From Candidatus Eiseniibacteriota bacterium (GTDB lineage: Bacteria; Eisenbacteria; RBG-16-71-46): a stretch of 64,000 nt of DNA. A program made the position numbers and the translations under genes. Shown here in pieces: positions 1 to 64,000 of the stretch. Within the stretch, counting starts at the first letter, position 1; the number at the start of each line of letters is the position of its first letter. The notes under the pieces are model-generated. The model had not been told where the DNA came from and did no database searches. It was given only the letters and a program-made list of their open reading frames with translations. The stretch covers positions 96,001 to 160,000 of the forward strand of contig JBGPFC010000002.1 in NCBI GenBank assembly GCA_041483195.1. The letters are read 5' to 3'.

Positions 1-1662
1 GAGACCAACAACATTCCCCCGTTTCCGTTCATCGGCCTCGTGACCGACGGCGTCACGATGTGCGCGGTGACGCTGGGGGGCACGCCCTTCGTGCGCCGTT
101 TCGCACCCGGACCCTGGCAGGCCAAGTTCACAGACATCGACGGCGCGAGCATCGGCGGGGCGCTCCGCGTGTACGAGGATCACCACCGCATCCTGCTGGC
201 GACCGATCTCGGACTCTACGCGTGGACCGGCAGCGACTGGCAGATCGCGAGCCTCGCGTTCCCGTCGGACCCGAGGAACCCGCGCCGCATCTTCGCGTTC
301 ACCGTGGACCCGGTCACGAACCTTTTCTACGCGGCCGATCAGGATGGCCTCTACGAGCAACCCGCGACCCCGGGGCCCTGGCGGCTGCACACGCCGCCCA
401 CGCCGCCCGGCAACAACGTGCTCAACGTGAACATCCATCGCGGACGGGTGTACGTGACCACGTTCGAGGAGGGCATCGGACGTTTCGACGGACGCGAGTG
501 GCGCGTGTGGCCGTTCGGCCCGCGCTGCACCGTGGGGTGCGACACCACACTGCTCGCGCCCAATTACCCATTCGCGTTGCTGGTGGACGGGCAGGGGAAG
601 AAGTGGTTCGGATGCTGGGGAGAGACCATCGACGTCCTGGACGACAACGTGTCGCCGCCGTCTGCGACCCATTTCCTCTACCCGACGCCGCCCACCAACA
701 ACGACCTGCACACTCGAGCCTGGGCTTCGACCGCGGACTCGCTGGGCGGGAGATGGTTCGGAATGGACACCGACGATTTCGGCAATCCCGAGCGCGCGCC
801 GCTCGGGCTCGAGTACTACAATCCCCTCGGCGTCTACGCGGCCAACTACAGCCCCGAAAACTCCGCGATGCGCATGGGCAAGGTGCACGGCCTCACCACC
901 GACCGCACCGGGCGCGTGTGGGTGGGATACACCGGCGCCGGGATCGACTACTTCCTCTGGCCGCCGAACAGCGGCAGCGTCCCGGAGTTCCAGACCGTCA
1001 CGGGCACCGAGCGGCTCGACATCGAGGGTCTCGTCGCGCACGGCGACACGTTGTGGGCGCTCGCCACCAGCGAGGTGCGCGCGTTCCGGACCGTCACCTC
1101 TCCGCCCGCGGAGATCGCGTCGTATCCGATCCCCGCGGCGCCCGGCCAGCTCGCGGCGAATCCGCTCGCCGTGGCGCGGGACGGAACGGTGTGGGTGGGC
1201 ACCGTGAACGGGATCCGGGTCATTCATCCGGGCGGGCTGACTCAGGACTACAACGTGAAGAACTCGCCGCTCGCCGACGACGAGATCCGTGCGATCCGCA
1301 TCGACCCCGCGACCGGCGCGGTGTGGATCGGGACCACCGGCGGGCTCAATCGGTTCGATCCCGGCTACCGTCCCCCGCCGGCGCCATCCGTGCCGCGCCT
1401 CGAGTTCAAGATCTATCCGAACCCATCGAGCCTTTCCGCGCTCGGCGTGTCGCTCCGGCTCGAAGGCAACGCCGCCACCTTCGATGGGGCGATCTACGAC
1501 GTGCAGGGGCGACGGCTCAGGCGATTCTCGGGGATCACGAGTCGCGGGCTGGTGTGGGACGGTCGCACCGAGCGCGGCGAGCTGGTGGGTCCCGGCATCT
1601 ACTTCATCCGGGTGGAATCGGGCGGCAAGTCCTCGGTGTCCCGCGTGGCGCTGCTGCGCTGA
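1..1662 (+). CDS. Beta-propeller (two-component-regulator-propeller/PorZ-like) protein with C-terminal FlgD-Ig / T9SS-like sorting domain; 5' truncated by window edge
   Basis: Repeated 'D..G..W.GT..G' propeller blades; C-terminus 'KIYPNP...IYDVQGRRLR...WDGR...G...PGIYFIRV'; frame open from base 1. Confidence 0.75.
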   Translation, partial: ETNNIPPFPFIGLVTDGVTMCAVTLGGTPFVRRFAPGPWQAKFTDIDGASIGGALRVYEDHHRILLATDLGLYAWTGSDWQIASLAFPSDPRNPRRIFAFTVDPVTNLFYAADQDGLYEQPATPGPWRLHTPPTPPGNNVLNVNIHRGRVYVTTFEEGIGRFDGREWRVWPFGPRCTVGCDTTLLAPNYPFALLVDGQGKKWFGCWGETIDVLDDNVSPPSATHFLYPTPPTNNDLHTRAWASTADSLGGRWFGMDTDDFGNPERAPLGLEYYNPLGVYAANYSPENSAMRMGKVHGLTTDRTGRVWVGYTGAGIDYFLWPPNSGSVPEFQTVTGTERLDIEGLVAHGDTLWALATSEVRAFRTVTSPPAEIASYPIPAAPGQLAANPLAVARDGTVWVGTVNGIRVIHPGGLTQDYNVKNSPLADDEIRAIRIDPATGAVWIGTTGGLNRFDPGYRPPPAPSVPRLEFKIYPNPSSLSALGVSLRLEGNAATFDGAIYDVQGRRLRRFSGITSRGLVWDGRTERGELVGPGIYFIRVESGGKSSVSRVALLR

Positions 1663-1668
1663 GATGCG

Positions 1669-2715
1669 GTGATCCGCCTCACCCCGCGCGTACAGGAGGG
1701 TCCGCCTGACGTCTGGGCGGCGCTGCTCGCGTCGGATCCCGGCGCCTCGCCCGCCCATCGCCCCGCGGTGTGGGCCGCGCTCGCGGCGTCGCTGCCCGGC
1801 ATGGAGTCGCGTTTCATCGCGGCCGAGTCCGACGGGCGCGTGATCGGTGGCGCCCCGGTGATGATCGAGCGGCGCGCGGGGTTTCACTGGATCCACGCGC
1901 TCCCGTTCCTGCTCCCCGGAACGCCGCTGGCCCCCGAGCAGGATCGGGCCGCGGTGGATCTCGCCGTGGCCGAGGGGATCGCGGCACTGCAGCGCGAGCG
2001 TGCGGCGCTGGGCGGAGAATGGGTCTGCTACCGGCCCGATCCTTCCCCGGGCCACGGCCCCGCGCTCGAGATCCCGTGCGGAGAGACGCGCGTGCATCCG
2101 AGCGCACTCATCGATCTCGACCATGGGCCCGAGGCGGCGCTGCACCGGATGGAGCGCAAGACCCGGCAGGCGATCCGCCATGCGCGCGCGCTCGGCATGT
2201 CCTTCGCGGAGGAGCCCTCGGCGCTGGTGGAGGCCTACGCGCTTTACCTGCGCCAGTCGCGGGGCTGGCGCGGGCATCGCGTGCTTCCGCTCGAGCTCTC
2301 GCGCCGGCTGCTCGCGCCCGCGGGCGGGGCCGCGGATGCGCTCGGGCCGGCGGCGCGCCTGTTCACGGTCCGAGATGGACGCGGCCTGCTCTCCGCGACG
2401 CTCGCGCTCGATCACCCTCGCGAGCTGCTGCTGTGGTGGAGCGGCACCCACCCGGACGCGCGCGGGGGCCAGGCATTCACGCTCCTGCTCGGCGCGATCG
2501 TGGAATGGGCCGCCGCGCACGGTCGTGCCCGCGTGAACCTGGGCGGGAGCGCGGGACTCGTGCCGGTCGAGGCGTTCAAGGCCTCGCTCGGGGCGCGCAT
2601 CGTGCGCGTGCCGGTGCGCTGGCTCGACGCGCGGCACGCTCCGGCCGCCGGACGGTGGGTGGCCGCGCTTCAGAATCGGATCCGGCGCGGCCGGCCGCTC
2701 GGGGAGCTCGCGTGA
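1669..2715 (+). CDS. GNAT-family (FemAB/CelD-like, Acetyltransf_6) acyltransferase
   Basis: 'RKTRQAIRHARALG' and 'LLGAIVEWAAAHG...NLGGS...FKASLGA' pattern; sits in a glycosyltransferase operon. Confidence 0.7.
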   Translation: MIRLTPRVQEGPPDVWAALLASDPGASPAHRPAVWAALAASLPGMESRFIAAESDGRVIGGAPVMIERRAGFHWIHALPFLLPGTPLAPEQDRAAVDLAVAEGIAALQRERAALGGEWVCYRPDPSPGHGPALEIPCGETRVHPSALIDLDHGPEAALHRMERKTRQAIRHARALGMSFAEEPSALVEAYALYLRQSRGWRGHRVLPLELSRRLLAPAGGAADALGPAARLFTVRDGRGLLSATLALDHPRELLLWWSGTHPDARGGQAFTLLLGAIVEWAAAHGRARVNLGGSAGLVPVEAFKASLGARIVRVPVRWLDARHAPAAGRWVAALQNRIRRGRPLGELA

Positions 2716-3836
2716 AGATCGCGACGCTCGCGAACGCATCGGTCATCCACACGCGGCGGTGGGTGGAACACTTCCGCGCGCGCGGACACGACGTGCGCCT
2801 GTGGTCGCTCGAGCCGGGACCCGCCGCGCTCCTCGCGCAGCGCCTGCCGCGCTTCCCGCTGCCGGGCTTCGCGCGCTACCCGCTCGCGGCGCCGGCGCTG
2901 CGGCGCGCGTTCGCGTCGTTCCAGCCCGACGTGGTCGATGCGCACTACGTGCCGAACTACGGGGTGCTGGGCGCGCTCGCCGGACGACGCCCGCTGGTGA
3001 TCAGCGCGTGGGGCTCGGATCTGCTGGTGGCCGGCCGGCGCGATCCGCTCCAGCGCGCGCGCGCCCGCTTCGCGATGCGCCGCGCCGACGCGGTGCTGGT
3101 GGACGCCGCGAACCTGGGCGCGGCCGCGCTCGCGCTGGGCGCGCCGCGCGAACGGCTCCACGTCGTGCCGTGGGGCGTGGACCGCGGCCGCTTCCACCCG
3201 GCCGCCGCGCGGGAGCCGGGATTGCTGGTCAGCGCCCGCATGCACGAGCCGATCTACGACCTCGAGACCATCATCGCCGGGACGGCGCCGGTGCTCGAGC
3301 GGCGCCCGGAGGCACGACTCGTGATCGCGGGGGAGGGCAGCCTGCGGCGCGGGCTCGAGGCGCTCGCGGCGCGCCGGCTGCCCGCGGGTCGTTACACGTT
3401 CGTCGGCCGGCTCGAGCCGGTCGAGCTGGCCGCGCTCCTCGCGCGAGCTGAGCTCTATCTCTCCGCCTCGCTCTCGGACTCGACATCGGTCTCGCTGCTC
3501 GAGGCGATGGCGTGTGGCGCGGTGCCGGTGGTGAGCGACATCGACGGCAATCGCGAGTGGGTGGGCGAGGGCGACGGCGCGCGGCTGTTTCCCGCCGGCG
3601 ATCCCGAGGCGCTCGCTCGCGCCGCGCTGGGCGCGCTCGACGACGCGAGCTGGATGGCGGCGGCCCGCGAGCGCAATCGGCGCGTGATCGAGACCCGGGG
3701 CGACTGGAACGTGAACCTGGCGTCGATCGAGGCGCTGTTCGAACGGCTGGCCGCGGGCACGCACGGCCCCGATGCGATGCGGAGGGCCGCGGCGGGGCCC
3801 CGCGGGGGCGCCGTGCCGCGCGGAGCCCGCGAATGA
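2712..3836 (+). CDS. Glycosyltransferase family 4
   Basis: GTG start overlapping upstream stop (GTGA); 'PDVVDAHY', 'SAWGSDL', 'SLLEAMACGAVPVVSDI'. Confidence 0.85.
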   Translation: MKIATLANASVIHTRRWVEHFRARGHDVRLWSLEPGPAALLAQRLPRFPLPGFARYPLAAPALRRAFASFQPDVVDAHYVPNYGVLGALAGRRPLVISAWGSDLLVAGRRDPLQRARARFAMRRADAVLVDAANLGAAALALGAPRERLHVVPWGVDRGRFHPAAAREPGLLVSARMHEPIYDLETIIAGTAPVLERRPEARLVIAGEGSLRRGLEALAARRLPAGRYTFVGRLEPVELAALLARAELYLSASLSDSTSVSLLEAMACGAVPVVSDIDGNREWVGEGDGARLFPAGDPEALARAALGALDDASWMAAARERNRRVIETRGDWNVNLASIEALFERLAAGTHGPDAMRRAAAGPRGGAVPRGARE

Positions 3837-5149
3837 TCAGGCGCCGCCTGCTGGTCCTGTGTTACTTCTATCCGCCACTCGCGGGGGGCGGCGTGCATCG
3901 CGTGCTGGGCTTCACGCGCCACCTGCCGGCATGGGGGTGGGATTGCACCGTGGTGTGCGCCGGGGCGGAGGATTACTGGGTGCGAGACGAGAGCCTGATG
4001 CAGCGGGTGCCGGCGGATACCGAGGTGGTGCGCGTTCCGGGCGGGAGCGCGCTCGCGGCGTGGTTGCGCTGGACGCGCGCCCGCCCCGGCCGCCGCTCGA
4101 GCGGGACGTTCGCGGGACTGCGCCGAATGAGCGACTGGTGGCTCCTGCCCGATTCGTACTCGGGATGGGCGAAGCGCGCGCGCGGGGTCTCGCTGTCGCG
4201 CGTGCGAAAGGGCGGCTTCGACGCCGTGTTCTCGAGCTCTCCGCCCGACAGCGTGCACCTCGCCGGGCTCGAGCTGAAGCGGCGCACCCGTCTGCCGTGG
4301 GTGGCCGACTTCCGCGATCCATGGATCGGGCTCTATTTCCGCGATCCCCCCACCCGGTGGCATCGCGCCCGGCAGCAGTCGCTCGAGCGCGCTGTGCTCG
4401 CATCGGCGGACGTGACGGTGACGGCGTCGCGCACGCACGCCGCATGGCTCGAAGCGCGCCCCGGCGCGCGGCCCGCGCGCGTCGTCCACATCGCGAACGG
4501 CTTCGAACCCGACGCGGCCGTGGCTCCCGCCGCGCCGGCACCCGATGCGGCGACCGCGGGAGAGCGGGCGTTCGACCCGGACCACTTCACGCTGGCCTTC
4601 ACCGGGACGCTCTCCCAGATGCCGGACGCCGAGGTGTTCTTCGAGGCGCTGCACGAGCTGTTCGCGCGCAGGCCCGAGGCGCGCCGGCGCCTGCGGATGC
4701 GCATCGCGGGGCCGTATGATTCCGGCTACGAGGATCGCTCGATCGCGCTCGGGCTCAAGGGCATCGTCGAATTTCTGGGTCCGCTGCCGCACGCCGCGAC
4801 GCGCACGCTGCAGCGCGCGGCCGACGTGCTGCTGATGTGGAAGCCACGCGGCACTCCGACCATGGTTCCGGGCAAGCTCTACGAGTACGCGGACAGCGGC
4901 CGTCCGATGCTGGCGCTGCTGCCCGAAGACGACGAGGCGGCCGAGCTGGTGTCGCGCGCGGGCGGCGAGCGCGTGGCCCCGGGAGATCGCGCGGCGCTCG
5001 CCGCGAGCGTCGAGCGGCGCTATCTCGCGTGGAAGGAAGCCGGACGATCGAGGAGCGCGCGCCCCGCGTGGCTCGACGATCACACGCGCGCGCGCCTCGC
5101 CGGGCAGCTCGCCTCGGTGCTCGATTCGCTCGCGGGATCCGCGCGATGA
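3833..5149 (+). CDS. Glycosyltransferase family 4-like
   Basis: ATGA overlap; 'YFYPPLAGGGVHR', 'WVADFRDPW', 'PGKLYEY'. Confidence 0.85.
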   Translation: MIRRRLLVLCYFYPPLAGGGVHRVLGFTRHLPAWGWDCTVVCAGAEDYWVRDESLMQRVPADTEVVRVPGGSALAAWLRWTRARPGRRSSGTFAGLRRMSDWWLLPDSYSGWAKRARGVSLSRVRKGGFDAVFSSSPPDSVHLAGLELKRRTRLPWVADFRDPWIGLYFRDPPTRWHRARQQSLERAVLASADVTVTASRTHAAWLEARPGARPARVVHIANGFEPDAAVAPAAPAPDAATAGERAFDPDHFTLAFTGTLSQMPDAEVFFEALHELFARRPEARRRLRMRIAGPYDSGYEDRSIALGLKGIVEFLGPLPHAATRTLQRAADVLLMWKPRGTPTMVPGKLYEYADSGRPMLALLPEDDEAAELVSRAGGERVAPGDRAALAASVERRYLAWKEAGRSRSARPAWLDDHTRARLAGQLASVLDSLAGSAR

Positions 5150-6696
5150 TCCTCTCGCTGAACGGTCCCGTCACGCGCGTCGAGCGCGTCGGGCTGGTCG
5201 CCGCGCTCGCGCTCGCCACCGCGCTCATGTGGCCGCTCCGGCACTACCTGACCGACGACACCTACATCCACCAGCAGTACGCGCGCCACCTCGCGAACGG
5301 GCAGGGGCTGGTCTTCAACGTCGGCGAGCGCGTGTACGGCTGCACCAGCCCGCTCTGGGTCGCGCTGATCGCGGACGGAATGGCGCTGGGCATCGACGGG
5401 CTGCGGGTCGCTCGCACGCTCGGGTTCCTGGCGACACTCGCATCGATCGCACTCTTCTTCCAGCTGATGCGACGCACGCTCCGCACGCCGGAGCTGCGCG
5501 CGCTCGCCACGCTCGCGTGGGCGGGGCACGCATGGATGCTGCGCTGGTCGCTCTCTGGCATGGAGACCCCGCTCGCGGTGGCGCTCGTGCTCGCGGGATT
5601 CGTCGCGTTCACCGAAGGCCTGCAGTGGGGCTCCCGTCCGGTTCGAACCGCCGCCCTCTGGTCGCTCGCCGCCCTCACGCGCCCGGAGGCCGTCTTCCTG
5701 CTCGGGCTGTGGACGGTGTTCCTGATCGTGGACACCGACAGTCGCGCCGGCCTGCGCCGCCTCGTCTTCGGTCTCGTCCCGCCGCTCCTGATCTACGGAG
5801 GATGGCTGGCCTTCTCGCGCCTCTACTTCGGGACGTTCTGGCCCAACACGCTCGAAGCCAAGGCCGCGGGTTCGGAGGGGCTCGCCTTCCAGCTCGACAA
5901 CCTGTGGCGTCAGGTCAAGATCGTCGGCGCGACCGACGGCGTGAAGGCGGCGGTGCTGATCGCGGCGCTGGTGTTCGGCGCCCGCCGGATGTGGCCGCGC
6001 CACACCACGGCGCAGCGCATGGTGCCATGGGTCTGGCTGGTCGGAGTCCCGGCGCTGTACGTGGCGCGGGGCGTGCCGGTGCTCTCGCGATACCTGTTGC
6101 CGCTGCTGCCGGTGATGGGATGGCTGGCGTGGCGCGCCGCCGAGGTCTGGTGGGTGGGAGAGGACCCATCACCGGCGCAGCGCCGGCGCGCCGTCGTGCT
6201 GGGCGTCGCGCTCGCGGCGCTCACGCTGTTCCAGAATCTGACCGTCTATCGCATGCAGGTGCTCCCGCACGTCGAGTCGTTCAGTGAGGGATTCCGCGGA
6301 TCGCTCGTGCGGTGGGGGCGCTGGTTCGGCGATCACGCGCCGCCCGGAGCGGTCATCGCGACGCCCGACATCGGCGCGATCGGATATTTCAGCAGGCATC
6401 GCGTCGTCGACCTCGCGGGCCTCGTGACGCCGCAGATGGTACCGCTGCTCAGGCAGCAGCCCGCCGAGGACGTGGTGCGCGAGCTGCGGTTCGAATCGTT
6501 CGCGCGTCCCGGTTTTCTCGTCGACCGCGCTCCGGTCGCGAACGATCTGATCGCGCGCAGCAGCTTCGCGGCGTGCCTGACGCCGCTCGGTCACGCGTCG
6601 GTTCCGAATCTCGGGATCGCGCGCCCCGGCGAGGCCGTTTACACGTTCTACCGCGTCGACTGGGCGGTCTTCGACACGCTCCGCGCGCGACGCTGA
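5146..6696 (+). CDS. Polytopic GT-C-fold membrane glycosyltransferase (AftB-like N-terminal motif)
   Basis: ATGA overlap; 'DDTYI...ARHLANGQGLVFNVGERVYGCTSPLW', 'SGMETPL', 'LTRPEA', 'VVDLAGL'; many TM segments. Confidence 0.7.
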   Translation: MILSLNGPVTRVERVGLVAALALATALMWPLRHYLTDDTYIHQQYARHLANGQGLVFNVGERVYGCTSPLWVALIADGMALGIDGLRVARTLGFLATLASIALFFQLMRRTLRTPELRALATLAWAGHAWMLRWSLSGMETPLAVALVLAGFVAFTEGLQWGSRPVRTAALWSLAALTRPEAVFLLGLWTVFLIVDTDSRAGLRRLVFGLVPPLLIYGGWLAFSRLYFGTFWPNTLEAKAAGSEGLAFQLDNLWRQVKIVGATDGVKAAVLIAALVFGARRMWPRHTTAQRMVPWVWLVGVPALYVARGVPVLSRYLLPLLPVMGWLAWRAAEVWWVGEDPSPAQRRRAVVLGVALAALTLFQNLTVYRMQVLPHVESFSEGFRGSLVRWGRWFGDHAPPGAVIATPDIGAIGYFSRHRVVDLAGLVTPQMVPLLRQQPAEDVVRELRFESFARPGFLVDRAPVANDLIARSSFAACLTPLGHASVPNLGIARPGEAVYTFYRVDWAVFDTLRARR

Positions 6697-6840
6697 GCCG
6701 GCGGCGCGCGCCCGGTTCGCGCCAACGCGAACGCAGGGCATTCGAGCCCTCCTCGAGGAGCGCGCGACCCCGGATCCGGCGCTGCACGCGCGTGCACTTC
6801 CGCCGGCCGCGAAATATTCCAAATCACCTGACGATTCCTT

Positions 6841-6870
6841 TTGACAGCCGCGCATCTTCGCTCGTATCGT
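6841..6870 (+). promoter_or_regulatory. Sigma70-type promoter of the dcw cluster
   Basis: TTGACA (6841-46), 18 nt spacer, TATCGT (6865-70), upstream of mraZ. Confidence 0.7.
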
Positions 6871-6880
6871 GCGGCACGCG

Positions 6881-6925
6881 GTGGGGAGTTGTGGGGATTC
6901 GTGGCGGTTGGTGGCAACCAATGGG
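6881..6925 (+). promoter_or_regulatory. MraZ-binding direct repeats
   Basis: GTGG at 6881, 6891, 6901, 6911 (ATGG at 6921), exact 10-bp period, between the promoter and mraZ. Confidence 0.8.
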
Positions 6926-6944
6926 AATGCGAGAAGCGCGTCCG

Positions 6945-7397
6945 ATGGCGTTCTACGGGACCGAAACCTACGCGATCGATCACAAGGGCCGCATCAGCGT
7001 GCCCGCATCGATGCGACGCGCGGGAACGCGCAAGAAGGCGCTCGACTCGTTCTATCTCGTCGCCGGCTTCGAAGGCTGTCTCGCCCTGTACGCGCCCGAT
7101 GACTGGGCGCGTGTCGAGGAGCGTCTCCGCCGCCTCCCGATGGGAGGCCGCAAGGGCCGCGCGTTCGCGCGCGCGTTTCTGATGAACGCAACTCCCGTGA
7201 CGGTGGACGCGCAGGGACGCATCACGATCCCACCGGCACTCGTGGTCCGTGCAGCGCTCGGCAAGGAAGCCGTCCTGCACGGACAAGTCGATCGCATCGA
7301 GATCTGGAATCCCGAGCGGCTTCGGGCGGCCGTCGCCGAGGCCGATGGCCAGCTCGAGTCGCTGGCCGACGAAGTCCTGGGTGGCGGGGACGCGTGA
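6945..7397 (+). CDS. mraZ: Division/cell-wall cluster transcriptional repressor MraZ
   Basis: 'FYG...IDHKGRISVP', 'VDAQGRITIP', 'DRIEIWNP'. Confidence 0.95.
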   Translation: MAFYGTETYAIDHKGRISVPASMRRAGTRKKALDSFYLVAGFEGCLALYAPDDWARVEERLRRLPMGGRKGRAFARAFLMNATPVTVDAQGRITIPPALVVRAALGKEAVLHGQVDRIEIWNPERLRAAVAEADGQLESLADEVLGGGDA

Positions 7398-7843
7398 TGG
7401 CGCGCGGGGCGGTGAGGCCGGCGCGCGTCCCGTTCGCCGTGAATCTCGAGCTCAGCCACGGCCGTCACGGCGCGGCGGCGCGGCTCGAGATTCACGAGCG
7501 CGGCGGCGACCGGCTCGCCCTGCTCAAGCTCAGCGGCTGGATCGACCAGGTCGCGGTGCGCCGTCTGGAAGGGACGCTCGCCGAGCTCGCGGAGCGCGGC
7601 ACGAGCCAGCTGCTCCTCGACTGTTCGCAGCTTCGTCACATCGACTACCGGCTGGTGCCGGTGCTGGTCGACGCGCTGTCGCGTTTCGAGACCCACGCCG
7701 GCGGGTTCGTGGTGTGCGGGCTCTCGCACTACCTGCGCGACCTGTTCCGCCTCGCGGGATGCGAGCCGCGGCTGCGCTGCTGGCCCAACGCGGACGAGTT
7801 GCTCGGTCCCGCCCTCGAGCCGGGCCGTGAGCGCGCGTCATGA
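7394..7843 (+). CDS. STAS-domain (anti-sigma-factor antagonist-like) protein
   Basis: 'LLKLSGWID...LLLDCSQLRHID...GGFVVCGLSHYLRDLFRLAG'; overlaps both mraZ and rsmH. Confidence 0.75.
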   Translation: MMARGAVRPARVPFAVNLELSHGRHGAAARLEIHERGGDRLALLKLSGWIDQVAVRRLEGTLAELAERGTSQLLLDCSQLRHIDYRLVPVLVDALSRFETHAGGFVVCGLSHYLRDLFRLAGCEPRLRCWPNADELLGPALEPGRERAS

Positions 7844-8756
7844 ACCGGTTCTGGTCGCCGAGACCCTCGCGCTGCTCCGCAATGGCCCCGGACTCTACCT
7901 CGACGCCACGCTCGGCGACGGCGGGCACGCCGAGGCCCTGCTCGACGCCGAGCCGGCATCCCGATTGCTCGGCTGCGATCGTGATCCCGACGCGCTGGCG
8001 TCCGCGCGCGAGCGACTCGCGCACTTCGGCGGGCGCGTGAACCTGGCGCATGCGACGTTTCGCGAGCTGCCCGACGCGCATCGGGCGATCGGGAGCGAGC
8101 GGCTCGCGGGCGCGCTGTTCGATCTCGGTCTCTCGTCGCGACAGATCGACGACGCATCGCGCGGCATGAGCTTCATGGGGGAGGGCCCCCTCGATCTGCG
8201 CATGGATCGCTCGCGCGGGATTCCGGCAGCGGCGATGCTCGCGGAGGTCGACGAGGGCGCGCTGGCATCGGTGCTGCGCGAATACGGAGATCTCACCGGG
8301 GCGGCGCGTCTGGCGCGCGCCATCTCTGCCGAAGCGAGGCGCGGGGGCCTCCCCACGACCCGCGCGCTCACGGCGGTGGTGGATCGCGCGCTGGGCGGGC
8401 GGCCTCATCCGCGCCGCTACGCGCAGGTGTTCCAGGCCCTGCGCATCTGGGTCAACGGTGAGGCGGAGGATCTCGAGTTCGCGCTGAGCTGGCTGCCGGA
8501 TGCGATGCGCGAAGCGGGCGTCGTGGTGACCATCGCCTATCACTCTGGCGAGGATCGCCGGATCAAGCGGGCGGCGCGGGGACCGGTGAGAACGGCTCCG
8601 TCGCGTCGCCGGCCGCAGGTGCCGGAGGAACGGCTCCCCGAGGGGCCGTGGGAAGTGCTGAACCGTCACGTGGTGGTTCCCTCAGCGGAGGAGACGGCTC
8701 GCAATCCACGCGCTCGCAGCGCGCGGCTTCGGGCCTTCCGGAGGAAGTCGACATGA
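7827..8756 (+). CDS. rsmH: 16S rRNA m4C1402 methyltransferase RsmH
   Basis: 'HEPVL', 'DATLGDGGHA', 'DLGLSSRQID', 'PLDLRMD', 'YHSGEDR', 'NPRARSARLR'. Confidence 0.97.
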   Translation: MSARHEPVLVAETLALLRNGPGLYLDATLGDGGHAEALLDAEPASRLLGCDRDPDALASARERLAHFGGRVNLAHATFRELPDAHRAIGSERLAGALFDLGLSSRQIDDASRGMSFMGEGPLDLRMDRSRGIPAAAMLAEVDEGALASVLREYGDLTGAARLARAISAEARRGGLPTTRALTAVVDRALGGRPHPRRYAQVFQALRIWVNGEAEDLEFALSWLPDAMREAGVVVTIAYHSGEDRRIKRAARGPVRTAPSRRRPQVPEERLPEGPWEVLNRHVVVPSAEETARNPRARSARLRAFRRKST

Positions 8757-9190
8757 AGTTCCATCTCCGCCGTTCCATTCCGTCATGGCGCGCGCCAGAA
8801 GCGCGCGTCGTCCGTCCCGAGCTGTGGCTGCTCGCCATCGCCCTGGTCGGAATCATGCTGGTCGAGGTGTGGCAGAGCTCCCGCATGGCCGAGCTCAGCC
8901 TGCATCTGGACCAGACCCGTTCGGCGCTCGCGCAGGCACACGCACGGCTGGAGTTCGTGCAGGCGCGGCTCGACCGCCGAACCACTCGCGCCGAGCTGAC
9001 CCCGCTTGCGTCTCAGCTGGGTCTGGCGCCAGCCGACGCCCAGCAGGTGGTGGCGCTGCCCGCGGAGTATCTCGCGGGCGCCGACACCCCGTCACGGGAC
9101 GGAGCCTCCGTCTCGATGCTGGCGTTGGCGGAAAGGGCATCGCGGGCACTCGTGCCGGAGGCCACGGCGCGGGTTCGCGCGGGAAATTGA
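8753..9190 (+). CDS. ftsL: Cell division protein FtsL-like
   Basis: Lies between rsmH and ftsI; single TM followed by coiled coil and 'ASQLGL'; ATGA overlap. Confidence 0.7.
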   Translation: MKFHLRRSIPSWRAPEARVVRPELWLLAIALVGIMLVEVWQSSRMAELSLHLDQTRSALAQAHARLEFVQARLDRRTTRAELTPLASQLGLAPADAQQVVALPAEYLAGADTPSRDGASVSMLALAERASRALVPEATARVRAGN

Positions 9191-9299
9191 TCGAACGCAC
9201 GTCGTGACAGAGGTGCGCCGGATGTCCGGCCGCACCACCGCACCGCGCGAGTGATGGCCAGGCGGTCCGCGTGAACCGCCGTTCCATGGAGGGAAGGGG

Positions 9300-11440
9300 T
9301 TGGCCCACACGGAAATGCGCAAGAGTCGGGTGCTGGTGGCTGCGGCCGGTCTGTTTCTCGGCCTGCTCCTGGTGTGGCTGCGCGTCGCGTGGCTCGCGCT
9401 CGCGTGCCACGGAGCGTACGAGGCGCGGGCCGAGCGCAATCAGGAGCAGCGCGTTCCCCTGAAGGCGGTGCGCGGAGACCTGCTCGACCGCTACGGCCGC
9501 CCGCTCGCGCGCGACCTGGTGACCTGCTCGATCTCCGCGGCGCCGGCCGAGATGAAATCGCCGCGCGCCGTGGCGCGCGAGCTCGCGGCGCTGCTTGCGC
9601 GCGATCCGCTGCCGCTCGAGCGCGCGTTCGAGCGGCGCCCGCGATTCCTCTGGGTCGCGCGGCGCGTGCCCCCGGAGCTCGGCCAGCGCATTCGCGATCG
9701 CGGGTGCGTCGGCGTGTACGTCGGCAACGAGATCCAGCGCGAGTATCCGCTGGGCGCGGCGGCGGCGGAGTTCCTGGGACGCACCGATCTCGACAACAGC
9801 GGAGTCGAGGGTATCGAGCTCGAGCTCGACGAATCGCTTCGCGGCCACGCGGGATGGGCGACGCGATTCCGAGACGGTCGCGGCGGCACGCACGAACTCT
9901 CGCGCGGGCTGAAGCGCGAGCCCCAGAACGGCAGCGACGCGGTGCTCACCCTCGATTCGGACCTGCAGGCCATCGTCGAGAGCCATCTCGCGCGCGCCGT
10001 GGATACGTTGCGCGCGGTGCGCGGCTTCGCGCTGTTCGTGGATCCGCGCACCGGCGAGGTGCTCGCGGCGGTCGACGTTCCGCATCTGGCCGCCGGGAAA
10101 TCCCGCAACTGGACCTTCACCGACATGTACGAGCCCGGCTCGACCTACAAGATGGTCGTGGCGGGCGCGGCGATCGAAGAAGGACTCGCGCGGCCCGATC
10201 AGGTGTTCGAGGCATCCGCGAACGGCGTGTGCCAGGTGGCCCCGGGCGCGGTGTTTCACGACGTCCACAAGGCGGCGAGCTACACCTTCCGCGACGCGGT
10301 GCGCTGGTCGAGCAACATCGTCATGGGGAAGCTTGGAGTCCTGGTCGGGGCGGAGCGGCTCTACCGTTATTCGACGGCGCTCGGATTCGGCAGCCTGACC
10401 GGGATCGACTATCCGGGCGAGAGCGGCGGACACCTGCGGAGTCCCGCGCAGTGGTCGGCGCGCTCCTGTCCGACGATCGCGATCGGCCATGAGATCTCGG
10501 TCACGCCCCTGCAGCTCGTCCTCGCGTACGCGGCGGTCGCGAACGGAGGGGTGTTGATGCAGCCGATGCTGGTGCGCGAGATCCGCGACGCGCACGGCGG
10601 CACGCGGCGGTTCGCGCCCCACGCGTCGCGTCGCGTGTTCAGTCCCGCCACCACGCGCCTGCTCGCCGAGATGCTGACCGCCGTCGTGGACAGCGGTACG
10701 GCGAAGGCCGCTCGGGTTCCCGGACTGGCGATCGCCGGCAAGACCGGCACGGCCCAGAAGTACGACGCGAGCATCGGGACCTATGGCAAGGGCATGTACC
10801 TCTCGTCCTTCGTGGGGTTCGCGCCCGCCGCCGATCCCTGCATCGCCGGCGTGATCGTGATCGACGAGCCCCACGGCAAGCACTACTACGGGGGCGATAT
10901 CGCGGCGCCGGTGTTTCGCAAGGTGATCGAAGACCTCCGGAGGCTTCCGCACGGACCGTTCGACCCCGGCATCTCGCAGATCGCGGTGCGTCCCCCCGAA
11001 CCGGCACCGGTGGTGGTGCCCGACCTGCGGCTGCTGCCGCCGCGCGATGCCGAGCGGACTCTGTTCGCGCTCGGACTCCGCGCGCACATCACCGGCGATG
11101 GCTCACGCGTGCTCGCTCAAGTCCCGCCCGCCGGCGACGCGGTCGAGCGTGGCGCGAGCGTGGCGCTCTGGCTGGAGGCGCCGGGAGACTCGATCGGGCG
11201 TGCCCTGCCGGATCTGCTGGGTCTGCCGGTTCGCGAAGCGCTGCGCCGGCTCACCGTGCGCCAGGTGGAGGCGCGGATCGAGGGGCACGGCGTCGTCGTG
11301 CGGCAGGCCCCCGCGCCCGGTACTCCGTTGCCGCTGGCCGGCGGGGTGAGGTTGTGGTGCGAGCGGCGTGTGACGGGTGTGCCGGCCGTGGCCGGCGCGG
11401 GATCGGCGGTCGCAGCGGCGGCCGCGTACCATGAGGAGCC

Positions 11441-11444
<4 letters not shown>
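9300..11444 (+). CDS. ftsI: Class B PBP FtsI with two C-terminal PASTA domains
   Basis: 'RGDLLDRYG', SxxK 'EPGSTYK', 'SSN', 'GKTGTAQK', two 'VPDL/LPDL' PASTA repeats; start could be ATG 9315. Confidence 0.93.
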
Positions 11445-12972
<1,528 letters not shown>

Positions 12973-12976
<4 letters not shown>

Positions 12977-14397
12977 TCGCGCTCGCCGCCCGGCCGATCC
13001 TGACCCTGCCGCAGCTCGCCCAGCTCTCGAACGGCGACCTCGTGGTGCGCGACATTCCGACCGCGGCCGCGGAGCGCGAGGCGTTCCTGAGGTCCGGGAT
13101 CGACGGCGTGAGCATCGACTCGCGCACGCTGGCTCCTGGCGAACTGTTCGTCCCGCTTCCCGGCACGCGCGTCGACGGTCACGCGTTCATCGCCGGCGCC
13201 TTCGCGCGCGGCGCGGGGGCCGCGCTCTGTGCGCGCGATCGCGTCGCATCGCTCGCCGCGGTTCCATTGGGCCCGCTGATCGTGGTGGACGACGTCACGG
13301 CGGCGCTCCAGAGGATCGCGCACCACTACCGGACCGGCTGGCCGGGATTGCTCATCGGGGTGACGGGCAGCGCCGGCAAGACCACGACCAAGGACCTGGT
13401 CGCTGCGGTGCTCGCGAGCGCCGCTCCGACCCTCAAGACCGAGGGCAATCTGAACAACCACTGGGGCGTGCCGCTGACGCTCCTGCGTCTGCGCCCCGAT
13501 CACCGGGCGGCCGTGATCGAGATGGGCATGAATCACGAGGGTGAAATCGCGCAGCTCGCCGCGCTCGCGGTCCCCGGCGCGGCGATCATCACCGGCGCGG
13601 GCAGCGCCCATCTCGAGCACCTGGGCTCGCGCGAGGCGATCGCGCGCGAGAAGGCCGCGCTCGCGTTCGCGCTCAAGCGGGACGAGGTCGCATTCGTCTC
13701 CGCCGATTCGCCGTTGCTGCTCGCAGCGCTTGAGGGCGCGCCGTGCCGGCGGGTCCGCTACGGGTTCGAGCCCGGCGCCGACGTGCGGCCGCGCGCGGTG
13801 CGCGCGCTCGGGGCCGAGGGCAGCCACATTGAGGTCGATGGTTTCCCCTCGTTCCAGCTGCACCTCGTCGGGCGCCACCAGGTCCCGAACGCGCTCGCGG
13901 CGCTCGCCGTGGCGCGCGAGCTGAAGATCGACCCGGCCGCCGCGGCCTCCGCCCTCGAAGCCTGTCGCGCCGGGCACGGGCGCATGGAGGTGCTCCGCGC
14001 CCGGGGCGCGGTGCTGCTGGTCGACTGCTACAACGCCAACCCCGAGTCCACGCGCGCGGCGCTCGATACGCTCGCGACCTGGCCAGGCGCTTCGCGGCGC
14101 ATCGCGATTCTCGGCGACATGCTGGAGCTGGGCCCCGACGCCGCCCGGTTCCATCGCGAGACCGGGGCGGCGGCGGGGGATGCCGATCTGTGGGCGGTGG
14201 GCGAGCATGCCGCCGACTTCGCGGCGGGCGCGCGGGACGCGGGGGTGTCCGCCACGACATTCCCGAGCATCGCCGCGGTGGCCGAGGCGCTCGCTCGCGC
14301 GCTCGCGCCGGGCGTGGTCGTGCTGCTCAAGGCGTCGCGCGGCGCGCGCCTCGAGCGCGTGCTCGACGGACTCTCAGGGCTCGAAGGGGAGGCGTGA
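12973..14397 (+). CDS. murF: MurF ligase
   Basis: '[11 protein letters not shown]', '[11 protein letters not shown]', 'EMGMNH', 'YNANPES', 'KASRG'. Confidence 0.97.
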
Positions 14398-14401
14398 GCC
14401 C

Positions 14402-15489
<1,088 letters not shown>

Positions 15490-15493
<4 letters not shown>

Positions 15494-16893
15494 CCATCGA
15501 CGCCCGCCACCCGCTGCCCGGCAGCCGCCCGCTGATCGTGGGGGCCGCGCGCTCGGGACTGGCCGCGGCCGAGCTGCTCGCGCGTCACGGGCTGGCGGTG
15601 CGCGTGTGCGACGCGCGGCCCGCTGGGGCGCTGCCGGAAGCCGCGGCGCGGCTGGCCGCGATCGGCGCGGAAGCGGTCTTCGGACGCGACGACGCGGGGC
15701 TGATCGAGGGGAGGGACTTCGTGGTGTGGAGCCCGGGGATACCCGTGAACCATCCGCTCGCGGTGTCGGCGCGGGCGCACGGCGTGCCGCTGCTCTCCGA
15801 GCTCGAGCTCGGGTACCTCGCTGCGCACGCACCGTTCGTGTGCGTCACCGGCACCAACGGCAAGAGCACGACCACCGATCTGGTGGGCGCGCTGCTGCGC
15901 GCGGCGGGCCGCGAGGTCGAAGTGTGCGGCAACATCGGGCGCGCGGTGTGCGAGGTCGCGGAGCGCGTGAGCGTGAGCGGGCTGCTGGTGGTCGAGGTGT
16001 CGTCCTATCAGCTCGAGTCGGTCGAGCGTCTCAAACCGTTCGTCGCGACCTGGCTGAACCTGACGCCGGATCATCTGGAGCGCCATGGCAGCTTCGAACA
16101 CTACGGCGCGCTCAAGCGCCGGCTGTTCGAGCGCCAGGACGACACCGACTACGCGGTGTGGAACGCGGACGATCCCGAGGTCATCCGTCGCCGCGGGGGC
16201 GCGGGCACCTCGCTCACGTTTTCCATGGCGGGTCCGGTGGGCGAAGGCGCGTTCCTGGCCGGCGACACGCTCACGCTCGCATGGCGGGGCGGGATCGAGC
16301 CGCTGATCCCCACGCACGAGCTGCGGCTGCGCGGCCGCCACAATCACGCGAACGTGCTCGCCGCCCTCGCGACCGCGCTCCCGCTCGAGATCGCGCCCGA
16401 GACGCTGCGCTCCGTGTTGCGCGAATACCCGGGACTCGAACACCGCCTGGAGCTGGTGGGAGCGATCGATGGCGTCGAGTTCGTGAACGACTCGAAGGCC
16501 ACCAACTTGAGCTCGCTCGAGGTGGCGCTCGCGAGCTTCGACGCGCCGGTCGTGCTGATCGCCGGCGGGCGCGACAAGGGCCAGGATTTCGGGACGGTGC
16601 GCGAGCTCGCGCGCGAGCGAGTGCGCCACGCGGTGCTGATCGGCGAGGGCGCTCCGCGGATCGCGGCGGCGTGGCAGGGTCTCCCGCTCACCCGCGCCGG
16701 GTCGCTGGCGGAGGCGGTGGATCTCGCGTTCGACCTCGCGAAGCGGGCCGCGGCCGGGCCTGCCGCACCCCCGGCGGCCGTGCTGCTCTCGCCCGGATGC
16801 GCGTCATTCGACATGTTCGCGGACTTCGAGGATCGCGGCCGGCGCTTCAAGGCCGAGGTCCGTCGGCTGCGGCTGGCGGAGGCGCGCGCATGA
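15490..16893 (+). CDS. murD: MurD ligase
   Basis: 'TGTNGKSTTT', 'EVSSYQL', 'PDHLERH', 'NDSKATN', 'LSPGCASFDMF'. Confidence 0.97.
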
Positions 16894-18026
16894 AACGGGG
16901 CGACCGCTGGATCATCGCGCTCGCGTTCGCGCTCACGGCGGTGGGGGTCATCATGGTCTATTCCTCGAGCGCGATCCTGGGGATCACGCGCTATCAGGAT
17001 CCCGACCATTTCCTGGTGCGCCAGCTCCAGCGCGTCGCGCTCGGCGTCGTGGCGCTGGTGATGTGCGCGCGACTCAATCCGCGCCGGCTCGAAATGGCAG
17101 CGCCCTGGCTGCTCGGAATCGCGGCCGCCATGCTGGCGGCGGTGGTGGTGATGGGGCACGTCGCGAACGGCGCGATGCGCTGGCTGTCGTTCGGATTGTT
17201 CTCCGTGCAGCCCACCGACCTCGGGCGCATCGCCTCGGTCGTGTTCCTCGCGTGGTGGCTCAAGCGACATCCTCCCGCGGAGGGCGGTTTCCTGCGCGGG
17301 GTGATCCCGCCACTCGCCATCGTCGGCTGCCTGAGCGGGCTCATCCTGCTCCAGCCCAACCTGAGCAGCGCGGGCCTGCTCGGCCTCACCGGATTTCTCA
17401 TGGTGTTCCTGGCCGGCGCGCGCCTGCGCCACGTCGCGGTCCCGGTCGCCGCCGCGGCGCTCGTGGTCGTCGTCATGCTCCAGACCCATCCGTACCAGAT
17501 GGAGCGGCTCCATACGTTCCTGCGCTTCACGCTCACCGGGGATCTGGACTCGCGCGGAGCGGGGTGGCAGCTCGATCAGTCGCTGATCGCGATCGGGTCG
17601 GGGGGATGGATGGGGCGCGGCATCGGGGGCGGGCTCCAGAAGTATCTGTTCCTTCCGGAAGCACACACCGACTTCATCTTCTCCATTCTGGCCGAGGAGA
17701 TGGGCTTCCTGGGCGCGAGCGTGCTGCTCGTGCTGCTCGCGCTGCTCGTCTGGCGCGGCATGCGCGTCGCGTCGCGCGCGGCGGAGCCTTTCACCGGCCT
17801 GCTCGCTGGAGGACTCACGTTGCAGATCGGCCTGTACGCCATCGTGAATCTCGCGGTCGCCACGGGGCTCGCCCCGACGACCGGATTGCCACTGCCGTTC
17901 GTCTCGTATGGTGGCTCGGCCCTGCTCGCGAACATGGCGGCCGCCGGACTGCTCTACCGCATCAGCGCGATGAACGGCGTCGACGAAGCGCTCGCGCGCC
18001 AGCGCTGGTCCCGGGAGAGCGCATGA
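16890..18026 (+). CDS. ftsW: SEDS peptidoglycan polymerase FtsW
   Basis: 'MVYSSS', 'NGAMRW', 'LPEAHTDFIF', 'GLPLPFVSYGGS'. Confidence 0.95.
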   Translation: MKRGDRWIIALAFALTAVGVIMVYSSSAILGITRYQDPDHFLVRQLQRVALGVVALVMCARLNPRRLEMAAPWLLGIAAAMLAAVVVMGHVANGAMRWLSFGLFSVQPTDLGRIASVVFLAWWLKRHPPAEGGFLRGVIPPLAIVGCLSGLILLQPNLSSAGLLGLTGFLMVFLAGARLRHVAVPVAAAALVVVVMLQTHPYQMERLHTFLRFTLTGDLDSRGAGWQLDQSLIAIGSGGWMGRGIGGGLQKYLFLPEAHTDFIFSILAEEMGFLGASVLLVLLALLVWRGMRVASRAAEPFTGLLAGGLTLQIGLYAIVNLAVATGLAPTTGLPLPFVSYGGSALLANMAAAGLLYRISAMNGVDEALARQRWSRESA

Positions 18027-19165
18027 AAGTGATCATCGCGGGCGGCGGCACCGGCGGGCACGTCTTCCCGGGCATCGCGGTCGCCGAGGAGCTCAAGCGC
18101 CGGCGCCCGAGCTCGACCGTGCTGTTCGTCGGCGGACGGCGGGGGCTGGAGGCGCAGGCCGTACCCGGCGCGGGGTTCGCGATTCGCTACGTCCAGACGC
18201 AGGGATTCCCCCGCCGCGCGTGGTGGCGCTGGCCGCAGGCGCTGATCTCGAACTTCGTCGGGTTCATCCAGTCGCTGTGGATCCTGTGGCAGGAGCGGCC
18301 CGACGTGGTGCTCGGCACCGGCGGCTACGTGAGCGGGCCGGTCGCCCTCGCCGCCTGGATGCTGGGCCGCCCGCTGCTGCTGCAGGAGCAGAACAGCATC
18401 CCCGGCCTCGCCAACCGCTGGCTCGCGCGGATCGCCGACGAGGTGCACCTGTCATTCGTCGAGGCGCGCTCCTACTTCGCGCGCAAGGACAACCTGAAGG
18501 TGAGCGGAAACCCGGTGCGCGCCCACATCCTGAGCGGCGACCGCGCGACAGCTCTGCGGGAGTTCGGACTCGCGAGCGGCAAGCCAACGGTGTTCATCTT
18601 CGGCGGCAGCCGCGGCGCGCACCGCATCAACGAGGCAGCGATCGACGCGATGCGGCGGCTCAAGGGCCGGGTGGACGTCCAGTTCATCCTCCAGACCGGG
18701 CGGGAGGATTTCGACTGGGCGCGCGGCGTCGTCGAGCAGGAACAGCTTCCGGCGAAGGTGTTGCCGTTCCTGCAGCGGATTCACATGGCCTATGCCGCGG
18801 CGGATCTGGTCGTGTGCCGCTCCGGAGCGATGACGCTCGCCGAGATCGCGGTGTGCGGCACGCCCGCCATCCTGATTCCGTATCCCCACGCCGCGCACGG
18901 CCACCAGGTCGTGAACGCCGGAAACCTGGTGGACCGCGGGGCGGCCGCGATGATCGTGGATCGCGAGCTGAGCGGAGAGCGGCTGGCGCGCGAGATCGCG
19001 CATCTGGTGAGCGACCGCCAGACCCTGTCGCGCATGTCGGCCAACGCGCGCACCTTCGCGCGGCCCGACGCTGCGGAGCGCATCGTGAAGAGCCTCGAGC
19101 GGTGGTCGGCGGGCCGCAAGGCCGCGCGGGACGCGGCCGGCTCGAGCGAAGGCGGGGGGCGCTGA
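18023..19165 (+). CDS. murG: MurG GlcNAc transferase
   Basis: 'GGGTGGHVFPG', 'EQNSIPG', 'GGSRGA', 'RSGAMT'. Confidence 0.98.
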   Translation: MKVIIAGGGTGGHVFPGIAVAEELKRRRPSSTVLFVGGRRGLEAQAVPGAGFAIRYVQTQGFPRRAWWRWPQALISNFVGFIQSLWILWQERPDVVLGTGGYVSGPVALAAWMLGRPLLLQEQNSIPGLANRWLARIADEVHLSFVEARSYFARKDNLKVSGNPVRAHILSGDRATALREFGLASGKPTVFIFGGSRGAHRINEAAIDAMRRLKGRVDVQFILQTGREDFDWARGVVEQEQLPAKVLPFLQRIHMAYAAADLVVCRSGAMTLAEIAVCGTPAILIPYPHAAHGHQVVNAGNLVDRGAAAMIVDRELSGERLAREIAHLVSDRQTLSRMSANARTFARPDAAERIVKSLERWSAGRKAARDAAGSSEGGGR

Positions 19166-20563
19166 ATGTACGGGCGCACGCACCGCATCCACTTCATCGG
19201 CATCGGCGGCTCCGGCATGTGCGGGATCGCCGAGGTGCTGCTGAATCTGGGCTACCAGGTCTCGGGGAGCGATCTCAAGCTCGGCGAGATCACCGATCGC
19301 CTGGTGGCGCTGGGCGGCCGCGTGTTCCAGGGCCACGCGCCGTCGAACGTGGAGGGCGCGCAGGTCGTCGTGTTTTCGAGCGCGGTGCGGCCCGAGAATT
19401 CCGAGCTCGAAGCCGCGCGCGCCGCAGGGATTCCGGTGATCGGGCGCGCCGAGATGCTGGCCGAGCTCATGCGCATGAAATACGGGGTCGCGGTGGGCGG
19501 CTCCCACGGCAAGACCACGACCACCTCGATGATCGCGGCGGTGCTCGCACGCGGTGGGCTCGACCCCACGATCGTGGTCGGCGGCCGCCTGCGCGCGATC
19601 GGCTCGAACGCGATCCTCGGCCACGGGCGCTTCCTGATCGCCGAGGCCGACGAGAGCGACGGCTCGTTTCTCCGGTTGAGCCCGGCCGTCGCGGTGATCA
19701 CCAACATTGATCGCGAACATCTCGACCACTACGCGGGGCTCGAAGCGATCCGCCAGGCGTTCGTGTACTTCGCGAACCGCGTTCCGTTCTACGGCGTGAC
19801 GGTGTTATGCGCGGACGATCCGCAGGTGCGCGAGATCCTGCCCTCGGTGGCGAAGCGCACGACGCTCTACGGCACGAGGCCCGAGGCACAGGTCCGCGCG
19901 TCGCGCGTCGAGCTCACTCCCGGCGGCTCGCGATTCGTCGTGCACGCGTTTGGCCGCGAGCTGGGCGCGATCGAGCTGCAGGTTCCCGGCCGGCACAACG
20001 CGCTGAACGCGCTGGCGGCGGCCGCGGTCGGTCTCGAGGTCGAGGTGGGATTCGAGCACATCGCGGAATCGCTGGGGGCGTTCCATGGGGTCGCGCGCCG
20101 GTTCGAGACGCGCGGCGAGATCGCCGGGGTGCGGGTGGTGGACGACTACGGGCACCATCCCACGGAGATCGCGGTCACGCTCGCGGCCGCGCGCACGCTG
20201 GGCGGCCGCGTGCTGGTCATCTTCCAGCCCCACCGCTACACGCGCACCGCGCTCCTGCGCGAGGAATTCGGCGGCGCCTTCCGCGACGCCGATCGCGCGT
20301 GGGTGCTCGACATCTACGCGGCGGGGGAGACGCCGATCGCCGGGATCTCGGGTCGCACCATCGTCGAGAGCGCGCACGAGCAGGGCGCCACGAACGTCGG
20401 GTACGCGCCCGATGGCGCTGCGGCGGTCGCGGGCGTCGTCGCAGAGGCCCGGCCCGGCGATCTCGTGCTCACGCTGGGCGCCGGCGACGTGTGGAAGCTG
20501 GCGGAGGAGATCCTCGCGCTGCTCGCGACCGGCGCGCAGGCGGAGCAGGGGCGCGTCCGATGA
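19166..20563 (+). CDS. murC: MurC ligase
   Basis: 'IHFIGIGGSGM', 'HGKTTTT', 'EADESDGSF', 'DDYGHHPTE'. Confidence 0.98.
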   Translation: MYGRTHRIHFIGIGGSGMCGIAEVLLNLGYQVSGSDLKLGEITDRLVALGGRVFQGHAPSNVEGAQVVVFSSAVRPENSELEAARAAGIPVIGRAEMLAELMRMKYGVAVGGSHGKTTTTSMIAAVLARGGLDPTIVVGGRLRAIGSNAILGHGRFLIAEADESDGSFLRLSPAVAVITNIDREHLDHYAGLEAIRQAFVYFANRVPFYGVTVLCADDPQVREILPSVAKRTTLYGTRPEAQVRASRVELTPGGSRFVVHAFGRELGAIELQVPGRHNALNALAAAAVGLEVEVGFEHIAESLGAFHGVARRFETRGEIAGVRVVDDYGHHPTEIAVTLAAARTLGGRVLVIFQPHRYTRTALLREEFGGAFRDADRAWVLDIYAAGETPIAGISGRTIVESAHEQGATNVGYAPDGAAAVAGVVAEARPGDLVLTLGAGDVWKLAEEILALLATGAQAEQGRVR

Positions 20564-21372
20564 GCCTCTACCAGGGGCGCGCGCTGCGCGCCGAGCCGCC
20601 CCGCCGGCGCGGCGGGAAGATCCGGCGCGTGTTCGCGATGCTGGGGCTGGTCGTGACGATCGCCGCCCTCGCGCACCTGCCGTGGAGCGCGATGCGTGAT
20701 CGCTGGGCCGTGGTGAGCGACGTGAGGGTCGAGGGCGTTCACTACCTGACCGCCGCGCGCGTGCGCGCGATTGCCGGAGTGGACCGCGGCGCGGACCTGT
20801 TCGCGTTCGACGCGGCGCGCGCGCGCCAACGGCTGCTGCTCGATCCGCGCGTCCGGGCCGCGCGAGTCGGAAGCGGCGGCCTGCGCTCGCTCGTCATCCG
20901 GATCGAGGAGCGTGTCCCGGTGCTGCTGGTCGAGCACGGCGTGCCGTGGGAGATGGACTCCGCCGGGGTGCTGCTGGCGCCGCTCGCGAACGGCGTGACC
21001 GCCGACCTCCCGTTGCTCGCCGGGCCGGCGTTCGCCGCGCTGCCCGCAGGCGCCCGGGTCGGCTCGATCCAGGTACGGAGGGGGCTCGCGTGGATGCAGG
21101 CGCTGAGCGCGCAGGAACTCGCGCTCGGCGGGCAGATCTCGGAGATCGACGTGTCGGACCCGCGCGCCACCTCGCTGTTGCTCATGAACGGCACGCGGGT
21201 GCTGTCGCCGGCGTGGCCGCCCGCGACCCGCACCCTCTCCGCGCTCCGGGTCGTGCTCGCCGATCTCGCGCATCGCGGCACCCAGGCGCAGGAAGTGGAT
21301 CTTCGATTCGAGAATCAGGTCATCGTCCGGCCGGTCGCGGCTTCCACGGCGCCGGCCTCGCAACGCAGTTAG
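20560..21372 (+). CDS. ftsQ: Cell division protein FtsQ/DivIB
   Basis: TM plus POTRA ('VRVEGVHYL...IRIEER') and 'EVDLRFENQVIV'; precedes ftsA. Confidence 0.85.
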   Translation: MSLYQGRALRAEPPRRRGGKIRRVFAMLGLVVTIAALAHLPWSAMRDRWAVVSDVRVEGVHYLTAARVRAIAGVDRGADLFAFDAARARQRLLLDPRVRAARVGSGGLRSLVIRIEERVPVLLVEHGVPWEMDSAGVLLAPLANGVTADLPLLAGPAFAALPAGARVGSIQVRRGLAWMQALSAQELALGGQISEIDVSDPRATSLLLMNGTRVLSPAWPPATRTLSALRVVLADLAHRGTQAQEVDLRFENQVIVRPVAASTAPASQRS

Positions 21373-21397
21373 CCCTCACAGGGAGGTGGGCATCGCC

Positions 21398-22636
21398 ATG
21401 GGACAGGTTTCCCGGACATTCGTGGGACTCGACATCGGCACCACCAAGATTTCGTGCATCGTCGCCGACCAGAACGGCAGCGGCGAGCTGCGCGTGGTGG
21501 GCGTGGGCAACGCCCCCAGCGAGGGGCTGCGCCGCGGCGTGGTCGTCGATCTCGAGAAGACCGTGCACAGCATTCGGCGTGCGGTGGAAGAGGCCGAGCG
21601 GATGGCGGGCGTCCCGGCGCGAGCGGTGACCGCCGGGATCGCGGGCGACCACATCCGCAGCATCAACAGCCGCGGGGTGATCGCGGTCTCGCGCAAGGAC
21701 AACGAGATCGGACCGTCCGATGTCGAACGCGTGATCGAAGCCGCCAAGGCGATCGCGATCCCGATGGACCGGGAGATCATCCACGTCATCCCTCAGGAAT
21801 TCATCGTCGACGATCAGGATGGTATCAAGGACCCGATCGGGATGAGCGGCGTGCGTCTCGAGGCGGAGATCCACATCATCACCGGGGCCGTGACCTCGGC
21901 GAAGAACATCTGCCGGGCGATCCAGCGCGCGGGATTCAAGGTCGCGGACCTGGTGCTCGAGCCGCTCGCATCGGCCAACGCGGTGCTGTGTCCCGATGAG
22001 CGCGATCTCGGGGTCGTGCTGCTCGACCTCGGCGGCGGCACCACCGATGTCGCGGTGTTCTTCGAGGGCTCGATCCGCCACACCGCGATCGTCCCGTTCG
22101 GCGGCGCGAACGTGACGAACGACATCGCGATCGGATTGCGCACCCCGATCGACAAGGCGGAACAGATCAAGATCCAGCACGGCTGCGCGCTCGCGGCGCT
22201 GGTGCCGGCCGACCAGACCATCACGGTGTCGGGCGTGGGGGGCCGGGCCGACCGCGAGATCTCGCGCCACGTGCTGGCCTCGATGATCGAGCCGCGCATG
22301 GAGGAGATCTTCGCCCTCGCGAACAAGGAGGTGAAGAAGAACCACTTCGCCGAGCTGCTGGGCGGGGGGGTGGTGCTGACCGGCGGGACCTCCCTGATGC
22401 CCGGGGTGGTCGAGCTCGCCGAACAGGTGTTCGAGATGCCGGTGCGGCTGGGCGTTCCGCAGGGGCTGGGCGGGCTCTCGGCCAACGTCGCCGATCCACG
22501 CTTCGCCACCGGCGTGGGGCTGGTGCTTCACGCCGCGATGGGAGAGGGAGCCGAGACCGCAGGCCGCGAACGCCGCGGTCACGGAGAGAGAGCCCGCGGG
22601 TTCGACCTGCGACGCTGGTTCACCGATTTGTTCTGA
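21398..22636 (+). CDS. ftsA: Cell division protein FtsA
   Basis: 'GLDIGTTKI', 'DLGGGTTD', 'LTGG'; C-terminal amphipathic 'LRRWFTDLF'; SD GGGAGG. Confidence 0.98.
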
Positions 22637-22724
22637 TCCATCACCGCCTCATACCCGGCGGATCTCGCGCGCGTACGGATCGTCCGTCCGCGCCGCCGGC
22701 GGGGAAGGCACAGGGAGCCGTGCC

Positions 22725-23864
22725 ATGTTCGAGCTGGAGATCGAGAACACCAACACCGCGAAGCTGAAGGTCATCGGGTGCGGCGGCGCGGGCGGAAACG
22801 CGGTCAATCGCATGATCGGCGCCGGCCTGCGCGGCGTGGAGTTCATCGTCGCGAACACCGACGTGCAGGCCCTCAATCAGTCGCTCGCCCCGCACCGGAT
22901 TCAAATTGGAATGAGCGCGACCCGCGGGCTGGGCTCGGGAGGCGATCCCACGCAGGGCCGGGCCGCGGCCGAGGAGGACACCCAGTCCATCTCCGACGCG
23001 CTCAACGACAGCGACATGGTGTTCATCACCGCCGGCATGGGTGGCGGCACCGGCACCGGGGCGGCGCCGGTCGTCGCGCGCCTCGCGAAGCAGACCGGCG
23101 CGCTGACGGTCGCGGTCGTGACCAAGCCGTTCCAGTTCGAGGGTCGGCGGCGCATGCGGCAGGCCGACGAAGGCCTCGCCGAGCTGCGTGCCGAGGTCGA
23201 CACGCTGATCGTGATTCCCAACGAGCGGCTGCTCTCCGTCGTCGACAAGGGCACGTCGCTGTCGGACGCGTTCAGCGTGTGCGACGAGGTGCTGCTCAAG
23301 GCGACCAAGGGGATCTCGGATCTCGTCACCGTCCCGGGGATCGTCAACCTCGACTTCGCGGACGTGAAGGCGGTGATGTCGAATCGCGGGAACGCGCTGA
23401 TGGGCACCGGCCGCGCCTCGGGTTCGAACCGCGCGACGGAGGCCGCGCAGGCCGCCGTGTCGAGCCCGTTGCTCGAAGACGTCTCGATCGCGGGAGCGGA
23501 AGGCGTGCTCGTCAACATCACCGGGGGTCGCGATCTCACGCTGCACGAGGTCAACGAGGCCGCCGGCGTCGTGGTGGGCGCGGCGGGCGAGGATGCGAAC
23601 GTGATCTTCGGAGCGGTGATCGATCCCAACATGGACGGCGAGATCATGATCACGGTGGTCGCCACCGGATTCGGTCACGTCGAGCCGCGGCTGCGCCTGA
23701 TCGACAAGGCGCGAGCGGCCGCCGATGGCGAGGAGGACGGTGAGCTGAAACACCCGCAGCCCTGGAAGCGGGGCGATGACACCCGCGCCTCGCGCTGGAG
23801 CCGCTCCGGGACGCGCGGCGAATCCCTCGAGGTCCCGACGTTCCTGCGGCGGCAGATGGACTGA
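22725..23864 (+). CDS. ftsZ: Cell division protein FtsZ
   Basis: 'GMGGGTGTG', 'NLDFADV', C-terminal '[12 protein letters not shown]'. Confidence 0.99.
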
Positions 23865-23951
23865 CACGCCGGACCGTCACCATCTGAGCGCGACCGCCCG
23901 CGGGGCTCGATGGCCGCGGGCCAGCGGCCCGCGCCAAAACAGGAGTGTGCT

Positions 23952-25601
23952 CTGACGATCTTCTCGACACTGTTGCGCTGGGGTCACAATCGGCACTACA
24001 GCCGCGGCATGGTGCACTTCAACCGCGGAGAATACGATCGAGCCGCCGAGTCGTTCGAGCGTGCGCTGGCCGAGGTGCGGGAGCCGTCCGATCCGGACTA
24101 CAGCCTCGCTCGATGCTATGCCGCCGAGGCGCGCTCGCAGCTCGGGCTCGCGTTCTTTCACGCCGGGCAGTACTCCAGCGCGGAGCGGGAGTTCACGCGC
24201 GCCCTCGAGGAGAACCCCTCGTTTCCCGATTTGCGCTACCTGCGGGCGCGGATCTACGAGCGCTCGGGGCGCACGCAGGAGGCGGTCGCGGAGCTGACGC
24301 TCGCGCTGGGGGACCAGCCGAACTACGTCGACGCGCACCTGCTGCTGGCGCACTGCCACAGCCAGCTCGGCGATCCAGCCCGGTCCGCCGCCTCGCTGCA
24401 GCGCGCGCTCGAGCTGGGTTACATCCTGCCGGCGGGCATGGAGTCATCGCGGGCCGCCGAATGGAATACCGCGGAATGGGCCGACGTGATTTCCGACGCG
24501 CGCCCGGCCGGGCCCGCCACGGGCTCACAGGATCGCGCCCTCGAGCGCTACCACGAGGGCGACCTGGCCGGCGCCATCGAGGACCTGCGACGGGCGGTCG
24601 CCGAGCAACCCGCGTGGGCCGACCGCCGCTGCCGGCTCGGGGGTCTGTTGCTCGAGGCGGGACGCCTGGACGACGCTCTGCTCGAGCTGGAACAGGCCCT
24701 GCGGATCAACCCGCGCTACCTGGAGGCACGCATGCTCGCAGCCCGCGCCCACCTCGAGCGCGGGGAGGCGGGCGCAGCGGTGGCCGGGCTCGAAGTGGCG
24801 ATCGCGAGCTTCCCCGACTATCCCGATCTCCACTTCTGGCTCGGGCTCGCGCGGTTTCGAGCGGGCGATCTGGCTCGCGCGGCGGAGACCCTCGAGCGCG
24901 CGGTCGAGCTCAATCGCCAGTTCGGGCGCGCCCAGCGCCTGCTCGCGCTCGTCTATCACGCGCTCGGGCGGCGCGAGGACGCGCTGCGGGCGCTGCGCCG
25001 GGGTCTGGCGCGCGATCGCGAAGTGCCGCACGCCGCGGTCGAGGCTGCGCTGCTGCTCGACCAGCTCGGCGATTCGGCGGCCGCCGAGACCGAGCTTGCG
25101 CGCGCCATCACGTTGCGACCCGGCTATCCCGACCTTCAGCTCGGGCTGGCGCGGGTGCGCGCCGGGCGCGGCGATCCCGAGGGAGCGCGGGCCGCGTACC
25201 TCGCGGCGCTCCGGCTCAAGCCGGATTACGGAGTGGCCGCGATGGAGCTGGCGCGCATCGAGCTGCATCTCGGCCGGCAGGCGGAGGCCGAGCGCCTGCT
25301 CGCCGAACTCGTCGGGCGTCATCCGCACTGGGCCGATGCGCAGGGGCTGCTGGGGCGCACCCGGCTGCTGCTCGGCAACGCGCGCGGGGCCGAAGCCCCG
25401 CTACGGGCCGCGGTCGCGCTCCATCCCGGATATGCCGCCGCGCGGGCGGATCTCGGGTGGGCTCTGCTCGCGCTCGCGCGCAGCCGCGAGGCCGACGAGG
25501 AATTCGCGCGCGCGCTGGAACTCGACCCACTCCATGCGCTGCCGCGGCAGCAGCTCGAGTGGCGGGAATTGCTGAGCGCGCGGCGGGAGAGCGCGGCCTG
25601 A
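23952..25601 (+). CDS. Multi-TPR protein (start uncertain: CTG 23952 after AGGAG, or ATG 23910)
   Basis: Repeated 'A...P.YPD/YAD...LG' TPR units throughout. Confidence 0.8.
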   Translation: MTIFSTLLRWGHNRHYSRGMVHFNRGEYDRAAESFERALAEVREPSDPDYSLARCYAAEARSQLGLAFFHAGQYSSAEREFTRALEENPSFPDLRYLRARIYERSGRTQEAVAELTLALGDQPNYVDAHLLLAHCHSQLGDPARSAASLQRALELGYILPAGMESSRAAEWNTAEWADVISDARPAGPATGSQDRALERYHEGDLAGAIEDLRRAVAEQPAWADRRCRLGGLLLEAGRLDDALLELEQALRINPRYLEARMLAARAHLERGEAGAAVAGLEVAIASFPDYPDLHFWLGLARFRAGDLARAAETLERAVELNRQFGRAQRLLALVYHALGRREDALRALRRGLARDREVPHAAVEAALLLDQLGDSAAAETELARAITLRPGYPDLQLGLARVRAGRGDPEGARAAYLAALRLKPDYGVAAMELARIELHLGRQAEAERLLAELVGRHPHWADAQGLLGRTRLLLGNARGAEAPLRAAVALHPGYAAARADLGWALLALARSREADEEFARALELDPLHALPRQQLEWRELLSARRESAA

Positions 25602-25697
25602 GCGCGGCGCGCGTGTGCCGGGGGCACGTCACGCTCGCCGGGGCGCGACCCCGTCAGCGGGGACGCGTTCGCGCTCGATGAGCCGGAATGACGCGCG

Positions 25698-25916
25698 TCA
25701 GACGGCCGGGATCTTCCGCCGGCTCCGCGCCGCTTTTTGCACCTTATTGCCGCGCAGGCAGCGCGTGCACACGTCGATGTTCTTGACCCGGCCTCCGACC
25801 AGAGCGCGAACCCGCTGAAGGTTGGGGTTCCAGATGCGTTTGCTCAGGTTGTGGGCATGGCTCACGGCGTGGCCGTGCATGGTTCCCTTACCGCAGACGT
25901 CACAGCGTTGAGCCAA
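25698..25916 (-). CDS. rpmB: 50S ribosomal protein bL28 (Zn-binding C+ form)
   Basis: TTG start after AGGAGG; 'CDVCGK...GHAVSHAHN...NPNLQRVR...VCTRCLR'. Confidence 0.97.
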   Translation of the reverse strand: MAQRCDVCGKGTMHGHAVSHAHNLSKRIWNPNLQRVRALVGGRVKNIDVCTRCLRGNKVQKAARSRRKIPAV

Positions 25917-25991
25917 GGCAAATCCTCCTGTGCAGAGAGCGGCCACCGGCAGTCCGCACCGGCGCCATCGAGGGCTCGAAAAGGACGGGAG

Positions 25992-26020
25992 AGACTAGCA
26001 GCCGTGAGCACGAGTGTAAA
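25992..26020 (-). promoter_or_regulatory. Sigma70-type promoter for rpmB
   Basis: Minus strand TTTACA-N17-TAGTCT. Confidence 0.55.
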
Positions 26021-26217
26021 GCGCGAGGCCCGTCCCGGCGCGAGGGCGCTCGGGCGGGCAGCCGTTCGAGCGGAACGGGCTTTTTCCAGGAGTGCGCCTC
26101 GCGGACAATGCGCGGGACGGCGCGGCGCAGGGCCGCGCCCTTGCGAATGAACCCGGGGAGCGCGATGCACTCGATGCCGATCCGCCGAGCCGCCGGGCGG
26201 TCCGCGCCGGCCCGCCG

Positions 26218-28311
26218 ATGCCGGCCGTGACCAGTTCGCACCTGGATCCGCAGTCGCGCCTGCAGTTTCTGCCGGGCGTCGGCCCGGTCCGCGCGCGCGC
26301 GTTCGAGCGGCTCGGACTCTGCACGCTCGAGCACCTCTTGCGTCACTACCCGCGGGCCTACCTCGACGCGCGCCGGTTCGTGAAGATCGGTGATCTGCGA
26401 CCGGGCGAGCTGGTCACGATCGACGGCGTGGTCCGCAACGCCGCAGCGATCCGTACCCGCGCCGGGCGCACCGATTTCGTCGCGACCCTCGAGGATGGCA
26501 CCGGCCTCCTGCCCTGCTACTTCTTCGGCCAGCCGTTTCTCGCGCGCTCGATCCGGCGGGGCGCGCGGGTCGTGGTGAGCGGCGAGCTCGACCCGATCGA
26601 AGGGCGGATGATGAACCCGCTGTTCGAGGTGATCGATGGCGACATCGAAGCCCTGCTCCACGTGGGGCGGCTGGTGCCGGTGCACGCGCTGACGCGGGGC
26701 GTCACGGCGCGCGCCATGCGGCGCGCGGTTCGCGCCGCCCTCGATGCCGCCGCGGACCGCGTCGACGATCCGGTTCCGCCGGAGATCGCGCGCACGCACG
26801 GCCTGGCTCCGCTCGCGGACGCGCTCGCCGGGATCCATTTCCCCGATGACGATGCGGCGCTCGCGGCCTCACGGCGGCGGCTCGCGTTCGAGGAGCTGTT
26901 CCTGCTGCAGAGCGTGCTCGAGCTGCGCCGGCGCGCGCTGCGCGAAGAGGGCCGCGGGTTGGGGAGCGCCGGCCCCGGCGCGCTCGCGGCCGCGGTGCGG
27001 CGCACCCTGCCCTTCGCGCTCACGGCCGATCAGGATCGGGCGGTCGCGGAAATCGTGGCCGACCTGCGCGCGACGCACCCGATGCAGCGTCTGCTGCTGG
27101 GCGATGTCGGCAGCGGCAAGACCGTGGTCGCGCTGCTCGCGGCCCTCCACGTGGTCGAGGCGGGACATCAGGTCGCGTTCATGGTGCCCACCGAGATCCT
27201 GGCGCGACAGCACGCGGAAACGCTCGCGCGCCTCCGCGGGGAAGCCGGCGTCGCGATCGCCGCGCTCACGGGAGCGACGCCCGCCGCCGAGCGCCGCGCT
27301 CTGCTCGCGCGGCTGAGCGCGGGCGAGCCCATGATCGTGGTCGGCACGCACGCGCTGCTCGAGGAGAAGGTGAAGTTGCCCCGGCTCGGGCTCGCGATCG
27401 TGGACGAGCAGCACCGTTTCGGGGTGCGGCAGCGCGCGACCCTCGCGCAGAAGAACGTGATCCCGGACGTGCTGGTGCTCACGGCCACGCCGATCCCGCG
27501 CACGCTGACGCTCGCGTGGTACGGCGACCTCGACGTGAGCCGGCTGGCGTTCCGGCCTGCCGGGCGCGGCCGGATCGTCACGCGCGTCACCGGCGAGGAA
27601 AAATTCCAGCTGGTGATCGAGTTCATGGCACGAGAGATCGACCGCGGCCGGCAGGCATTCGTCGTGCTTCCCGTGATCGAGGAAGGCGCCCGCATCGAAT
27701 CTCGCGCGGCCGAGGCGGAGTTCGTGAGACTGCGCGGGCACCCGATGCTGCGCCGCTTCGCGCTCGGGCTGCTCCACGGCCGGCTCAAGCCGGACGAGAA
27801 GCAGGCGGTGATGCGCGCGTTCGCGGAGGGCGCCACCCAGCTGCTGGTGACGACGACCGTGATCGAGGTCGGGATCGACGTGCCGAACGCGACGGTGATG
27901 GTGGTCGAGAACGCCGAACGGTTCGGGCTGACGCAGCTTCACCAGTTGCGGGGGCGCGTGGGGCGGGGCTCGAACCGATCGGTGTGCGTCCTGGTGCCGG
28001 GTCCGGGGGCGAGCGCGAGCGCGCGCGAGCGGCTCGCGGTGCTGGCCGATACGGAGGATGGGTTCGCGATCGCCGAGGCGGACCTGCGGCTGCGCGGGCC
28101 GGGCGAGATGTGGGGCACGCGGCAGAGCGGTCTGCCACGGCTGAAGCTCGCGGATCTCGCACGCGACGAACAGCTGCTCGAGGAGACGCGCGCCGCGGCG
28201 CGCGGTCTGGTCGCGGGCGACCCGTGGTTGCAGCAGGCCGCACACGCGACGCTCAAGGCCACGCTGCTCGCGCATTACCGCGAACCGCTCGCGCTCGCGC
28301 TCGCCGGATAA
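26218..28311 (+). CDS. recG: ATP-dependent DNA helicase RecG
   Basis: 'GVGP', 'RLAFEELF', 'GDVGSGKT', 'DEQHRFGV', 'TATPIPRT', 'QLRGRVGRG', 'DLRLRGPGE'; start approximate. Confidence 0.97.
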   Translation: MPAVTSSHLDPQSRLQFLPGVGPVRARAFERLGLCTLEHLLRHYPRAYLDARRFVKIGDLRPGELVTIDGVVRNAAAIRTRAGRTDFVATLEDGTGLLPCYFFGQPFLARSIRRGARVVVSGELDPIEGRMMNPLFEVIDGDIEALLHVGRLVPVHALTRGVTARAMRRAVRAALDAAADRVDDPVPPEIARTHGLAPLADALAGIHFPDDDAALAASRRRLAFEELFLLQSVLELRRRALREEGRGLGSAGPGALAAAVRRTLPFALTADQDRAVAEIVADLRATHPMQRLLLGDVGSGKTVVALLAALHVVEAGHQVAFMVPTEILARQHAETLARLRGEAGVAIAALTGATPAAERRALLARLSAGEPMIVVGTHALLEEKVKLPRLGLAIVDEQHRFGVRQRATLAQKNVIPDVLVLTATPIPRTLTLAWYGDLDVSRLAFRPAGRGRIVTRVTGEEKFQLVIEFMAREIDRGRQAFVVLPVIEEGARIESRAAEAEFVRLRGHPMLRRFALGLLHGRLKPDEKQAVMRAFAEGATQLLVTTTVIEVGIDVPNATVMVVENAERFGLTQLHQLRGRVGRGSNRSVCVLVPGPGASASARERLAVLADTEDGFAIAEADLRLRGPGEMWGTRQSGLPRLKLADLARDEQLLEETRAAARGLVAGDPWLQQAAHATLKATLLAHYREPLALALAG

Positions 28312-28385
28312 TCGCGGCTTGCGCTCACGCGCGGTTCGGGCAGAATGTCGGCGTCTCGCATCGGGATCGAGGAGGAGAGTCCGCG

Positions 28386-28955
28386 ATGACCGTTCAGTGC
28401 CCACATTGCGCCACGCGCTACGAGCTGCCCGGACGTCTCATCGGCGCCGGGGGAGCCGAGGTGCGTTGCCCGCGCTGCCGTCGGAATTTTCTCGTCTCTT
28501 CGGATGGGGTCGTTCTGAGCCCGGCAGCTCCCGCGGGGGGCCCGCGATCCGCGCACCCCGAAGCTCGCGAGCCCGCACGCCCCGATCCCCGCGGGCCCGC
28601 CCGCCCCGCCGCGGAAGCCGGCCCGACGGCCACGGGCGCCGGGTCGGGCCCGACCGGCGGCGCCGCGGAACGGCCGGGCCCCGCTGCGCAGCAGATCGCG
28701 ACGGCTCCCGATCCGCACGTGATCGCCCGCGCCGTGCTCGGAGACCTCGCCGAGCGCTCGGGCGATCCCCTCGCCGAGGCCGGCGCGCAGGGGCGCCTGT
28801 TCTCGGAATTCGGCCCGGCGTTGCTGGGGGCATTCGACGAGTATCGCCGCCGGGTGGGAGCGGGGGCGCAGCCCGGGCCGTTCCGCGAGGCGCTGCGGGA
28901 ACGCTGGGGAATCGAGCTCGAGCCGCGCTGGGGCGAGGACCCCGCGACGCGCTAG
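28386..28955 (+). CDS. MJ0042-type zinc-ribbon protein with Pro/Ala linker and helical C-terminal domain
   Basis: SD GGAGGAG; 'VQCPHCATRY...VRCPRCRRNF'. Confidence 0.8.
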   Translation: MTVQCPHCATRYELPGRLIGAGGAEVRCPRCRRNFLVSSDGVVLSPAAPAGGPRSAHPEAREPARPDPRGPARPAAEAGPTATGAGSGPTGGAAERPGPAAQQIATAPDPHVIARAVLGDLAERSGDPLAEAGAQGRLFSEFGPALLGAFDEYRRRVGAGAQPGPFREALRERWGIELEPRWGEDPATR

Positions 28956-30221
28956 CTAGCGCGAGGTGTCGCTTCGCATCAGCTCCGGGTCGCGCCGCCC
29001 CCACATCGCGGCAGTCAGCCCGGCCAGCGAGACGACCAGGGCGCACACCAGCAGCGTCACGCGCGTGCCGAACCCGCGCGTCAGCCAGGCCGCCGCGCTC
29101 ACCGATGCGAGGAACAGCAGGCGCATCAGGAAATCGCGCGTGCTGAAAACGCGCCCGCGCTGCTGCAATTCCGTCCCCTCCTGAATCAGCGTTTCCGAGA
29201 GCACGAAGGCGGGCGCGACGAACACCCCCACCAGGAAGCTCGCCCCCGCGAAGACCGCGAATCGACTCGACAGCGCGAACGCGGCGAGCGCGCCCCCGGC
29301 GAGCAGGAATCCGACGCCCAGCAGCAGCGGACGCGGCACGCTGCGACCGCGGGTGTTCACCCACCAGGTGCTGAGCCCGCTCCCCAGGCCCAGCGCGCAC
29401 AGGAGAACGCCCAGCCGCTCCATCCCCGGCAGACTCGCGGCGCGCTGGATGTGCAGATTCCCGGCGACGTGCAGGAACCCGCCGCCGAGCCAGACCGCGG
29501 CCAGCGCGATGAGCCCGAGCCGCACCCGGGAGCTTTCACGCAGGACGCGCCATCCCTCCCCGACCTCGAGCAGGTAGCCGCCCCACGTGAGCTCCGGCCT
29601 CTGGCCGCGATGCTCGGGCGGCCGGTAGCGCACCAGCGCGAGCGCCGCGACCGAAACCAGATAGGTCCCGGCGTTGATCCGCAACGCCATCGCCCAGCCC
29701 CAGTGGTCGACGACCCATCCGCCCGCGAGGGCGCCCGCCGCCGTCGCCGTGATGCCCGCGACGGACAGCAGCGCGTTCGCGGCCAGCAGTTGCGCGTGCG
29801 GAACGATCTCGGGAGTGATCGCGCTCTTGGCGGGGAGGAAGAACACGTTGCAGGTGAAGAGCAGGAACACCAGCCCGAACACCGGTGCCGCGAGATGGCT
29901 CGAGGTGTAAAGCAGCGGGATGGCGAACACCACGCCGGCGCGCAACGCGTCCGAGACGATCAGCACTCGGCGCAGGTTCCAGCGATCCACCCACGCCCCG
30001 GTGAATGGAGCGAACAGCAGCACCGGCGCGAGCATGACGTTGGCGAGCAGCGAGAGCAGCCACGACGAACGGGGGTCGAGAAAGTGCCGCGTGTGCTCGG
30101 CGAGCAGGCCCACCAGCGCGAGGTAGGTGAAGCGCTCACCGAGGATCGAGATCAGCTGTCCCCACCAGAGCGCTGAGAAATCGCGCTGGTGGAGCAGCGG
30201 CGTCTCGGCCCCCGCCGCCAT
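28956..30221 (-). CDS. MFS transporter
   Basis: 'DFSALWWGQLISILG', 'GAWVDRWNLRRVLIVSD', 'RGRVFS'; about 12 TM segments. Confidence 0.9.
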   Translation of the reverse strand: MAAGAETPLLHQRDFSALWWGQLISILGERFTYLALVGLLAEHTRHFLDPRSSWLLSLLANVMLAPVLLFAPFTGAWVDRWNLRRVLIVSDALRAGVVFAIPLLYTSSHLAAPVFGLVFLLFTCNVFFLPAKSAITPEIVPHAQLLAANALLSVAGITATAAGALAGGWVVDHWGWAMALRINAGTYLVSVAALALVRYRPPEHRGQRPELTWGGYLLEVGEGWRVLRESSRVRLGLIALAAVWLGGGFLHVAGNLHIQRAASLPGMERLGVLLCALGLGSGLSTWWVNTRGRSVPRPLLLGVGFLLAGGALAAFALSSRFAVFAGASFLVGVFVAPAFVLSETLIQEGTELQQRGRVFSTRDFLMRLLFLASVSAAAWLTRGFGTRVTLLVCALVVSLAGLTAAMWGRRDPELMRSDTSR

Positions 30222-30231
30222 GGGCTCGGGC

Positions 30232-31374
30232 CTAGGCGGCGCTGTGGACGGCGCCGCGTCGCGCAAGCGCCTCGCGGTAGACCCCCTCGATGCGGTCGGT
30301 GACGCGGGGCCACGCGAACTCCAGCGCGCGCGTGCGCCCCCGCGAGGCGAGGACCACCCGCCGCTCGTGATCTTCCACGAGCCGTGAGAGCGCGTGTGCC
30401 AGCGCCCGGCCATCACCGGCCGGGAACATCACCCCATTCTGGTCGGGGACGACGACCGAGCGATACCCCGGGATGTCGGAGGCCACGACCACGCGTCCCG
30501 CCGCCATCGCCTCGAGCAGGACGATTCCAAAGCTCTCGTTACCTGAGGCCGGCGAGACGAAGATGTCGCCGGTTGCGTACCAGCGCGGGAGCTCGCCGCT
30601 CGGCACGTGTCCAAGGAAGACGACGTGCTCACGCAGCGCGGCCGGCACCGAGGCCTGATACCGCGGCCGCAGGTAGGAATCGCCGACGATCAGGAGCCGA
30701 GCCCGGCCGTGCGTGCGTTCGACCACCTCGGGCATGACATCGAGCAGCAGCTGAACACCCTTGCGCGGGTCGAGTCGGCCGACGAAGAGCAGGTTCACCT
30801 TGTCGCGATCGCGCCAGCGTTCGAACGGCTGCACCGATGGATGGAAGCGATCGATGTCGACCCCGTTCGGGATCACGTGGTACTCGCCCGGGAAGTAGCG
30901 GGCCGTGAAATCGCGAGCGGTGTTGGAGACTGCGATGCGCGCGTCCAGGCGGGCCACCACCGGTTCGAACCAGCCCTTGATCCAGTCGAACACCCGGTTC
31001 GGCGTGCCGGTGGTGTGAAACGTCCCGACCTGCGTGCATTCCGCGGCGAGAATCGCGAGCAGCGGGAGCGTGGGGACGAGCGGGGCGTGCGTGTGGAGCA
31101 GATCGAAATCGTACTCGCGCATGATCGAGCGCAGCTGGCTCTTGAGACGGATCCCGATCGCGAGATCGACGAACGCCCCATTGAAAGGCACGAGGACGTT
31201 GTATCCGATGCGCACCACGCCCGGCGCGTGCATCGCTTCACCCTGTCGAAAGCGGCTGGTGATGATCGTGACGTCGTGCCCGCGCCGCCTCAGCTCGAGC
31301 GCGGTGTAATGCACATGCTCGGTGACGCCGCCGTAGCGCGGATAATAGGACTGGGAGACGATCCCGATCCTCAC
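30232..31374 (-). CDS. GT4 glycosyltransferase, PimA (phosphatidylinositol mannosyltransferase)-like
   Basis: 'MRIGIV...GGV..HV', 'VPFNG', 'VGTFH', 'ARIAVS', 'IPNGVD', 'ESFGIVLLEAMAAG'. Confidence 0.8.
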   Translation of the reverse strand: MRIGIVSQSYYPRYGGVTEHVHYTALELRRRGHDVTIITSRFRQGEAMHAPGVVRIGYNVLVPFNGAFVDLAIGIRLKSQLRSIMREYDFDLLHTHAPLVPTLPLLAILAAECTQVGTFHTTGTPNRVFDWIKGWFEPVVARLDARIAVSNTARDFTARYFPGEYHVIPNGVDIDRFHPSVQPFERWRDRDKVNLLFVGRLDPRKGVQLLLDVMPEVVERTHGRARLLIVGDSYLRPRYQASVPAALREHVVFLGHVPSGELPRWYATGDIFVSPASGNESFGIVLLEAMAAGRVVVASDIPGYRSVVVPDQNGVMFPAGDGRALAHALSRLVEDHERRVVLASRGRTRALEFAWPRVTDRIEGVYREALARRGAVHSAA

Positions 31375-32267
31375 GACGCCTGCACGCTCCGCGCCGCGGC
31401 CGCGGGCTCGGCCTCGGCGGCCGGGGCCGGCTCCCATAGCGGCCGGAAGATGCACCACTGGTCGAGGTGTTCGCGGATGTGTCGCGCGGCGGAAGCTGCG
31501 ACGGCGGCGTTGAGCGCCGCCGTGTTCTCGAACCGGGCGGGGTCGAGCGCAGGCTCCATCACGATTCGGAATCGCCCCGGTCCGAGTCGCTCGCAGAACC
31601 CCGAGATGATGAGTGCCCCGGTGCGTTGCGCGAGAACTCCGGGGCCGGCGGGAAACCGCATCTCGCGCCCGAAGAATTCGACGGTGACGCCGTGGCTATA
31701 GACGTCGCCGTCCACCATGAGCGCCACGAGATCGTTGTGCTCGAGCGCCCGCAGCAGCTTCCGGAAGCCGTCTTCCGGGGACACGGTGTGGATCGCGAGC
31801 TCGGTTTTCGTCTCGCGCACTGCGGGGGTGAGCCAGCGGTTGAGTTGCACCCCGGCCACCGCGTGGAGCGCGTATCCCCAGTGCGCGAGCACGACCGCCG
31901 CCAGCTCCCAGTTTCCGACGTGGCAGCTGCTGAGGATGACCCCGCGTCCGCGCGCAACCGCCTGCTCGAGGTGCTCGCGTCCCACCACCTCCACCGATCG
32001 GAGCAGGTCGTCGCGGGTCAGGTGGGGCAGCCGGAAGAACTCGAACATCATCCGATTGTAGCTGCGCATCATCCGCCGGACGATGCGCAGCCGGTCGCGG
32101 CGGCTTGCCCGCGGGATGACAACCGCCAGATTGGCGAGCGCGGCATGCCGACGGGAGGGGAAGCATCGAAGATGGAGCTCGGTCAGCGCGTCCGCGAGCA
32201 GGTAACCGAGGCCGAGCGGGAGACTGGCGATCAACGATGTGAGCCAGCCGAAAACGAGTCGAGACAT
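31371..32267 (-). CDS. Lipid acyltransferase (LpxL/PatA family)
   Basis: 'GRGVIL..CHVGNWEL', 'VEFFG', 'DQWCIF'; GTGA overlap with the PimA-like gene. Confidence 0.85.
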   Translation of the reverse strand: MSRLVFGWLTSLIASLPLGLGYLLADALTELHLRCFPSRRHAALANLAVVIPRASRRDRLRIVRRMMRSYNRMMFEFFRLPHLTRDDLLRSVEVVGREHLEQAVARGRGVILSSCHVGNWELAAVVLAHWGYALHAVAGVQLNRWLTPAVRETKTELAIHTVSPEDGFRKLLRALEHNDLVALMVDGDVYSHGVTVEFFGREMRFPAGPGVLAQRTGALIISGFCERLGPGRFRIVMEPALDPARFENTAALNAAVAASAARHIREHLDQWCIFRPLWEPAPAAEAEPAAAARSVQAS

Positions 32268-32319
32268 CCTGTTCCCCACTCCTTGTATGGACCGGCTGGG
32301 CGAGCGATCCGGTGAGGCG

Positions 32320-32349
32320 AAGCTACGGCCTCGCGCGAAATGCTGTCAA
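32320..32349 (-). promoter_or_regulatory. Sigma70-type promoter for the acyltransferase-GT4-MFS operon
   Basis: Minus strand TTGACA-N18-TAGCTT. Confidence 0.6.
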
Positions 32350-32427
32350 GGCGCCTGGGTGCCTCGCGCGGGCCGTGCGCGCGCCGAAACTCGCGGGGGA
32401 AGGAGCCGCGCACATCGCGCCCGATCA

Positions 32428-32457
32428 TTGACCCGGCCGCGCCGCGAGGGATACGAT
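32428..32457 (+). promoter_or_regulatory. Sigma70-type promoter for the hypothetical gene at 32580
   Basis: TTGACC-N18-TACGAT. Confidence 0.5.
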
Positions 32458-32579
32458 GCTCACGTTCGGCAGCGCGTCGAACCGGGTTTTCGAAGCCGGG
32501 CTTCGGCCCCGATGCCATGGATGGACATTGCGCGGCAATCGCATGCGACTCGCCGCTGCCGCGCGCGGAGGGTACGGTC

Positions 32580-32999
32580 ATGGCCAGTCAGAAGCTGGTT
32601 CGCTGCCTGATCCGTCGGCGCGGCAGCCGTGAGGATGGAAGTCTGCGATTCATTCCCCTCGAGATCTTCGGGTTGTGGGAATACCTCATGAGCACCAAAC
32701 ATGACTTCGAGGTGGTCGCGCCGCGGGCTTCACTTTGGCTCGACATGGAGGACTCTCCCGAAGCGGCATACAGCGAGAATCAGTACGAGCGCGTCACCGA
32801 AGTCTCGGCATTCGTCTACTCCGGGCGCGACGAGATGTTCACGCGCGCCTGCCGGTATTTCAGGAGCGACGAATGCGAACGCCTGAAGAGCATCTTCCTC
32901 GCGCACTACGCCGAGGGCGACGAACACCCCCAGACGCACGTTCGGGAACGCCAGGGCATCTGGCTGCACCGGCAGGCCGGAGCGGTTCCCATCTCCTAG
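32580..32999 (+). CDS. Hypothetical protein (139 aa)
   Basis: SD GGAGGG; globular, non-shadow amino-acid composition; own promoter and downstream hairpin. Confidence 0.7.
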   Translation: MASQKLVRCLIRRRGSREDGSLRFIPLEIFGLWEYLMSTKHDFEVVAPRASLWLDMEDSPEAAYSENQYERVTEVSAFVYSGRDEMFTRACRYFRSDECERLKSIFLAHYAEGDEHPQTHVRERQGIWLHRQAGAVPIS

Positions 33000-33002
33000 T
33001 GC

Positions 33003-33025
33003 GAAGGGCCGCGGCGCCGCCCTTC
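33003..33025 (+). terminator. Hairpin after the 32580 gene
   Basis: GAAGGGC...GCCCTTC inverted repeat right after the stop; no clear U-tract. Confidence 0.4.
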
Positions 33026-33132
33026 CGCCAGCCCGCGAGATTCCGTCGCACGGCACCCTGCCGGGCCCCGCGGTTCCCGGGCCCCCCGGGGCGGCACCTC
33101 CTCGCTTCCCCCTGGCCTCGCGTTCTTTTCGT

Positions 33133-33160
33133 TCAAGCCGCCGTGAGCCCGCGCCGATAG
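33133..33160 (+). promoter_or_regulatory. Sigma28 (FliA/WhiG)-type promoter upstream of mglA
   Basis: TCAAG-N15-GCCGATAG. Confidence 0.6.
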
Positions 33161-33418
33161 CACTCCCTGTATAGGCAGGCGCCCGGCCAAACGCCAGGTC
33201 AGGCGGATGCGGTCCTCGCCGCCGGCGTCCGCAGGGCGCCAGCAGACGAGAATCGCGGCCCCATCCGATGCGTGAGGATCGTTCGGGCGACGCGTTTCGG
33301 CGCGGAAGCAAATGGACGGTTTGCACCATCCTCAAGGTTCCCGTGGAGAAAGGGCGGCAAGGGGCTCCGTGGGACAAAATCTTGTGACAGGGTGGGGTCG
33401 CTCAGGGAGGAACTCATC

Positions 33419-34699
33419 GTGGTCGTCGTGAGCTATTCGGGCAAGGAGATCAACGCCAAGCTGGTGTACTACGGATGCGGCTTGAGCGGCAAGACCACGA
33501 ATCTCGAATCCATCTACGAGGCGGTGCCGGACACCAGCCGCGGGAAGATGGTGAGCATGAAGACTCAGTCGGATCGAACCCTCTTCTTCGATCTGTTGCC
33601 GCTCGATCTCGGCGAGATCATGGGATTCAAGACGCGATTCCTGCTGTACACCGTGCCGGGCCAGGTCTTCTACAACGCGACCCGCAAGCTGGTGCTGAAG
33701 GGTGCGGACGCCATCGTGTTCGTCGCCGACAGCGAGGTCGGCAAGATGGAGGAGAACAAGGAGAGCCTCGCGAATCTCCGCGCGAACCTCTCGGAATACG
33801 GCCTCAGCCTCGACAACATTCCCTACGTCATTCAGTACAACAAGCGCGATCTGCCAAACGTCTACACGCTCGATGAGCTGAACGCCGAGGTCAATCCGGG
33901 CGGCAAGGTGCCGTTCTTCGAAGCGGTCGCGAAGGACGGACGGGGCGTGTTCGAGACGTTCCGCGGGATCTCGCACCTGCTGATGGAGAAGGTGACGCGG
34001 GACTTGAGGCGCAGCACCGGCGGCGGGCCGGCCCAGCGCCCGGCGGCCGAGATGCCTCCCGAAGCCAGGCCCGAGCTCGCGCATCCCGCCCAGCCGCTCG
34101 CGCCTCCCAACGTGCCCGCGCACCTCGCGGCGCGCGAAATGCCAGAGGCCCCGGCGCTCGCGAGCGGGGTCGATTATGGCCGCGAGATCGAGCTTCCCGG
34201 CGCGCGCGCGGCCGCGGCCCAGGCGGCGCAGGGCGCCGCCACTCCACAGGCCGCGCCCGTCACCTCCGCATTCGCCTCACCCGCGCCGATCGCTTCGGCC
34301 CCGGTCGCGGCCGCTCCGGTTCGCCAGGCCGAGGCCGCTCCGGTCGCGCCTCCGAGACCTCACCAGCCCGAGGTCGCGTCCGCTCCGGCGCCAGCCGCGC
34401 CGGCACGTGGCGCGACTCCGCACCCGAAGGCGGAAAGCGCCTCGCAGCCGGCTGCGAGCGGTCGCTTCGCCGCCGAGAGCGCGCCTCCCGCTCCGCGCCA
34501 CGAGGGCGCGTCGGCCGGAACCGCGACGGCGCACGCCGTGCGCGCGGCCATCGTCGACGCAACCCATCCGGCGTCATCGCCGGCCTCTCCGGGGCTGGCC
34601 CAGCGCATGGATTCCGAGGAGCTCATCGTTCCGATCCGGCTCGGTGTCAAGGGCACGCACGAGATCGTGCTGCGCATCGTGCTCAAGCTCGAGGGCTGA
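33419..34699 (+). CDS. mglA: MglA-family small GTPase with long Pro/Ala-rich C-terminal extension
   Basis: SD GGAGG plus GTG; 'EINAKLVYYGCGLSGKTTNL', 'DRTLFFD', 'LYTVPGQVFY', 'QYNKRDLP'. Confidence 0.9.
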   Translation: MVVVSYSGKEINAKLVYYGCGLSGKTTNLESIYEAVPDTSRGKMVSMKTQSDRTLFFDLLPLDLGEIMGFKTRFLLYTVPGQVFYNATRKLVLKGADAIVFVADSEVGKMEENKESLANLRANLSEYGLSLDNIPYVIQYNKRDLPNVYTLDELNAEVNPGGKVPFFEAVAKDGRGVFETFRGISHLLMEKVTRDLRRSTGGGPAQRPAAEMPPEARPELAHPAQPLAPPNVPAHLAAREMPEAPALASGVDYGREIELPGARAAAAQAAQGAATPQAAPVTSAFASPAPIASAPVAAAPVRQAEAAPVAPPRPHQPEVASAPAPAAPARGATPHPKAESASQPAASGRFAAESAPPAPRHEGASAGTATAHAVRAAIVDATHPASSPASPGLAQRMDSEELIVPIRLGVKGTHEIVLRIVLKLEG

Positions 34700-34769
34700 G
34701 GTCCGCGTCGGCGCACGCGTTACGGATCCGACAAGTCTTCTCCAACCCGTCCGTTCCCCGAGATGCGTG

Positions 34770-34798
34770 TTGACAGGGGGGCCGCGGGTTCTTAGCTT
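34770..34798 (+). promoter_or_regulatory. Sigma70-type promoter (near-leaderless) for the secreted protein-trpA pair
   Basis: TTGACA-N17-TAGCTT, ending 10 nt before ATG 34809. Confidence 0.65.
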
Positions 34799-34808
34799 GA
34801 GTGCACCC

Positions 34809-35264
34809 ATGAAGGCTCCGATCGTCCTGATCTCCTGCCTGGCGCTGACAGCGGCGCTCTCGGTTCCTGCGTCCCGCGCGTCGGCTAATCCGTTCGGCGG
34901 AACCGGTCCATCCGTTTTCACTCCGCGCGTCCCGATCAGCGCGCTGGCTCGCCCGGTGGCATGGCTCGACCCGTCGCGCTTTCACGTCTCCTCTTCGGTC
35001 AGCATGGGCTCCGGATTCGGCGGCGGAGTGGACGCGCTGCAGACCCTGAGCCTGAGCTATCGATTTGCCGCGCCCGCATGGATGAACGTCAGCCTCGGGA
35101 ACACCTGGGGGCCGGACGCCGCGGGCGGGCGCAACTCGATGTTCCTCGAGGGCGTGGACTTCGCGTTTCGACCGAGCGCCTCGACCTTCTTCGAATTCCG
35201 TTACCAGAATCTAAGGTCGCCTCTCCAGCGTTCGCCGGTCGCCTCGGGATTCTGGGGACCGTAG
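34809..35264 (+). CDS. Secreted beta-strand-rich hypothetical protein
   Basis: Signal peptide 'MKAPIVLISCLALTAALSVPASRASA'; alternating beta patterns 'LSLSYRF', 'FFEFRY'. Confidence 0.7.
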   Translation: MKAPIVLISCLALTAALSVPASRASANPFGGTGPSVFTPRVPISALARPVAWLDPSRFHVSSSVSMGSGFGGGVDALQTLSLSYRFAAPAWMNVSLGNTWGPDAAGGRNSMFLEGVDFAFRPSASTFFEFRYQNLRSPLQRSPVASGFWGP

Positions 35265-35295
35265 CGCCCGCTCCGGGTCCTTCCGGCCTGCGCCC

Positions 35296-36081
35296 GTGAG
35301 CCGCATCGGCACCGCCTTTGCAGCATCGCGCGGCCGCACCGGCCTCATTCCGTACATCACCGCCGGGTACCCGTCGCTCGACGCCTCTCTCGACATGATG
35401 CGTGCTCTCGATGGCGCCGGCGCGCTGGCGATCGAGATCGGGATTCCCTTCTCGGATCCGATCGCGGACGGCCCCGACATTCAGCGTGCTTCGGAATGGG
35501 CGCTACGCCAACACGTCGGCGTTCCCCATGTCCTCGACCTGGTCGCTCGGTTTCGCCGCGAGAGCGAGCTTCCGCTCGTCCTGATGACCTATTTCAATCC
35601 GATCCTGCGCGCGGGAGTCGAGGCGTTCGCGGCCGGCGCCAGGGCGGCGGGGGTGGACGGTGTGCTGGTCTCGGATCTGCCGCCCGAGGAGACCCCGGAG
35701 GTGTGGGAGTGCTTCGACCTCGCGGGGATCGACACGGTGGTGCTGGTTGCCCCGACCACCGATTCCCGGAGGCTGCCCCGGCTCGTGGGGCGCAGCCGCG
35801 GATTCGTCTACTGCCTGGCGCGGACCGGCGTCACGGGCTCGAGCGATGGCTACAGCGGCCCGTTGCCGGACCGCGTCGCGGAGTTGAGGCGGCACTCGAC
35901 GCTGCCGGTCGCGGTCGGCTTCGGGATCTCGGGGGCGGGGGACGCACGGGCGATGCGCGAGGTCGCGGATGCGATCGTGGTGGGCGCGGCCTTCATGCGC
36001 GAAGTGGGGCGTGATCTCGAGCGCGGGGCGGACACGCGGGTGCGTGCGCTCGCGGACCAGTTGGTCGCGGCGTTGCGCTGA
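35296..36081 (+). CDS. trpA: Tryptophan synthase alpha chain
   Basis: 'PYITAGYP', 'EIGIPFSDPIADGPDIQ', 'MTYFNP', 'GVTG', 'VGFGIS', 'IVVG'. Confidence 0.96.
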   Translation: MSRIGTAFAASRGRTGLIPYITAGYPSLDASLDMMRALDGAGALAIEIGIPFSDPIADGPDIQRASEWALRQHVGVPHVLDLVARFRRESELPLVLMTYFNPILRAGVEAFAAGARAAGVDGVLVSDLPPEETPEVWECFDLAGIDTVVLVAPTTDSRRLPRLVGRSRGFVYCLARTGVTGSSDGYSGPLPDRVAELRRHSTLPVAVGFGISGAGDARAMREVADAIVVGAAFMREVGRDLERGADTRVRALADQLVAALR

Positions 36082-36087
36082 GGCTCA

Positions 36088-36115
36088 CGCGGGGGGGCAA
36101 TGCGCTCCCCCCGCG
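36088..36115. terminator. GC-rich hairpin between convergent trpA and the small peptide gene
   Basis: CGCGGGGGG...CCCCCCGCG inverted repeat; no U-tract on either strand. Confidence 0.55.
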
Positions 36116-36150
36116 CGGATCTGCGGGTGCGAAGTCGTGGCCGCCGCGTC

Positions 36151-36207
36151 CTAGCGGCGGATCCACCACAGCAGATCGATGTACAACACGATCAGGCCGA
36201 GTTCCAC
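36151..36207 (-). CDS. Unannotated 18-aa hydrophobic peptide MELGLIVLYIDLLWWIRR
   Basis: Perfect SD GGAGGT (36218-13) 5 nt before GTG; GC3-rich codons; upstream sigma28-type promoter. Confidence 0.6.
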   Translation of the reverse strand: MELGLIVLYIDLLWWIRR

Positions 36208-36311
36208 GGTTTACCTCCAACTTCGAGGGTCGCGTTCAAGACGCGGTCAACCGTTCGGATCGGCCGCCCGTGGGTTGGCAGCGCGGGCGGGGGAGGCGGC
36301 GTCCTGCCGTC

Positions 36312-38786
36312 TCACCTCGCAGCTTCGGCAGTCGCGCGATGCAACTTGAGTGCTTTTTGCGTGGCGGGTCCCGCTCCCCGCGCCGGCTCGGTGAGCTGGC
36401 GAAGCACCACCACCGTCAGGTCGTCGAGCGGACGATCGGCGAAGGCGCGCACGGCGGCGAGCAGCGCCTCGAGCACGTCCGCCGCCCGCCTCCCGGGGCA
36501 GGCGTCCAGCACCTCGCGAACCCGGTCGGTCCCGAACAACTCGTCACCGCACTGTGCCTCGGTGAGGCCATCGGTGCAGAGCAGCAGCAGATCTCCGGCT
36601 CCGAGTTCGACCGGCACGTCGGGATAGGTGGCGTCCACGCTCACTCCGAGCAGCACGCCACCATCCGTGAGTTCCTCGAAGCGGCCGTCGCGCCGGCGAA
36701 CCAGCGGCGGGGTGAGGCCCGCGTTCGCGAGCCAGACCCGCCCCCCCCGCACCTCGATGCGCGCGCAGAGGAGTCCCATGAACTTCTCGGGTTGATCGAG
36801 GCCGACCAGCTCGCGATTGAGAACGTCCAGCAGCGCGCCCGGACTCAGCGCGCGCCGCGCTTCGTCGCGGAAGCGCGCCTGCACGCCGGCGAGCACCAGC
36901 GCGGCGGGCACACCCTTCCCGGCCGCGTCACCCACGGCAAGCGTGAAATCGCGGGGCGCGGTCTCCACGAAGTCGTAGTAGTCGCCCCCCACCGACTCGC
37001 ATGAGAGCGTGGCCGCCGCGCAGTCGAGCGTCGGATAGACCGGTGCGCGACGGGGGAGGCGGTGCGCCTGAATGGCGCCGGCCTCGCGCAGCTCGCGCTC
37101 CAGCGCGCCGTGCGAACTGGCTTCGCGCCGCAGCGCGCGATTCTCGAGCGCCACCGCGAGATGGTCGGCGAACCGCTCGAGCTCGCGCGCCTCGAGCTGT
37201 CCGAGCCATGCGCCCGCCAGCCGCCGCCCCAGCAGCAGCAACGCGCGCCGCGGAGACTCGCCGACCGGCACGATCCATCGCACGCCGCCGCGCTCCAGGG
37301 CCATGGCGAGCTCCGCGCCCCCCTCGACCTCGTCGACTCCCACCACGCCGGCGCGATCACCCAGCGCGCGCGCCAGATCGGTTCCACCCGCGGGCAGCGT
37401 CGTTTCCCCGACGTGGCCGGCATCGCGCGCGATCCCGTGCTCGAGCGCCAGCGCCGCGCAACCGTCGAGCCGCAATTCCGCGGCCAGCGTCCCGCATGCC
37501 GTCGAGAGCAGGGGCTCGAGCCCGCCGGGGTGATCCGCACCGCTTCCCACGATCGAAATCACTCCGCTGCTCGCCGGCAACCGCGCACGCAATCCGCGGA
37601 CCCATGCGCTGAGCGGGCCCGCCAGCCCCGCGACCAGCGGAACACTCGCGAGCGCCAGGCCCTCGACCTCCGCGCCCAGTTCGGCGCCGCGGTGCAGGGC
37701 GATCCATTCCCCGCCGAGATACGCGAGCGCGCCCCCCGCGCCGAGCATCAACGCGAGCGAGCCGGCGCGCAGCGCCATCCGGAAATCGAAGATGTGATGA
37801 ACCACCACCGCCCACGCGAACGAAGCCGGCACCAGCAGCGTGAGCATGACCGCCCACCGTTCGCCGGGGACGGCCGTGCCCGGGGAGAGATTGCGGATCA
37901 GGATCAGGGCCGCGAGCGGGCCGGCGCCGAGCACGGTGCCGGCCAGCGCGACGCGCAGACGCCGGCGTTCGTCGGCCGACCGCGCTCGAAAGTAGGATCG
38001 CCCGAAGAGCGCGAGCGCGACGATGAGCCCCAGCGTGAACCACACCGCGGCCGCCACCTGAAGTGCCGCGAATGCCACGTCGGCGCCCGGAAAGGCGCTC
38101 GGTCCCAGCGGCTCGAGGAGCGCGGTCGCAAACAATACCGCAGCGATTCCATAGCCCCATCGAACGCGCGTCTCGAGTCGCCCGCCCCAGCGGGCCGGTT
38201 CTGGGAACATCGCGAAGAAATGGACGAAGAGCGCCGGCAGGAATAGCGTGATGCCCGAGTACGCGGTGCGCCACACGAGCGCGAAGGCCGCCGAACGCAG
38301 CTGGGGGAGCGGCGCGATCAGCCATGCAAACGCGAGGCAGAGCAGGAAGAAGGTGCGCGTGAGCCGGTCGCGCCGCTCGCTCCAAACCAGCCCCGCGAGC
38401 AGCACGAAGCCCGAGCTCACGACCAGCAGCGCCGCGAGCATGCGGCGCTCGGAATCGGGAAGCGGCTCGGCGGCGAGCCAGACCCGATCGCGACGATCCC
38501 CCGCGCGTCGTTCGAGGAGCAGGGGCCGGCCCGGCGCGGCGTCCGCGAGCAGCTCGCGCGCGAGCCACCCTGAATCGGTGGGGCGGCCGGTCGCCGCCAG
38601 GCGGTCGCCCGGCAGTATCCCGGCCCGATCCGCCGGACTTCCGGCGATCACGGCCGCGACACGATCCGACTGGACGATCAGCCCGGTATAAGGCCGGCCG
38701 GGCACGCCAAGGGCCGAGCACGCGAGCACCGAGGCCGCGGGCAAGAGCAGCCAGGCGATCATCCGGGCCGACCATCCGCGATGCAT
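36312..38786 (-). CDS. Membrane PP2C/SpoIIE (RsbU-like) phosphatase: PDZ, multi-TM, GAF-like, SpoIIE
   Basis: PDZ 'GSPADRAGILPGD'; SpoIIE 'VGGDYYD', 'GDAAGKG', 'CTDGL', 'DDLT'; SD GGAGG. Confidence 0.9.
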   Translation of the reverse strand: MHRGWSARMIAWLLLPAASVLACSALGVPGRPYTGLIVQSDRVAAVIAGSPADRAGILPGDRLAATGRPTDSGWLARELLADAAPGRPLLLERRAGDRRDRVWLAAEPLPDSERRMLAALLVVSSGFVLLAGLVWSERRDRLTRTFFLLCLAFAWLIAPLPQLRSAAFALVWRTAYSGITLFLPALFVHFFAMFPEPARWGGRLETRVRWGYGIAAVLFATALLEPLGPSAFPGADVAFAALQVAAAVWFTLGLIVALALFGRSYFRARSADERRRLRVALAGTVLGAGPLAALILIRNLSPGTAVPGERWAVMLTLLVPASFAWAVVVHHIFDFRMALRAGSLALMLGAGGALAYLGGEWIALHRGAELGAEVEGLALASVPLVAGLAGPLSAWVRGLRARLPASSGVISIVGSGADHPGGLEPLLSTACGTLAAELRLDGCAALALEHGIARDAGHVGETTLPAGGTDLARALGDRAGVVGVDEVEGGAELAMALERGGVRWIVPVGESPRRALLLLGRRLAGAWLGQLEARELERFADHLAVALENRALRREASSHGALERELREAGAIQAHRLPRRAPVYPTLDCAAATLSCESVGGDYYDFVETAPRDFTLAVGDAAGKGVPAALVLAGVQARFRDEARRALSPGALLDVLNRELVGLDQPEKFMGLLCARIEVRGGRVWLANAGLTPPLVRRRDGRFEELTDGGVLLGVSVDATYPDVPVELGAGDLLLLCTDGLTEAQCGDELFGTDRVREVLDACPGRRAADVLEALLAAVRAFADRPLDDLTVVVLRQLTEPARGAGPATQKALKLHRATAEAAR
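36322..36349 (-). promoter_or_regulatory. Sigma28-type promoter for the 18-aa peptide gene, inside the last codons of the PP2C gene
   Basis: Minus strand TCAAG-N15-GCCGAAGC, preceded by an A-tract. Confidence 0.55.
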
Positions 38787-38815
38787 CCGTGCCTCCCGGG
38801 TCGAACGGCGGCCCG

Positions 38816-38843
38816 AGGCTAACAGGGCGGCCCCGGCTGTCAA
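38816..38843 (-). promoter_or_regulatory. Sigma70-type promoter for the PP2C gene
   Basis: Minus strand TTGACA-N16-TAGCCT with extended -10 TG. Confidence 0.55.
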
Positions 38844-38858
38844 GATTCACTAGGGGCT

Positions 38859-38887
38859 TTGTAACCGGGCCGGGATGTGGCTATTCT
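38859..38887 (+). promoter_or_regulatory. Sigma70-type promoter for csrA
   Basis: TTGTAA-N17-TATTCT. Confidence 0.5.
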
Positions 38888-38891
38888 CGCC

Positions 38892-38919
38892 TTAAGTGGT
38901 TCAAAGTTCTTGCCGATAC
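38892..38919 (+). promoter_or_regulatory. Sigma28-type promoter for csrA-flgM-like operon
   Basis: TTAAG-N15-GCCGATAC. Confidence 0.7.
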
Positions 38920-38975
38920 GCTGACTGTCCGACGGGTGATTCTCGCCCCGGCACCGGAGCGGAGGAAGCTTCACG

Positions 38976-39230
38976 ATGCTGGTCCTAACAAGGAAGTTAG
39001 GAGAAAACATTCGGATTGGTGACTCGGTGAAGATCACCGTGCTCGAAGTGCGTTCCGGGCAGGTGAAACTCGGAATCGAGGCTCCACCCGAGGTGAAAGT
39101 GCACCGGGAAGAGATTTATGCCCGCATCCAGGAAGAGAATCGGCGCGCACAGCGAACCAAGGTCGGCGGCTCCGAGCCGGCGGCCGCGCCGCGCGACAGC
39201 GAAACGAAGGACCGGCCCGCGCCCGAATGA
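38976..39230 (+). CDS. csrA: Carbon storage regulator CsrA (Asn55 / FliW-type)
   Basis: '[16 protein letters not shown]...[23 protein letters not shown]'. Confidence 0.97.
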
Positions 39231-39309
39231 GTCGGTCGCACGCGATCCGGGGCCGTCGCCGCCGGTGGCGGCGCGGCGAGCCGACAACGACCCCATTTCG
39301 CGAGCCAAC

Positions 39310-39510
39310 ATGAAGTCCATCCGTCCTCCATCTCGCAGTCGTCGTCCGCTGCCCCTGCCGGCGCGGCCGCCGTCGACGGTCTTCGCCGAGCCCATCCGCT
39401 GGCCGAACGTCATGACCGCGAGGGCTCGCATCGCGGTGCAGTTCTACGACCGTCCGGACGTGCGTGCCTCGGTCCTGGCAGCTGTGCTGGACGAGTTGAT
39501 GCGCGAGTAG
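39310..39510 (+). CDS. FlgM-like anti-sigma28 factor (66 aa)
   Basis: Disordered N-half followed by 'IRWPNVMTARARIAVQFYDRPDVRASVLAAVLDEL', matching the FlgM C-terminal 'R..kV...r..I..g.Y......a..l' pattern; sigma28 promoter and csrA context. Confidence 0.55.
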   Translation: MKSIRPPSRSRRPLPLPARPPSTVFAEPIRWPNVMTARARIAVQFYDRPDVRASVLAAVLDELMRE

Positions 39511-39542
39511 AATTCGGGTTCGGTGCTCGATGCCGGCCCGGG

Positions 39543-39582
39543 GCGGGGCGGTCGCGGTGTCCGCGGCCGCCCCGCTTGTTAT
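39543..39582 (+). terminator. Intrinsic terminator after csrA-flgM-like
   Basis: 15-bp GC stem (39543-57 / 39561-75) followed by TTGTTAT; overlaps an extended -10 TGtTATACT (39577-85) for the next gene. Confidence 0.7.
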
Positions 39583-39611
39583 ACTGCGCGCTCCATGAGA
39601 GCCAAGTGTCG

Positions 39612-40814
39612 GTGAGGCGCGGTCGCGTGTCGGTGCTCTCCATCCCGATGGGACCGCTGAGTCGTGCGCTCATGGACGACTCGGACAGCGGCGTGGTGGT
39701 GCTCGATCCCGCGGCACGAGTCGCGAGCATCAATCCGGCCGCGCTGCGTCTGCTCGCCCTTCGTGCCTCGGACGCTCGCGGCCGCCCGCTGAGCGAGCTG
39801 CTCCGCACCGTCGTCGCGAACGACGATCTCGTAGGCGACGCGTTGCGCGCATCGCGCACCGAACGCGAGGCGGTGCTGCTCGCGCGGGATGGAAGCGAGG
39901 TCCCCGCGCTCGTCCGCAGCGTTCGGCTGGGCCGCCCGCCGTGGGTGCTGATCACGCTGCGCGATCTCACGCAGGTCCGGCGCATGCGGGAGGAGCTCCG
40001 CCGCCACGAGCGGCTCGCCACCCTGGGCCAGCTGAGCGCCGGCATCGCGCACGAGATTCGCAATCCGCTCGCGGGCATCGGCACCAGTGCGCAGGTCCTG
40101 TTGCGCCGATTCGAGCCCCGCGACGATCGGGCCAAGTTCGTGCGGGTGATTCTCGAGGAGGTCGCGAGGCTCGACCGGATCGTGACCAGCCTGCTCCAGT
40201 ACGCCCGCCCCCGGACCCCCGAGCTGCGTGCCGGCACGCTCGCGGCCTGCATCGAGCGCGTGCGGGTGCTCGCGAGCGAAACCATCGGCCAGACCGGGGT
40301 GCGGGTGGAAGTCGACGTGGCGCCCCGGCTCGGTCCGGTCTACATTGACTCAGACCTCGTCACGCAGGTGGTGCTGAACATCACGCTGAATGCCGTTCAG
40401 GCGATGCCCCAGGGTGGGACGCTCCGCTACGAGGTGCGCCGCGCGCGTCGTCGTCCGGCGCCGCGCGGGCCCGGACGACGCGCGTCGGACGCGGTGCGCC
40501 CGCCGGGGGGGGCGCGACGAGCCGTCGAGCGCGTGACCTTCCAGCAGGTGCGCGTGAGCGACACGGGGACCGGGATCCCGCGCGGCGTGCTGGCGAAGCT
40601 GTTCGATCCGTTCTTCTCGACCAAGCCCCGGGGCACCGGGCTGGGTCTCTCGATCTCGCAGACCATCATGCAGGAGCACGGTGGGACGATCGAAGTGGCG
40701 AGCCGCGAAGGGCGCGGCACCACCGTCCTGCTCAATTTCCCCGTGGAGAAGCGACATGGTGAAAGGCGACAGCTCGACGCACGTGCAGACCGCGCACACG
40801 CTACTCATCGTTGA
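39612..40814 (+). CDS. Cytoplasmic PAS sensor histidine kinase (NtrB/FleS/FlgS-like); start uncertain (39612/39648/39672)
   Basis: PAS 'SGVVVLD...INPAA', H-box 'AHEIRNPL', 'NAVQAM', 'DTGTGI', 'FFSTKPRGTGLGL'. Confidence 0.92.
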   Translation: MRRGRVSVLSIPMGPLSRALMDDSDSGVVVLDPAARVASINPAALRLLALRASDARGRPLSELLRTVVANDDLVGDALRASRTEREAVLLARDGSEVPALVRSVRLGRPPWVLITLRDLTQVRRMREELRRHERLATLGQLSAGIAHEIRNPLAGIGTSAQVLLRRFEPRDDRAKFVRVILEEVARLDRIVTSLLQYARPRTPELRAGTLAACIERVRVLASETIGQTGVRVEVDVAPRLGPVYIDSDLVTQVVLNITLNAVQAMPQGGTLRYEVRRARRRPAPRGPGRRASDAVRPPGGARRAVERVTFQQVRVSDTGTGIPRGVLAKLFDPFFSTKPRGTGLGLSISQTIMQEHGGTIEVASREGRGTTVLLNFPVEKRHGERRQLDARADRAHATHR

Positions 40815-42189
40815 CGACGAGCGTTCGCTGCGCTTCAGCATCGGGGAATGGGCGCGCGACGCGGGTTACCAGCCGGTCGAGGCCGCAGGGTGCCGCGAGG
40901 CGCTGGAACGCATGCGTGAGCAATCCGTCGATGTCGTGCTGCTCGACCTCAAGCTCGGGGACGAGGACGGCATGGAGGTGCTTCGTGATCTGCGCGCCGA
41001 GGATCCCTCGCTGCCGATCATCATGCTGACCGGGCACGGCACCATCGAGCACGCGGTGCGCGCGACGCGGCTCGGCGCATACGACTTCATGCTCAAGCCT
41101 CCCGATCTGGACCACCTGGGTGTGGTGGTGGCCCGCGCGCTCGAACACTCGCGGCTCCGCCGGGAGGTCGATCGCTTCCGCGCGACCTCTGGCCAGAATC
41201 AGCCCATGATCGGCGAGAGTCCGGGGCTCAAGCGCGTGCTCCAGCGACTCGAGAAGGCGGGCAAGAGCAGCAGCGCGACCGTCCTCATCCAGGGGGAGAC
41301 CGGGGTGGGGAAGGAGCTCATGGCGCAGTTTCTCCACGCTCACAGCCCGCGCGCCGGCGGGCCGTTCATCGAGCTCAATTGCAGCGCGATTCCCGAGCAG
41401 CTTCTCGAGAGCGAGCTCTACGGGCACGAGAAGGGCGCGTTCACCGACGCCAAGCGGTTCAAGAAGGGGCTGTTCGAACTGGCCGACGGCGGCACCCTGT
41501 TTCTCGACGAGATTGGTGAAATGGCGCCCGCGCTCCAATCGAAGCTGCTGCGAGTGCTCGAGAATCGCACCTTCCGCCGCGTGGGCGGACACGCCGACAT
41601 CACGGTCGACGTTCGGGTCGTGGCCGCGACGCACCGCGATCTCAAGCGCGCGGTCAGCGATGGAAAATTCCGGGAGGACCTCTACTTCCGGCTCAACGTC
41701 GTGCCGATCGAAATGCCTCCGTTGCGCGATCGGCAGGAGGACATCCGGGCGCTCGCGGAGCATTTCATCACGCGCTTCTGCCGCGAGCTGGGCCGCCCGG
41801 TCCTGCGACTCCACCCCGAAGCGCTCAGGGGTTTTCACGACTACGCGTGGCCTGGAAACGTTCGCGAGCTGAAGAACGTCATCGAGCGCGTGGTCCTGCT
41901 CGAGGCCGACGACGAGATCCGGCGCGAGCACCTGCCCTCCGAAATCCATCGCACGACCACGCGCGAGACCGCGGCGGGCGCGGCGGCGAGCCCGTTCCCC
42001 CCGGGGGTCGTTCGGCCGCTTGCCGAGATCGAGATGCTGGCGATCGATCACGCGCTGGTCGTGTGCGAGGGTAACAAGACCCGCGCGGCGCACCTGCTCG
42101 GCATCTCGCGCCAGACCCTGAGAACCAAGCTCAAGGAATTCGCCATCGAGGACGATGTTGAAGAGGGTGGCGAGGTGGGCCCCGAGTAG
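40756..42189 (+). CDS. Sigma54-dependent response regulator (REC, AAA+, Fis HTH)
   Basis: 'GETGVGKE', 'ESELYGHEKGAFTDA', 'LFLDEIGE', 'FREDLYFRL', 'WPGNVREL', 'GNKTRAAHLLGISRQTL'. Confidence 0.96.
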   Translation: MVKGDSSTHVQTAHTLLIVDDERSLRFSIGEWARDAGYQPVEAAGCREALERMREQSVDVVLLDLKLGDEDGMEVLRDLRAEDPSLPIIMLTGHGTIEHAVRATRLGAYDFMLKPPDLDHLGVVVARALEHSRLRREVDRFRATSGQNQPMIGESPGLKRVLQRLEKAGKSSSATVLIQGETGVGKELMAQFLHAHSPRAGGPFIELNCSAIPEQLLESELYGHEKGAFTDAKRFKKGLFELADGGTLFLDEIGEMAPALQSKLLRVLENRTFRRVGGHADITVDVRVVAATHRDLKRAVSDGKFREDLYFRLNVVPIEMPPLRDRQEDIRALAEHFITRFCRELGRPVLRLHPEALRGFHDYAWPGNVRELKNVIERVVLLEADDEIRREHLPSEIHRTTTRETAAGAAASPFPPGVVRPLAEIEMLAIDHALVVCEGNKTRAAHLLGISRQTLRTKLKEFAIEDDVEEGGEVGPE

Positions 42190-42499
42190 TTCGCAGCGCC
42201 TCTCCCTGGTCCCGCGGCTCGCGCCGATCTTCCCCCGGCGCCGACCAGGAACCGTTCGTGCGTTCTAGGCGTGCGCAACGAGGTTAGGCGGGCGGAATGC
42301 ATTTCGGAATGCAGTCGGTTCGCGCGTTTCGCCAACTCCGGAGCTGATCCACCCGCCCGGCCGGGTTCGCGCGGTTTCTCGCGCGGCGCCACAAGTCGCT
42401 CTCCCTGAACGGTATGGCCCCGGCCTCACGGGCGCATCGCCGATCCGATCCCGGGCTCGGAATGAGCGCCGGCCGCGTCGTTCGCGCCCTGCCCGAGGC

Positions 42500-42515
42500 T
42501 GGCACGCAGACTGCA
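42500..42515 (+). promoter_or_regulatory. Sigma54 (-24/-12) promoter of the REC-flhG-fliA operon
   Basis: TGGCACG-CAGA-CTGCA with exact GG-N10-GC spacing, 39 nt before ATG 42555. Confidence 0.75.
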
Positions 42516-42554
42516 ACCGGGTTTCCGCGCTGCCACCCACGGAGACCCCTTTCC

Positions 42555-42956
42555 ATGTCCCACATTCTCATCGTCGATGACGAACCCACCACCTCGTGGG
42601 CGCTCGCGGAAGGGCTGTCGGACGACGGCTTCAGCATCGACACCTTTCGCAGCGCCGAAGACGCGTGGGCCTGGCTCCAGGGTGGGCACAGCGACCTCGT
42701 CATCTCCGATCTCCGGCTGCCGGGCATGAGCGGACTCGAACTCGCTCGCAAGCTACGCCGCGGCCGCCACGCGCAACCGGTCATCATCGTGACGGCGTAC
42801 GGCACCCCGGAGACGATCCGCGACCTGCGCGGCGCGGGTGTCGCCGACTGCTTTACCAAGCCGTTCCCGATCGATCGGCTGCGTCGCTCGGTGCGCCTCG
42901 CGCTCGAGGCCGCCGCCCAGCGCGCCCGCCGGCGCCGCAAGGCCGCGGCGTGCTGA
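42555..42956 (+). CDS. Single-domain response regulator (REC)
   Basis: 'ILIVDDE', 'DLVISDLRLPGMSG', 'VTAYG', 'TKPF'. Confidence 0.9.
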   Translation: MSHILIVDDEPTTSWALAEGLSDDGFSIDTFRSAEDAWAWLQGGHSDLVISDLRLPGMSGLELARKLRRGRHAQPVIIVTAYGTPETIRDLRGAGVADCFTKPFPIDRLRRSVRLALEAAAQRARRRRKAAAC

Positions 42957-43291
42957 GCCGCCCCGCCTCGCAACGCGCGCGCGGCCTCAGGCGCGCCCCC
43001 GCGCCGGTGCGCCAGCTCGCGGCGCTCCATTCCGGCCGGGCGCGGATTCGCGCCGCGCTCGAACATTGCGCGGAGCAGGAACGCGCGGTGCTGGCCCTCA
43101 TGTTGTTCGAGCGCCTCACGCCGGCGGAAGCCGCGCAGGCGCTGGGGATGCCGATCACGGATCTGCTGCGCACCTACGACGCGCTGCTCCGCGAGCTGCG
43201 GCGCGCGCTGCGCGGGCTGAGATTCCGATCGAGGCTCACGCAGGACGGCCGCACCCGCACCGCGTCCGAAGCGCGCGTGAGGGAAGCCTGA
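42950..43291 (+). CDS. Stand-alone sigma-70 region-4-like protein resembling the FliA C-terminus
   Basis: 'EQERAVLALMLFERLTPAEAAQALG' versus FliA 'EQERLVVALYYYEHLTLKEIGRALG'. Confidence 0.7.
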   Translation: MLSRPASQRARGLRRAPAPVRQLAALHSGRARIRAALEHCAEQERAVLALMLFERLTPAEAAQALGMPITDLLRTYDALLRELRRALRGLRFRSRLTQDGRTRTASEARVREA

Positions 43292-43563
43292 TGCCGATCC
43301 GGCGGCCTCTGACCCCGAGCGCCGATCCGGCGGGTGAGATCCCGGCGACGTCGGGGGCGCGACTCGATCGCATCGACGCCGCGCTCGTTTCTCTGGGCGC
43401 GGAGCAGCATCGCCTCGAGCGCATCGGCCTCGAAATCCCACTCGCGCGCTGTCATACCCAGAAGCGCTACTGGATGTTCCTGAGGGCGTTGTTCTCGATC
43501 CCGGATGCGAAGCGCTCCACCCCGTGCGGAGGATCACCGTGGCCGAGCGCGACGATTCGCTGA
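43291..43563 (+). CDS. Hypothetical protein (90 aa)
   Basis: TGATG coupling to the upstream gene; helical core 'RLDRIDAALVSL...YWMFLRALF'. Confidence 0.6.
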   Translation: MPIRRPLTPSADPAGEIPATSGARLDRIDAALVSLGAEQHRLERIGLEIPLARCHTQKRYWMFLRALFSIPDAKRSTPCGGSPWPSATIR

Positions 43564-44462
43564 AGCCTTCGAGCCGGGCCGGCGCAAGGCGTCAGCGGCC
43601 GCCGCTGGCCGTGGTCCCCGGGACCGGCCAGCCGGCGGAGTCCGAGGACCATCCCGCGCGGTGGAGCCGCCCGCACGTGCCGATGATCGTCATCGCGAGC
43701 GGGAAGGGCGGGGTGGGCAAGAGCAACCTCTCCGCGAATCTCGCGGTCGCGCTCGGTGAGCGCGGCGCCCGCGTGCTGCTGGTGGACGCCGATTTCTCCC
43801 AGGCCAGCCTCGATCTGCTGCTCGGCCTTCATCCGCGTCACGACCTGCAGCACGTGCTGGCTGGCGAGAAGACCCTCGAGGATATCGTCGTCGAGGGGCC
43901 GTTTGGGGTGAAACTGGTTCCCGCGGCATCCGGGGCGCCCGAACTCGTCGATCTCGACGACGTGCGCCTCGAGTCCCTGCTGCGCGGCCTGTCCCAGCTC
44001 GAGGCCGACATCGACCTCGTGCTCCTCGATACCGCGTCGGGGGTCGGGCGCCAGGTGACTTCGCTCTGCCTGGCGGCCGACGAGGTCGTGGTCGTGACCA
44101 CTCCCGAGATGCCCGCCTTCGCGGATGCGTATGGCCTCATCAAGCTCCTCCAGCACCAGGGGCTCGCGCGTCCGGTGCACCTGCTCGTGAACATGGCGGG
44201 AAGCCCGGAGGAGGCGGAAGAGACCGCGCACCGCATTCGGCTCGTGGCCCGACGCTTCCTGCGCATGCAGCTCGACGTCTGGGAGCCGGTGCCGTTCGAT
44301 CTCGCCATTCCCCGCGCCGTGCGCCGCCAGGAACCCGTGCTGACCGCGTACCCGCAGTCCCCGGCGGCGGCGGCCTATCGGGCGCTTGCCGAGCGTCTCT
44401 GGACCACGCCACCGCCGACGCCGACGATCGAGATTTCACATCCGCAGCGTTTGGAAGCCTGA
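43539..44462 (+). CDS. flhG: MinD/ParA-family ATPase FlhG/FleN
   Basis: 'ASGKGGVGKS', 'VDADF', 'LVPAASG', 'DTASG', 'TTPEMPAFADAYGLIK'; directly upstream of fliA. Confidence 0.88.
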   Translation: MAERDDSLKPSSRAGARRQRPPLAVVPGTGQPAESEDHPARWSRPHVPMIVIASGKGGVGKSNLSANLAVALGERGARVLLVDADFSQASLDLLLGLHPRHDLQHVLAGEKTLEDIVVEGPFGVKLVPAASGAPELVDLDDVRLESLLRGLSQLEADIDLVLLDTASGVGRQVTSLCLAADEVVVVTTPEMPAFADAYGLIKLLQHQGLARPVHLLVNMAGSPEEAEETAHRIRLVARRFLRMQLDVWEPVPFDLAIPRAVRRQEPVLTAYPQSPAAAAYRALAERLWTTPPPTPTIEISHPQRLEA

Positions 44463-44477
44463 GAGGAGGAAGTCCCC

Positions 44478-45302
44478 ATGCCCCGTGCCGCCACCGCGTC
44501 CCCTGCACGTCCGTCCGTTTCCCTTCGCCTGGTGCCTCGCCGCGCCGCACCCGCGACAGCGCCGGGCCTCACCCCCGTGACCTACTCGAAGGACGATCTC
44601 CTCAAGCGGTTCGCGCCGCTGGTGCGTCACGTCGTCGAGCGGGTGGCCGCGACGCTGCCGCGCAACGTCGATCATGAGGATCTCTACTCGGCGGGGGTGC
44701 TCGGCCTGCTCGATGCCCACGCCAAGTTCGACACCCGCAAGGGCGTGAAGTTCGAGACCTACGCGGTGTGGCGGATCAAGGGCGCAGTCCTCGATCAGCT
44801 GCGCGCGCTCGACTGGGTGTCGCGCTCGATGCGACGCAAGGCTCGCAATCTCGACGGCATCACACGCAAGCTCGACCAGAAGCTGGGACGCGCGGCGTCC
44901 GAGGACGAGGTCGCGCGCGAGATGAAGATGACGCGTGGCGAATTCTATCGGTTGCTCGATCACGTTCGGGGAGCGGTGCTGGTCTCGCTCGACGAGAGCC
45001 GTTCGGGCGAGGAGCAGGAACCCACCACGCTCGCCGACCATCTGCCCGATCCCAACGCCGCCGACGTCGAGGCCCGGCTCGAGGAAGAGCAGACGCATCA
45101 CGTGATGCTCAAGACCCTCGATCAGCTTCCCGAGCAGGAGCGGCTGGTGGTGGCGCTCTACTACTACGAGCACCTCACGCTCAAGGAAATCGGCAGAGCC
45201 CTGGGCATCTCGGAATCGCGCGTCTCCCAGGTTCACACGCGCGCCATGATGCGGCTGCGTCTCCGGCTGCAGAAGGCCCTGGCGCAGGAGCGGGCGGCGT
45301 GA
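44478..45302 (+). CDS. fliA: FliA/WhiG-family RNA polymerase sigma28
   Basis: 'LPRNVDHEDL.SAGVLGL', 'KFETYAVWRIKGAVLDQLRALDWVSRS', 'LYYYEHLTLKEIG..LGISESRVSQVH'. Confidence 0.95.
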   Translation: MPRAATASPARPSVSLRLVPRRAAPATAPGLTPVTYSKDDLLKRFAPLVRHVVERVAATLPRNVDHEDLYSAGVLGLLDAHAKFDTRKGVKFETYAVWRIKGAVLDQLRALDWVSRSMRRKARNLDGITRKLDQKLGRAASEDEVAREMKMTRGEFYRLLDHVRGAVLVSLDESRSGEEQEPTTLADHLPDPNAADVEARLEEEQTHHVMLKTLDQLPEQERLVVALYYYEHLTLKEIGRALGISESRVSQVHTRAMMRLRLRLQKALAQERAA

Positions 45303-45700
45303 CGCAGCCGGAGACCGCGGAGCCGCTGCTGCCGCCGCCGCCCCACGAGGCGATGATCGAGCGCATGCTCGAGCACGCGCACGCGATCGAGGCGGCGGGC
45401 AAGCCCGAGCACGCGGCCGCCCTCAGGTCTTCACTCGAGGGCTGGCGGCGGGCGCAGCAGGATTGGATTGAGCGCCTCGCGCGGGCGCTCGCGGTCCACC
45501 ACGAGATCAACAACGCGCTGGTCGGCGTGCGGGGCAACGCACAGCTGCTGCTGATGGGTCCGGCGGGCAAACAGCCGGGCGTGAGAGAGCGTCTGGAGGT
45601 CGTGATCCGTGAATCCAAGCGCATCCAGGAAGCCGCCGGGAGAATTCGCGAGATCAAGGCCGCGATCGGCGGCGCGGACCCGGCCTCCCGTGCCGCCTGA
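45299..45700 (+). CDS. Stand-alone HisKA/DHp phospho-acceptor protein (no ATPase domain)
   Basis: GTGA overlap with fliA; H-box 'HHEINNALVGVRGNAQLL...RLEVV..ESKRI'. Confidence 0.7.
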   Translation: MTQPETAEPLLPPPPHEAMIERMLEHAHAIEAAGKPEHAAALRSSLEGWRRAQQDWIERLARALAVHHEINNALVGVRGNAQLLLMGPAGKQPGVRERLEVVIRESKRIQEAAGRIREIKAAIGGADPASRAA

Positions 45701-46670
45701 CGCCGGCCGGGCCTCCGGGCCCGACGCCACGAGCCGCCGGGCGGATGGCGCGACCGCGGTCTCGGGAACGCCGGGCGGCGAAGCGATCGCGCGTCGCCGC
45801 GCCTCGCGTTCGCTGTGGGCGGCATGCGAGGCGCTGCTCACGGCCGCGTCCGAGCCGCGTGCTGTGAATCGTGCGCTCGACGCGCTGCGCGTCGCGTTCG
45901 AGTGTGACGGCGTCGCGATCCACGCGCTGGGGCCGGAGGGCGCGATGGAGCCGCTGTGCGCGCGCGGAGAATGGCGTGTCGCTCCCGGCGACCTGCGCGA
46001 CTGCGTGAGCGTGCCGCTGATGCGCGGCGCGGAACGGGTCGGCGCCCTCGAGCTGCTCGCGCGGCCGGGCCAGCACTGGCGCCCGGCGCAAATCGGCCTG
46101 GTGCGAACCGCATCCGGCGCGCTGGGTGCCGCGCTCGGCGTTCGTCTCGAGCTCCAGCGCCTGCGCCACCAGCCGGGTCGTGACGGCGTCACCGGGCTGC
46201 CCGACGCGCGAGCTTTTCACGCGCGGCTTCACGAGGAACTCGCTCGCGCGCGCCGCCATGGATTGCCGCTCGCGGTCGTCATGGTCGACATCGATCGTTT
46301 TGCCGCACTCAATTCGCGCTACGGGCGCGCCGTCGGCGATGCGGTGCTCGCCGAGACGGCGCTGCTGCTGCGGCTGACCTTGCGCGAGACCGACGTGCTC
46401 GCGCGCCTCGGGGGCGATCGCTTCGGAATCGTGCTCCCGGAGTGCGACGTACCGGCCGCGGCACGCTGCGCCGAGCGGGTACGGCGCATCGTGGAGGAGC
46501 ACGAATTCGCCCGCGTCGGCCGCGTCAGCGCCTCGGCGGGCGTGGCGGTCAGTCCCCGGGACGGGATGGAACTGGTCGAGATCATGAATCGCCTCGACCA
46601 CGCGATCGCGATCGCCAAGAAGTCGGGACGCAGGCGGGTCGCCGTGGCCGGACAGACGCACACCCACTGA
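45690..46670 (+). CDS. GAF-like plus degenerate GGDEF (GGDRF) protein
   Basis: 'DGVTGLP', 'DIDRF', 'RETDVLARLGGDRF', 'AKKSGR'; start approximate. Confidence 0.85.
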   Translation: MPPDAGRASGPDATSRRADGATAVSGTPGGEAIARRRASRSLWAACEALLTAASEPRAVNRALDALRVAFECDGVAIHALGPEGAMEPLCARGEWRVAPGDLRDCVSVPLMRGAERVGALELLARPGQHWRPAQIGLVRTASGALGAALGVRLELQRLRHQPGRDGVTGLPDARAFHARLHEELARARRHGLPLAVVMVDIDRFAALNSRYGRAVGDAVLAETALLLRLTLRETDVLARLGGDRFGIVLPECDVPAAARCAERVRRIVEEHEFARVGRVSASAGVAVSPRDGMELVEIMNRLDHAIAIAKKSGRRRVAVAGQTHTH

Positions 46671-46687
46671 GAGCGGCGGAGGCCGGA

Positions 46688-48619
46688 ATGAGACCGAAGC
46701 CGCACGCGCCGGCCCACGAGCCCGGAGCCTCGGGCACGAGGGCCGCGCCGTCGCCGCCCGCGATCGTCTCGCGCAGCGGGCTCGCGGCCGCCTCGAACCC
46801 GGCTGACGTGTCGGAAGCACCCGTGGGTCTCGCCCGGGCCGGATCGGTGGGGGTCGCCGGCGACGCTCCGGCGCTCGCGTTCGGAAGCGGGGCGGATGCG
46901 CCCGGTACCCTGCCCGAGACGGAAATCGAAACGCGGGCGCGCGTGCTGGTGGTGGACGATGAGCCATCGGTCGTCGACGTGCTTCGCGAATTTCTCTCGG
47001 GTGAGGGTTACGAAGTCTCCGTGGCCTCGAGCGGGGAAGAGGCGCTCCGGCTGATTCCGGAGCTGCGGCCGGACATCATCCTGACCGACATCAATCTGCC
47101 TGGACTGTCGGGACTCGAGGTCATGCGCTTCGCGAAGAGCGTCGATCCCGAGGTCGCGGTGATCGTGGTGACCGGCTACGCGTCCGCTTCCACCGCCATC
47201 GATGCGCTCCGTCAAGGCGCGTACGACTACGTCACCAAGCCATTCGATCTCGACGACGTCCATCAAATCGTCGAGCGCGGCGTCGCGAACCGGCGCCTGA
47301 AGGCCATCAATCGCCGCCTGGTCGAGGAGCTGAGGCAGAAGAACGCGATCCTCCAGCGCCACGAACAGGAGCTGCGCGAACGCGTTCGGCTCGCGACCTG
47401 GCAGATGACCACCCTCTACGAGGTCGGCAAGGAAGTCGGCGCCAACCTCGAGCTCGCCCCGCGTCTCGCCCTCATCTGTTCCAAGGCCGCGGAATTGTCC
47501 GGCGCGCCGTCGGCGCTCGTCTACTTGAGAAATACCGAGACCGAGCGCCTTCACGTGGACGCGGCCCACGGGGTCGAGATCACGGACAGCGAGGATACCC
47601 TTCCGCACTATCTGCAGGCCGAGAGCGCGCTCGGCATCAGCGCTTCGGATCCGCGCCCGGCCCGTCGCGCGGTCGGCGACGGGGAGCCGGCGATGGAGTT
47701 GCCGTCTCTGGCCGGCCACCCGGTGCGCAACATGCTGGCGGTGCCGATGATCGCCGAGTCGCAGACCCTGGGCGTGCTGGTCCTGATGAACAAGCCGGGC
47801 GGATTCAGCGACGACGACGAGAGTTTCCTCGCCCAGTACGCCTCACAGGTCGCGATCGCCGTGCACAACTCGCAGTTGTTCGAACACACGAAGAGCCTCG
47901 ACCGCCTCAAGTCCGAATTCGTGGCGGTGGTGTCCCACGAGATCCGCACCCCCCTGACCTCGGTCAAGGGCGCCGTGGAATTGCTCGCGGACGATCGGTA
48001 CTTTCCCAACACCGAGCAGCAGACGAAGCTCCTCACCATCGCGCACGCGAATGCGGAGCGGCTGCTGGTGCTCATCAACGACATCCTGGATTTCTCGAAG
48101 CTCGAATCGGCGTCGCTGCCGATGAGCATCCAGCGCCAGCGCATCGAGCCGGTCGTCCATCAGGCGGCGCACAACCTGCGCACCATGATGGAGGAGCGCC
48201 GCATTCATCTCGAGGTGCTGCTCTCGCCCGAGATGCCCGATCTCATGCTCGACGCGAATCGAGTCGCGCAGGTCCTGACCAATCTGCTCTCGAACGCCAC
48301 CAAGTTTTCCCAGTCCGGCGGGCGCATCGAGATCACCGCGGAGCCCTGGGAGGGCGTCGTGCGGGTCGGCGTGCGCGATCACGGCGAGGGCATCGCGCCT
48401 CAGGATCTTCCGAAGCTGTTCCGCAAGTTCTCGCAGGTGGACTCTTCGGCGACGCGCAAGGCGGGTGGGACGGGACTCGGCCTGGTCATCTGCAAGGGCA
48501 TCGTCGAGCAGCACGGCGGAAAGATCTGGGTGGAGAGCACCCCGGGGCAGGGCAGCACGTTCTACTTCACGCTGCCGCTCGCCGAGCGACTCGCCGCCCC
48601 CGCGATCCCGCAGGCCTGA
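46688..48619 (+). CDS. Hybrid histidine kinase REC-GAF-HisKA-HATPase
   Basis: 'VLVVDDE...TDINLPG...KPF', 'VSHEIRTPLT', 'NLLSNATKF', 'DHGEGI', 'GTGLGL'; start uncertain (46688 or 46808). Confidence 0.93.
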   Translation: MRPKPHAPAHEPGASGTRAAPSPPAIVSRSGLAAASNPADVSEAPVGLARAGSVGVAGDAPALAFGSGADAPGTLPETEIETRARVLVVDDEPSVVDVLREFLSGEGYEVSVASSGEEALRLIPELRPDIILTDINLPGLSGLEVMRFAKSVDPEVAVIVVTGYASASTAIDALRQGAYDYVTKPFDLDDVHQIVERGVANRRLKAINRRLVEELRQKNAILQRHEQELRERVRLATWQMTTLYEVGKEVGANLELAPRLALICSKAAELSGAPSALVYLRNTETERLHVDAAHGVEITDSEDTLPHYLQAESALGISASDPRPARRAVGDGEPAMELPSLAGHPVRNMLAVPMIAESQTLGVLVLMNKPGGFSDDDESFLAQYASQVAIAVHNSQLFEHTKSLDRLKSEFVAVVSHEIRTPLTSVKGAVELLADDRYFPNTEQQTKLLTIAHANAERLLVLINDILDFSKLESASLPMSIQRQRIEPVVHQAAHNLRTMMEERRIHLEVLLSPEMPDLMLDANRVAQVLTNLLSNATKFSQSGGRIEITAEPWEGVVRVGVRDHGEGIAPQDLPKLFRKFSQVDSSATRKAGGTGLGLVICKGIVEQHGGKIWVESTPGQGSTFYFTLPLAERLAAPAIPQA

Positions 48620-48735
48620 TCCGGGCCTCGGACCGGTCGCCGGCGACAATGCGCTTGACCGCGACGCGGCGCGCTCGTTAAGTTGCGCGCGCCGGTCCGG
48701 ACGGGCCGGCCGGTTCAAACCCATCACGACCTCGG

Positions 48736-50517
48736 ATGAGCGCCACGGACGACGCTTCTCGTTCATTGCCTGCCGGGCCCGCCGCGCCCCGTCGCACCGC
48801 GGCGACCGCGATCGCGCTCGCCGCGATCGTCGCCGGCGCGGCGCTGGCGCTGGCATTCGGCCCTCGCGTCACCCCGATCCGGCTTCTGAGTCACGAAGCG
48901 AGCGCCGCGTGGCGCGGTCCCGCCCCGGATCCCGAATCGTGGGCGCCCGGCGCACCGCCGGGCGTGACGGTGAAGCTGGTGGAACATGGGGGCCGTAGCG
49001 ATCTCGTCGTACGCGCTCCCGATCCCGGGACCGCCGTCTCGCTCGCCCGCACGCTGGTCTCCGAGCGCGCCAGCGGCCGGGCCGAATGGTCGCGCCGGCG
49101 CTCCGCGCTGCGCGTCGCGTGGCGCGAACGGATCCCGATCGGCCCGCTGCCGGTCCCTTCCGCGCGCGGCGATTGCGCGGCCCTCCTGCGAGGCTGGGCC
49201 GAGGCCTGGCGTGGAGTCGCGGGCGACGATCCCACTCGCTTCGCGCCCGCGACCGAGCCCGCGCGCGGCGAGGCGTTGCGACTGGACGAGGCCGATGCGG
49301 CGCGCGAAGCGGTCGCGGGCGATCCGGCCGCGCTCGAGCGGGCCCTGGTGCGCTCGGCGGACCTCGATCGCGAGCAGCTGCGGGACGCGGTCCGAGGCTG
49401 GGATGCTGGCGCCTTCGACGAGATCGTGGCGAGGTGGAGAAACGCGAACCGCCGCCGAGCCGAGGATCTCGAATCCATCGCGGTCGCGATCGAAAGCGAC
49501 CTCGATGAAGCTTCGATCGAGAACGTTCGCTTCGCCGTCCCCGGCCACGCGCTCGATGCCGAGCGCAGAATTTCCGATCCGTCGACACTGCTGCAGGCCA
49601 TCGCGCAGGTTCCGGCCACGATTCGCACCCGGCCCCGGTTCGAAGCGTGGCTCGCACTCGCCGCGGTCGGAGCGCTGCTCGGATTTCTCCTCGCCTGGCC
49701 GCTGGTATGGCGGCTCTCCCGGCACCACGAACCGCCCGCGCGCCAACCCGCCGCGCCGCGCTCACCCGCGCAAACCGATACCTGGCTGCACATCCTCAGC
49801 GGCCCGTCCACCCGTCGCACGGGCCAGGCGGCGCTCGTCCTGTCGAGCGGCTTCCTCGAGCGGGGCAAGTCGGTCCTGATCATCGACGGTGCTCCTCGCT
49901 CGCCGCTCCATCGCTGCTTCGATTGCGAGAACCGGCTGGGGCTCGACGAGTGTCTGGCGGGACGGATGCCCCTGCTCGGCGTGCTCCAGAGCAGCGGCGT
50001 TCCGGGGCTCTTCTTCCTGTCGCACGGTGGGGGCGTGCGGGCCACGCACTGGACCCAGCTTGATCGACTGCTCGAGGAGGCCCGGCCACACTTTGGCCAC
50101 GTCATCCTCTCGCTCGATCCTTCCTGTCCCCGCGAGATCGGCAGCACGCTCGCGGGCCGGGTCATGGACGGCTGGTGGACGGGCGGCCCGGGGCCCCGGG
50201 GCGGCGCCGCATCGAGGGTCGAAGCGCGGATCGGGATCGCGTTGAGCGACATCGAGTTGCCGCAGCCCGAGGAGACTTCGCTGGAAGCGCTCCGAGCGCG
50301 GTTCGTGGCGACCACTCCGCTCGGGCCCTCATCCGAGATCCCCTCGGAGCCCGGCCCCGAGATCCTCGCCCCGCGGGACGGGCCTCCGGTGCACAGCGCG
50401 CCCGTGGTGCTGGACTGCGACTTGCAGGTTCGTGAGCGGCTCCGGTTCCTGGTCTGGATGCGACGCGTCCAGGCCGAAGGCCGGGGCGGGATCCTCGAGC
50501 CGCTCGTGCGCGGCTGA
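48736..50517 (+). CDS. Membrane protein with Wzc/CpsD-like architecture and degenerate P-loop
   Basis: Two TMs flanking a helical domain; 'GKSVLIIDG..RSPLH..F....LGL...LAG...GVPGLFFL' resembles a BY-kinase fold but lacks Walker A. Confidence 0.5.
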   Translation: MSATDDASRSLPAGPAAPRRTAATAIALAAIVAGAALALAFGPRVTPIRLLSHEASAAWRGPAPDPESWAPGAPPGVTVKLVEHGGRSDLVVRAPDPGTAVSLARTLVSERASGRAEWSRRRSALRVAWRERIPIGPLPVPSARGDCAALLRGWAEAWRGVAGDDPTRFAPATEPARGEALRLDEADAAREAVAGDPAALERALVRSADLDREQLRDAVRGWDAGAFDEIVARWRNANRRRAEDLESIAVAIESDLDEASIENVRFAVPGHALDAERRISDPSTLLQAIAQVPATIRTRPRFEAWLALAAVGALLGFLLAWPLVWRLSRHHEPPARQPAAPRSPAQTDTWLHILSGPSTRRTGQAALVLSSGFLERGKSVLIIDGAPRSPLHRCFDCENRLGLDECLAGRMPLLGVLQSSGVPGLFFLSHGGGVRATHWTQLDRLLEEARPHFGHVILSLDPSCPREIGSTLAGRVMDGWWTGGPGPRGGAASRVEARIGIALSDIELPQPEETSLEALRARFVATTPLGPSSEIPSEPGPEILAPRDGPPVHSAPVVLDCDLQVRERLRFLVWMRRVQAEGRGGILEPLVRG

Positions 50518-50665
50518 GGCACGTCGTCCAACCATTCCGGTTCCCGGGCATGCTTCGCGCGCGGCGGACCGATCGCCGGGCCCCGTGGCTGCGCCAGATG
50601 AGCGCGCCGCGCGCGGCGATCGCTCTACCCGCGCGGCGGCGCGCCCACCTGCCGGGTGAGGCCGG

Positions 50666-51700
50666 GTGCGAGTGACGAATCCGGATGTACTCCTCATCGA
50701 GTGCCTCGACGCAGCGGGCTCGTCTCCCGACGACGCGCGCGCGCGACTCGCCGCGCTCGATGCCTGCGGGATCAGTTCACGCGCGGTGGTCGTCCATCCG
50801 GGAGACGGGTCAGCCTTCGCCCCGCCCGACGGGCGGAGCGAAGGGCGAATCGTGTCGCTGCCCGGCGGTGCCTCCGCTCCGCGTGCGCTGCGCGCGGAGT
50901 ACGCGCGCGCTCCCGCGGCCCTCACCGTGATCGCCTCCGCGGCAAGCGGCGGGGGATTCGTCGCGAGGTCAATGCCCGATGGCGCGGACCTCTGCTGGTG
51001 GCCGAGCGCGGTGGAGGCAGGGCGCGGGTCCGCGTCATCGGGCGCCTCGCGCGCGCTCCCGAGGCTGCCACTCGATCCGCTCGATGCCGCGGTCATCGAC
51101 CCGCCGCGCGGGGCGCGGGCGCGCCTTCCGCTCTGGGACGGGGACTATCTCCTCGTGCCGGTACCGCTCGCGGGCGAAGCAGGTCGCGAAACGATCGAGG
51201 CTTTCGCCGCGGTGGCCGCCCGGTGGAGCGCGATGGATCTCGTCGTCTTGTCCGACCCCCAGGACCAATACGAGCGCGTCGCGCGCCGGCTCGGGGTGGG
51301 CATGCGGGTCCATTTCGCGGGTCGCGCTCCGCGCGACGCCGAGGTCCCGTGGCTCTCGTGCGCTTCCGCGATCGTGCTCGCGAGCGATGGTCCGATTGCC
51401 GCGGGCCTCGTGCTGCGGGCGCTCGCCTGCGGCTCGCCGGTGCTGCCCGCCGGGGCCGGGGCGGCGGGGGTGGGCATCCGCCACTGGCTCGCGGCTCACG
51501 GGTGCGCATGCGCTCCGCTCGCGGCCGGAACGCGGGCACTGTCGCTCGCGATCGAGCGCGTGCTCGAACGCGGGAGGGACGTGGTCGCGGCGATCGAGCA
51601 CGGTCGAGCGGAGTCGGAGCGACGACGTCCCGCGCCATTCGCGACCCGCCTGAGCCCGCTGCTCGCCGACCGCCGCCTGCGCTCACGGCGCGCCGCGTGA
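50666..51700 (+). CDS. Divergent GT-B glycosyltransferase-like protein
   Basis: 'ARRLGVGMRVHFAG', 'VLRALACGSPVL' resembles GT4 'lEAma.G.PV' with Glu lost. Confidence 0.45.
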   Translation: MRVTNPDVLLIECLDAAGSSPDDARARLAALDACGISSRAVVVHPGDGSAFAPPDGRSEGRIVSLPGGASAPRALRAEYARAPAALTVIASAASGGGFVARSMPDGADLCWWPSAVEAGRGSASSGASRALPRLPLDPLDAAVIDPPRGARARLPLWDGDYLLVPVPLAGEAGRETIEAFAAVAARWSAMDLVVLSDPQDQYERVARRLGVGMRVHFAGRAPRDAEVPWLSCASAIVLASDGPIAAGLVLRALACGSPVLPAGAGAAGVGIRHWLAAHGCACAPLAAGTRALSLAIERVLERGRDVVAAIEHGRAESERRRPAPFATRLSPLLADRRLRSRRAA

Positions 51701-51830
51701 GCTCGCGCGCCGCCGGTCGCAGGTCGCGCGAGCGGGGCGCGCGTGCCGCCTCTTGCGTGGCCCGCTTGCGGAGGCTACCGTGCCGCGGCCCGACGCGGCT
51801 CGCGAGACCCGAACGGGCAGGGAGGCCACC

Positions 51831-52757
51831 GTGCGGGTGCTGGTGACAGGCGGTGCGGGTTTCATCGGTTCGAACGTCGCCGACCGTTTCGTGGCGCTCG
51901 GCCACGACGTCGCGGTGCTCGACAACCTCTCGACCGGGAAGCGCGAATTCGTCCCCAGGGCCGCGCGATTCTTCGAGGCCGACCTCACCGACGCGGAGGC
52001 GGTGGAGAGCTGCGTCGCGGCGTTTCGTCCCGAGATCGTCGACCATCACGCGGCGCAGATCGACGTGCGGCACTCGGTCGTGGACCCGATCCACGACGCC
52101 CGTGTCAACATCCTCGGCGCGCTCGCGCTGCTCATGGCGTGCACCCGCCACGGCGTGCGGAAGTTCGTCTACGCATCGACCGGTGGCGCGCTGTACGGCG
52201 AAGGCCGGACGCTGCCCGCGACCGAGGACCATCCGGTGAATCCGGAGGCGCCCTACGGGGCGAGCAAGCACGCGCTCGAGCACTATCTGTACCTGTGGAG
52301 GTCGCTGCACGGTCTGGACTACACGGTGCTGAGGTATCCGAACGTGTTCGGGCCGCGCCAGAATCCGCACGGCGAGGCGGGAGTCAACGCCATCTTCATC
52401 GGCCTGATGCTCGCGGGGAAACGCCCGCGCATTTTCGGGTCGGGCGAACAGCTGCGCGACTACCTGTACGTCGCGGACGTCGTCGAGGCGAACGTGCTCG
52501 CGCTCTCGCGTGGCGGCGGCGAGATGCTGAACCTCGGCACCGGGGTCGGCACCTCGGTCAACGAGATCTTCCGCGAGCTCAAGTCCATCCTCGGCTTCGA
52601 GGGCGACCCGATCTACGAAGCGCCTCGCCCGGGCGAGGTGCAGCGCATCTACCTCGACGCCTCGCGAGCGCGCGAGGTGCTGGGATGGGCGCCGGTCGTC
52701 GGCTTTCGCGACGGCTTGATCCGGACCGTCGAGTGGTCGAGGTCGGTCGCCACCTGA
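51831..52757 (+). CDS. NAD-dependent epimerase/dehydratase (UDP-glucose 4-epimerase-like)
   Basis: SD GGAGG; 'VTGGAGFIGS', 'STGGALYG', 'PYGASK', 'NVFGPRQ'. Confidence 0.93.
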   Translation: MRVLVTGGAGFIGSNVADRFVALGHDVAVLDNLSTGKREFVPRAARFFEADLTDAEAVESCVAAFRPEIVDHHAAQIDVRHSVVDPIHDARVNILGALALLMACTRHGVRKFVYASTGGALYGEGRTLPATEDHPVNPEAPYGASKHALEHYLYLWRSLHGLDYTVLRYPNVFGPRQNPHGEAGVNAIFIGLMLAGKRPRIFGSGEQLRDYLYVADVVEANVLALSRGGGEMLNLGTGVGTSVNEIFRELKSILGFEGDPIYEAPRPGEVQRIYLDASRAREVLGWAPVVGFRDGLIRTVEWSRSVAT

Positions 52758-52779
52758 GCGGGGCCGCGTTGCCGCGCGT

Positions 52780-54807
52780 TCACCAGATCCGGGCGCGCAG
52801 GCTGTCGGGTCGCACCATCGTGTCCCCCGGCCGGCAGTGAAACGCGCCGGCGAACTCCTCGAGGTTCGAGAGCGGGCCGTTCACGCGCCAGTGATCGGGG
52901 GAATGCGAGTTGGTGAGGGCGAGCGTGCGCAGCATCTCGGGGCGCATGAGTCCCCGCCACACCTGGGCCCATCCCAGGAAGAAACGCTGCTCGGCGGTCC
53001 AGCCGTCGATCAGGGGCGGACGGGGCTTGCCCGCGAGCGACTTCTGAAATGCCGAGTAGGCGACAGCGACCCCTCCCAGATCGGCGATGTTCTCGCCCAG
53101 GGTGAGCCGGCCGTTGACGTGCAGCGTGTCCACCGCGACGTACCCGTCGAACTGGGCCGCGACCTTCGAGGCCCGCTCCTTGTAGCGTCCGGCGTCATCC
53201 GCCGTCCACCAGTCGCGCAGGTTGCCATCGCCATCGAACTGCCGGCCGCGATCGTCGAAGCCGTGCGTCATCTCGTGTCCGATCACCGCTCCGATCGCCC
53301 CGTAGTTCACAGCGTCGTCGGCCTCCGGGTCGTAGAACGGGGGTTGCAGGATCCCGGCCGGAAAGTTGATGGTGTTGAGCGACGAGCTGTAGTACGCGTT
53401 GACGGTCGGCGGCGTCATGGCCCATTCGCCCCGATCCACGGGCTTGCCGATCTTCGCGATCTGGCGGCGCGTCTCGAACGCGTGGGCGTTCGAGTGATTC
53501 TCGAGAACGCTCGCGCGGCCCACCGCGAGCGTCGAGTAGTCCCGCCAGCGGTCCGGATACCCGATCTTCTCGCCGAACGCCGCGAGCTTGGCGACCGCCC
53601 GCGGGCGCGTCGCATCGCTCATCCAGTCGAGTCCATCGATGCGTTCGTGCAGCGCCGCCTCGAGGTTCTTCACCATTGCGAGCGCGCGCGCCTTGGCCGC
53701 CGGGGAGAAGCGCTCGGCCACGTACTCGCGACCCAGCGCCTCGCCGAGATCCTGGTCGGTGAGCTGCACGCAGCGCTTCCAGCGCGGCGCCAGCTCCTTC
53801 GCGCCCGAGAGGCGCCGCGAGAAGCTGAAGTCCTCGGCGACGAACGCCGACGAGAGCAGCGGCGCAGCATCGTCCACGACCTTCCAGCGCAGGTAGGCTT
53901 GCCAGTCCGCGAGCGGCACCGCGGCGATCAGGCTGTCGAGCGCGTGAAAGAAGAGGGGCTGCAGCACGTTCACAGAGTCGATGGCGCCCGCCCCGCGACG
54001 GCTCAGGTAGTCCCGCCATTCGAAGCGTGGCGCGATCCCCGCGAGCGAGTCGAGCGGCATCTTGTGATAGGTCGCGTTGGGATCGCGGCGCTGGACGTTG
54101 GTCATCGAGGCCCTCGCCAGCGCGGTCTCGAGCGCCATGACGCGCGCGGCCTCCGCGCGGGCCGCGACCTCAGGCCGCCCGATCAGCACGAACGTGCGCG
54201 CGATGTGCTCGGCGTAGTCGGCGCGAGTCGCCTTCGATGCGGAGTCTTCCTTCGTGTAGTAGTCGCGGTCCGGAAGCCCGAGCCCGCCCTGCGACGCGTT
54301 CGCGATCACCAGCGTGCTGTGCTTCGGATCCTGCGCCGCCGCGAAGGCGAACGTCGACCGCACGCCGTGGGCGTGGAGCCACGCCGTCTCGCGCCCGATG
54401 TCCGCGGGGGACGTCATGCCGTCCACGGCGAGCAGCAGGGGCTCGAGCGGCTTCACTCCCGCGCGCTCGGCCGCCGCCGAATCCATGCACGTGCCATAGA
54501 ACGCCGCGAGCTTCCCGGGCTCGGTGGCGGGCTGGGGCCCTGGCGCGCGCGCGAGGCGCTCGAGGATCGAGTGCAGCACCTTCTGATTGCGGTCGAAAAG
54601 CTCTTCGAACGCTCCGTAGGCCGAGCGGTCGGAGGGGATGGTGTGGGAGTCCATCCAGCCGCCATTCGCGAACCGATCGAAGTCGCGGCAGGGTGCGCAG
54701 GTCGTGTCGAAATTCGCCGGATCGATCGCCCGGGCCGCGTTCGCGGAAGGGGCGGGTGCGGCGAGAGCGATCAGGATCAACGGCGCGAACGGGGAGACGG
54801 AGCGCAT
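52780..54807 (-). CDS. Secreted M13 (PepO/neprilysin) metallopeptidase
   Basis: Signal peptide; 'VNAYY', 'HEMTHGFD', 'ENIAD'. Confidence 0.95.
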   Translation of the reverse strand: MRSVSPFAPLILIALAAPAPSANAARAIDPANFDTTCAPCRDFDRFANGGWMDSHTIPSDRSAYGAFEELFDRNQKVLHSILERLARAPGPQPATEPGKLAAFYGTCMDSAAAERAGVKPLEPLLLAVDGMTSPADIGRETAWLHAHGVRSTFAFAAAQDPKHSTLVIANASQGGLGLPDRDYYTKEDSASKATRADYAEHIARTFVLIGRPEVAARAEAARVMALETALARASMTNVQRRDPNATYHKMPLDSLAGIAPRFEWRDYLSRRGAGAIDSVNVLQPLFFHALDSLIAAVPLADWQAYLRWKVVDDAAPLLSSAFVAEDFSFSRRLSGAKELAPRWKRCVQLTDQDLGEALGREYVAERFSPAAKARALAMVKNLEAALHERIDGLDWMSDATRPRAVAKLAAFGEKIGYPDRWRDYSTLAVGRASVLENHSNAHAFETRRQIAKIGKPVDRGEWAMTPPTVNAYYSSSLNTINFPAGILQPPFYDPEADDAVNYGAIGAVIGHEMTHGFDDRGRQFDGDGNLRDWWTADDAGRYKERASKVAAQFDGYVAVDTLHVNGRLTLGENIADLGGVAVAYSAFQKSLAGKPRPPLIDGWTAEQRFFLGWAQVWRGLMRPEMLRTLALTNSHSPDHWRVNGPLSNLEEFAGAFHCRPGDTMVRPDSLRARIW

Positions 54808-54937
54808 GGGAGGGATGTCCTTTGATGAGAAGGGTGGTCGTGGTTCCGCTGCGTTTGGCGCGGTGAGGCTCCGCCCGCACCCGGCGGAATGCAACCGCGC
54901 CGGCACCGGCGCGGGAATCCGGACGACGCGCGTGCCG

Positions 54938-56527
54938 CTATCGCATGAGCCGGACCTCCAGCGATCCGTTCGGCCCGTGATCGTGCACGGCCCGCACGTG
55001 AGCAGCGTTCTCGATCCAGCGGTAGCCTCCGCTCAGCGTGAGGTCCACGCCGCTCGCAGGCCAGCAGCGCAGACCGAGAGCGCCATCGCGGGTGCGCTCG
55101 ACCACGCCTTCGAACGAGAGCGACGGCACGCGCGGCGCGCCGGGGACGAACGGCTCCTCGAGGTTGTTCTCGCCCCGGTCGGTCTGGATCGCGTGGGCAG
55201 CGATCTGCCATGCCGGGCTCAGATCCCACGCGCCGCGCACGCGCACGCGTCGCGCGTCGGGCCCGGTCAGGAATCCGAGCGGCTGGCCCTGCGCCTCGTA
55301 CGCACGGCCGAAGTATGACGTGTAGACGAACCGGGAGACCCGCGTGTACTCGGTGCCCCAGCTCACGCGGGTACCGCCCACCAGGCCCGCGCCTTCCCAG
55401 CCGAGCTGCCAGGCGAGCTTGTTCGGGATCCTGCCGGTGCGCGCGTGCAGGTCGTCGATCAGGCACTCGCCGTAGACCCTCGTGCCGGGCCGCATCCGCC
55501 AGGCCGCGTCGCACGCGACCAACACGTTGTTGCGAAGCGCGGCGGTCGAGTCCCGCTCGTCCTGCACCTCGAGACGCTGCACCAGCACGTACGGGATGAC
55601 GCCCGCCAGATAGAGCGGCTGCCATCCCGGCGCGTGGTAGCGCGCCAGCTCGGTGACGCCGAGTCGCAGCGCGGAACACGCCTGCCATTCCAGCCGGTGC
55701 GCCGCGAGCTGCTCACCCGCCGCAGCCCCGAGCGTCGCGGAGAGGGCGGTCCAATCGAGCCGCAGCGCGTCGAGCCTGGCGTGCGTCGCGAGGCCGGTGA
55801 TCGCGGGCGAGGTGCGGGAGAGCGTGAGCGAGCTCTCCTCGCCTGGCCCCCAGTGCCAGCGGCCGCGTCCGAGCTGCGCGCCCCAGCGCTCGGAGGGTGA
55901 GGCGTATGCGATGTAGCTCTCCTCGGTGTGGACGATGAGATCCGAGCCCGGCACGATCGGGTCGGCGAAGGTGCGGGCGCCGTCCACCCGGCCGGCGACG
56001 AGGTGCGCGAAGGCGAGCCAGCGATCGAAGCTCGCGCCGATCCGCGCGTGCATGCCGGAGCCCGTGCCGAAACGCGACGCGTGCTCGTCGATCTCCCCGC
56101 GGCCCTCGATGCCGGCCGAAACTTCGAGCCGCGCGCCATCTCCTCCATCGCGCGCGATCAGTCGCGGCGTGGATCGCAGCCCGGCGGCCGGCGCGAAGCG
56201 CGGCATCGCGTCACGAGCGAGCGCGCGCTCGAGGCGGACGAGCGAGATGCGCTGAATGAGCGGCGGGTCGGGCGCCCCGGCCCCCGCGCCCTCGATCTCG
56301 AATCGGGTCAGCGGCCGGGAATGAAGATGGGGGAGGCGGACGCGATCGCCGAGCGGAGCGGGATCGAGCAGATCCAGGACCCGCAGCTCGGTTTCGAGCG
56401 GGTCTCCCACCGGGATGAATTCGAGCGGGGTGCACGAGGCCGGTCGCCCCGGCAGCGTAAGGCCCGCGGCGACGCAGAGCAGTATGGCCACCGGGCGGCG
56501 CGTCCGGCCGCAGAGACGGTCTCGCAT
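54938..56527 (-). CDS. Capsule-assembly Wzi-family outer-membrane protein
   Basis: Signal peptide; 'GRGRWHWGPG..SSLTLS', 'AAHRLEW', 'YGECLIDD', 'PLGF..GPD'. Confidence 0.7.
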   Translation of the reverse strand: MRDRLCGRTRRPVAILLCVAAGLTLPGRPASCTPLEFIPVGDPLETELRVLDLLDPAPLGDRVRLPHLHSRPLTRFEIEGAGAGAPDPPLIQRISLVRLERALARDAMPRFAPAAGLRSTPRLIARDGGDGARLEVSAGIEGRGEIDEHASRFGTGSGMHARIGASFDRWLAFAHLVAGRVDGARTFADPIVPGSDLIVHTEESYIAYASPSERWGAQLGRGRWHWGPGEESSLTLSRTSPAITGLATHARLDALRLDWTALSATLGAAAGEQLAAHRLEWQACSALRLGVTELARYHAPGWQPLYLAGVIPYVLVQRLEVQDERDSTAALRNNVLVACDAAWRMRPGTRVYGECLIDDLHARTGRIPNKLAWQLGWEGAGLVGGTRVSWGTEYTRVSRFVYTSYFGRAYEAQGQPLGFLTGPDARRVRVRGAWDLSPAWQIAAHAIQTDRGENNLEEPFVPGAPRVPSLSFEGVVERTRDGALGLRCWPASGVDLTLSGGYRWIENAAHVRAVHDHGPNGSLEVRLMR

Positions 56528-56747
56528 CGCGGGGCATGCTAGCAGTCCGGCCGGAGCGCGGCCACTTCGCGAGCGGCCCAGGTGGATCCGAGGCGAAGCC
56601 GTCCACTCTCACGCCGCTCGCGCTTCGATGCGGGCGCGTGGGACGCGCGTTTGAGCGAGTCTCGCGCCCTGTGCTACGGTCCGCCGCTCGATTCCATCTG
56701 GGCCCGCATCGCCCCGCGGGCCGCCGCCCCTCGTCCGAGGAGGTCGT

Positions 56748-59387
56748 GTGCGTCCCGGCAATCCCGAGGCACTGTCCCAGCCCTACGATCCTGTCCGGGT
56801 CGAGTCGCGCTGGTACGCCCACTGGGAGGAGCGCGGCGTGTTTCGGCCGCGGTCGGGCGGGGACGATCCGTTCGTGATCTCGATCCCGCCTCCCAACGTC
56901 ACGGGCTCGCTCACCATGGGCCACCTGCTCGGCGAATCGGTCCGCGACCTCGTGCTCCGCTGGCAGCGCATGGCGGGGCGCGACACGCTCTACGTGCCGG
57001 GCATGGATCACGCGGGGATCGCGACTCAAAACGTCGTCGAGAACCGTCTCCGTGACGAGGGCACGAGCCGCCACGCGCTCGGCCGCGACGGTTTCGTGCG
57101 CGAGGTGTGGGCCTGGAAGGAGCAGTACGGGGGGCTGATCCTCAAGCAGCTTCGTCGCGTCGGAGTGTCCGCCGACTGGAGCCGCGAGCGCTTCACCCTC
57201 GATCCCGCCTACTCGCGCGCGGTGCTGCTGGCGTTCCAGAAGCTGCACGCGAAGGGGCTCGTGTACCGCGGCCGCTACATCGTGAACTGGTGCCCGCGCT
57301 GTCTCACCGCCCTATCCGACGAGGAAGTGGAGCACGTCGAGACCCAGGGCCAGCTGTGGACGATCAAGTATCCGATCAAGGGCACCGAGAAATTCATCAC
57401 CGTCGCGACCACGCGGCCCGAGACCATGCTCGGCGACACCGCGGTGGCGGTGCACCCGAAGGATCGTCGCTACGCCCACCTGGTGGGCAAGACGGCGGTG
57501 GTGCCGCTCGCGCGGCGCGAGATCCCGGTGGTCGCGGACGATGCCGTGGATCCCAAGTTCGGCTCGGGCGCGGTCAAGGTGACGCCGGCGCACGATTCGA
57601 ACGACTTCCAGCTCGGGCAGCGCCATGGCCTTCCGGAGCTGGTGGTGATCGACGAGCAGGGGGCCATGAACGAGAACGCCGGCGACTTCCGCGGCCTCGA
57701 CCGGTTCGAGGCCCGCGCGCGCATCGTCAAGGCGCTGGCGGACGCCGGTTACCTCGAGAAGGCCGAGCCATACGTCCACGCGGTGGGCCATTGCTCGCGC
57801 TGCGACACCGTGATCGAGCCCTACCTCTCGTGGCAGTGGTTCGTGAAGATGGGGCCGCTCGCGGCGCCGGCCATCGAGGCCGCGCGCAAGGGTCGGGTGA
57901 AGTTCTTCCCGTCGCGCTGGAAGAAGGTGTATCTCAACTGGCTCGAGAACATCCGCGACTGGTGCATCTCGCGCCAGCTGTGGTGGGGGCACCGGATCCC
58001 GGTGTGGTACCGCGGCGACGAAGTGGTGGTCGCGCTCGAGCCGCCGGCGGGCGAGGGGTGGCGGCAGGACGAGGACGTACTCGACACCTGGTTCTCGTCG
58101 TGGCTGTGGCCGTTCGCGATCCTGGGCTGGCCCGACGAGACGCCCGATCTCGCGCGGTACTATCCCAACAGCCTGATGGTGACCGGCAGCGACATCATCT
58201 TCTTCTGGGTCGCCCGCATGGTCATGGCCGGATACGAATTCACGGGGCAGACGCCGTTCGCGCACGTGTTCTTCACCAGCATCGTCCGCGATGCCGAGGG
58301 ACGAAAGATGTCGAAGTCGCTCGGCAATTCGCCCGATCCGCTCGAGATGATGGACCGCTTCGGCGCCGATGCCGTGCGATTCACCATGATCTACCTGACG
58401 CCCGCCGGGCAGGATCTGCTGTTCGACGAAAAACGACTCGAGACCGGACGCTTCTTCGCGAACAAGGTGTGGAACGCGGCGCGGCTCGTGACGCTGCGGC
58501 TGGGCGACGAGGATCTCTCGAGGATCCGCGAGTCGCAGCTCGAGCTCACGCTCTCCGATCGCTGGATCCTGTCGCGCTTCGCGAACGCGGTGAAGGACGT
58601 CACGCGCTGCCTCAAGACCTACCGGCTGAACGAGGCGGCGAACGCGCTCTATCACTTCACGTGGAACGAGTACTGCGATTGGTATCTCGAGATGGCGAAG
58701 CCGCGCTGGGGAGAGGAGGCCGACGCCGAAGATCGGCGCGCGGCGCGGTGGGTGGCGTGGAAGGTCCTGGACGGCGTGCTGCGCCTGCTCCACCCGTTCA
58801 TGCCGTTCGTCTCGGAGGAAATCTGGCAGGCGATCCCCCACGAGGGCGACACCCTCGCGCTCGCGGCCTGGCCGGTCGCGAAGCGCGCGTGGTTCGACGC
58901 AGAGACCGAGCGCCAGATCGCGTTCGTGCAGGAGCTGGTGGTCGCGGTGCGAAACCTGCGGGCCGAGAGCAATCTGGCGGCCGGCAAACGTGTGCCGCTG
59001 GTGGTGCGCGGGGCCGCGGCGCAGCTCGACCTGGTCGAAAAGCTGCGCGATCAGATCATGGCGCTCGCGCGGATCGAGACGCTGACCGTCTCGCGCGACG
59101 GCGCCCGGCCGGCGGTCGCGGCTTCCTCCGTGGTCTCGGGCGCCGAGGTGTTCCTGCCGCTCGAAGGCCTGATCGACGTCGACGAGGAGCGCACCCGGCT
59201 CACGAAGGAGGCCGCGAAGCTGCTCGACGACCTCGAGTCGGTGAAGAAGAAGCTGCGCAATCAGGACTTCCTCACCAAGGCACGCCCGGATATCGTGGAC
59301 AAGGAGCGCGCGCGGCTCGTGCACCTCGAGGAGACGCTCGACAAGCTGAAGCGCGCGCAGGATTCGCTGCGCGTCACCCAGCGCTGA
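56748..59387 (+). CDS. valS: Valyl-tRNA synthetase
   Basis: 'PPPNVTGSLTMGH', 'DHAGIATQ', 'DWCISRQLWWGH', 'KMSKS', C-terminal coiled coil. Confidence 0.98.
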   Translation: MRPGNPEALSQPYDPVRVESRWYAHWEERGVFRPRSGGDDPFVISIPPPNVTGSLTMGHLLGESVRDLVLRWQRMAGRDTLYVPGMDHAGIATQNVVENRLRDEGTSRHALGRDGFVREVWAWKEQYGGLILKQLRRVGVSADWSRERFTLDPAYSRAVLLAFQKLHAKGLVYRGRYIVNWCPRCLTALSDEEVEHVETQGQLWTIKYPIKGTEKFITVATTRPETMLGDTAVAVHPKDRRYAHLVGKTAVVPLARREIPVVADDAVDPKFGSGAVKVTPAHDSNDFQLGQRHGLPELVVIDEQGAMNENAGDFRGLDRFEARARIVKALADAGYLEKAEPYVHAVGHCSRCDTVIEPYLSWQWFVKMGPLAAPAIEAARKGRVKFFPSRWKKVYLNWLENIRDWCISRQLWWGHRIPVWYRGDEVVVALEPPAGEGWRQDEDVLDTWFSSWLWPFAILGWPDETPDLARYYPNSLMVTGSDIIFFWVARMVMAGYEFTGQTPFAHVFFTSIVRDAEGRKMSKSLGNSPDPLEMMDRFGADAVRFTMIYLTPAGQDLLFDEKRLETGRFFANKVWNAARLVTLRLGDEDLSRIRESQLELTLSDRWILSRFANAVKDVTRCLKTYRLNEAANALYHFTWNEYCDWYLEMAKPRWGEEADAEDRRAARWVAWKVLDGVLRLLHPFMPFVSEEIWQAIPHEGDTLALAAWPVAKRAWFDAETERQIAFVQELVVAVRNLRAESNLAAGKRVPLVVRGAAAQLDLVEKLRDQIMALARIETLTVSRDGARPAVAASSVVSGAEVFLPLEGLIDVDEERTRLTKEAAKLLDDLESVKKKLRNQDFLTKARPDIVDKERARLVHLEETLDKLKRAQDSLRVTQR

Positions 59388-59412
59388 CGGACGCTCGACC
59401 AGGAGCATTCCC

Positions 59413-60057
59413 ATGAAGATCGGCATTCTCGGCACCGGTGACGTCGGACAGTCGTTGGGGCGCGGCTTCGCGGAACTCGGGCACGACGTGAAGATGGGAA
59501 CGCGCGACCCGAAGAGCGAGAAGGTCGCCGCCTGGGTCGCGAAGACCGGCGCACGGGCGTCGTCCGGAACGTTCGCGGAAGCCGCCGAGTTCGGGGAGGT
59601 CGTGGTCATCGCCACCCTCTGGAGCGGGACCGAGAACGCGCTGCGCCTCGCGGGCCCGGAGCGGTTCGCGAACAAGGTGGTCATCGACGCGACCAATCCG
59701 CTGGTGTTCAAGCCGGGGCTGCCGCCGGCCCTCGCCCTCGGCCACTCCGACTCGGGCGGCGAACAGGTGCAGCGCTGGCTGCCGCGCGCGCGGGTCGTGA
59801 AGTGCTTCAACACAGCGGGCCACGCCCACATGGTGCAGCCCCAGTTCCCGGGCGGGCCTCCCGACATGTTCCTCTGCGGGAACGACGAAGCGGCCAAGAC
59901 GACGGTCGCCCGGATCCTGAAGGACTTCGGATGGCCGGCGATCGACATCGGCGGGATCGAGGGCGCGCGCGAGCTCGAGCCGCTCTGCATCCTGTGGGTG
60001 AAGATCGGGATGCGCACCGGCGCCTGGAATCACGCGTTCAAGCTGATCCGGAAGTGA
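59413..60057 (+). CDS. NADP oxidoreductase, F420-dependent family (Rossmann)
   Basis: 'IGILGTGDVG', 'VIDATNP', 'SGGEQVQ', 'VVKCFNT'. Confidence 0.85.
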   Translation: MKIGILGTGDVGQSLGRGFAELGHDVKMGTRDPKSEKVAAWVAKTGARASSGTFAEAAEFGEVVVIATLWSGTENALRLAGPERFANKVVIDATNPLVFKPGLPPALALGHSDSGGEQVQRWLPRARVVKCFNTAGHAHMVQPQFPGGPPDMFLCGNDEAAKTTVARILKDFGWPAIDIGGIEGARELEPLCILWVKIGMRTGAWNHAFKLIRK

Positions 60058-60470
60058 GCGCTCCGCCCCGCGCCGCGCGCAGCGCGATCTCAACGACCTA
60101 TCGCCGGATCTACGCGGCGGTGCGCCGGATTCCGCGCGGCCGGGTCGCGAGCTACGGACAGATCGCGGCGCTCGCGGGGATCCCGCACGCGCCGCGGGTC
60201 GCGGGGTACGCGCTGCACGCGCTTCCGGATGGCACTCCGCTGCCGTGGCATCGGGTCGTGAGCGCGGAGGGGCGACTCAGCATCGCGCGCCTGAGTCCCG
60301 ACGGGGCGCTCACGCAGCGCATGCGTCTCGAGCGCGAAGGGGTACGCTTCGATCCGCGCGGGCGCGTGGACCTCGCGCGGCACGCGTGGCACCCGCGCGC
60401 CGGGCATCGCCCGGGGGACTCGCGCCGGCTTCAGCGCGCGGACAGGCTGTCGGCCCCGACCCGCCGGTAG
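60054..60470 (+). CDS. Alkyltransferase-like protein (ATL/YbaZ, MGMT family)
   Basis: 'IPRGRVASYGQIA', 'PWHRV' (Trp in place of the catalytic Cys). Confidence 0.9.
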   Translation: MSAPPRAARSAISTTYRRIYAAVRRIPRGRVASYGQIAALAGIPHAPRVAGYALHALPDGTPLPWHRVVSAEGRLSIARLSPDGALTQRMRLEREGVRFDPRGRVDLARHAWHPRAGHRPGDSRRLQRADRLSAPTRR

Positions 60471-61999
60471 CGCGCGAGACGGAGCGGCCCCTCCGCCGAT
60501 TCGAATGTCTCGCGCTCGATCAGCACGCGGCCGATCGCGGCGGCGCGTTCGGTGCGGAGCGCCAGCTCCCGGCGCACCTCGGAGTTGGGGCTGCGCACCA
60601 CGACCCATACCTCGTCGAATGGCGCCGCGTTCCCCGCGGCCGCGCGCTCCATCTCGTCGAGCTGTTCGGGGGTGTAGCCCGACGCGAACGGCACCGCGGG
60701 ATGTGACACCTCGAACGCCGCGACCGGCGTCTTCTGCCTCAGGTTGTAGAAGCGGAACGGGTCCACGTCGAACGGCACCAGCGCCGCCGTGCGTCCCGGC
60801 GGGCTCGCGCTCGCGATGCGATGCACAGCGTCCCGCCACGGCTCCTTCGTGTAGTCGGTGTCGTAGCGCACGCAGGCGTATGCGCCGGTCGCGAGCAGCA
60901 CCGTCGCCCACGCGATGCGCGCGGGGCGGGGCAGCGAAACGATGCCGCGCGCGAGCAGCACCGCGAGCATGGGAGTGACCAGCACGAAGTAGCGCGGCAG
61001 CCAGAGCGGCTGCTTGAAGGAAACGATCCAGACCGCGGCCAGCGGGAGGAACAGTCCGCCGAACGCGAGCCGCGTGACGACGCCGCGCGTGCCAGCCGCG
61101 ACCGCCGATCGCAGCGCGATCGTGAGCGGCACGATCGGGATCAGCAGCAGCACCAGGTGCGCGAGGCGGCGCGGCACGAACGCCTCGAGGCCCGGAAGCG
61201 TCGCGCCCGGCGGCGGCGTCACGATCGGGATCGGCGAGAGGAACACGGCGCGGAGCACCTGGAAGGCCTCGTGGCCCCCGGGCGCCCGCAGGTACCAGTG
61301 GCTGTGCGAGAGCCGGCCCGCCTGGGCGAGGCTGATGAAGAACCACGGCAGGTAGAGCGCGAACGCCGCCAGCAGCGCGATCAGCCACGGCGCGAACCGC
61401 CTGCGCCCCGAGCGCGAAATTACCGAGAATGCGCCCTGCACGCCCACCCCCAGCAGCGCGATGCTCTGCGTGTAGAGCGCGAGCGCGGAGGCCGCGACGA
61501 ACGGCACCCACGCGCGCCGGCGGTCGAGCAGCGCGGCGCGCGCGTACAGATAGAGCGAGAGCGTCGCGAAGGCCGCGACCAGCGTGTAGGTGCGGGCCTC
61601 CTGCGCGTACATCAGCTGGAACGGAGAGAGCGCCGTGATCGCGGCCGCGAGCGTCGCCTCGTCGCGGGAGGCCGCGAGGCGCGCGATGCGGTAGGTCAGC
61701 CAGACCAGCGCCAGCGACGCGAAGAACGACACCAGCCGCAGCTGGGCCTCGCCGTCCCCGAGCCTGAGCGCGAGCGCGGTCAGCATGTAGAAGAGCGGCG
61801 GGCTCGCGTCCTTCTGCGCGCAGAGCCGGATCAGCTCGGGCAGCTTCGCGGACGCCGCGGTCCAGGTGGAGCCCTCGTCGGTCCACAGGCTGCGGGCTCC
61901 GATGTGCCAGGCGCGCGCCAGCGCGGCGGCCGCGAGCACCGCGATCACTCCCGGACGCGCGTGCCGGCCGCGGGCGAAAGGCGCGGCGATCGGGTTCAC
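60431..61999 (-). CDS. GT39/PMT-like membrane glycosyltransferase
   Basis: 'SLWTDEG', 'PPLFY', 'LRLVS', 'YAQEARTY'; multi-TM. Confidence 0.8.
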   Translation of the reverse strand: MNPIAAPFARGRHARPGVIAVLAAAALARAWHIGARSLWTDEGSTWTAASAKLPELIRLCAQKDASPPLFYMLTALALRLGDGEAQLRLVSFFASLALVWLTYRIARLAASRDEATLAAAITALSPFQLMYAQEARTYTLVAAFATLSLYLYARAALLDRRRAWVPFVAASALALYTQSIALLGVGVQGAFSVISRSGRRRFAPWLIALLAAFALYLPWFFISLAQAGRLSHSHWYLRAPGGHEAFQVLRAVFLSPIPIVTPPPGATLPGLEAFVPRRLAHLVLLLIPIVPLTIALRSAVAAGTRGVVTRLAFGGLFLPLAAVWIVSFKQPLWLPRYFVLVTPMLAVLLARGIVSLPRPARIAWATVLLATGAYACVRYDTDYTKEPWRDAVHRIASASPPGRTAALVPFDVDPFRFYNLRQKTPVAAFEVSHPAVPFASGYTPEQLDEMERAAAGNAAPFDEVWVVVRSPNSEVRRELALRTERAAAIGRVLIERETFESAEGPLRLARYRRVGADSLSAR

Positions 62000-62000
62000 G

Positions 62001-63074
62001 TCAGCGCCCGGTCAGAAGATCCACGATGCGCAGCCCGCTCTTGCCGTCGCCGAACGGGTTCGGCCAGTCGCGCGCGCGGGACGCCATGGCGCGCGCGCAC
62101 GCGACGATGGACTCCGGCGCGGCGCCCGCCAGCACGTTGGCGCCGACTTCGACCGATTCCGGGCGCTCGGTGTTGTCGCGCAGCGTGACGCACGGCACGC
62201 GCAGGCAGCACGCCTCCTCCTGGAGCCCGCCCGAGTCGGTGAGCGTGAGCGCCGCCCGGGCGTGGAGCCCGAGGAAGTCGAGATAGCCGAGCGGAGGCAG
62301 CGCGCGCACCGGGCCGTCGACGGCGATGCCGAGCGATGCGAGCCGCGCGGTGGTGCGCGGATGCAGCGAAGCGAGCACCGGGATGCCGAGTGCGCGCGCG
62401 CTGTCGGCGAGGCCCTGCACGATCCCCCGCAGGCGCTCGGGATGATCGGTGTTCTCGGCACGGTGCACGGTGGCCACCGCGTAGCGCCCCGGCTCGACGC
62501 CGAAACGCTCGAGCAGGCCCGGGCGATCGGCGCGCGGGCGCTGCAGCTCGAGCTCGTCCACAACGGTGTTGCCCGTCACGTGAATGCGCGAGGCCGCGAA
62601 GCCCTCGCCGAGCAGGATCCCACGCGATTTCTCGGTCGGGGCGAACAGGTGTTCGGAAAGATGATCGGTGAGGATGCGGTTGATCTCCTCGGGCATGGCG
62701 CGGTCGTAGGAGCGGAGGCCGGCCTCGACGTGCCCGACCGTGATGCCCATCTTCTGCGCGGTCAGCGCGGCCGCGAGCACCGAGTTGGTGTCGCCCTCGA
62801 CCAGCAACACATCGGGCCGCTCGCGCCCGAGCAGCGGCTCCATGCCGCGCACGATGGTGCCGATCTGGTAGGCCTGCGATCCAGATCCCACCTCGAGGTT
62901 GTGGTGCGGCTGCGGCAGCCCCAGCTCCTGGAAGAACACGCCGTCCATCTCGAACGAGTAGTGCTGGCCGGTGTGGAGCAGCAGGTAGGGCAGTTCGCGC
63001 GCGATGCAGGCGCGCACCACCGGCGCCATCTTGATGATCTCGGGGCGGGTGCCGACGACGACCGCGATCTTCAA
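62001..63074 (-). CDS. wecB: UDP-GlcNAc 2-epimerase (non-hydrolysing)
   Basis: 'GTRPEIIK', 'HTGQHY', 'HVEAGLRS', 'TDSGGLQEEA', 'TERPE'. Confidence 0.95.
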   Translation of the reverse strand: MKIAVVVGTRPEIIKMAPVVRACIARELPYLLLHTGQHYSFEMDGVFFQELGLPQPHHNLEVGSGSQAYQIGTIVRGMEPLLGRERPDVLLVEGDTNSVLAAALTAQKMGITVGHVEAGLRSYDRAMPEEINRILTDHLSEHLFAPTEKSRGILLGEGFAASRIHVTGNTVVDELELQRPRADRPGLLERFGVEPGRYAVATVHRAENTDHPERLRGIVQGLADSARALGIPVLASLHPRTTARLASLGIAVDGPVRALPPLGYLDFLGLHARAALTLTDSGGLQEEACCLRVPCVTLRDNTERPESVEVGANVLAGAAPESIVACARAMASRARDWPNPFGDGKSGLRIVDLLTGR

Positions 63075-63087
63075 CGCGCGCGATGCC

Positions 63088-64000
63088 TCAAGCGGCGGCC
63101 GCTGCTGACTCGATGGCCAAACCCTTCATCATCTCCTCGACCACCTCGCAGCACGAGTTCCAGGAGTTGACGCGCGGGTACACCTGCGCGGTGCAGGCGA
63201 GATACAGGCGGCCCGGGATGACGGTGGTGGGAGGGCGCACCTGGCTGTAGCCCACGCTCCAGATGGGCTCGACGTACGGCGCGCGGAACACGAATTGATC
63301 GGTGATGCCGCGGCCCGCCCCGGGGAAGAGCGTCTCCAGATCGCTCCGGTATCGCGCGAGCATAGGCTCGTCGCCGAGCTTGAACAGCTCGCTGTCGCGA
63401 TGCGTGTAGTTGACGAGGTAGGTCACGTAGCGGCCCTGGGAGCGCTCGAGCGGAACCAGATTCGACATCTCGATCGCGCCCTGCGCGGTCGCACCGCTGT
63501 CGACCCACGGCATCCAGTAGTACGAGGTGAGCGGGCGTTCGAGCAGGAATACGCCGCTCACCACGCCCTGATAGTCGAGCGAGAGGGTGGAGAGACCACG
63601 ATCGAGCCCGAGCCCCTGCGTCATGCGCTGAAACTGCGGAAGGGGCGAGGTCGCCACCACCAGGTCGAATCGCTCGCGGCGCCCGTCTTCGAGAACCGCC
63701 GCCATGCGCTCACCCTCGCGCTCGATGGCCCGCACGCGCGTGCGCATGCGGAGATCGGCGCCGCGCTCGCGCAGGTGACGCTCGAACGCGTCGATCAGCG
63801 AACGGTACCCGCGCGTGAGGCAGCCTTTCACCTCGGCCTTGGTCTTCTGCTCGCGGCTCATGCGACTCGACAGCCACAGCGCCGGGAGCGCCGGGTAGTG
63901 ATCCCCGATTTTCGCTGAGAGCAGCGGCTTCCACAGGATCTCGAACGCCCGCTCTCCGACCTTGCCCCGCACCCAGTCCGCGGCCGTGACGTCGTCCAGC
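63088..64000 (-). CDS. FAD-dependent oxidoreductase (protoporphyrinogen/amine oxidase-like); N-terminus outside the window
   Basis: 'WKPLLSAK', 'GYRSLID', 'LTSYYW', 'PGRLYLA...VYP'. Confidence 0.7.
   Translation of the reverse strand, partial: LDDVTAADWVRGKVGERAFEILWKPLLSAKIGDHYPALPALWLSSRMSREQKTKAEVKGCLTRGYRSLIDAFERHLRERGADLRMRTRVRAIEREGERMAAVLEDGRRERFDLVVATSPLPQFQRMTQGLGLDRGLSTLSLDYQGVVSGVFLLERPLTSYYWMPWVDSGATAQGAIEMSNLVPLERSQGRYVTYLVNYTHRDSELFKLGDEPMLARYRSDLETLFPGAGRGITDQFVFRAPYVEPIWSVGYSQVRPPTTVIPGRLYLACTAQVYPRVNSWNSCCEVVEEMMKGLAIESAAAAA

What the first reader, a model, noticed from the sequence alone, without database searches (positions are those of the whole stretch)
36151..48619. Self-contained sigma54-to-sigma28 'flagellar-type' cascade with no flagellar genes and apparently non-flagellar outputs
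Seen: csrA, a FlgM-like gene, a PAS kinase plus sigma54 activator, then a -24/-12 promoter in front of REC / sigma4-only / hypothetical / flhG / fliA / DHp-only / GGDRF / hybrid kinase. A PP2C phosphatase gene is divergent from csrA. Known: FleSR/FlgSR-sigma54, FlhG, FliA, FlgM and CsrA are the control layer of flagellar hierarchies and normally sit beside flhF, flgKL, fliW and flagellin; none of those is in this 64 kb. Inference: the circuit may have been kept and rewired into a developmental or cell-state switch (as with WhiG in Streptomyces or sigma28 in Chlamydia), with sigma28 outputs that include mglA and a micropeptide.
Basis: partly seen in the sequence, partly recalled or inferred. 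Interest (0 to 1): 0.9.

Follow-up and report, generated by a model that had tools for sequence, protein, structure and literature searches.

The report
Flagellar control circuit kept without flagella
An uncultured Eisenbacteria bacterium has lost every flagellar structural gene but kept the flagellum's regulatory genes in their original order, and they now appear to switch on signalling and cell-envelope genes instead.

Summary
Observation confirmed; interpretation largely supported. The window comes from a Candidatus Eisenbacteria MAG (4.17 Mb, 96.8% complete) in which FlhA, flagellin, rod/hook, FliG, FliW and FlhF models found nothing above cut-off.

The island (36.3-48.6 kb) encodes PP2C <-> csrA, a FlgM-like ORF, a PAS kinase and a sigma54 activator. 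A conserved -24/-12 promoter follows, then REC, a sigma4-only ORF, an unknown ORF, a MinD/FlhG-like ATPase, FliA (the genome's only FliA/WhiG-family sigma), a DHp-only ORF, a degenerate GGDEF (GGDRF) and a REC-GAF kinase.

In a flagellated sister family the same regulators lie in the same order at the same locus, with about 40 flagellar structural genes interleaved. So the island is a flagellar supercluster stripped of its structural genes.

A sigma28-type motif (TCAAG-N15-GCCGATAA) marks 56 sites in the genome. Of these, 46 sit in promoter position, against 15% of random positions. They precede kinases, PP2Cs, HD-GYPs, envelope genes, mglA, lptCB-rpoN and csrA itself; none is flagellar.

Of 153 Eisenbacteria genomes, 96 have FliA without FlhA.

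Close analogues are known (WhiG2, Legionella oakridgensis), so this is a new variant of a known kind. All evidence is computational.

The parts
33133..33160 (+). sigma28-type promoter (TCAAG-N15-GCCGATAG), 22.4 bits
   Evidence: PWM scans. Lies 113 nt upstream of the longest start of the mglA-domain ORF.
33272..34699 (+). MglA-domain protein (475-aa ORF; residues 52-241 are MglA)
   Evidence: PDB sequence search: Thermus MglA E 1.3e-72, Myxococcus MglA E 3e-70. Predicted sigma28 target.
36312..38843 (-). SpoIIE/PP2C phosphatase (843 aa), divergent from csrA
   Evidence: Pfam SpoIIE 132.6 bits. Its position is conserved in relatives. In f2 it lies divergent from the flagellar supercluster.
38893..38919 (+). 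sigma28-type promoter (TTAAG-N15-GCCGATAC), 23 bits; its -10 element ends 57 nt before the csrA start
   Evidence: A site at 16 bits or more is found at the same place in 14 of the 16 relatives' loci that hold csrA.
38976..39230 (+). csrA
   Evidence: Pfam CsrA 91.2 bits; NCBIfam 97.3 bits, cut-off 73.
39310..39510 (+). FlgM-like anti-sigma28 candidate (66 aa; start uncertain)
   Evidence: Conserved C-terminal block in 15 orthologues. Pfam FlgM matches 3 of 15 weakly. tblastn hit (40.6% identity, E 1e-5) to the f2 FlgM, which passes the Pfam cut-off. Complex model with FliA scores 0.74 against a best control of 0.03.
39576..40814 (+). PAS-HisKA-HATPase sensor kinase
40681..42189 (+). NtrC-type sigma54 activator (REC-AAA+-HTH_8) with a GAFTDA loop; the true start is probably downstream of 40681
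   Evidence: Sigma54_activat 234.9 bits. GAFTDA in 20 of 20 island orthologues.
42240..42302 (+). Conserved upstream block, a candidate activator-binding site
   Evidence: Invariant columns within an intergenic alignment that is otherwise 52% identical across 9 genera. Its function is inferred.
42500..42515 (+). sigma54 -24/-12 promoter, TGGCACGCAGACTGCA
   Evidence: One of 12 genome-wide sites at one mismatch or fewer. Invariant TGGCAC...TGCA in 9 of 9 genera. Found upstream of REC in 18 of 20 loci where REC was mapped.
42555..42956 (+). Single-domain response regulator (REC)
   Evidence: Response_reg 92.9 bits.
42950..43291 (+). sigma4-only protein (113 aa)
   Evidence: Profile hits region 4 of SigF, FliA and WhiG in PDB at E 6e-9 to 4e-7. 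hhalign to FliA residues 202-266, probability 96.8%.
43291..43563 (+). Conserved 90-aa protein with no family
   Evidence: 16 orthologues, mean column identity 51%. No Pfam or PDB hit.
43524..44462 (+). MinD/FlhG-like ATPase (start uncertain)
   Evidence: ParA, AAA_31 and CbiA. Walker A SGKGGVGKS; no DQAxxLR element. 51-54% identical to the f2 FlhG beside flhF.
44478..45302 (+). FliA/WhiG-family sigma28
   Evidence: TIGR02479 248.2 bits, cut-off 189.6. The only copy above cut-off in the genome.
45353..45700 (+). DHp-only (HisKA) protein, 115 aa
   Evidence: HisKA 31.6 bits; 20 of 21 orthologues match.
45609..46670 (+). GAF-like plus degenerate GGDEF domain (GGDRF) with RxxD retained; start uncertain
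   Evidence: GGDEF 125.8 bits. Motifs.
46442..48619 (+). REC-GAF-HisKA-HATPase kinase (the true start is probably after 46670)
   Evidence: Orthologue downstream of fliA in f2.

Best explanation
The island is the regulatory skeleton of an ancestral Eisenbacteria flagellar supercluster. The structural genes were deleted in place and the regulators were kept, in order, as a working sigma54-to-sigma28 cascade with non-flagellar outputs.

Proposed operation:
1. The PAS kinase phosphorylates the NtrC-type activator (inferred).
2. The activator fires the conserved -24/-12 promoter and transcribes REC, the sigma4-only ORF, the 90-aa ORF, the FlhG-like ATPase, FliA, the DHp-only ORF, the GGDRF protein and the REC-GAF kinase. 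The promoter is shown as a conserved sequence; its activation is inferred.
3. FliA directs RNA polymerase to about 47 TCAAG-N15-GCCGATAA promoters. These precede kinases, PP2C phosphatases, HD-GYP proteins, envelope and polysaccharide genes, an mglA-domain gene and lptC-lptB-rpoN. Motif enrichment and placement are shown; transcription is inferred.
4. One of these promoters drives csrA, the FlgM-like gene, the kinase and the activator. This closes a positive loop that also makes its own anti-sigma (inferred).
5. There is no export apparatus to expel the FlgM-like protein. Its grip on FliA region 4 must therefore be released another way: by proteolysis, by competition from the sigma4-only protein, or through phosphorylation or c-di-GMP inputs acting via REC, DHp, PP2C and the GGDRF protein (speculative).
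For: Absence of flagella:
- 0 hits for 5 flagellar Pfam families and no FlhF above cut-off in a genome that is 96.84% complete.
- RpoN is present. There is a single FliA-family sigma.

Origin:
- In f2 genome G025 the order is PP2C <-> flgFG-A-I-J-N-K-L, fliW, csrA, glycosyltransferases, flagellin, fliS, fliD, flaG, FlgM, HDOD, PAS-HK, EBP, cheR, REC, sigma4-only, TPR, fliF to fliM, fliOPR, flhBA, flhF, flhG, fliA, two unknown ORFs, HDOD, GGDEF, REC-GAF-HK, Wzi, ValRS.
- The window has the same regulators and the same flanks without the structural genes.
- The island FliAs of f1, f3, f4 and f5 plus the f2 FliA form one clade with SH-aLRT 99.

Conservation:
- The island is syntenic in every island-type locus fetched (22 of 22: f1, f3, f4, f5).
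- The sigma54 site is invariant in 9 of 9 genera.
- The sigma28 site before csrA is present in 14 of 16 loci.
- 146 of 153 phylum genomes have FliA and 53 of 153 have FlhA, so 96 have FliA without FlhA.
- Flagellated f1 genomes keep the island and also have a separate flhA-flhF-flhG-fliA cluster only 36-39% identical.

Regulon:
- 56 sites at 19 bits or more; 46 are in promoter position, against 14.8% of random positions.
- The reversed PWM gives 2 sites, none in promoter position. Spacer-shifted PWMs give 1-8 sites.
- No flagellar or chemotaxis family appears among the 66 downstream proteins.
- The motif is enriched over its backwards control in three relatives: 36 vs 2, 37 vs 4 and 13 vs 4.
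- Target classes recur across genomes: GHL15/CBM, accB, HEAT, PP2C and GAF kinases.

Anti-sigma:
- The complex model scores 0.74 against a best control of 0.03. That mark was reached by 116 of 157 solved complexes and 2 of 215 mismatched pairs.
- The runs agree in at least 60% of contacts, and the partner's pLDDT is at least 62.
- The interface is FlgM-like residues 27-66 against FliA residues 207-264.
Against: - There are no expression or biochemical data, and no RNA run was listed.
- The PWM was trained on the genome in which its sites are counted. Only the placement relative to genes and the counts in relatives are independent of that training.
- Genes were called with a crude GC3 method, and several start codons are uncertain.
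- The FlgM-like ORF fails the Pfam cut-off (0 families for the window's copy; 3 of 15 orthologues, best E 0.007).
- FliA-FlgM complexes have been solved, so the complex pass may reflect likeness only.
- The activator's sigma54-contact loop reads GAFTDA, not GAFTGA. Whether it still activates is unknown.
- The tree is a quick LG+G4 search with SH-aLRT support only. It is unrooted and its outgroups are unnamed.
- Loss rather than gain of the structural genes is a parsimony inference. The f2-like arrangement in other flagellated families was judged only from FliA lying 3-5 kb from FlhA in a few genomes.
Confidence: 0.72

Rival explanations
1. The cascade is still a motility regulator but now serves another machine. 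It would control type IV pili or gliding polarity through MglA and PilB/PilT-type ATPases, with the other targets secondary.
For: - A sigma28 site precedes the MglA-domain gene.
- A PilT-like T2SSE gene lies in a sigma28-preceded operon in G000.
- A PilB-like T2SSE+MshEN gene follows a motif match in f3 genome G028.
- The WhiG paper's abstract lists type IV pili among predicted WhiG outputs (PMC13595943).
Against: - Only 2 of 66 annotated downstream proteins in G000 relate to this.
- Most targets are kinases, phosphatases, HD-GYP proteins and envelope genes.
- The pilus gene content of G000 was not surveyed.
Confidence: 0.12
2. Sigma28 activity is gated chiefly by c-di-GMP, as in WhiG2-RsiG. 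The degenerate GGDEF protein, or the FlgM-like protein, would sense c-di-GMP and hold or release FliA. The sigma54 step would be only a supply line.
For: - A GGDEF gene follows fliA in all families examined.
- In f1 the active-site motif is degenerate in 15 of 16 genomes while RxxD is kept in 16 of 16. f2 and f4 keep GGEEF or GGDEF.
- Two HD-GYP-type genes are predicted sigma28 targets.
- Precedent: abstracts of PMC13595943 and PMC8325347.
Against: - No RsiG-like protein was sought or found.
- No binding was modelled for the GGDRF protein.
- The FlgM-like ORF has no recognised c-di-GMP motif.
Confidence: 0.1
3. The island is a decaying relic of recent flagellar loss with no present function.
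For: Some flagellar clusters in the phylum look broken: flhA is split into pieces in G022, G043 and G070. So loss is ongoing.
Against: - The island is intact and syntenic across at least four families.
- Small ORFs keep protein-level conservation.
- Both promoters are conserved within diverged intergenic DNA.
- 96 of 153 genomes have FliA without FlhA.
- The motif is enriched at promoter positions.
Confidence: 0.04
4. Flagellar genes exist in this organism but were missed by metagenomic binning.
For: The genome is in 93 contigs, and 3% of marker genes are missing.
Against: - Six independent markers are all absent.
- The site where the structural genes lie in f2 is contiguous in the window and holds none.
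- Three genomes of the same genus also lack FlhA and flagellin, as does the single-contig chromosome G016.
Confidence: 0.02

Closest known systems
WhiG2 / RsiG of Actinomycetota (sigma28 family co-opted away from flagella; WhiG1 stays with the flagellar cluster). PMC13595943, abstract and outline read.
   Same: - A FliA/WhiG-family sigma with non-flagellar predicted outputs, in a phylum that mixes flagellated and non-flagellated members.
- Some genomes carry both a flagellar and a non-flagellar copy.
- A link to c-di-GMP genes.
- The two copies appear to use similar promoter motifs (that paper has a section heading saying the same for WhiG1 and WhiG2).
   Different: - Here the non-flagellar copy is the one orthologous to the flagellar-cluster FliA of sister families.
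- It keeps its whole entourage: CsrA, FlgM-like, sigma54 two-component system, FlhG-like.
- No RsiG was identified.
- Upstream control is by a sigma54 promoter.
- It is in a different phylum.
Legionella oakridgensis FliA-FlgM without a flagellum. PMC5655016, passages read.
   Same: - FliA and FlgM are retained and functional without a flagellar regulon or basal body.
- FlgM expression depends on sigma28.
- FlgM must be relieved without export.
   Different: - According to that review, only FliA and FlgM remain in L. oakridgensis.
- Here about twelve regulators remain in the original order, across most of a phylum, with a much larger predicted regulon.
FlgSR/FleSR-sigma54 then FlhF/FlhG then FliA-FlgM hierarchies of polar flagellates, and the CsrA-FliW module (recalled knowledge; CsrA-FliW passages in PMC13443453).
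   Same: - The same cast and the same order of control: kinase plus sigma54 activator, a MinD-type ATPase before fliA, an anti-sigma, and CsrA.
   Different: - No FlhF, FliW, export gate or flagellin is present.
- The FlhG-like protein lacks the DQAxxLR element.
- The activator loop reads GAFTDA.
- The outputs are non-flagellar.
PhyR-NepR-sigma EcfG partner switch (recalled; PhyR sigma-like domains appear among the PDB hits).
   Same: - A sigma-like domain that is not a sigma factor, encoded beside a receiver domain, in a system with an anti-sigma.
   Different: - REC and the sigma4-only protein are separate genes.
- Only region 4 is present.
- No test of binding to the FlgM-like protein was run.

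Membership tests
FliA/WhiG sigma28 | Scores above the curated family cut-off and has regions 2, 3 and 4 | tested here: met
   TIGR02479 248.2 bits against 189.6; Sigma70_r2, r3 and r4 all present.
FliA/WhiG sigma28 | Cognate promoter of the type TAAA-N15-GCCGATAA (consensus recalled) | tested here: met
   The genome-wide motif is TCAAG-N15-GCCGATAAc. 46 of 56 sites are in promoter position, against 14.8% of random positions. Use by this sigma is inferred.
FliA/WhiG sigma28 | Controls flagellar late genes | tested here: not met
   There are no flagellar genes in the genome. None appears among the 66 downstream proteins.
FlgM anti-sigma28 | Passes the Pfam PF04316 cut-off | tested here: not met
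   The window's copy matches 0 families; 3 of 15 orthologues match weakly, best E 0.007. The positional orthologue in f2 passes, at 28 bits against 25.
FlgM anti-sigma28 | Binds sigma28 | tested here: inconclusive
   The model supports binding to region 4: 0.74 against a best control of 0.03. This is a prediction that may lean on solved FliA-FlgM structures.
FlgM anti-sigma28 | Released by export through the flagellar type III apparatus | tested here: not met
   There is no FHIPEP gene in the genome.
FlhG/FleN (MinD-type flagellar ATPase) | Deviant Walker A of the MinD/ParA type, and a position just upstream of fliA | tested here: met
   SGKGGVGKS is invariant. The gene lies directly before fliA. 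It is 51-54% identical to the f2 FlhG beside flhF.
FlhG/FleN (MinD-type flagellar ATPase) | N-terminal DQAxxLR element that activates FlhF (motif recalled), with FlhF as partner | tested here: not met
   The element is absent from the island copies and present (DQAQGLR) in the flagellar copy of G004. FlhF is absent: best hit 79.6 bits against 174.15.
NtrC-type sigma54 enhancer-binding protein | REC plus Sigma54_activat AAA+ plus HTH_8, with RpoN and a -24/-12 promoter present | tested here: met
NtrC-type sigma54 enhancer-binding protein | GAFTGA sigma54-contact loop (recalled) | tested here: inconclusive
   The loop reads GAFTDA in 20 of 20 island orthologues, and GAFTGA in the 2 f2 activators.
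CsrA | Scores above the curated cut-off | tested here: met
   NF002469 97.3 bits against 73.
CsrA-FliW module | FliW partner present | tested here: not met
   No FliW in the genome. In f2, fliW lies directly before csrA.
Active GGDEF diguanylate cyclase | GG(D/E)EF active-site motif | tested here: not met
   GGDRF in the window. The motif is degenerate in 15 of 16 f1 genomes, while RxxD five residues upstream is kept in 16 of 16.
WhiG2-RsiG switch | [quoted passage not shown] | not tested
   No RsiG model or sequence was searched.

The most novel reading that the evidence does not exclude
With no flagellar export gate to expel the anti-sigma, release of FliA has been taken over by a partner switch built from parts already in the cluster. 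In this reading the sigma4-only protein mimics FliA region 4 and competes for the FlgM-like anti-sigma. That competition would be set by phosphorylation through REC, the DHp-only protein, the kinases and the PP2C, and by c-di-GMP sensed at the retained I-site of the degenerate GGDEF protein. This would make it a split, PhyR-like mimicry switch for a sigma28, embedded in a sigma28-to-sigma54-to-sigma28 positive loop that includes rpoN itself.
Probability: 0.15. Interest if true: 0.85.

Novelty: new variant of a known kind. Interest (0 to 1): 0.72.

Why it matters
It is a natural experiment in what a flagellar regulatory hierarchy does apart from building flagella.

- All structural genes are gone, yet about twelve regulators stay in order and under apparent selection in most of a phylum. 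That implies the cascade always had, or quickly gained, an essential non-flagellar role.
- It makes three open questions directly testable: how FlgM is relieved without secretion, what FlhG does without FlhF, and what CsrA does without FliW and flagellin.
- It gives a first regulatory model for Eisenbacteria, a phylum that one preprint (10.1101/2025.11.25.690425, passages read) calls among the most poorly characterised.
- It warns that database labels such as 'sigma factor for flagellar operon' mislead motility predictions from MAGs.

Tried and rejected
- **Earlier notes of this scan:** nothing for this place.
- **Public runs:** no RNA holder listed. The 23 holders are DNA sediment or groundwater metagenomes.
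- **First big-database search with the island FliA:** returned only close Eisenbacteria orthologues (top 120 all 76% identical or more). It was useless for outgroups.
- **PDB profile searches:** the FlgM-like ORF gave only chance-level hits, and the 90-aa ORF gave none.
- **Pfam on the 90-aa ORF family:** 0 of 16 members match.
- **Pfam FlgM search of the whole genome:** only one E = 0.4 hit elsewhere.
- **Flagellin promoters in flagellated relatives:** sigma28-like motifs were seen before some flagellin genes (G022, G004, G012, G025) but not all (G020, G027, G008). Whether the two FliA paralogues have different specificity stays open.
the only other site near the island (36323, minus strand, 18 bits) is below my threshold and was not pursued.
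- **Literature:** searches on 'Eisenbacteria' (81 papers, 25 listed) and on 'FliA / non-flagellated / sigma' (79 papers, 15 listed) turned up no description of this island. Supplements were not consulted.
Full report
**What is there**

The window is about 71% G+C, so genes were picked by third-position G+C bias and then checked against Pfam and NCBIfam. From left to right the region holds:
- a SpoIIE/PP2C phosphatase on the minus strand (36312-38843);
- csrA (38976-39230);
- a 66-aa FlgM-like ORF (39310-39510);
- a PAS-HisKA-HATPase kinase (39576-40814);
- a REC-AAA+-HTH_8 sigma54 activator (40681-42189);
- a 365-nt intergenic region;
- a single-domain REC (42555-42956);
- a 113-aa sigma4-only ORF (42950-43291);
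- a 90-aa ORF of no family (43291-43563);
- a MinD/ParA ATPase (43524-44462);
- FliA (44478-45302; TIGR02479 248.2 bits, cut-off 189.6);
- a 115-aa DHp-only ORF (45353-45700);
- a GAF-like plus GGDEF protein whose motif reads GGDRF (45609-46670);
- a REC-GAF-HisKA-HATPase kinase (46442-48619).

Several starts are uncertain because the longest ORFs overlap.

The small ORFs are real in the sense that their proteins are conserved across genera:
- The sigma4-only family's best PDB matches are region 4 of SigF, FliA and WhiG. It aligns to FliA residues 202-266 with 96.8% probability.
- 20 of 21 DHp-only orthologues match HisKA.
- The 90-aa family matches nothing.

**No flagellum**

The window lies in a 4.17-Mb, 93-contig genome scored 96.84% complete and 0.04% contaminated.
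- Searches of the whole genome found nothing for FHIPEP, Flagellin_N, Flg_bb_rod, FliG_C or FliW. Each control search rang in the expected model organisms.
- The best FlhF-model hit is 79.6 bits against a cut-off of 174.15, which is the level of generic SRP-type GTPases.
- RpoN is present.
- The island's FliA is the only FliA/WhiG-family sigma above cut-off.

Record titles of the closest public contigs name Candidatus Eisenbacteria.

**The two promoters**

*Sigma54.* TGGCACGCAGACTGCA at 42500-42515 is one of 12 sites in the genome within one mismatch of TGGCACG-N4-TTGCA.
- In an alignment of the activator-REC spacer from nine genera, mean identity is 52%, but TGGCAC and TGCA are invariant.
- A second conserved block lies about 200-260 nt upstream (42240-42302). 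It is a candidate activator-binding site.
- A site within two mismatches lies just upstream of REC in 18 of the 20 relatives' loci where REC was mapped. It is missing in L044 and L048.

*Sigma28.* Of 222 GCCGATA heptamers in the genome, about 40 more than background have T, A, A and G at -20, -18, -17 and -16.
- An iterated PWM gives the consensus TCAAG-N15-GCCGATAAc.
- At 19 bits or more there are 56 sites. Of these, 46 lie between -120 and +300 of a same-strand gene start, against 14.8% of 20,000 random positions. The csrA site makes 47, but it was missed because csrA is too short for my gene caller.
- The reversed PWM finds 2 sites, none in promoter position. Shifting the -35 block by 1-8 nt leaves 1-8 sites, of which 0-4 are in promoter position.
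- The PWM was trained on this genome, so the site count is partly circular. The placement relative to genes is not.

**Predicted outputs**

Pfam annotation covered 66 proteins downstream of the 46 sites. It shows:
- at least eight histidine kinases, mostly hybrid, with GAF or PAS domains;
- three SpoIIE/PP2C phosphatases;
- two HD_5 (HD-GYP-type) proteins;
- a PhoH / 7TM-HD / YbeY operon;
- four HEAT-repeat proteins;
- two AAA_22-SPOR proteins;
- glycosyltransferases, an acyltransferase and a GHL15/CBM protein;
- two TonB-dependent receptors;
- an RlpA-like protein, an M48 peptidase and LemA/GIDE;
- an accB operon that includes a PilT-like ATPase;
- lptC-lptB-rpoN;
- the 475-aa ORF at 33272, whose residues 52-241 are MglA (E 1.3e-72 to the Thermus protein).

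No flagellar or chemotaxis family appears.

The same 28-nt pattern, allowing one mismatch, is enriched over its backwards control in three relatives without flagellar genes: G013 36 against 2, G016 37 against 4, and G028 13 against 4. Genes downstream of 17 of those sites again include REC-PP2C, HEAT proteins, accB, the GHL15/CBM protein, a GAF kinase, and a PilB-like ATPase in f3.

**A loop**

A 23-bit sigma28 site ends 57 nt before csrA (38893-38919). An equivalent site is present in 14 of the 16 relatives' loci that contain csrA; it is missing in L038 and L053.

If csrA, the FlgM-like gene, the kinase and the activator are co-transcribed, sigma28 feeds the sigma54 step that makes sigma28, and also makes its own anti-sigma. 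Co-transcription is inferred from spacing alone. The site before lptC-lptB-rpoN would add sigma54 itself to the loop.

**Where it came from**

Among 41 relatives including G000, 40 have FliA, 9 have FlhA and 11 have flagellin.
- In family f1, the six genomes with FlhA are exactly the six with two FliA copies. One copy is the island orthologue (74-86% identity). The other (36-39%) sits beside a MinD-type gene, flhF and flhA.
- Family f2 is flagellated and has one FliA, 56% identical to the island's.

Annotation of about 90 kb of f2 genome G025 shows one supercluster on one strand, in this order:
- PP2C (divergent);
- flgF, flgG, flgA, flgI, a flgJ-like gene, flgN, flgK, flgL and fliW;
- **csrA**;
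- glycosyltransferases, flagellin, fliS, fliD and flaG;
- **FlgM** (28 bits, cut-off 25);
- HDOD;
- **PAS kinase** and **activator**;
- cheR;
- **REC** and **sigma4-only**;
- a TPR protein, then fliF, G, H, I, J, flgD, flgE, flbD, motA, motB, fliL, fliM, fliO, P, R, flhB, flhA and flhF;
- **flhG** and **fliA**;
- two unknown ORFs and HDOD;
- **GAF-GGDEF** and **REC-GAF kinase**;
- Wzi and ValRS.

The window has the marked genes in the same order, the divergent PP2C on one side, and Wzi (54938-56527) and ValRS (56748-59387) on the other. The island is therefore this supercluster minus its structural genes.

The FliA tree used 100 rows, LG+G4 and a quick search.
- It puts the island FliAs of f1, f3, f4 and f5 together with the f2 FliA and six unnamed representatives in one clade (SH-aLRT 99).
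- The second f1 copies form a separate clade (100) among other representatives. The origin of these copies, whether an old paralogue or a transfer, cannot be decided without named outgroups and a root.

Across the phylum, in genomes at least 85% complete, 146 of 153 have FliA and 53 of 153 have FlhA.
- Seven genomes lack FliA, and three of those have FlhA. So 96 of 153 have FliA without FlhA.
- These include all sampled members of f3 (6), f17 (5) and 29 of 30 in f18.
- These tallies include one genome flagged unpublished (G026). No other claim rests on it.

**Changes that go with the loss**

- **ATPase.** The island ATPase keeps the deviant Walker A but lacks the N-terminal DQAxxLR element. 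The flagellar copy of G004 has it (MKDQAQGLRE). The island copies share a different conserved element, HPA.WSRP. The role of DQAxxLR in activating FlhF is recalled knowledge.
- **Activator loop.** It reads GAFTDA in 20 of 20 island orthologues and GAFTGA in both f2 activators.
- **GGDEF motif.** It is canonical in f2 and f4 but degenerate in 15 of 16 f1 genomes; the exception is G024. The RxxD site five residues upstream is kept in all 16. This pattern suggests a c-di-GMP receptor rather than a cyclase, but that reading is an inference.

**The anti-sigma**

The FlgM-like family has a conserved C-terminal block, RW.RV..A.ARIA.GYYDR.DV...L.DAVL.EL.
- Pfam FlgM matches only 3 of 15 members, best E 0.007.
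- The window's copy hits the f2 FlgM by tblastn at 40.6% identity, E 1e-5 in a small database.
- The complex prediction with FliA, both chains given as alignments, supports binding. The score is 0.74 and the best of three controls is 0.03. That mark was reached by 116 of 157 solved complexes and 2 of 215 mismatched pairs. The runs agree in at least 60% of contacts, and the partner's pLDDT is at least 62.
- The confident contacts join FlgM-like residues 27-66 to FliA residues 207-264, which is region 4.
- FliA-FlgM complexes have been solved, so the pass shows likeness and does not prove that this copy binds.
- With no export gate, release must work differently. The review of Legionella (PMC5655016, passages read) reaches the same conclusion for L. 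oakridgensis and suggests proteolysis.
- The sigma4-only protein covers exactly the FliA surface predicted to bind the FlgM-like protein, so competition is conceivable. It is also present in flagellated f2, so it is not an invention of the flagella-less lineages.

**Comparison with what is known**

- The nearest analogue is the WhiG1/WhiG2 split in Actinomycetota (PMC13595943, abstract and outline read). There, one clade stays with the flagellar cluster. The other is controlled by RsiG and c-di-GMP and is predicted to drive diverse processes.
- L. oakridgensis keeps FliA and FlgM alone (PMC5655016).
- Chlamydial sigma28 is recalled, not checked.
- What is different here is the scale and cleanness of the retention: the whole control layer, in order, at the original locus. 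The upstream sigma54 step is also retained, and the pattern is prevalent across a phylum.
- I found no paper that describes it. One paper notes only that Eisenbacteria CsrAs are mostly predicted non-functional in a B. subtilis flagellin assay (PMC13443453, passages read).

**Verdict**

- It is a new variant of a known kind.
- All evidence is computational.

Noticed in passing
window 45353-45700 and orthologues (loci L028-L056): 20 of 21 DHp-only orthologues end in Ala-Ala; L048 ends in Gly-Ala. Most sigma4-only proteins end in R(K/R)AS, and the island ATPases end in RL(E/Q/S)A. A C-terminal Ala-Ala recalls ssrA-like ClpXP degrons (recalled knowledge), so these regulators may be controlled by proteolysis.
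   Followed up: no
G000 contig C2 221701-223703 (outside the window) and contig C41 4282-7211: A 26.9-bit sigma28-type site precedes lptC-lptB-rpoN at the end of contig C2, where rpoN is cut off by the contig end. A second, weaker site (CCCGATAA) lies 6 nt before the gene upstream of the full-length rpoN on C41. These are either two rpoN loci or one locus split in assembly.
   Followed up: partly
window 40681-42189, residue 252 of the longest ORF: The sigma54-contact loop of the activator reads GAFTDA in all 20 island orthologues, but GAFTGA in the two activators of the flagellated f2 cluster. Whether RpoN changed in step with it was not examined.
   Followed up: partly
G022:C1:1690443-1692397; also G043 and G070: flhA is matched in two or three separate pieces in these genomes. 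G022 is a single-contig chromosome. This looks like flagellar clusters in the course of decay, but the frames were not inspected.
   Followed up: no
L030, L033, L035, L041, L043 (flagellated f1 genomes): A second flagellar cluster (flhA-flhF-flhG-fliA-flgEFG...flgA-flgI-flgK) carries a FliA only 36-39% identical to the island's. These copies form their own clade, far from the Eisenbacteria-native one. Whether they are an ancient paralogue or a horizontal gain is undecided.
   Followed up: partly
f3 loci L047, L048, L049, L056: Family f3 has an additional -24/-12 site directly upstream of the MinD/FlhG-like gene, besides the one before REC.
   Followed up: no
window 36291-36323, minus strand: An 18-bit sigma28-like site (TCAAG...GCCGAAGC) sits at the 3' end of the PP2C gene and points towards trpA. 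It is below my threshold.
   Followed up: no
window 33272-34699: The MglA domain (residues 52-241) is embedded in a 475-aa open frame with about 230 further residues of no family. The G022 orthologue aligns over 66% of it. This is either an MglA fusion or a missed downstream gene; mglB was not looked for.
   Followed up: partly
window 7394-28311: Upstream of the island lies an ordinary division and cell-wall cluster (mraW, ftsI, murE, mraY, murC-type ligase, ftsA, ftsZ). It is preceded by a STAS-domain gene (7394-7843) and followed by a TPR protein and recG.
   Followed up: no

Follow-up and report, generated by a model that had tools for sequence, protein, structure and literature searches.

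A phylum-wide micropeptide gene of Candidatus Eisenbacteria with a conserved sigma-28-type promoter motif and a structured leader

The closest described counterparts of the regulatory region analysed here are two flagellin mRNAs. The hag mRNA of Bacillus subtilis is described as transcribed by sigma-D and repressed by CsrA (PMC6529632, PMC13443453), while the flaA mRNA leader of Campylobacter jejuni is reported to carry two ANGGA loops backed by compensatory changes, with the sites 21 nt apart (PMC4894983). A published model predicts that most CsrA proteins of Eisenbacteria would fail to repress a hag-type reporter (PMC13443453). As for small products, type II ComS ORFs are described as precursors of pheromones that comprise the C-terminal 7-8 residues and contain a WW motif (PMC5131902), and MgrB, a membrane peptide of 47 residues belonging to the PhoQ/PhoP regulon, is described as an inhibitor of PhoQ (PMC2789325, PMC8404706). 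The HsbR-HsbA pair of Pseudomonas is presented as a PP2C/anti-sigma-antagonist switch that touches FlgM and sigma-28 (PMC6482189).

The window (the whole stretch of DNA analysed, 64,000 nucleotides) carries on its minus strand a small ORF whose translated product is MELGLIVLYIDLLWWIRR, preceded by the Shine-Dalgarno (SD) sequence GGAGGT (36218-36213) at a spacing of 5 nt from the start codon (Table 1). A sequence-only reading had picked out this ORF with its perfect SD and had called the gene unannotated. Both the ORF and the SD are read in the sequence and proved to be conserved well beyond chance, and the gene is indeed absent from gene-caller records, and nine homologues, 20-24 residues long, were all missing (0/9) from the roughly 15 billion predicted proteins of the collection searched. 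Genes so small are overlooked by annotation. No match was obtained with Rfam over positions 30000-42000 at E values up to 1, or with Pfam and NCBIfam at E values up to 10 when two homologues of 20-22 residues served as queries, and a full-text literature search for the C-terminal motif returned no relevant paper. The micropeptide is unannotated and, in the Rfam, Pfam and NCBIfam searches made, lies outside known families.

Table 1. Positions of the micropeptide gene, its regulatory elements and related genes in the window
Feature	Position	Strand	Remarks
Micropeptide ORF	36151..36207	-	18 codons plus TAG (36153-36151), GTG start (36207-36205); frame, start and stop kept in relatives
-35-like element CTCAAG	36345..36350	-	Sigma-28-type promoter motif; CTCAAG in 43/54 family leaders
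-10-like element GCCGAAGC	36322..36329	-	Within last codons of PP2C gene
Leader hairpin 1	36293..36313	-	Loop AGGAC 36305-36301; candidate CsrA site
Leader hairpin 2	36264..36290	-	Loop core GCCAACC 36279-36273
Invariant single-stranded element GGTTGACC	36245..36252	-	Unchanged in 52/52 leaders
Leader hairpin 3, variable loop	36231..36245	-	5 pairs, 2 changed on both sides, 91.1% paired
CCTC...GAGG hairpin over SD GGAGG (36218-36214)	36214..36228	-	Helix 4: 4 pairs, 88.9% paired
3' region	36088..36160	-	Two hairpins; probable transcript end
Membrane PDZ-GAF-PP2C (SpoIIE-type) phosphatase, 843 aa	36312..38843	-	Upstream neighbour; Pfam SpoIIE 2.2e-38, plus PDZ
Sigma-28-like promoter of csrA	38893-38918	+	csrA feature as a whole 38893..39230
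csrA	38976-39230	+	TIGR00202, 92.7 bits (cut-off 70.1); divergent from PP2C gene
MinD/FlhG-like ATPase gene	43524-44462		Precedes FliA/WhiG sigma factor gene
FliA/WhiG-family sigma factor	44478..45302	+	TIGR02479, 248.2 bits (cut-off 189.6)

Relatives of the locus were gathered through the DNA sequence similarity of their flanking gene, independently of the peptide motif (n = 17). Sixteen of the 17 kept the frame, length, SD, start and stop of the ORF, and the 17th leaves the contig end; we therefore judged the ORF to be more than a chance occurrence. The phylum was also searched with a degenerate pattern of the C-terminal eight codons plus stop, in a strict and a loose version and with the reversed pattern as control. 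The strict pattern was matched in 59 of 206 phylum genomes (reversed control, 0) and the loose pattern in 109 of the 206 Candidatus Eisenbacteria genomes (reversed control, 1). A chance ORF within a conserved non-coding element might still be suspected, as the ORF is very short and unrecorded by gene callers and the RNA structure flanking it is conserved. This suspicion is contradicted by the comparative data and deserves almost no credence. Among the 88 distinct DNA versions of the homologues, the start codons swap between GTG (52) and ATG (34), with TTG in 2, and three stop codons, TAG (40), TGA (34) and TAA (14), share the same position. The peptides are 16-24 residues long (18 in 58 of the 88 versions) and end in a fixed octapeptide, D-[LI]-[LF]-W-W-[IL]-[RK]-[RK]-stop, whose codons vary synonymously throughout, those for Arg and Leu at several bases (e.g., CGC/AGG and CTG/TTG). 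The residues of the variable N-terminus change but remain hydrophobic, and the same ORF was found again with unrelated flanks. Nearly every genome holds a single copy, in fixed synteny. In the comparison of relatives that the first reading had proposed for the trpA-PP2C region, the ORF, SD and promoter are conserved, with synonymous changes in the octapeptide codons. On these comparative grounds, the ORF is taken to be a genuine gene for an 18-residue hydrophobic peptide, distributed phylum-wide.

Promoters recognised by sigma-28 (FliA) have a TAAA-like -35 element and a GCCGATAA-like -10 element with about 15 nt between them. A motif matching this consensus in elements and spacing had been placed about 115 nt 5' of the start codon; it is present at that distance, with CTCAAG and GCCGAAGC separated by a 15-nt spacer, and is conserved in relatives. 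Of the 54 leaders of the window's family, 46 fit the motif, 44 of them with the 15-nt spacer and 30 with the -10 sequence GCCGAT, in which the window copy has A instead of T at the sixth position. An element of this -35 type also precedes csrA and roughly a dozen further genes of this genome, and the strict sigma-28 motif has 13 matches in the genome, against about 2 expected from our own composition estimate. In the flagellated relative G052, the flagellin promoter reads CTAAAG, 15 nt and GCCGAATT (one or two flagellin genes inspected), and this flagellin also bears a 5'-proximal GGAUG. The organism encodes a FliA-family sigma factor in which Pfam sigma regions 2, 3 and 4 are all present. The conserved motif suggests that the peptide gene is placed under a flagellar-type (sigma-28) promoter.

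A generic promoter and terminator scan of the locus, which models sigma-70 promoters and T-rich terminators only, gave no matches. At the 3' end, one hairpin (36160-36141, loop TAGGAC) spans the stop codon of the micropeptide, and a G+C-rich hairpin (36116-36088) 3' of the ORF is common to the convergent trpA. These hairpins showed no conservation past genus level and the 3' region has no T-run; lower-G+C relatives and phages carry a clear terminator directly 3' of the peptide ORF. From these terminators and from the gene order, with downstream genes that are convergent or differ by family (trpA, bacA or an exo/endonuclease-phosphatase family gene), we infer a monocistronic peptide transcript in Eisenbacteria.

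The leader of the window's family is predicted to form three hairpins backed by compensatory changes. The stop codon of the PP2C gene, TGA (36314-36312), lies at the 5' foot of hairpin 1, whose core CGGC-AGGAC-GCCG (36309-36297) lies within a longer helix (36313-36293). This hairpin with its loop GGA, which the initial inspection had singled out, is present and its helix is conserved: four of its 6 pairs are changed on both sides, 97.4% of the cells are paired, and it agrees with the minimum-energy fold of the window's own leader. Helix 2 comprises 8 pairs, 2 changed on both sides, with 99.3% paired, and the letters of its loop are unchanged in 52 sequences. Helix 4 shows a double change in just one pair, its support being weak because the SD cannot vary. 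Possible pairing partners of the element GGTTGACC are CAACC in the loop of hairpin 2 and ACCG around the start codon, alternatives that are conjectural because invariant letters yield no covariation. Over the whole leader alignment, 95.2% of the cells were paired, versus 38.8-55.9% with the partners slid, and both-side changes occurred in 53 cells, versus 4-17; none of 500 shuffles attained these values. A covariance model of the leader found one copy in the genome.

The sequence-only reading had likened this arrangement to the control of hag by CsrA. Like hag and flaA, the locus combines a FliA-type promoter with a structured leader, in which one GGA occupies the loop of a 5' hairpin and another falls within the SD, and with csrA, which lies on the same contig as the peptide gene at a distance of 2.7-13 kb in families f1 (the window's family), f2, f3, f4, f6 and f7. 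Whereas hag and flaA encode a secreted filament protein, this gene encodes a hydrophobic peptide of 18 residues. The hairpin, the csrA gene in the window and the GGAUG of the G052 flagellin speak for the hag-like part of the proposal; against it, the loop GGA of hairpin 1 is present in 40 of 52 leaders and missing in 12, among which at least six genomes carry csrA. As for the proposed two-GGA arrangement, both GGAs are indeed there, but the one within the GGAGG of the SD is a generic SD feature, and the two are about 87 nt apart in sequence, unlike the 21 nt of flaA, although folding could shorten the gap. Compared with dinucleotide shuffles, GGA showed no enrichment overall, with 3.96 vs 3.85 in the leaders of the window's family and 6.52 vs 5.65 in other families, where 3 of 33 were above +2 SD. 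A further difference from hag and flaA concerns FliW, found in none of the 88 genomes of the window's family; CsrA was found in 82 of these and flagellin was not found in 58, and a search of the window's genome revealed no flagellin, FlhA or FliW. In family f18, CsrA occurs in 38 of 41 genomes and the peptide in none (0/41). We regard CsrA control of the peptide leader as plausible but weak.

In 61 of 73 loci with the peptide, the gene immediately upstream and in the same orientation is PP2C; in G052, PP2C adjoins the peptide gene but is inverted. At family level, 14 families have both the peptide and this PP2C orthologue, and in three neither was found (f13, 0/8; f15, 0/5; f18, 0/41). Only f9 has the phosphatase but not the peptide; two f9 genomes and one f8 genome carry PP2C with no peptide gene adjoining. 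Within the phylum, the peptide gene tracks PP2C more closely than CsrA or flagellin, in co-occurrence counts that overstate independence because genomes of one phylum are kin. The hydrophobicity profile of the phosphatase consists of TM1, the PDZ segment, about 6-7 more hydrophobic segments and the catalytic part, so that the PDZ segment falls between TM1 and TM2, with about 7-8 hydrophobic segments in all; the PDZ domain is probably periplasmic. In flagellated relatives, the peptide gene borders the flagellar cluster, with flagellin, fliW and csrA 10-13 kb away and PP2C in or beside the cluster.

Outside the phylum, small ORFs that terminate in the octapeptide motif were seen in 10 of 18 viral-contig matches and in four genomes of about 1 Mb. 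In phages, whose G+C ranges from 46 to 71%, as in the ~1 Mb genomes, it is a stand-alone gene equipped with an SD and a terminator of its own, and two phage versions of 38-39 residues have a Sec-like signal peptide followed by an 11-13-residue tail with the motif. One of five phage contigs examined has a CsrA-domain gene about 0.7 kb 5' of the peptide copy. A SpoIIE-type PP2C was found in none of the four ~1 Mb genomes (0/4), nor in those stretches of the five phage contigs that were inspected; PP2C is therefore not a universal target. Since phages and ~1 Mb genomes carry the motif, the peptide is not purely a flagellar output. The earlier description of the peptide as a dedicated output of the flagellar cascade is too narrow for this distribution: the motif occurs in these phages and small genomes without flagellar context or PP2C, and in the phylum, too, the gene is tied more closely to PP2C than to CsrA or flagellin. 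That it recurs in phages and in genomes of very small size points to a peptide module directed at the envelope and usable in many settings.

The best explanation we can offer, put at somewhat short of an even chance, is that the micropeptide acts in the membrane or envelope and is coupled to the PP2C phosphatase encoded next to it. The hydrophobic, variable N-terminus would place the peptide in or across the inner membrane, and the fixed octapeptide D-L-L-W-W-I-R-R, always terminal, would be the partner-contacting part. In Eisenbacteria, the peptide would be expressed from a separate, monocistronic late gene with a sigma-28 (FliA)-type promoter, placed in the window's family within the final codons of the PP2C gene, and because the leader of about 105 nt appears to be folded into three conserved hairpins and a weak SD helix, translation is probably gated, most likely by CsrA acting on the hairpin-1 loop GGA and the SD. 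The most likely partner within the phylum would be the adjoining multi-pass PDZ-GAF-PP2C phosphatase, which the peptide may tune inside the membrane or through its free C-terminus at the PDZ domain, so that the state of the sigma-28 regulon would be fed back to a phosphatase-based switch. Such a peptide would resemble MgrB, or SafA with PhoQ, as a tiny hydrophobic product of a regulon that is possibly fed back on; it has a single hydrophobic segment by composition and the membrane PP2C upstream in most loci. Unlike MgrB, it is less than half the size, its candidate partner is a phosphatase and not a histidine kinase, the family also occurs without the sensor, and the interaction is deduced from synteny alone. 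The likeness to HsbR-HsbA lies in a PP2C tied to flagellar regulation and in the STAS-domain genes of the genome (the nearest about 28 kb away); unlike in that system, the phosphatase is itself embedded in the membrane and carries PDZ and GAF domains, and no STAS or kinase gene adjoins it. A FlgM-like ORF was also seen.

The interest of the locus lies in a phylum-conserved micropeptide with a readable programme of flagellar sigma factor, structured leader, linked csrA and constant PP2C neighbour. Because the peptide and the flagellar regulators persist where flagellin, FlhA and FliW were not found, the locus offers a handle on a post-flagellar sigma-28/CsrA module, and although the phylum is uncultured, the hypotheses are accessible via synthetic peptide and heterologous expression.

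The peptide might instead be an exported signal, with the N-terminus serving only export or processing and the octapeptide, once released outside the cytoplasm, sensed by the periplasmic PDZ domain of the phosphatase or by another receptor, in the manner of streptococcal ComS/SHP or phage arbitrium peptides. A variable hydrophobic front with a fixed C-terminus resembles pheromone precursors, and the two phage versions join a Sec-like front to a motif-bearing tail. Binding of free C-termini is a property of PDZ domains and would account for the constant position of the motif directly before the stop codon. The likeness to type II ComS that had been drawn earlier stands as far as an unannotated ORF of similar size, a variable hydrophobic front and a conserved C-terminal 7-8 residues with an acidic residue and WW; it is an analogy only, since the peptide has a basic RR end, a diderm host and no sequence homology to ComS/XIP, and the neighbours are PP2C and trpA, with no Rgg/ComR/AimR-type receptor gene adjoining here and no HTH-TPR gene adjoining in five other families either. 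Export or processing genes are not linked, and the charge distribution of the leaderless forms disfavours export of the C-terminus. The organisms are diderms (a lipid A acyltransferase gene lies in the window), and we know of no ComS/SHP- or arbitrium-like peptide system in diderms. We consider an exported signal rather unlikely.

An autonomous membrane-active peptide (a toxin, a membrane-potential modulator, or a phage exclusion or lysis-timing factor) also seems improbable, though worth keeping in view. Its target would be the bilayer or a universally conserved membrane protein, and its adjacency to PP2C would reflect shared regulation only. Trp/Arg-rich ends favour the membrane interface, as in antimicrobial peptides, and the end of the peptide suits this; in phages, and likewise in the ~1 Mb genomes that lack PP2C, the gene stands alone, and one phage copy lies beside a holin gene, on the opposite strand. 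Type I toxins are often multi-copy, patchy and paired with an antisense RNA, however, whereas this gene is mostly single-copy in strict synteny through the phylum, and the constraint on the octapeptide far exceeds the needs of bilayer binding alone.

In a more specific form of the phosphatase coupling, which we think distinctly unlikely, the octapeptide would reach the periplasm and its free C-terminus would dock in the PDZ domain of the adjacent PP2C, completing a sigma-28-driven sensing loop in a diderm phylum; phages would carry signal-peptide-fused or leaderless mimics of the ligand and so manipulate PDZ sensors in the envelope of their hosts. By the positive-inside rule, the acidic N-terminus and the RR end would keep the C-terminus cytoplasmic, away from a periplasmic PDZ, which also counts against PDZ docking in the main explanation; the Sec-like signal peptides of the two phage versions give the opposing hint, as they would export the C-terminus. 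We know of no described counterpart to a peptide-to-phosphatase signalling route of this kind.

There is a slim chance that the RNA is the main actor, a sigma-28-transcribed leader that titrates CsrA or regulates in another way, with the peptide secondary (a dual-function RNA, as with the flaA leader of Campylobacter). At about 105 to 195 nt, the leader far exceeds the 57-nt ORF in length; it shows 85% identity, versus 72% in flanking coding DNA, and flaA mRNA is described as titrating CsrA (PMC4894983). With CsrA present but FliW not found, and flagellin not found in 58 of its 88 genomes, the window's family would need another CsrA antagonist. Yet the peptide is conserved in other families, ~1 Mb genomes and phages although the leader is unrelated, and the leaders of the window's family offer two candidate GGA sites, the loop site being dispensable in the 12 leaders noted above, with no GGA enrichment.

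A cis-acting leader or arrest peptide of the trpL/tnaC type, in which the tandem Trp codons (TGG) sense tryptophan for a downstream gene, is scarcely credible even with trpA as the next gene in the window and several families: it is effectively refuted by gene orientation, as trpA is convergent to the peptide ORF and so not downstream, is on a separate contig in four relatives and is replaced by other genes in other families, and terminators directly follow the ORF.

The minus strand between trpA and the gene for the SpoIIE-type membrane phosphatase (hereafter PP2C) carries the small ORF, the Shine-Dalgarno (SD) sequence, the sigma-28-type promoter and the hairpin that a sequence-only reading had reported, all within a window of 71% G+C (see the table). 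When the interval 35600-36900 was used as a query, a DNA match was found in 29 of 31 related genomes. The matches within the family often started at query positions 552-554, the stop codon of the ORF, and ran from there across ORF and leader and on into the PP2C coding sequence, and the identity of leader and ORF between genera reached 85%, with about 72% for the adjoining coding DNA. An ORF of 17-19 codons was kept in 16 of 17 aligned loci, the 17th being truncated by a contig end, and these 16 share a constant SD spacing, start with GTG or ATG, and end with TAG, TAA or TGA in one column. Because the loci were picked through the flanking gene and not through the peptide, ascertainment bias does not affect it as evidence; the check proposed with the sequence-only reading, for a conserved peptide with synonymous changes in relatives, came out in its favour.

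Features on the minus strand around the micropeptide gene and associated genes of the window
Feature	Position	Strand	Basis or remark
Sigma-28-type promoter	CTCAAG 36350-36345, 15-nt spacer, GCCGAAGC 36329-36322	minus	read in sequence
Hairpin 1, loop AGGAC	helix 36313-36293	minus	read in sequence
SD GGAGG	36218-36214	minus	read in sequence
Micropeptide ORF	GTG start at 36207, TAG stop at 36153-36151	minus	read in sequence; peptide MELGLIVLYIDLLWWIRR
Hairpin of 7 bp across the ORF stop codon	36141-36160		loop TAGGAC; common to genus only
trpA	35296-36081	plus	Pfam Trp_syntA 1.2e-79; convergent with PP2C gene
PP2C phosphatase, SpoIIE-type, 843 residues	36312-38843	minus	PDZ match
csrA	38976-39230		divergent from PP2C gene; 2.8 kb from peptide gene
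FliA/WhiG sigma factor	44478-45302		TIGR02479 248.2 bits, cut-off 189.6

The strict pattern D-[LF]-[LF]-W-W-I-R-R-stop was found in 59 of 206 Eisenbacteria genomes (reversed control, 0) and a looser pattern in 109 (control, 1). The pattern dictates the last eight codons but not the start codon, SD, peptide length or hydrophobic front. Taken together, all loci give 88 different DNA sequences, which encode 74 different peptides; these span 16-24 residues, and 58 of the 88 sequences encode 18. The start codons are GTG (52), ATG (34) and TTG (2), the stop codons TAG (40), TGA (34) and TAA (14), and the synonymous switches include CGC/AGG and CTG/TTG. Judged from these sequences, it is the C-terminal octapeptide that is conserved as a unit, obligatorily at the end of the chain. 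The front of the peptide would then be a hydrophobic carrier, and the micropeptide may be directed to the envelope. An exact look-up of nine homologues (20-24 residues) among about 15 billion predicted proteins returned none, two homologues gave no match in Pfam or NCBIfam, and a full-text literature search yielded no relevant paper on the motif. The locus was present in 23 public runs, all of them DNA from sediment or groundwater, with no RNA run among them. The hairpin across the stop codon puts a third GGA in a loop.

The promoter motif fits 46 of 54 leaders of the family (CTCAAG in 43, the 15-nt spacer in 44 and GCCGAT in 30), and in families other than that of the window a similar motif lies 125-195 nt upstream of the peptide gene. 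A generic promoter and terminator scan, which covers neither sigma-28 promoters nor terminators lacking a T-run, gave no sites. In the genome as a whole, the strict promoter motif has 13 matches against about 2 expected from our own base-composition estimate, and most of them sit before genes, csrA among these. The flagellin promoter of a flagellated relative, G052, reads CTAAAG, 15 nt, GCCGAATT. The FliA/WhiG gene is preceded by a gene for a MinD/FlhG-like ATPase, with those for a PAS kinase, a sigma-54 activator and a receiver protein further upstream. At 29 of 42 family loci, a set that includes some genomes twice, the PP2C reading frame crosses the promoter and ends at a TGA at the base of hairpin 1, and at four loci it continues to a TGA within the invariant element GGTTGACC (overlap at 36312-36350 in the window; loci L001-L051). 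As the frame runs across the promoter, it is the promoter, not protein function, that shapes the phosphatase tail after 'LRQLT'. About a dozen other sigma-28-like promoters (CTCAAG, 15 nt, GCCGAT) precede genes of the window's non-flagellated genome, on contigs C3, C4, C5, C8, C13 and C15 (e.g. C15:33143-33300 and C8:91179-91300), one of them before an ORF with a prepilin-leader-like start; the sigma-28 regulon seems to be re-used in this genome.

The leader contains three conserved hairpins and a 4-bp helix over the SD, with 95.2% standard pairs across 52 distinct leaders. When the 3' partners were slid by 1-3 columns, standard pairs dropped to 38.8-55.9%, and the cells changed on both sides numbered 4-17 as against 53 observed; the observed values were reached by none of 500 shuffles. 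The fold of the window's own leader agreed only modestly (z = -1.8). The loop core of hairpin 2, GCCAACC, and GGTTGACC are invariant in all 52 leaders. A covariance model of the leader found one copy genome-wide (E 2.7e-13; next match, E 0.56) and Rfam had no match for the leader region; the leader is therefore a gene-specific structured RNA. Two candidate interactions, a pseudoknot with the loop of hairpin 2 and a helix between the start-codon region and CGGTT (within the invariant GGTTGACC region), involve letters that are otherwise invariant, and the three ATG-start leaders showed no clean compensation. We picture the peptide gene in Eisenbacteria as a late sigma-28 gene whose translation would be gated.

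The sequence-only reading had likened the promoter, loop GGA and SD GGA to the way CsrA controls flagellin. Excerpts of two published reports describe CsrA binding to GGA motifs, both at the SD and within hairpin loops, of the flagellin mRNAs flaA of C. jejuni and hag of B. subtilis (PMC4894983, PMC13443453). In favour of CsrA control, the hairpin-1 loop carries GGA in 40 of 52 leaders, mainly as CAGGA, and csrA is linked to the peptide gene, at 2.7-13 kb on one contig, in families f1 (that of the window), f2, f3, f4, f6 and f7. In G052, the flagellin and peptide mRNAs both carry UGGAUG a few bases past the -10 element. Other results weighed against CsrA control, in that the loop GGA is missing from 12 of 52 leaders, at least six of them from genomes with csrA, GGA is not enriched in the leaders relative to dinucleotide shuffles, and FliW was found in none of the 88 genomes that make up the family of the window. 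The loop and SD GGAs lie about 87 nt apart, and a published model, as given in an excerpt of its report, predicts few Eisenbacteria CsrAs to be active on a hag reporter (PMC13443453).

Flagellin, FliW and FlhA were not found in the window's genome (96.8% complete), nor flagellin in the three other genomes of its genus. Across the phylum, flagellin occurs in 73, FliW in 47 and CsrA in 179 of 206 genomes; these phylum-wide counts and those that follow take in one genome flagged as unpublished (G020). The gene order in flagellated families is flagellin, csrA, fliW, flgL, flgK ... flgG, flgF, PP2C, peptide gene, and convergent trpA or bacA, which places the peptide gene at the border of the flagellar cluster; the window no longer has the structural genes that lie between csrA and PP2C in this order. 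An island of flagellar-type regulators is kept at 38893-45302 despite the lack of detectable flagellin, FlhA and FliW, and consists of csrA, which has a sigma-28-like promoter, an ORF of 66 residues after csrA (39310-39510; no Pfam or NCBIfam match), and the genes for the PAS kinase, sigma-54 activator, receiver, MinD/FlhG-like ATPase and FliA. The window's family has CsrA in 82 and flagellin in 30 of the 88 genomes, although FliW is found in none, and in family f18 FliW and flagellin were, like the PP2C orthologue and the peptide, not found.

A PP2C catalytic domain is encoded directly upstream on the same strand at 61 of 73 peptide loci, and at the other 12 none occurs within the 1.5 kb examined; in G052, the PP2C gene adjoins the peptide gene in inverted orientation. 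The protein consists of a hydrophobic segment, a PDZ region at about residues 50-130, a further six or seven hydrophobic segments or so, a GAF region, for which Pfam matches were obtained in orthologues only, and the PP2C domain. Orthologues of its N-terminal 450 residues are present in 140 of 206 genomes, and were found in 0 of 8 f13, 0 of 5 f15 and 0 of 41 f18 genomes, which are families without the peptide; f18 has CsrA in 38 of its 41 genomes. Just after the PP2C gene, variant endings missed by the pattern were seen in two of three f8 genomes and in the single f12 genome, and none in f9 (2 genomes). From this distribution, the peptide tracks the phosphatase more closely than it does CsrA or flagellin, the genomes being kin and the counts not independent. 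The adjacent membrane phosphatase would be the likeliest partner in Eisenbacteria. A gene for a STAS-domain (anti-sigma-antagonist-like) protein lies at 7394-7843, just upstream of mraW and a cell-wall and division cluster and at a distance of about 28 kb from PP2C, and two further STAS genes are on contig C24; STAS-domain proteins are possible substrates of the phosphatase.

Taken as a whole, the chain from an envelope-directed micropeptide through a late sigma-28 gene and gated translation to the adjacent phosphatase as likeliest partner is a tentative proposal, which we hold to be somewhat short of probable; our confidence in the gene, its promoter and its leader structure is far higher. 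The topology of the peptide, CsrA binding and the phosphatase partner are all inferred.

Among 185,579 species genomes, the strict pattern gave 65 loci, which we read as 59 small ORFs, most of them in Eisenbacteria, and 6 chance or internal matches. Four of the 59 (L153-L155 in G206-G208, and L092 in G209) lie in genomes of 0.8-1.1 Mb and 54-60% G+C whose record titles conflict (Gammaproteobacteria or Kerfeldbacteria). Their peptide gene stands alone and is followed by a clear terminator, with a ligA-gatC-gatA-receiver-ndk run a few kb away in the three examined; CsrA is present in three of four and a SpoIIE-type PP2C was found in none of the four. One Eisenbacteria assembly (G109) carries a second peptide-gene copy (L110, C432:4021-4047), which has unrelated flanks, lies on a contig of 4.9 kb and is followed by a Cys-rich ORF; it encodes exactly the peptide of one of the genomes of about 1 Mb. 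A scan of viral contigs gave 18 loci, in 10 of which the motif ends a small ORF (seven of 15-20 residues, one of 32 and two of 38-39), and the N-terminal stretch of the two longest forms, P0001 being one, resembles a Sec signal peptide. Five motif-bearing viral contigs are phage-like, with holin, endolysin, terminase and portal genes.

Since copies also occur in phages and small genomes, the peptide must have some target besides the phosphatase. The same copies keep alive two other readings, namely that the peptide is an exported signal, which we consider unlikely, and that it is an autonomous membrane-active peptide, to which we assign the same low probability. A Trp attenuator is ruled out by gene orientation, trpA being convergent. 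The envelope-directed micropeptide with the phosphatase as likeliest, not sole, partner in Eisenbacteria is our preferred reading. On one phage-like contig (L179, in G214), rated complete, a CsrA-domain gene, an HNH endonuclease gene and the micropeptide gene follow one another on one strand; the CsrA-domain protein (L179:2297-2881; 194 residues; Pfam 37.4 bits, cut-off 27) is encoded about 0.7 kb upstream of the peptide gene.

Follow-up and report, generated by a model that had tools for sequence, protein, structure and literature searches.

A free-standing sigma region-4 protein encoded behind a CheY-like receiver gene in Candidatus Eisenbacteria, and its possible role as a sigma mimic

A 113-residue protein, here called S4, was found to be the product of a genuine and conserved gene that encodes a free-standing sigma-4 domain in a 64,000-nt stretch of DNA (the window) from a member of Candidatus Eisenbacteria. 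By its sequence, S4 is devoid of the Ser and Gln by which sigma-28 recognizes the -35 element, yet it retains most of the hydrophobic groove on which an anti-sigma factor docks. Its constant neighbour across five families of this phylum is an upstream gene for a CheY-like receiver, and not the gene for a small hairpin protein (ORF90) that follows it in the window. It is proposed here, tentatively and as something plausible but short of probable, that S4 mimics sigma-4 within a partner switch under the control of the receiver, as a split counterpart of PhyR. To our knowledge, sigma mimicry that frees a sigma factor is known from one system only, that of PhyR, which concerns ECF sigmas in one bacterial class. 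Were the proposal true, a copy of a FliA-type sigma-4 domain co-translated with a receiver would mean that mimicry had a second origin, in another sigma group and as a modular system of two proteins. The S4 system may represent a new kind of sigma-factor control switch. The features discussed are listed in Table 1; the host is an uncultured sediment bacterium.

Table 1. Position of S4 and of the genes and the promoter-like element around it (window coordinates).
Feature	Position	Strand	Evidence
PAS histidine kinase	39576-40814	+	Pfam HisKA, HATPase_c, PAS; synteny in 20 loci
NtrC-type sigma-54 activator	40681-42189	+	Pfam Response_reg, Sigma54_activat, HTH_8; synteny in 20 loci
Sigma-54-type promoter-like element, TGGCAC-N5-CTGCA	42500..42515	+	55 nt before the start codon of the receiver gene
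CheY-like single-domain receiver, 133 aa	42555..42956	+	Pfam Response_reg, E 1.9e-26
S4, stand-alone sigma region-4 protein, 113 aa	42950..43291	+	Translation, codon-position GC, region-4-only Pfam/NCBIfam matches, profile, AF2, orthologs
ORF90, conserved helical-hairpin protein of no known family, 90 aa	43291..43563	+	Translation; AF2
MinD/ParA-family ATPase, FlhG-like by position, start codon uncertain	43524..44462	+	Pfam ParA, AAA_31, CbiA; conserved synteny
FliA/WhiG-family sigma, module paralog	44478..45302	+	TIGR02479 at 248 bits (cut-off, 189.6); regions 2, 3 and 4 by Pfam
GAF-GGDEF diguanylate cyclase, directly downstream of fliA	45609..46670	+	Pfam GGDEF, E 1.7e-36

Conservation of the S4 gene

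The S4 gene starts with GTG, which overlaps the TGA stop codon of the receiver gene, and its own TGA stop overlaps the ATG of ORF90. The GC content of its third and second codon positions (about 0.9 and 0.47, respectively) fits coding in that frame. Orthologs were recovered at E <= 0.01 from all 24 genomes of the family, 37 of 41 relatives had a match, and the gene is intact and syntenic in five families of Candidatus Eisenbacteria (f1-f5), among them lower-GC genomes of ordinary composition. The wider family is large, with at least 120 clusters of S4-like proteins (50% identity) at E <= 1e-10, and 136 of the best 150 matches are no longer than 140 aa. It is hidden by genome annotation, as the best label that it currently carries is 'sigma-24 family protein'. 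Contigs of four other DNA sequencing runs were free of differences across the S4 stretch. One low-depth contig in X5 carries a 2-nt insertion behind position 42946 at a depth of 2.49 of 8.37, which is probably an error.

Against its closest relative, S4 has a dN/dS of 0.31 and FliA and the receiver one of 0.09, values of which only the ranking of the genes was used because dS (about 0.77) is near saturation. S4 evolves more rapidly than the receiver, FlhG and FliA, with ORF90 being the only faster neighbour in the operon. This rapid evolution, together with the short length of S4, a Pfam score under threshold and the frequency of long spurious ORFs in the host genome, would suit either a non-functional relic of an incomplete fliA duplication or a chance ORF of GC-rich DNA. 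Such an origin is nevertheless very unlikely, as the gene is intact and syntenic across five families in which lower-GC genomes are included, its dN/dS is below 1, its codon-position signature fits coding, its start and stop overlaps are conserved, its clusters are numerous and divergent, and its predicted fold is confident. The same conservation rules against a 'decaying fragment', an outcome that the original prediction had named as refuting it.

Fold, descent and retained surfaces of S4

Residues 37-67 of S4 were aligned by BLASTP with residues 214-244 of the local FliA, with 15 of 31 identical (E 2e-6). Pfam recognizes region 4 alone, and this under its threshold (Sigma70_r4_2, E 5.7e-4, 19.9 bits where 25.7 are required), while TIGR02479, the cut-off of which is 189.6 bits, gives S4 a score of 15.9. 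Regions 2 and 3, which a group 3 (FliA/sigma-28) member of the sigma-70 family would have, region 2 for core binding and -10 recognition, gave no match with Pfam or NCBIfam. A profile of the S4 family, built from 27 members and searched against the PDB, found its best matches in the sigma-4 domains of WhiG and FliA (6pfj, 7.9e-10; 9wsm, 4.5e-9; 6pmi, 9.6e-9), those to ECF sigma-4 being weaker (1.7e-5 for the isolated SigD sigma-4, 3vep, and 1e-4 or worse for full-length ECF sigmas). When the window's own S4 was left out of the HMM, the closest other sigma-4 domain in the genome was that of the adjacent FliA (44.5 bits, with the next sigma at 30.5), the gene of which sits 1.2 kb downstream.

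AlphaFold2 predicts a four-helix sigma-4 fold (helices 18-38, 42-53, 58-65 and 69-87) with a mean pLDDT of 81.8, rising to 90-97 over residues 21-90; the residues preceding region 4 are Arg/Ala-rich and of low pLDDT. The top Foldseek matches of this model are all sigma-4 domains, at weak E-values (>= 0.014). As modelled, the region 4 fold is present in S4, comprising 4.1 and the helix-turn-helix of 4.2. S4 stems from the neighbouring FliA-type sigma, and the simplest route is a duplication after which regions 2 and 3 were lost.

The available text of PMC12784957 describes sigma-28 of P. aeruginosa as reading the -35 element via S224 and Q228, and as docking FlgM through L187, I191, L200, A203, L204, Y206 and L210. 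According to the same text, the motility defect of L187R and L204R is minimal, so that L187 and L204 are dispensable for DNA or RNAP contacts (PMC12784957). These positions were mapped through an HMM alignment onto S4 (18 orthologs) and onto the FliA of the module (17). Both -35 readers are kept by the module FliA (S in 17/17, Q in 17/17). In S4 the pair is replaced, by T70 and R74 in the window and, across the 18 orthologs, by R10/G3/T2/A2/H1 at position 70 and R15/A2/Q1 at position 74. The recognition helix ISESRVSQ as a whole hardly changes among the module FliA proteins from 17 relatives, whereas the matching S4 columns vary, with a consensus of 0.17-0.56 as compared with 0.94 for the same columns of FliA in the same genomes. 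Five of the seven FlgM-contacting positions keep their character in S4: positions 33, 37, 50 and 56 are hydrophobic in all 18 orthologs and position 49 stays small (A in 15, S in 2, V in 1). Position 46 varies, and position 52, a Tyr in FliA, is L in 14, V in 2, I in 1 and Y in 1.

The original prediction had described a 113-aa ORF encoding a stand-alone FliA region-4 paralog, without regions 2 and 3, in which the -35 recognition helix had been replaced. The translation agrees with this, the paralogy is borne out by BLASTP, Pfam, the profile and the HMM, and the exchange of the S/Q readers matches the proposed change in the helix.

The receiver-led gene unit and its surroundings

The genes for the receiver, S4 and ORF90 make up a unit of three, in which each stop codon overlaps the start of the next gene, upstream of those for the MinD/FlhG-like ATPase, FliA and the GGDEF cyclase. 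The receiver start is backed by 18 orthologs; D9, E10, T80 and K102 are invariant, and D52 is conserved in at least 90%. The receiver stop and the S4 start overlap by 1, 4 or 7 nt in 18 of 19 loci, and the S4 stop overlaps the start of ORF90 in 16 of 19, with the remainder lying within 2 nt. A programmed frameshift joining the receiver to S4 was considered and dropped, given this spread of overlap lengths among orthologs and the lack of a visible slippery site in the window sequence. In each of the five families in which S4 was seen, a receiver gene immediately precedes it. A search with the receiver alignment beyond the Eisenbacteria orthologs returned generic CheY-like genes only.

AlphaFold2 models ORF90 as a hairpin of two helices (residues 21-45 and 48-69, pLDDT 86.7), and its alignment contains eleven invariant columns. 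It occurs in 55 of 59 genomes of family f1 and in 5 of 6 of f3, and S4 is present without it in families f4, f5 and f2, so that ORF90 cannot be a universal partner of S4. Neither Pfam nor NCBIfam matched ORF90, Foldseek returned generic hairpins only, and the clusters returned by the Protein Atlas were all small and unnamed, their recognition being too low to be of use. A profile search of PDB sequences yielded nothing at E <= 1 (best 1.3), and hence no likeness to NepR or to an anti-sigma factor of solved structure.

The promoter-like element upstream of the receiver gene has one mismatch to TGGCAC-N5-TTGCW. As the number of sigma-54-type matches across the window is not above chance, its support comes from conservation, the same element recurring in 15 of 19 orthologous loci, where it lies at -52 to -57. 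It is presumably driven by the adjacent kinase/NtrC pair. Between 42555 and 45302 all genes share one strand, the sole gap being the 16 nt before fliA, and no sigma-70-like promoter or terminator was found within 42100-45800. Judged from this layout, the genes may be co-transcribed, which is consistent with the fliA operon in which S4 had originally been placed. Further along, the ATPase scores under the cut-offs of the NCBIfam MinD models, and a GGDEF cyclase stands beside fliA in those related loci that reach that far and in most of the phylum's families looked at. The FliA of the module is a non-flagellar paralog found throughout the phylum, with 143 of 151 genomes over the cut-off versus 54 of 151 for FlhA. 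Canonical sigma-28 promoters gave no strict and four loose matches in the genome.

Possible roles of S4 and comparison with known systems

S4 had originally been proposed as a candidate decoy that titrates a FlgM-like anti-sigma factor left unexported where the flagellar secretion system is missing. The retention of part of the FlgM-docking groove is in keeping with this, as is the host genome (96.84% complete), in which models for FlhA (PF00771), flagellin and FliG all gave no match, the FlhA model likewise matching 0/3 in the genus. However, FlgM was not detected in that genome either, whether by Pfam (PF04316, 0 matches) or by a profile built from five FlgM-like genes of flagellated relatives (best E 0.022, away from the S4 locus), and ORF90 is not FlgM-like (hhalign probability 0.27% against this profile). 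The proposed rationale fares no better, as by tally the module is present in 17 of 18 FlhA-positive and 38 of 41 FlhA-negative genomes of the family, and the flagellated relatives with S4 carry FlgM-like genes and a second, flagellar FliA beside flhA (locus L046). Weak matches to the FlgM model, seen in 5 of 61 family genomes with one over the cut-off, fall in such relatives, among them the FlhA-positive G004 and G145. For FlgM itself the decoy is therefore largely refuted, and little credence is left to it.

Two further roles were considered. S4 could be a DNA-binding helix-turn-helix regulator with a specificity unlike that of FliA, acting by itself or serving the receiver as an output domain with a gene of its own, in a split NarL/FixJ-like arrangement. 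The predicted helix-turn-helix is intact and confident, Arg occupies the sigma-28 base-reader positions in 10/18 and 15/18 orthologs, the tails are Arg-rich, the S4 profile reaches LuxR-type output domains (DevR/DosR, 9.8e-5; FixJ, 0.43), and an upstream receiver gene with a stop/start overlap is what a split response regulator would be expected to look like. However, the DNA-facing helix positions vary freely among S4 orthologs while those of FliA are fixed in the same genomes, R74 is not retained in families f5 and f2, and Arg makes up about one-fifth of S4 in any case, in a genome of 70% GC. The profile is also some four orders of magnitude nearer to the sigma-4 of FliA/WhiG than to LuxR-type domains, and S4 evolves faster than the receiver, FlhG and FliA. 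On balance, a role in DNA binding is regarded as possible but unlikely. Sigma-4 is the flap-binding domain of sigma factors, and S4, in which the sigma-4 fold is kept and the region 4.1/4.2 core is largely shared with FliA, might instead compete with full-length sigmas for the RNAP beta-flap, an alternative already listed in the original prediction, or bind the FliA paralog directly, thereby inhibiting or modulating holoenzyme formation. A constitutive competitor would hit the housekeeping sigma too, and dedicated protein partners are suggested by the tight coupling of the S4 gene to that of the receiver and, within this order, to ORF90; this role is considered improbable.

Under the preferred reading, that of a receiver-controlled sigma-4 mimic, expression of S4 would be driven from the predicted sigma-54-type promoter under the adjacent kinase/NtrC pair, and its translation would be coupled to that of the upstream receiver and, in this order of Candidatus Eisenbacteria, to that of ORF90 downstream. 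The phosphorylation state of the receiver would then decide whether S4 is free to bind its partner, a factor otherwise seated on sigma-4 of the FliA paralog, for which the hairpin ORF90 is the candidate in this lineage. The net effect would be a tuning of FliA activity, in a split analogue of PhyR-NepR-EcfG for a group 3 sigma. The binding steps, the part played by phosphorylation and the direction of the effect on FliA are all inferred, while the gene, its fold and paralogy, the loss of the reader residues, the gene order with its overlaps and the conserved promoter element are taken from the data above.

Several observations count against such a switch. ORF90 resembles no known anti-sigma factor; S4 is without the sigma-2-like half that PhyR has; the retained hydrophobic positions could reflect fold stability and not a binding groove; and most orthologs carry Arg where the two readers used to be, which would also fit contact with DNA. 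No fusion of receiver and S4 was found in a search for longer forms, which is weak evidence, and Response_reg was found in none of the 17 larger S4 matches scanned. A complex prediction for receiver, ORF90 and S4, with S4 as the partner, 18-row alignments per chain and controls not run, gave a score of 0.01 (mark, 0.32), which speaks neither for nor against binding.

In its most specific form, the proposal would be that Candidatus Eisenbacteria possess a split, PhyR-like switch for a group 3 sigma, in which the CheY-like receiver gates a free sigma-4 mimic that trades places with the FliA paralog on a new hairpin anti-sigma factor, ORF90, the whole being sigma-54-driven and possibly cross-wired to c-di-GMP through the adjacent cyclase. 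This full version is considered doubtful; if true, it would mean that sigma mimicry had been invented independently, beyond the ECF/Alphaproteobacteria paradigm. The S4 system would also offer a handle on what the phylum-wide, flagellum-independent FliA paralog of Eisenbacteria controls, and on sigma-28-type regulation where FlgM export is absent.

Among known systems, PhyR-NepR-EcfG of the Alphaproteobacteria provides a close parallel to the arrangement proposed. In the available text of PMC4551977, PhyR is described as a sigma-like domain joined to a receiver, which switches partners with the small anti-sigma factor NepR, phosphorylation freeing the sigma mimic to take the anti-sigma. The analogy with PhyR had already been drawn in the original prediction, and it gains from the finding of a receiver gene directly upstream of S4 and overlapping its start. 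In both cases a degenerate sigma domain, which does not itself drive transcription, is paired with a receiver and has a sigma factor and a small helical protein nearby; the S4 profile matches the sigma-like domains of PhyR (2lfw, 7.2e-5; 3t0y, 8.4e-5; 3n0r, 7.8e-4), and the NCBIfam PhyR model matches S4 at E 0.041. However, PhyR has sigma-2-like and sigma-4-like halves fused to a C-terminal receiver, whereas S4 is sigma-4 only and a polypeptide of its own, encoded downstream of the receiver. The sigma mimicked here would be of group 3 (FliA/WhiG) and not an ECF sigma, ORF90 has no detectable similarity to NepR, and the phylum is not the same.

The link to FlgM/sigma-28 is that FlgM covers a sigma-4 domain of which S4 is a paralog, most of the contact positions keeping their character; the differences are that this genome has no match to FlgM or to the flagellar export gate and that its adjacent FliA is non-flagellar. 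A non-flagellar sigma of the sigma-28 family with c-di-GMP as the signal is described, for Actinomycetota, in the available text of PMC8325347 on RsiG-(c-di-GMP)-WhiG, where RsiG is a small antiparallel helical anti-sigma factor contacting sigma-2 and sigma-4 of WhiG. In the present system, fliA is followed directly by a conserved GGDEF cyclase gene, ORF90 is predicted to form a helical hairpin, and the S4 profile finds its best PDB match in WhiG. The RsiG motif, E(X)3S(X)2R(X)3Q(X)3D, was however not seen in ORF90 by eye, no RsiG match was returned by the PDB sequence search, and RsiG systems have neither a sigma-4-only protein nor a receiver. The NarL/FixJ (LuxR-type) regulators, finally, likewise combine a receiver with a small four-helix HTH domain that is structurally related to sigma-4, and the S4 profile weakly matches the output domains of DevR and FixJ. 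Pfam GerE gave no match to S4 at E <= 1, and in contrast to these regulators, receiver and S4 are encoded by separate genes and S4 stands much nearer to the sigma-4 domain of FliA/WhiG.

A sigma region-4 protein beside FliA

Translation of the open reading frame upheld the predicted 113-aa protein (S4), whose GTG start lies inside the final codons of the upstream CheY-like receiver gene (GTGCTGA; upstream stop 42954-42956) and whose stop overlaps by two bases the ATG of the following gene, which encodes a 90-aa helical-hairpin protein (ORF90). As the surrounding DNA is 70% GC, with numerous spurious open reading frames, codon-position GC was checked; over 43020-43230 the S4 frame gave about 0.9 at the third position and about 0.47 at the second, as in the genes on either side. 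Orthologs were found by genome search in 24/24 genomes of the same family (f1), and matches at E <= 0.01 in 37 of 41 relatives, some of the weaker ones being FliA's own sigma-4. Among 20 fetched loci, S4 was detected by tblastn in 18 and in the remaining two by genome search at E <= 0.01 (G008) or by HMM (G038). The S4 stretch was also identical in contigs of four other sediment sequencing runs. When the S4 profile was run against all 1.84 billion cluster representatives, at least 120 clusters matched at E <= 1e-10, and 136 of the best 150 were 140 aa or shorter. Four library proteins of 374-781 aa (P0049, P0116, P0135 and P0156), with four to seven tandem sigma-4/HTH repeats, also score against this profile. 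Against the nearest relative, dN/dS was 0.31 for S4, 0.09 for FliA and for the receiver, 0.17 for the FlhG-like ATPase and 0.41 for ORF90, values that are meaningful as a ranking only because dS was about 0.77, near saturation.

Features of the window discussed in the text
Feature	Position	Strand	Description
STAS-domain protein	7394-7843		anti-anti-sigma type fold
PP2C/SpoIIE phosphatase	36312-38843	-	membrane-anchored
CsrA	38976-39230		
Sigma-54-type promoter element	42500-42515	+	TGGCAC-N5-CTGCA, 55 nt 5' of receiver start
Receiver	42555-42956	+	CheY-like
S4	42950-43291	+	113 aa, GTG start, TGA stop
ORF90	43291-43563	+	90 aa, no known family
FliA	44478-45302	+	
GAF-GGDEF cyclase and receiver-GAF-histidine kinase	45609-48619		

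The original prediction, that S4 is a stand-alone region-4 relative of the local FliA, was confirmed. BLASTP aligned the two proteins (15/31 identical, E 2e-6), and Pfam found region 4 alone, sub-threshold, so that regions 2 and 3 are indeed absent. The single sequence best matched the region-4 ends of ECF sigmas in NCBIfam, and relatives are labelled 'sigma24 family protein' in one public source. With a 27-member family profile, the best solved structures were the sigma-4 domains of WhiG (6pfj, 7.9e-10), FliA (9wsm, 4.5e-9; 6pmi, 9.6e-9; 1rp3, 1e-7) and SigF; ECF sigma-4 was weaker (isolated SigD sigma-4, 3vep, 1.7e-5), and full-length ECF sigmas and PhyR scored 1e-4 or worse. An HMM built from 17 orthologs, leaving out the window's own sequence, ranked S4 (103 bits) above the adjacent FliA (44.5 bits, 3.6e-11) and the next sigma (30.5 bits) in a six-frame translation of the whole genome. 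In the AlphaFold2 model, residues 18-87 form four sigma-4 helices (pLDDT 90-97), for which the top Foldseek matches were sigma-4 domains, at E >= 0.014 for a very small fold. An origin of S4 by fliA duplication is consistent with its place between the receiver and FliA genes.

In a study of P. aeruginosa sigma-28 (PMC12784957, 2026), base-specific -35 contacts are made by S224 and Q228, and FlgM docks on sigma-4 at L187, I191, L200, A203, L204, Y206 and L210, with L187R and L204R causing only a minimal motility defect. A shift of 5 between the paper's numbering and that of the deposited chain was assumed, since it places each of the ten named residues on the correct letter. On this mapping, which covered 18 S4 orthologs and 17 FliA proteins encoded alongside them, FliA carried S and Q at the two reader positions in 17/17 each, whereas S4 carried R10/G3/T2/A2/H1 and R15/A2/Q1. 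The recognition helix, claimed to be altered in S4, proved variable (column consensus 0.17-0.56, against 0.94 for the FliA proteins of those genomes). Docking positions 33, 37, 50 and 56 were hydrophobic in 18/18 orthologs, position 49 remained small (A 15, S 2, V 1), position 46 varied, and position 52, Tyr in FliA, was L 14, V 2, I 1 and Y 1. Such a residue pattern is that expected for a domain that no longer reads the FliA -35 element and keeps a protein-docking groove; folding itself may, however, require these hydrophobic residues.

Gene neighbourhood and predicted control

Gene order was constant in the 20 fetched loci: PP2C phosphatase (opposite strand), CsrA, histidine kinase, NtrC-type activator, receiver, S4, ORF90, MinD/FlhG-like ATPase, FliA, GGDEF, and receiver-GAF-kinase. 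The phosphatase and CsrA genes form the upstream cluster edge in most related loci. The STAS-domain gene lies about 35 kb from S4, just upstream of mraW and the dcw (cell-division/murein) cluster. The true receiver start is 42555, not 42414, as the same N-terminus occurs in 18 orthologs. In the ortholog alignment D9, E10, T80 and K102 were invariant and D52 was at least 90% conserved; locus L019 was omitted from this alignment and from those for complex prediction. In L019 (G015) and L026 (G016) several genes of the string are split over frames (the L019 receiver, for example, has 78 aa), probably reflecting assembly indels in these few-contig assemblies and not pseudogenes.

A sigma-54-type element, near-matches to which are no less frequent in the window than chance predicts, directly follows the kinase/NtrC pair and recurs at -52 to -57 in 15/19 orthologous loci, and neither a sigma-70-like promoter nor a terminator was found in 42100-45800. 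Its conservation implies putative control of the fliA-containing string by the adjacent kinase/NtrC pair, a tier comparable to FleSR/FlrBC in flagellar hierarchies. The receiver stop and S4 start overlap by 1, 4 or 7 nt in 18/19 loci, the exception being an assembly with frameshifts, and the S4 stop and ORF90 start overlap in 16/19, the other three being at most 2 nt apart, a pattern suggesting coupled translation and fixed stoichiometry. In nearly all of the families surveyed, fliA is followed by the cyclase and the kinase, which hints at a c-di-GMP connection to this sigma factor.

For ORF90, no family was matched in Pfam or NCBIfam, and Foldseek, PDB sequence search and Atlas returned nothing specific. 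The model is a confident two-helix hairpin (pLDDT 86.7), with 11 invariant columns (P18, L35, E38, R41, L42, R44, G46, C54, R59, W61, F63). ORF90 was present in 62 of 151 sampled genomes of the phylum (f1 55/59; f3 5/6, counting the unpublished genome G026; one marginal match elsewhere), being otherwise limited to two Candidatus Eisenbacteria families and always situated between S4 and the FlhG-like gene.

Distribution of the module and its FliA

Across the 151 phylum genomes, FliA-family genes exceeded the curated cut-off in 143 and FlhA was found in 54, including 18/59 of f1 and 0/3 of the window's genus. Flagellated members have two FliA genes; in G004, for example, the copy adjoining flhA (L046) shares 36% identity with the window's FliA, and the copy within the S4 module (L047) 74%. 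The window's FliA belongs to a paralog that is near phylum-wide, with flagellar genes present or absent. A strict search of its own genome for the canonical sigma-28 promoter (TAAA-N14-16-GCCGATA) gave no match.

Gene order runs receiver-S4-ORF90-FlhG-FliA in f1 and f3, receiver-S4-FliA in f4 and f5, receiver-FliA in f12 and f18, and FlhG-FliA in f7, f10 and f11. In f2, a 106-aa S4-like gene, closer to FliA ('YYYEEL'), is preceded by another CheY-like gene and a long ORF (L045 of G027, 4475-6451), apart from FliA, which sits beside flhA in G027. As the middle of the cluster differs between families, the constant companion of S4 is the upstream-adjacent receiver gene and not ORF90.

Possible roles of S4

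It had been proposed that S4 is a decoy for FlgM in a lineage lacking the flagellar export apparatus. Models for FlhA, flagellin, FliG and FlgM had no match in the window's own genome (96.84% complete). Because the FlgM model has little power in this lineage (E <= 0.01 in 5/61 family genomes, one over the cut-off), five FlgM-like ORFs of relatives were aligned and the genome was searched anew; the best match (E 0.022) lay on another contig, and ORF90 matched this profile with an hhalign probability of 0.27%. The genome therefore offers no FlgM to decoy. Furthermore, combining two tables, the module occurs in 17/18 FlhA-positive and 38/41 FlhA-negative f1 genomes, so that its presence does not depend on flagella and is not a response to the loss of an export apparatus. 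The decoy role is very improbable, and so is S4 as a dead remnant.

The favoured but tentative reading is that S4 is a sigma-4 mimic under receiver control. The phosphorylation state of the receiver would set the availability of S4, which would compete against the FliA paralog's own sigma-4 for a regulator that binds this domain, ORF90 being the local candidate. A DNA-binding regulator or split response regulator is a somewhat less likely alternative; it draws on the Arg that most orthologs carry at the two sites where FliA has its reader residues, which could also suit an HTH that had acquired a new, G-rich specificity. Competition at the RNAP flap, or direct binding of FliA, appears improbable.

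Sigma mimicry as a concept is already known. In the titles and abstract openings of literature on sigma mimicry, Eisenbacteria/FliA, sigma-28 without flagella and truncated sigmas, neither a free-standing FliA-type sigma-4 protein nor its pairing with a receiver was found. PhyR-NepR-EcfG (PMC4551977) would have a split analogue in the proposed receiver-gated S4 mimic, which would also echo RsiG-WhiG (PMC8325347), given the cyclase conserved beside fliA.
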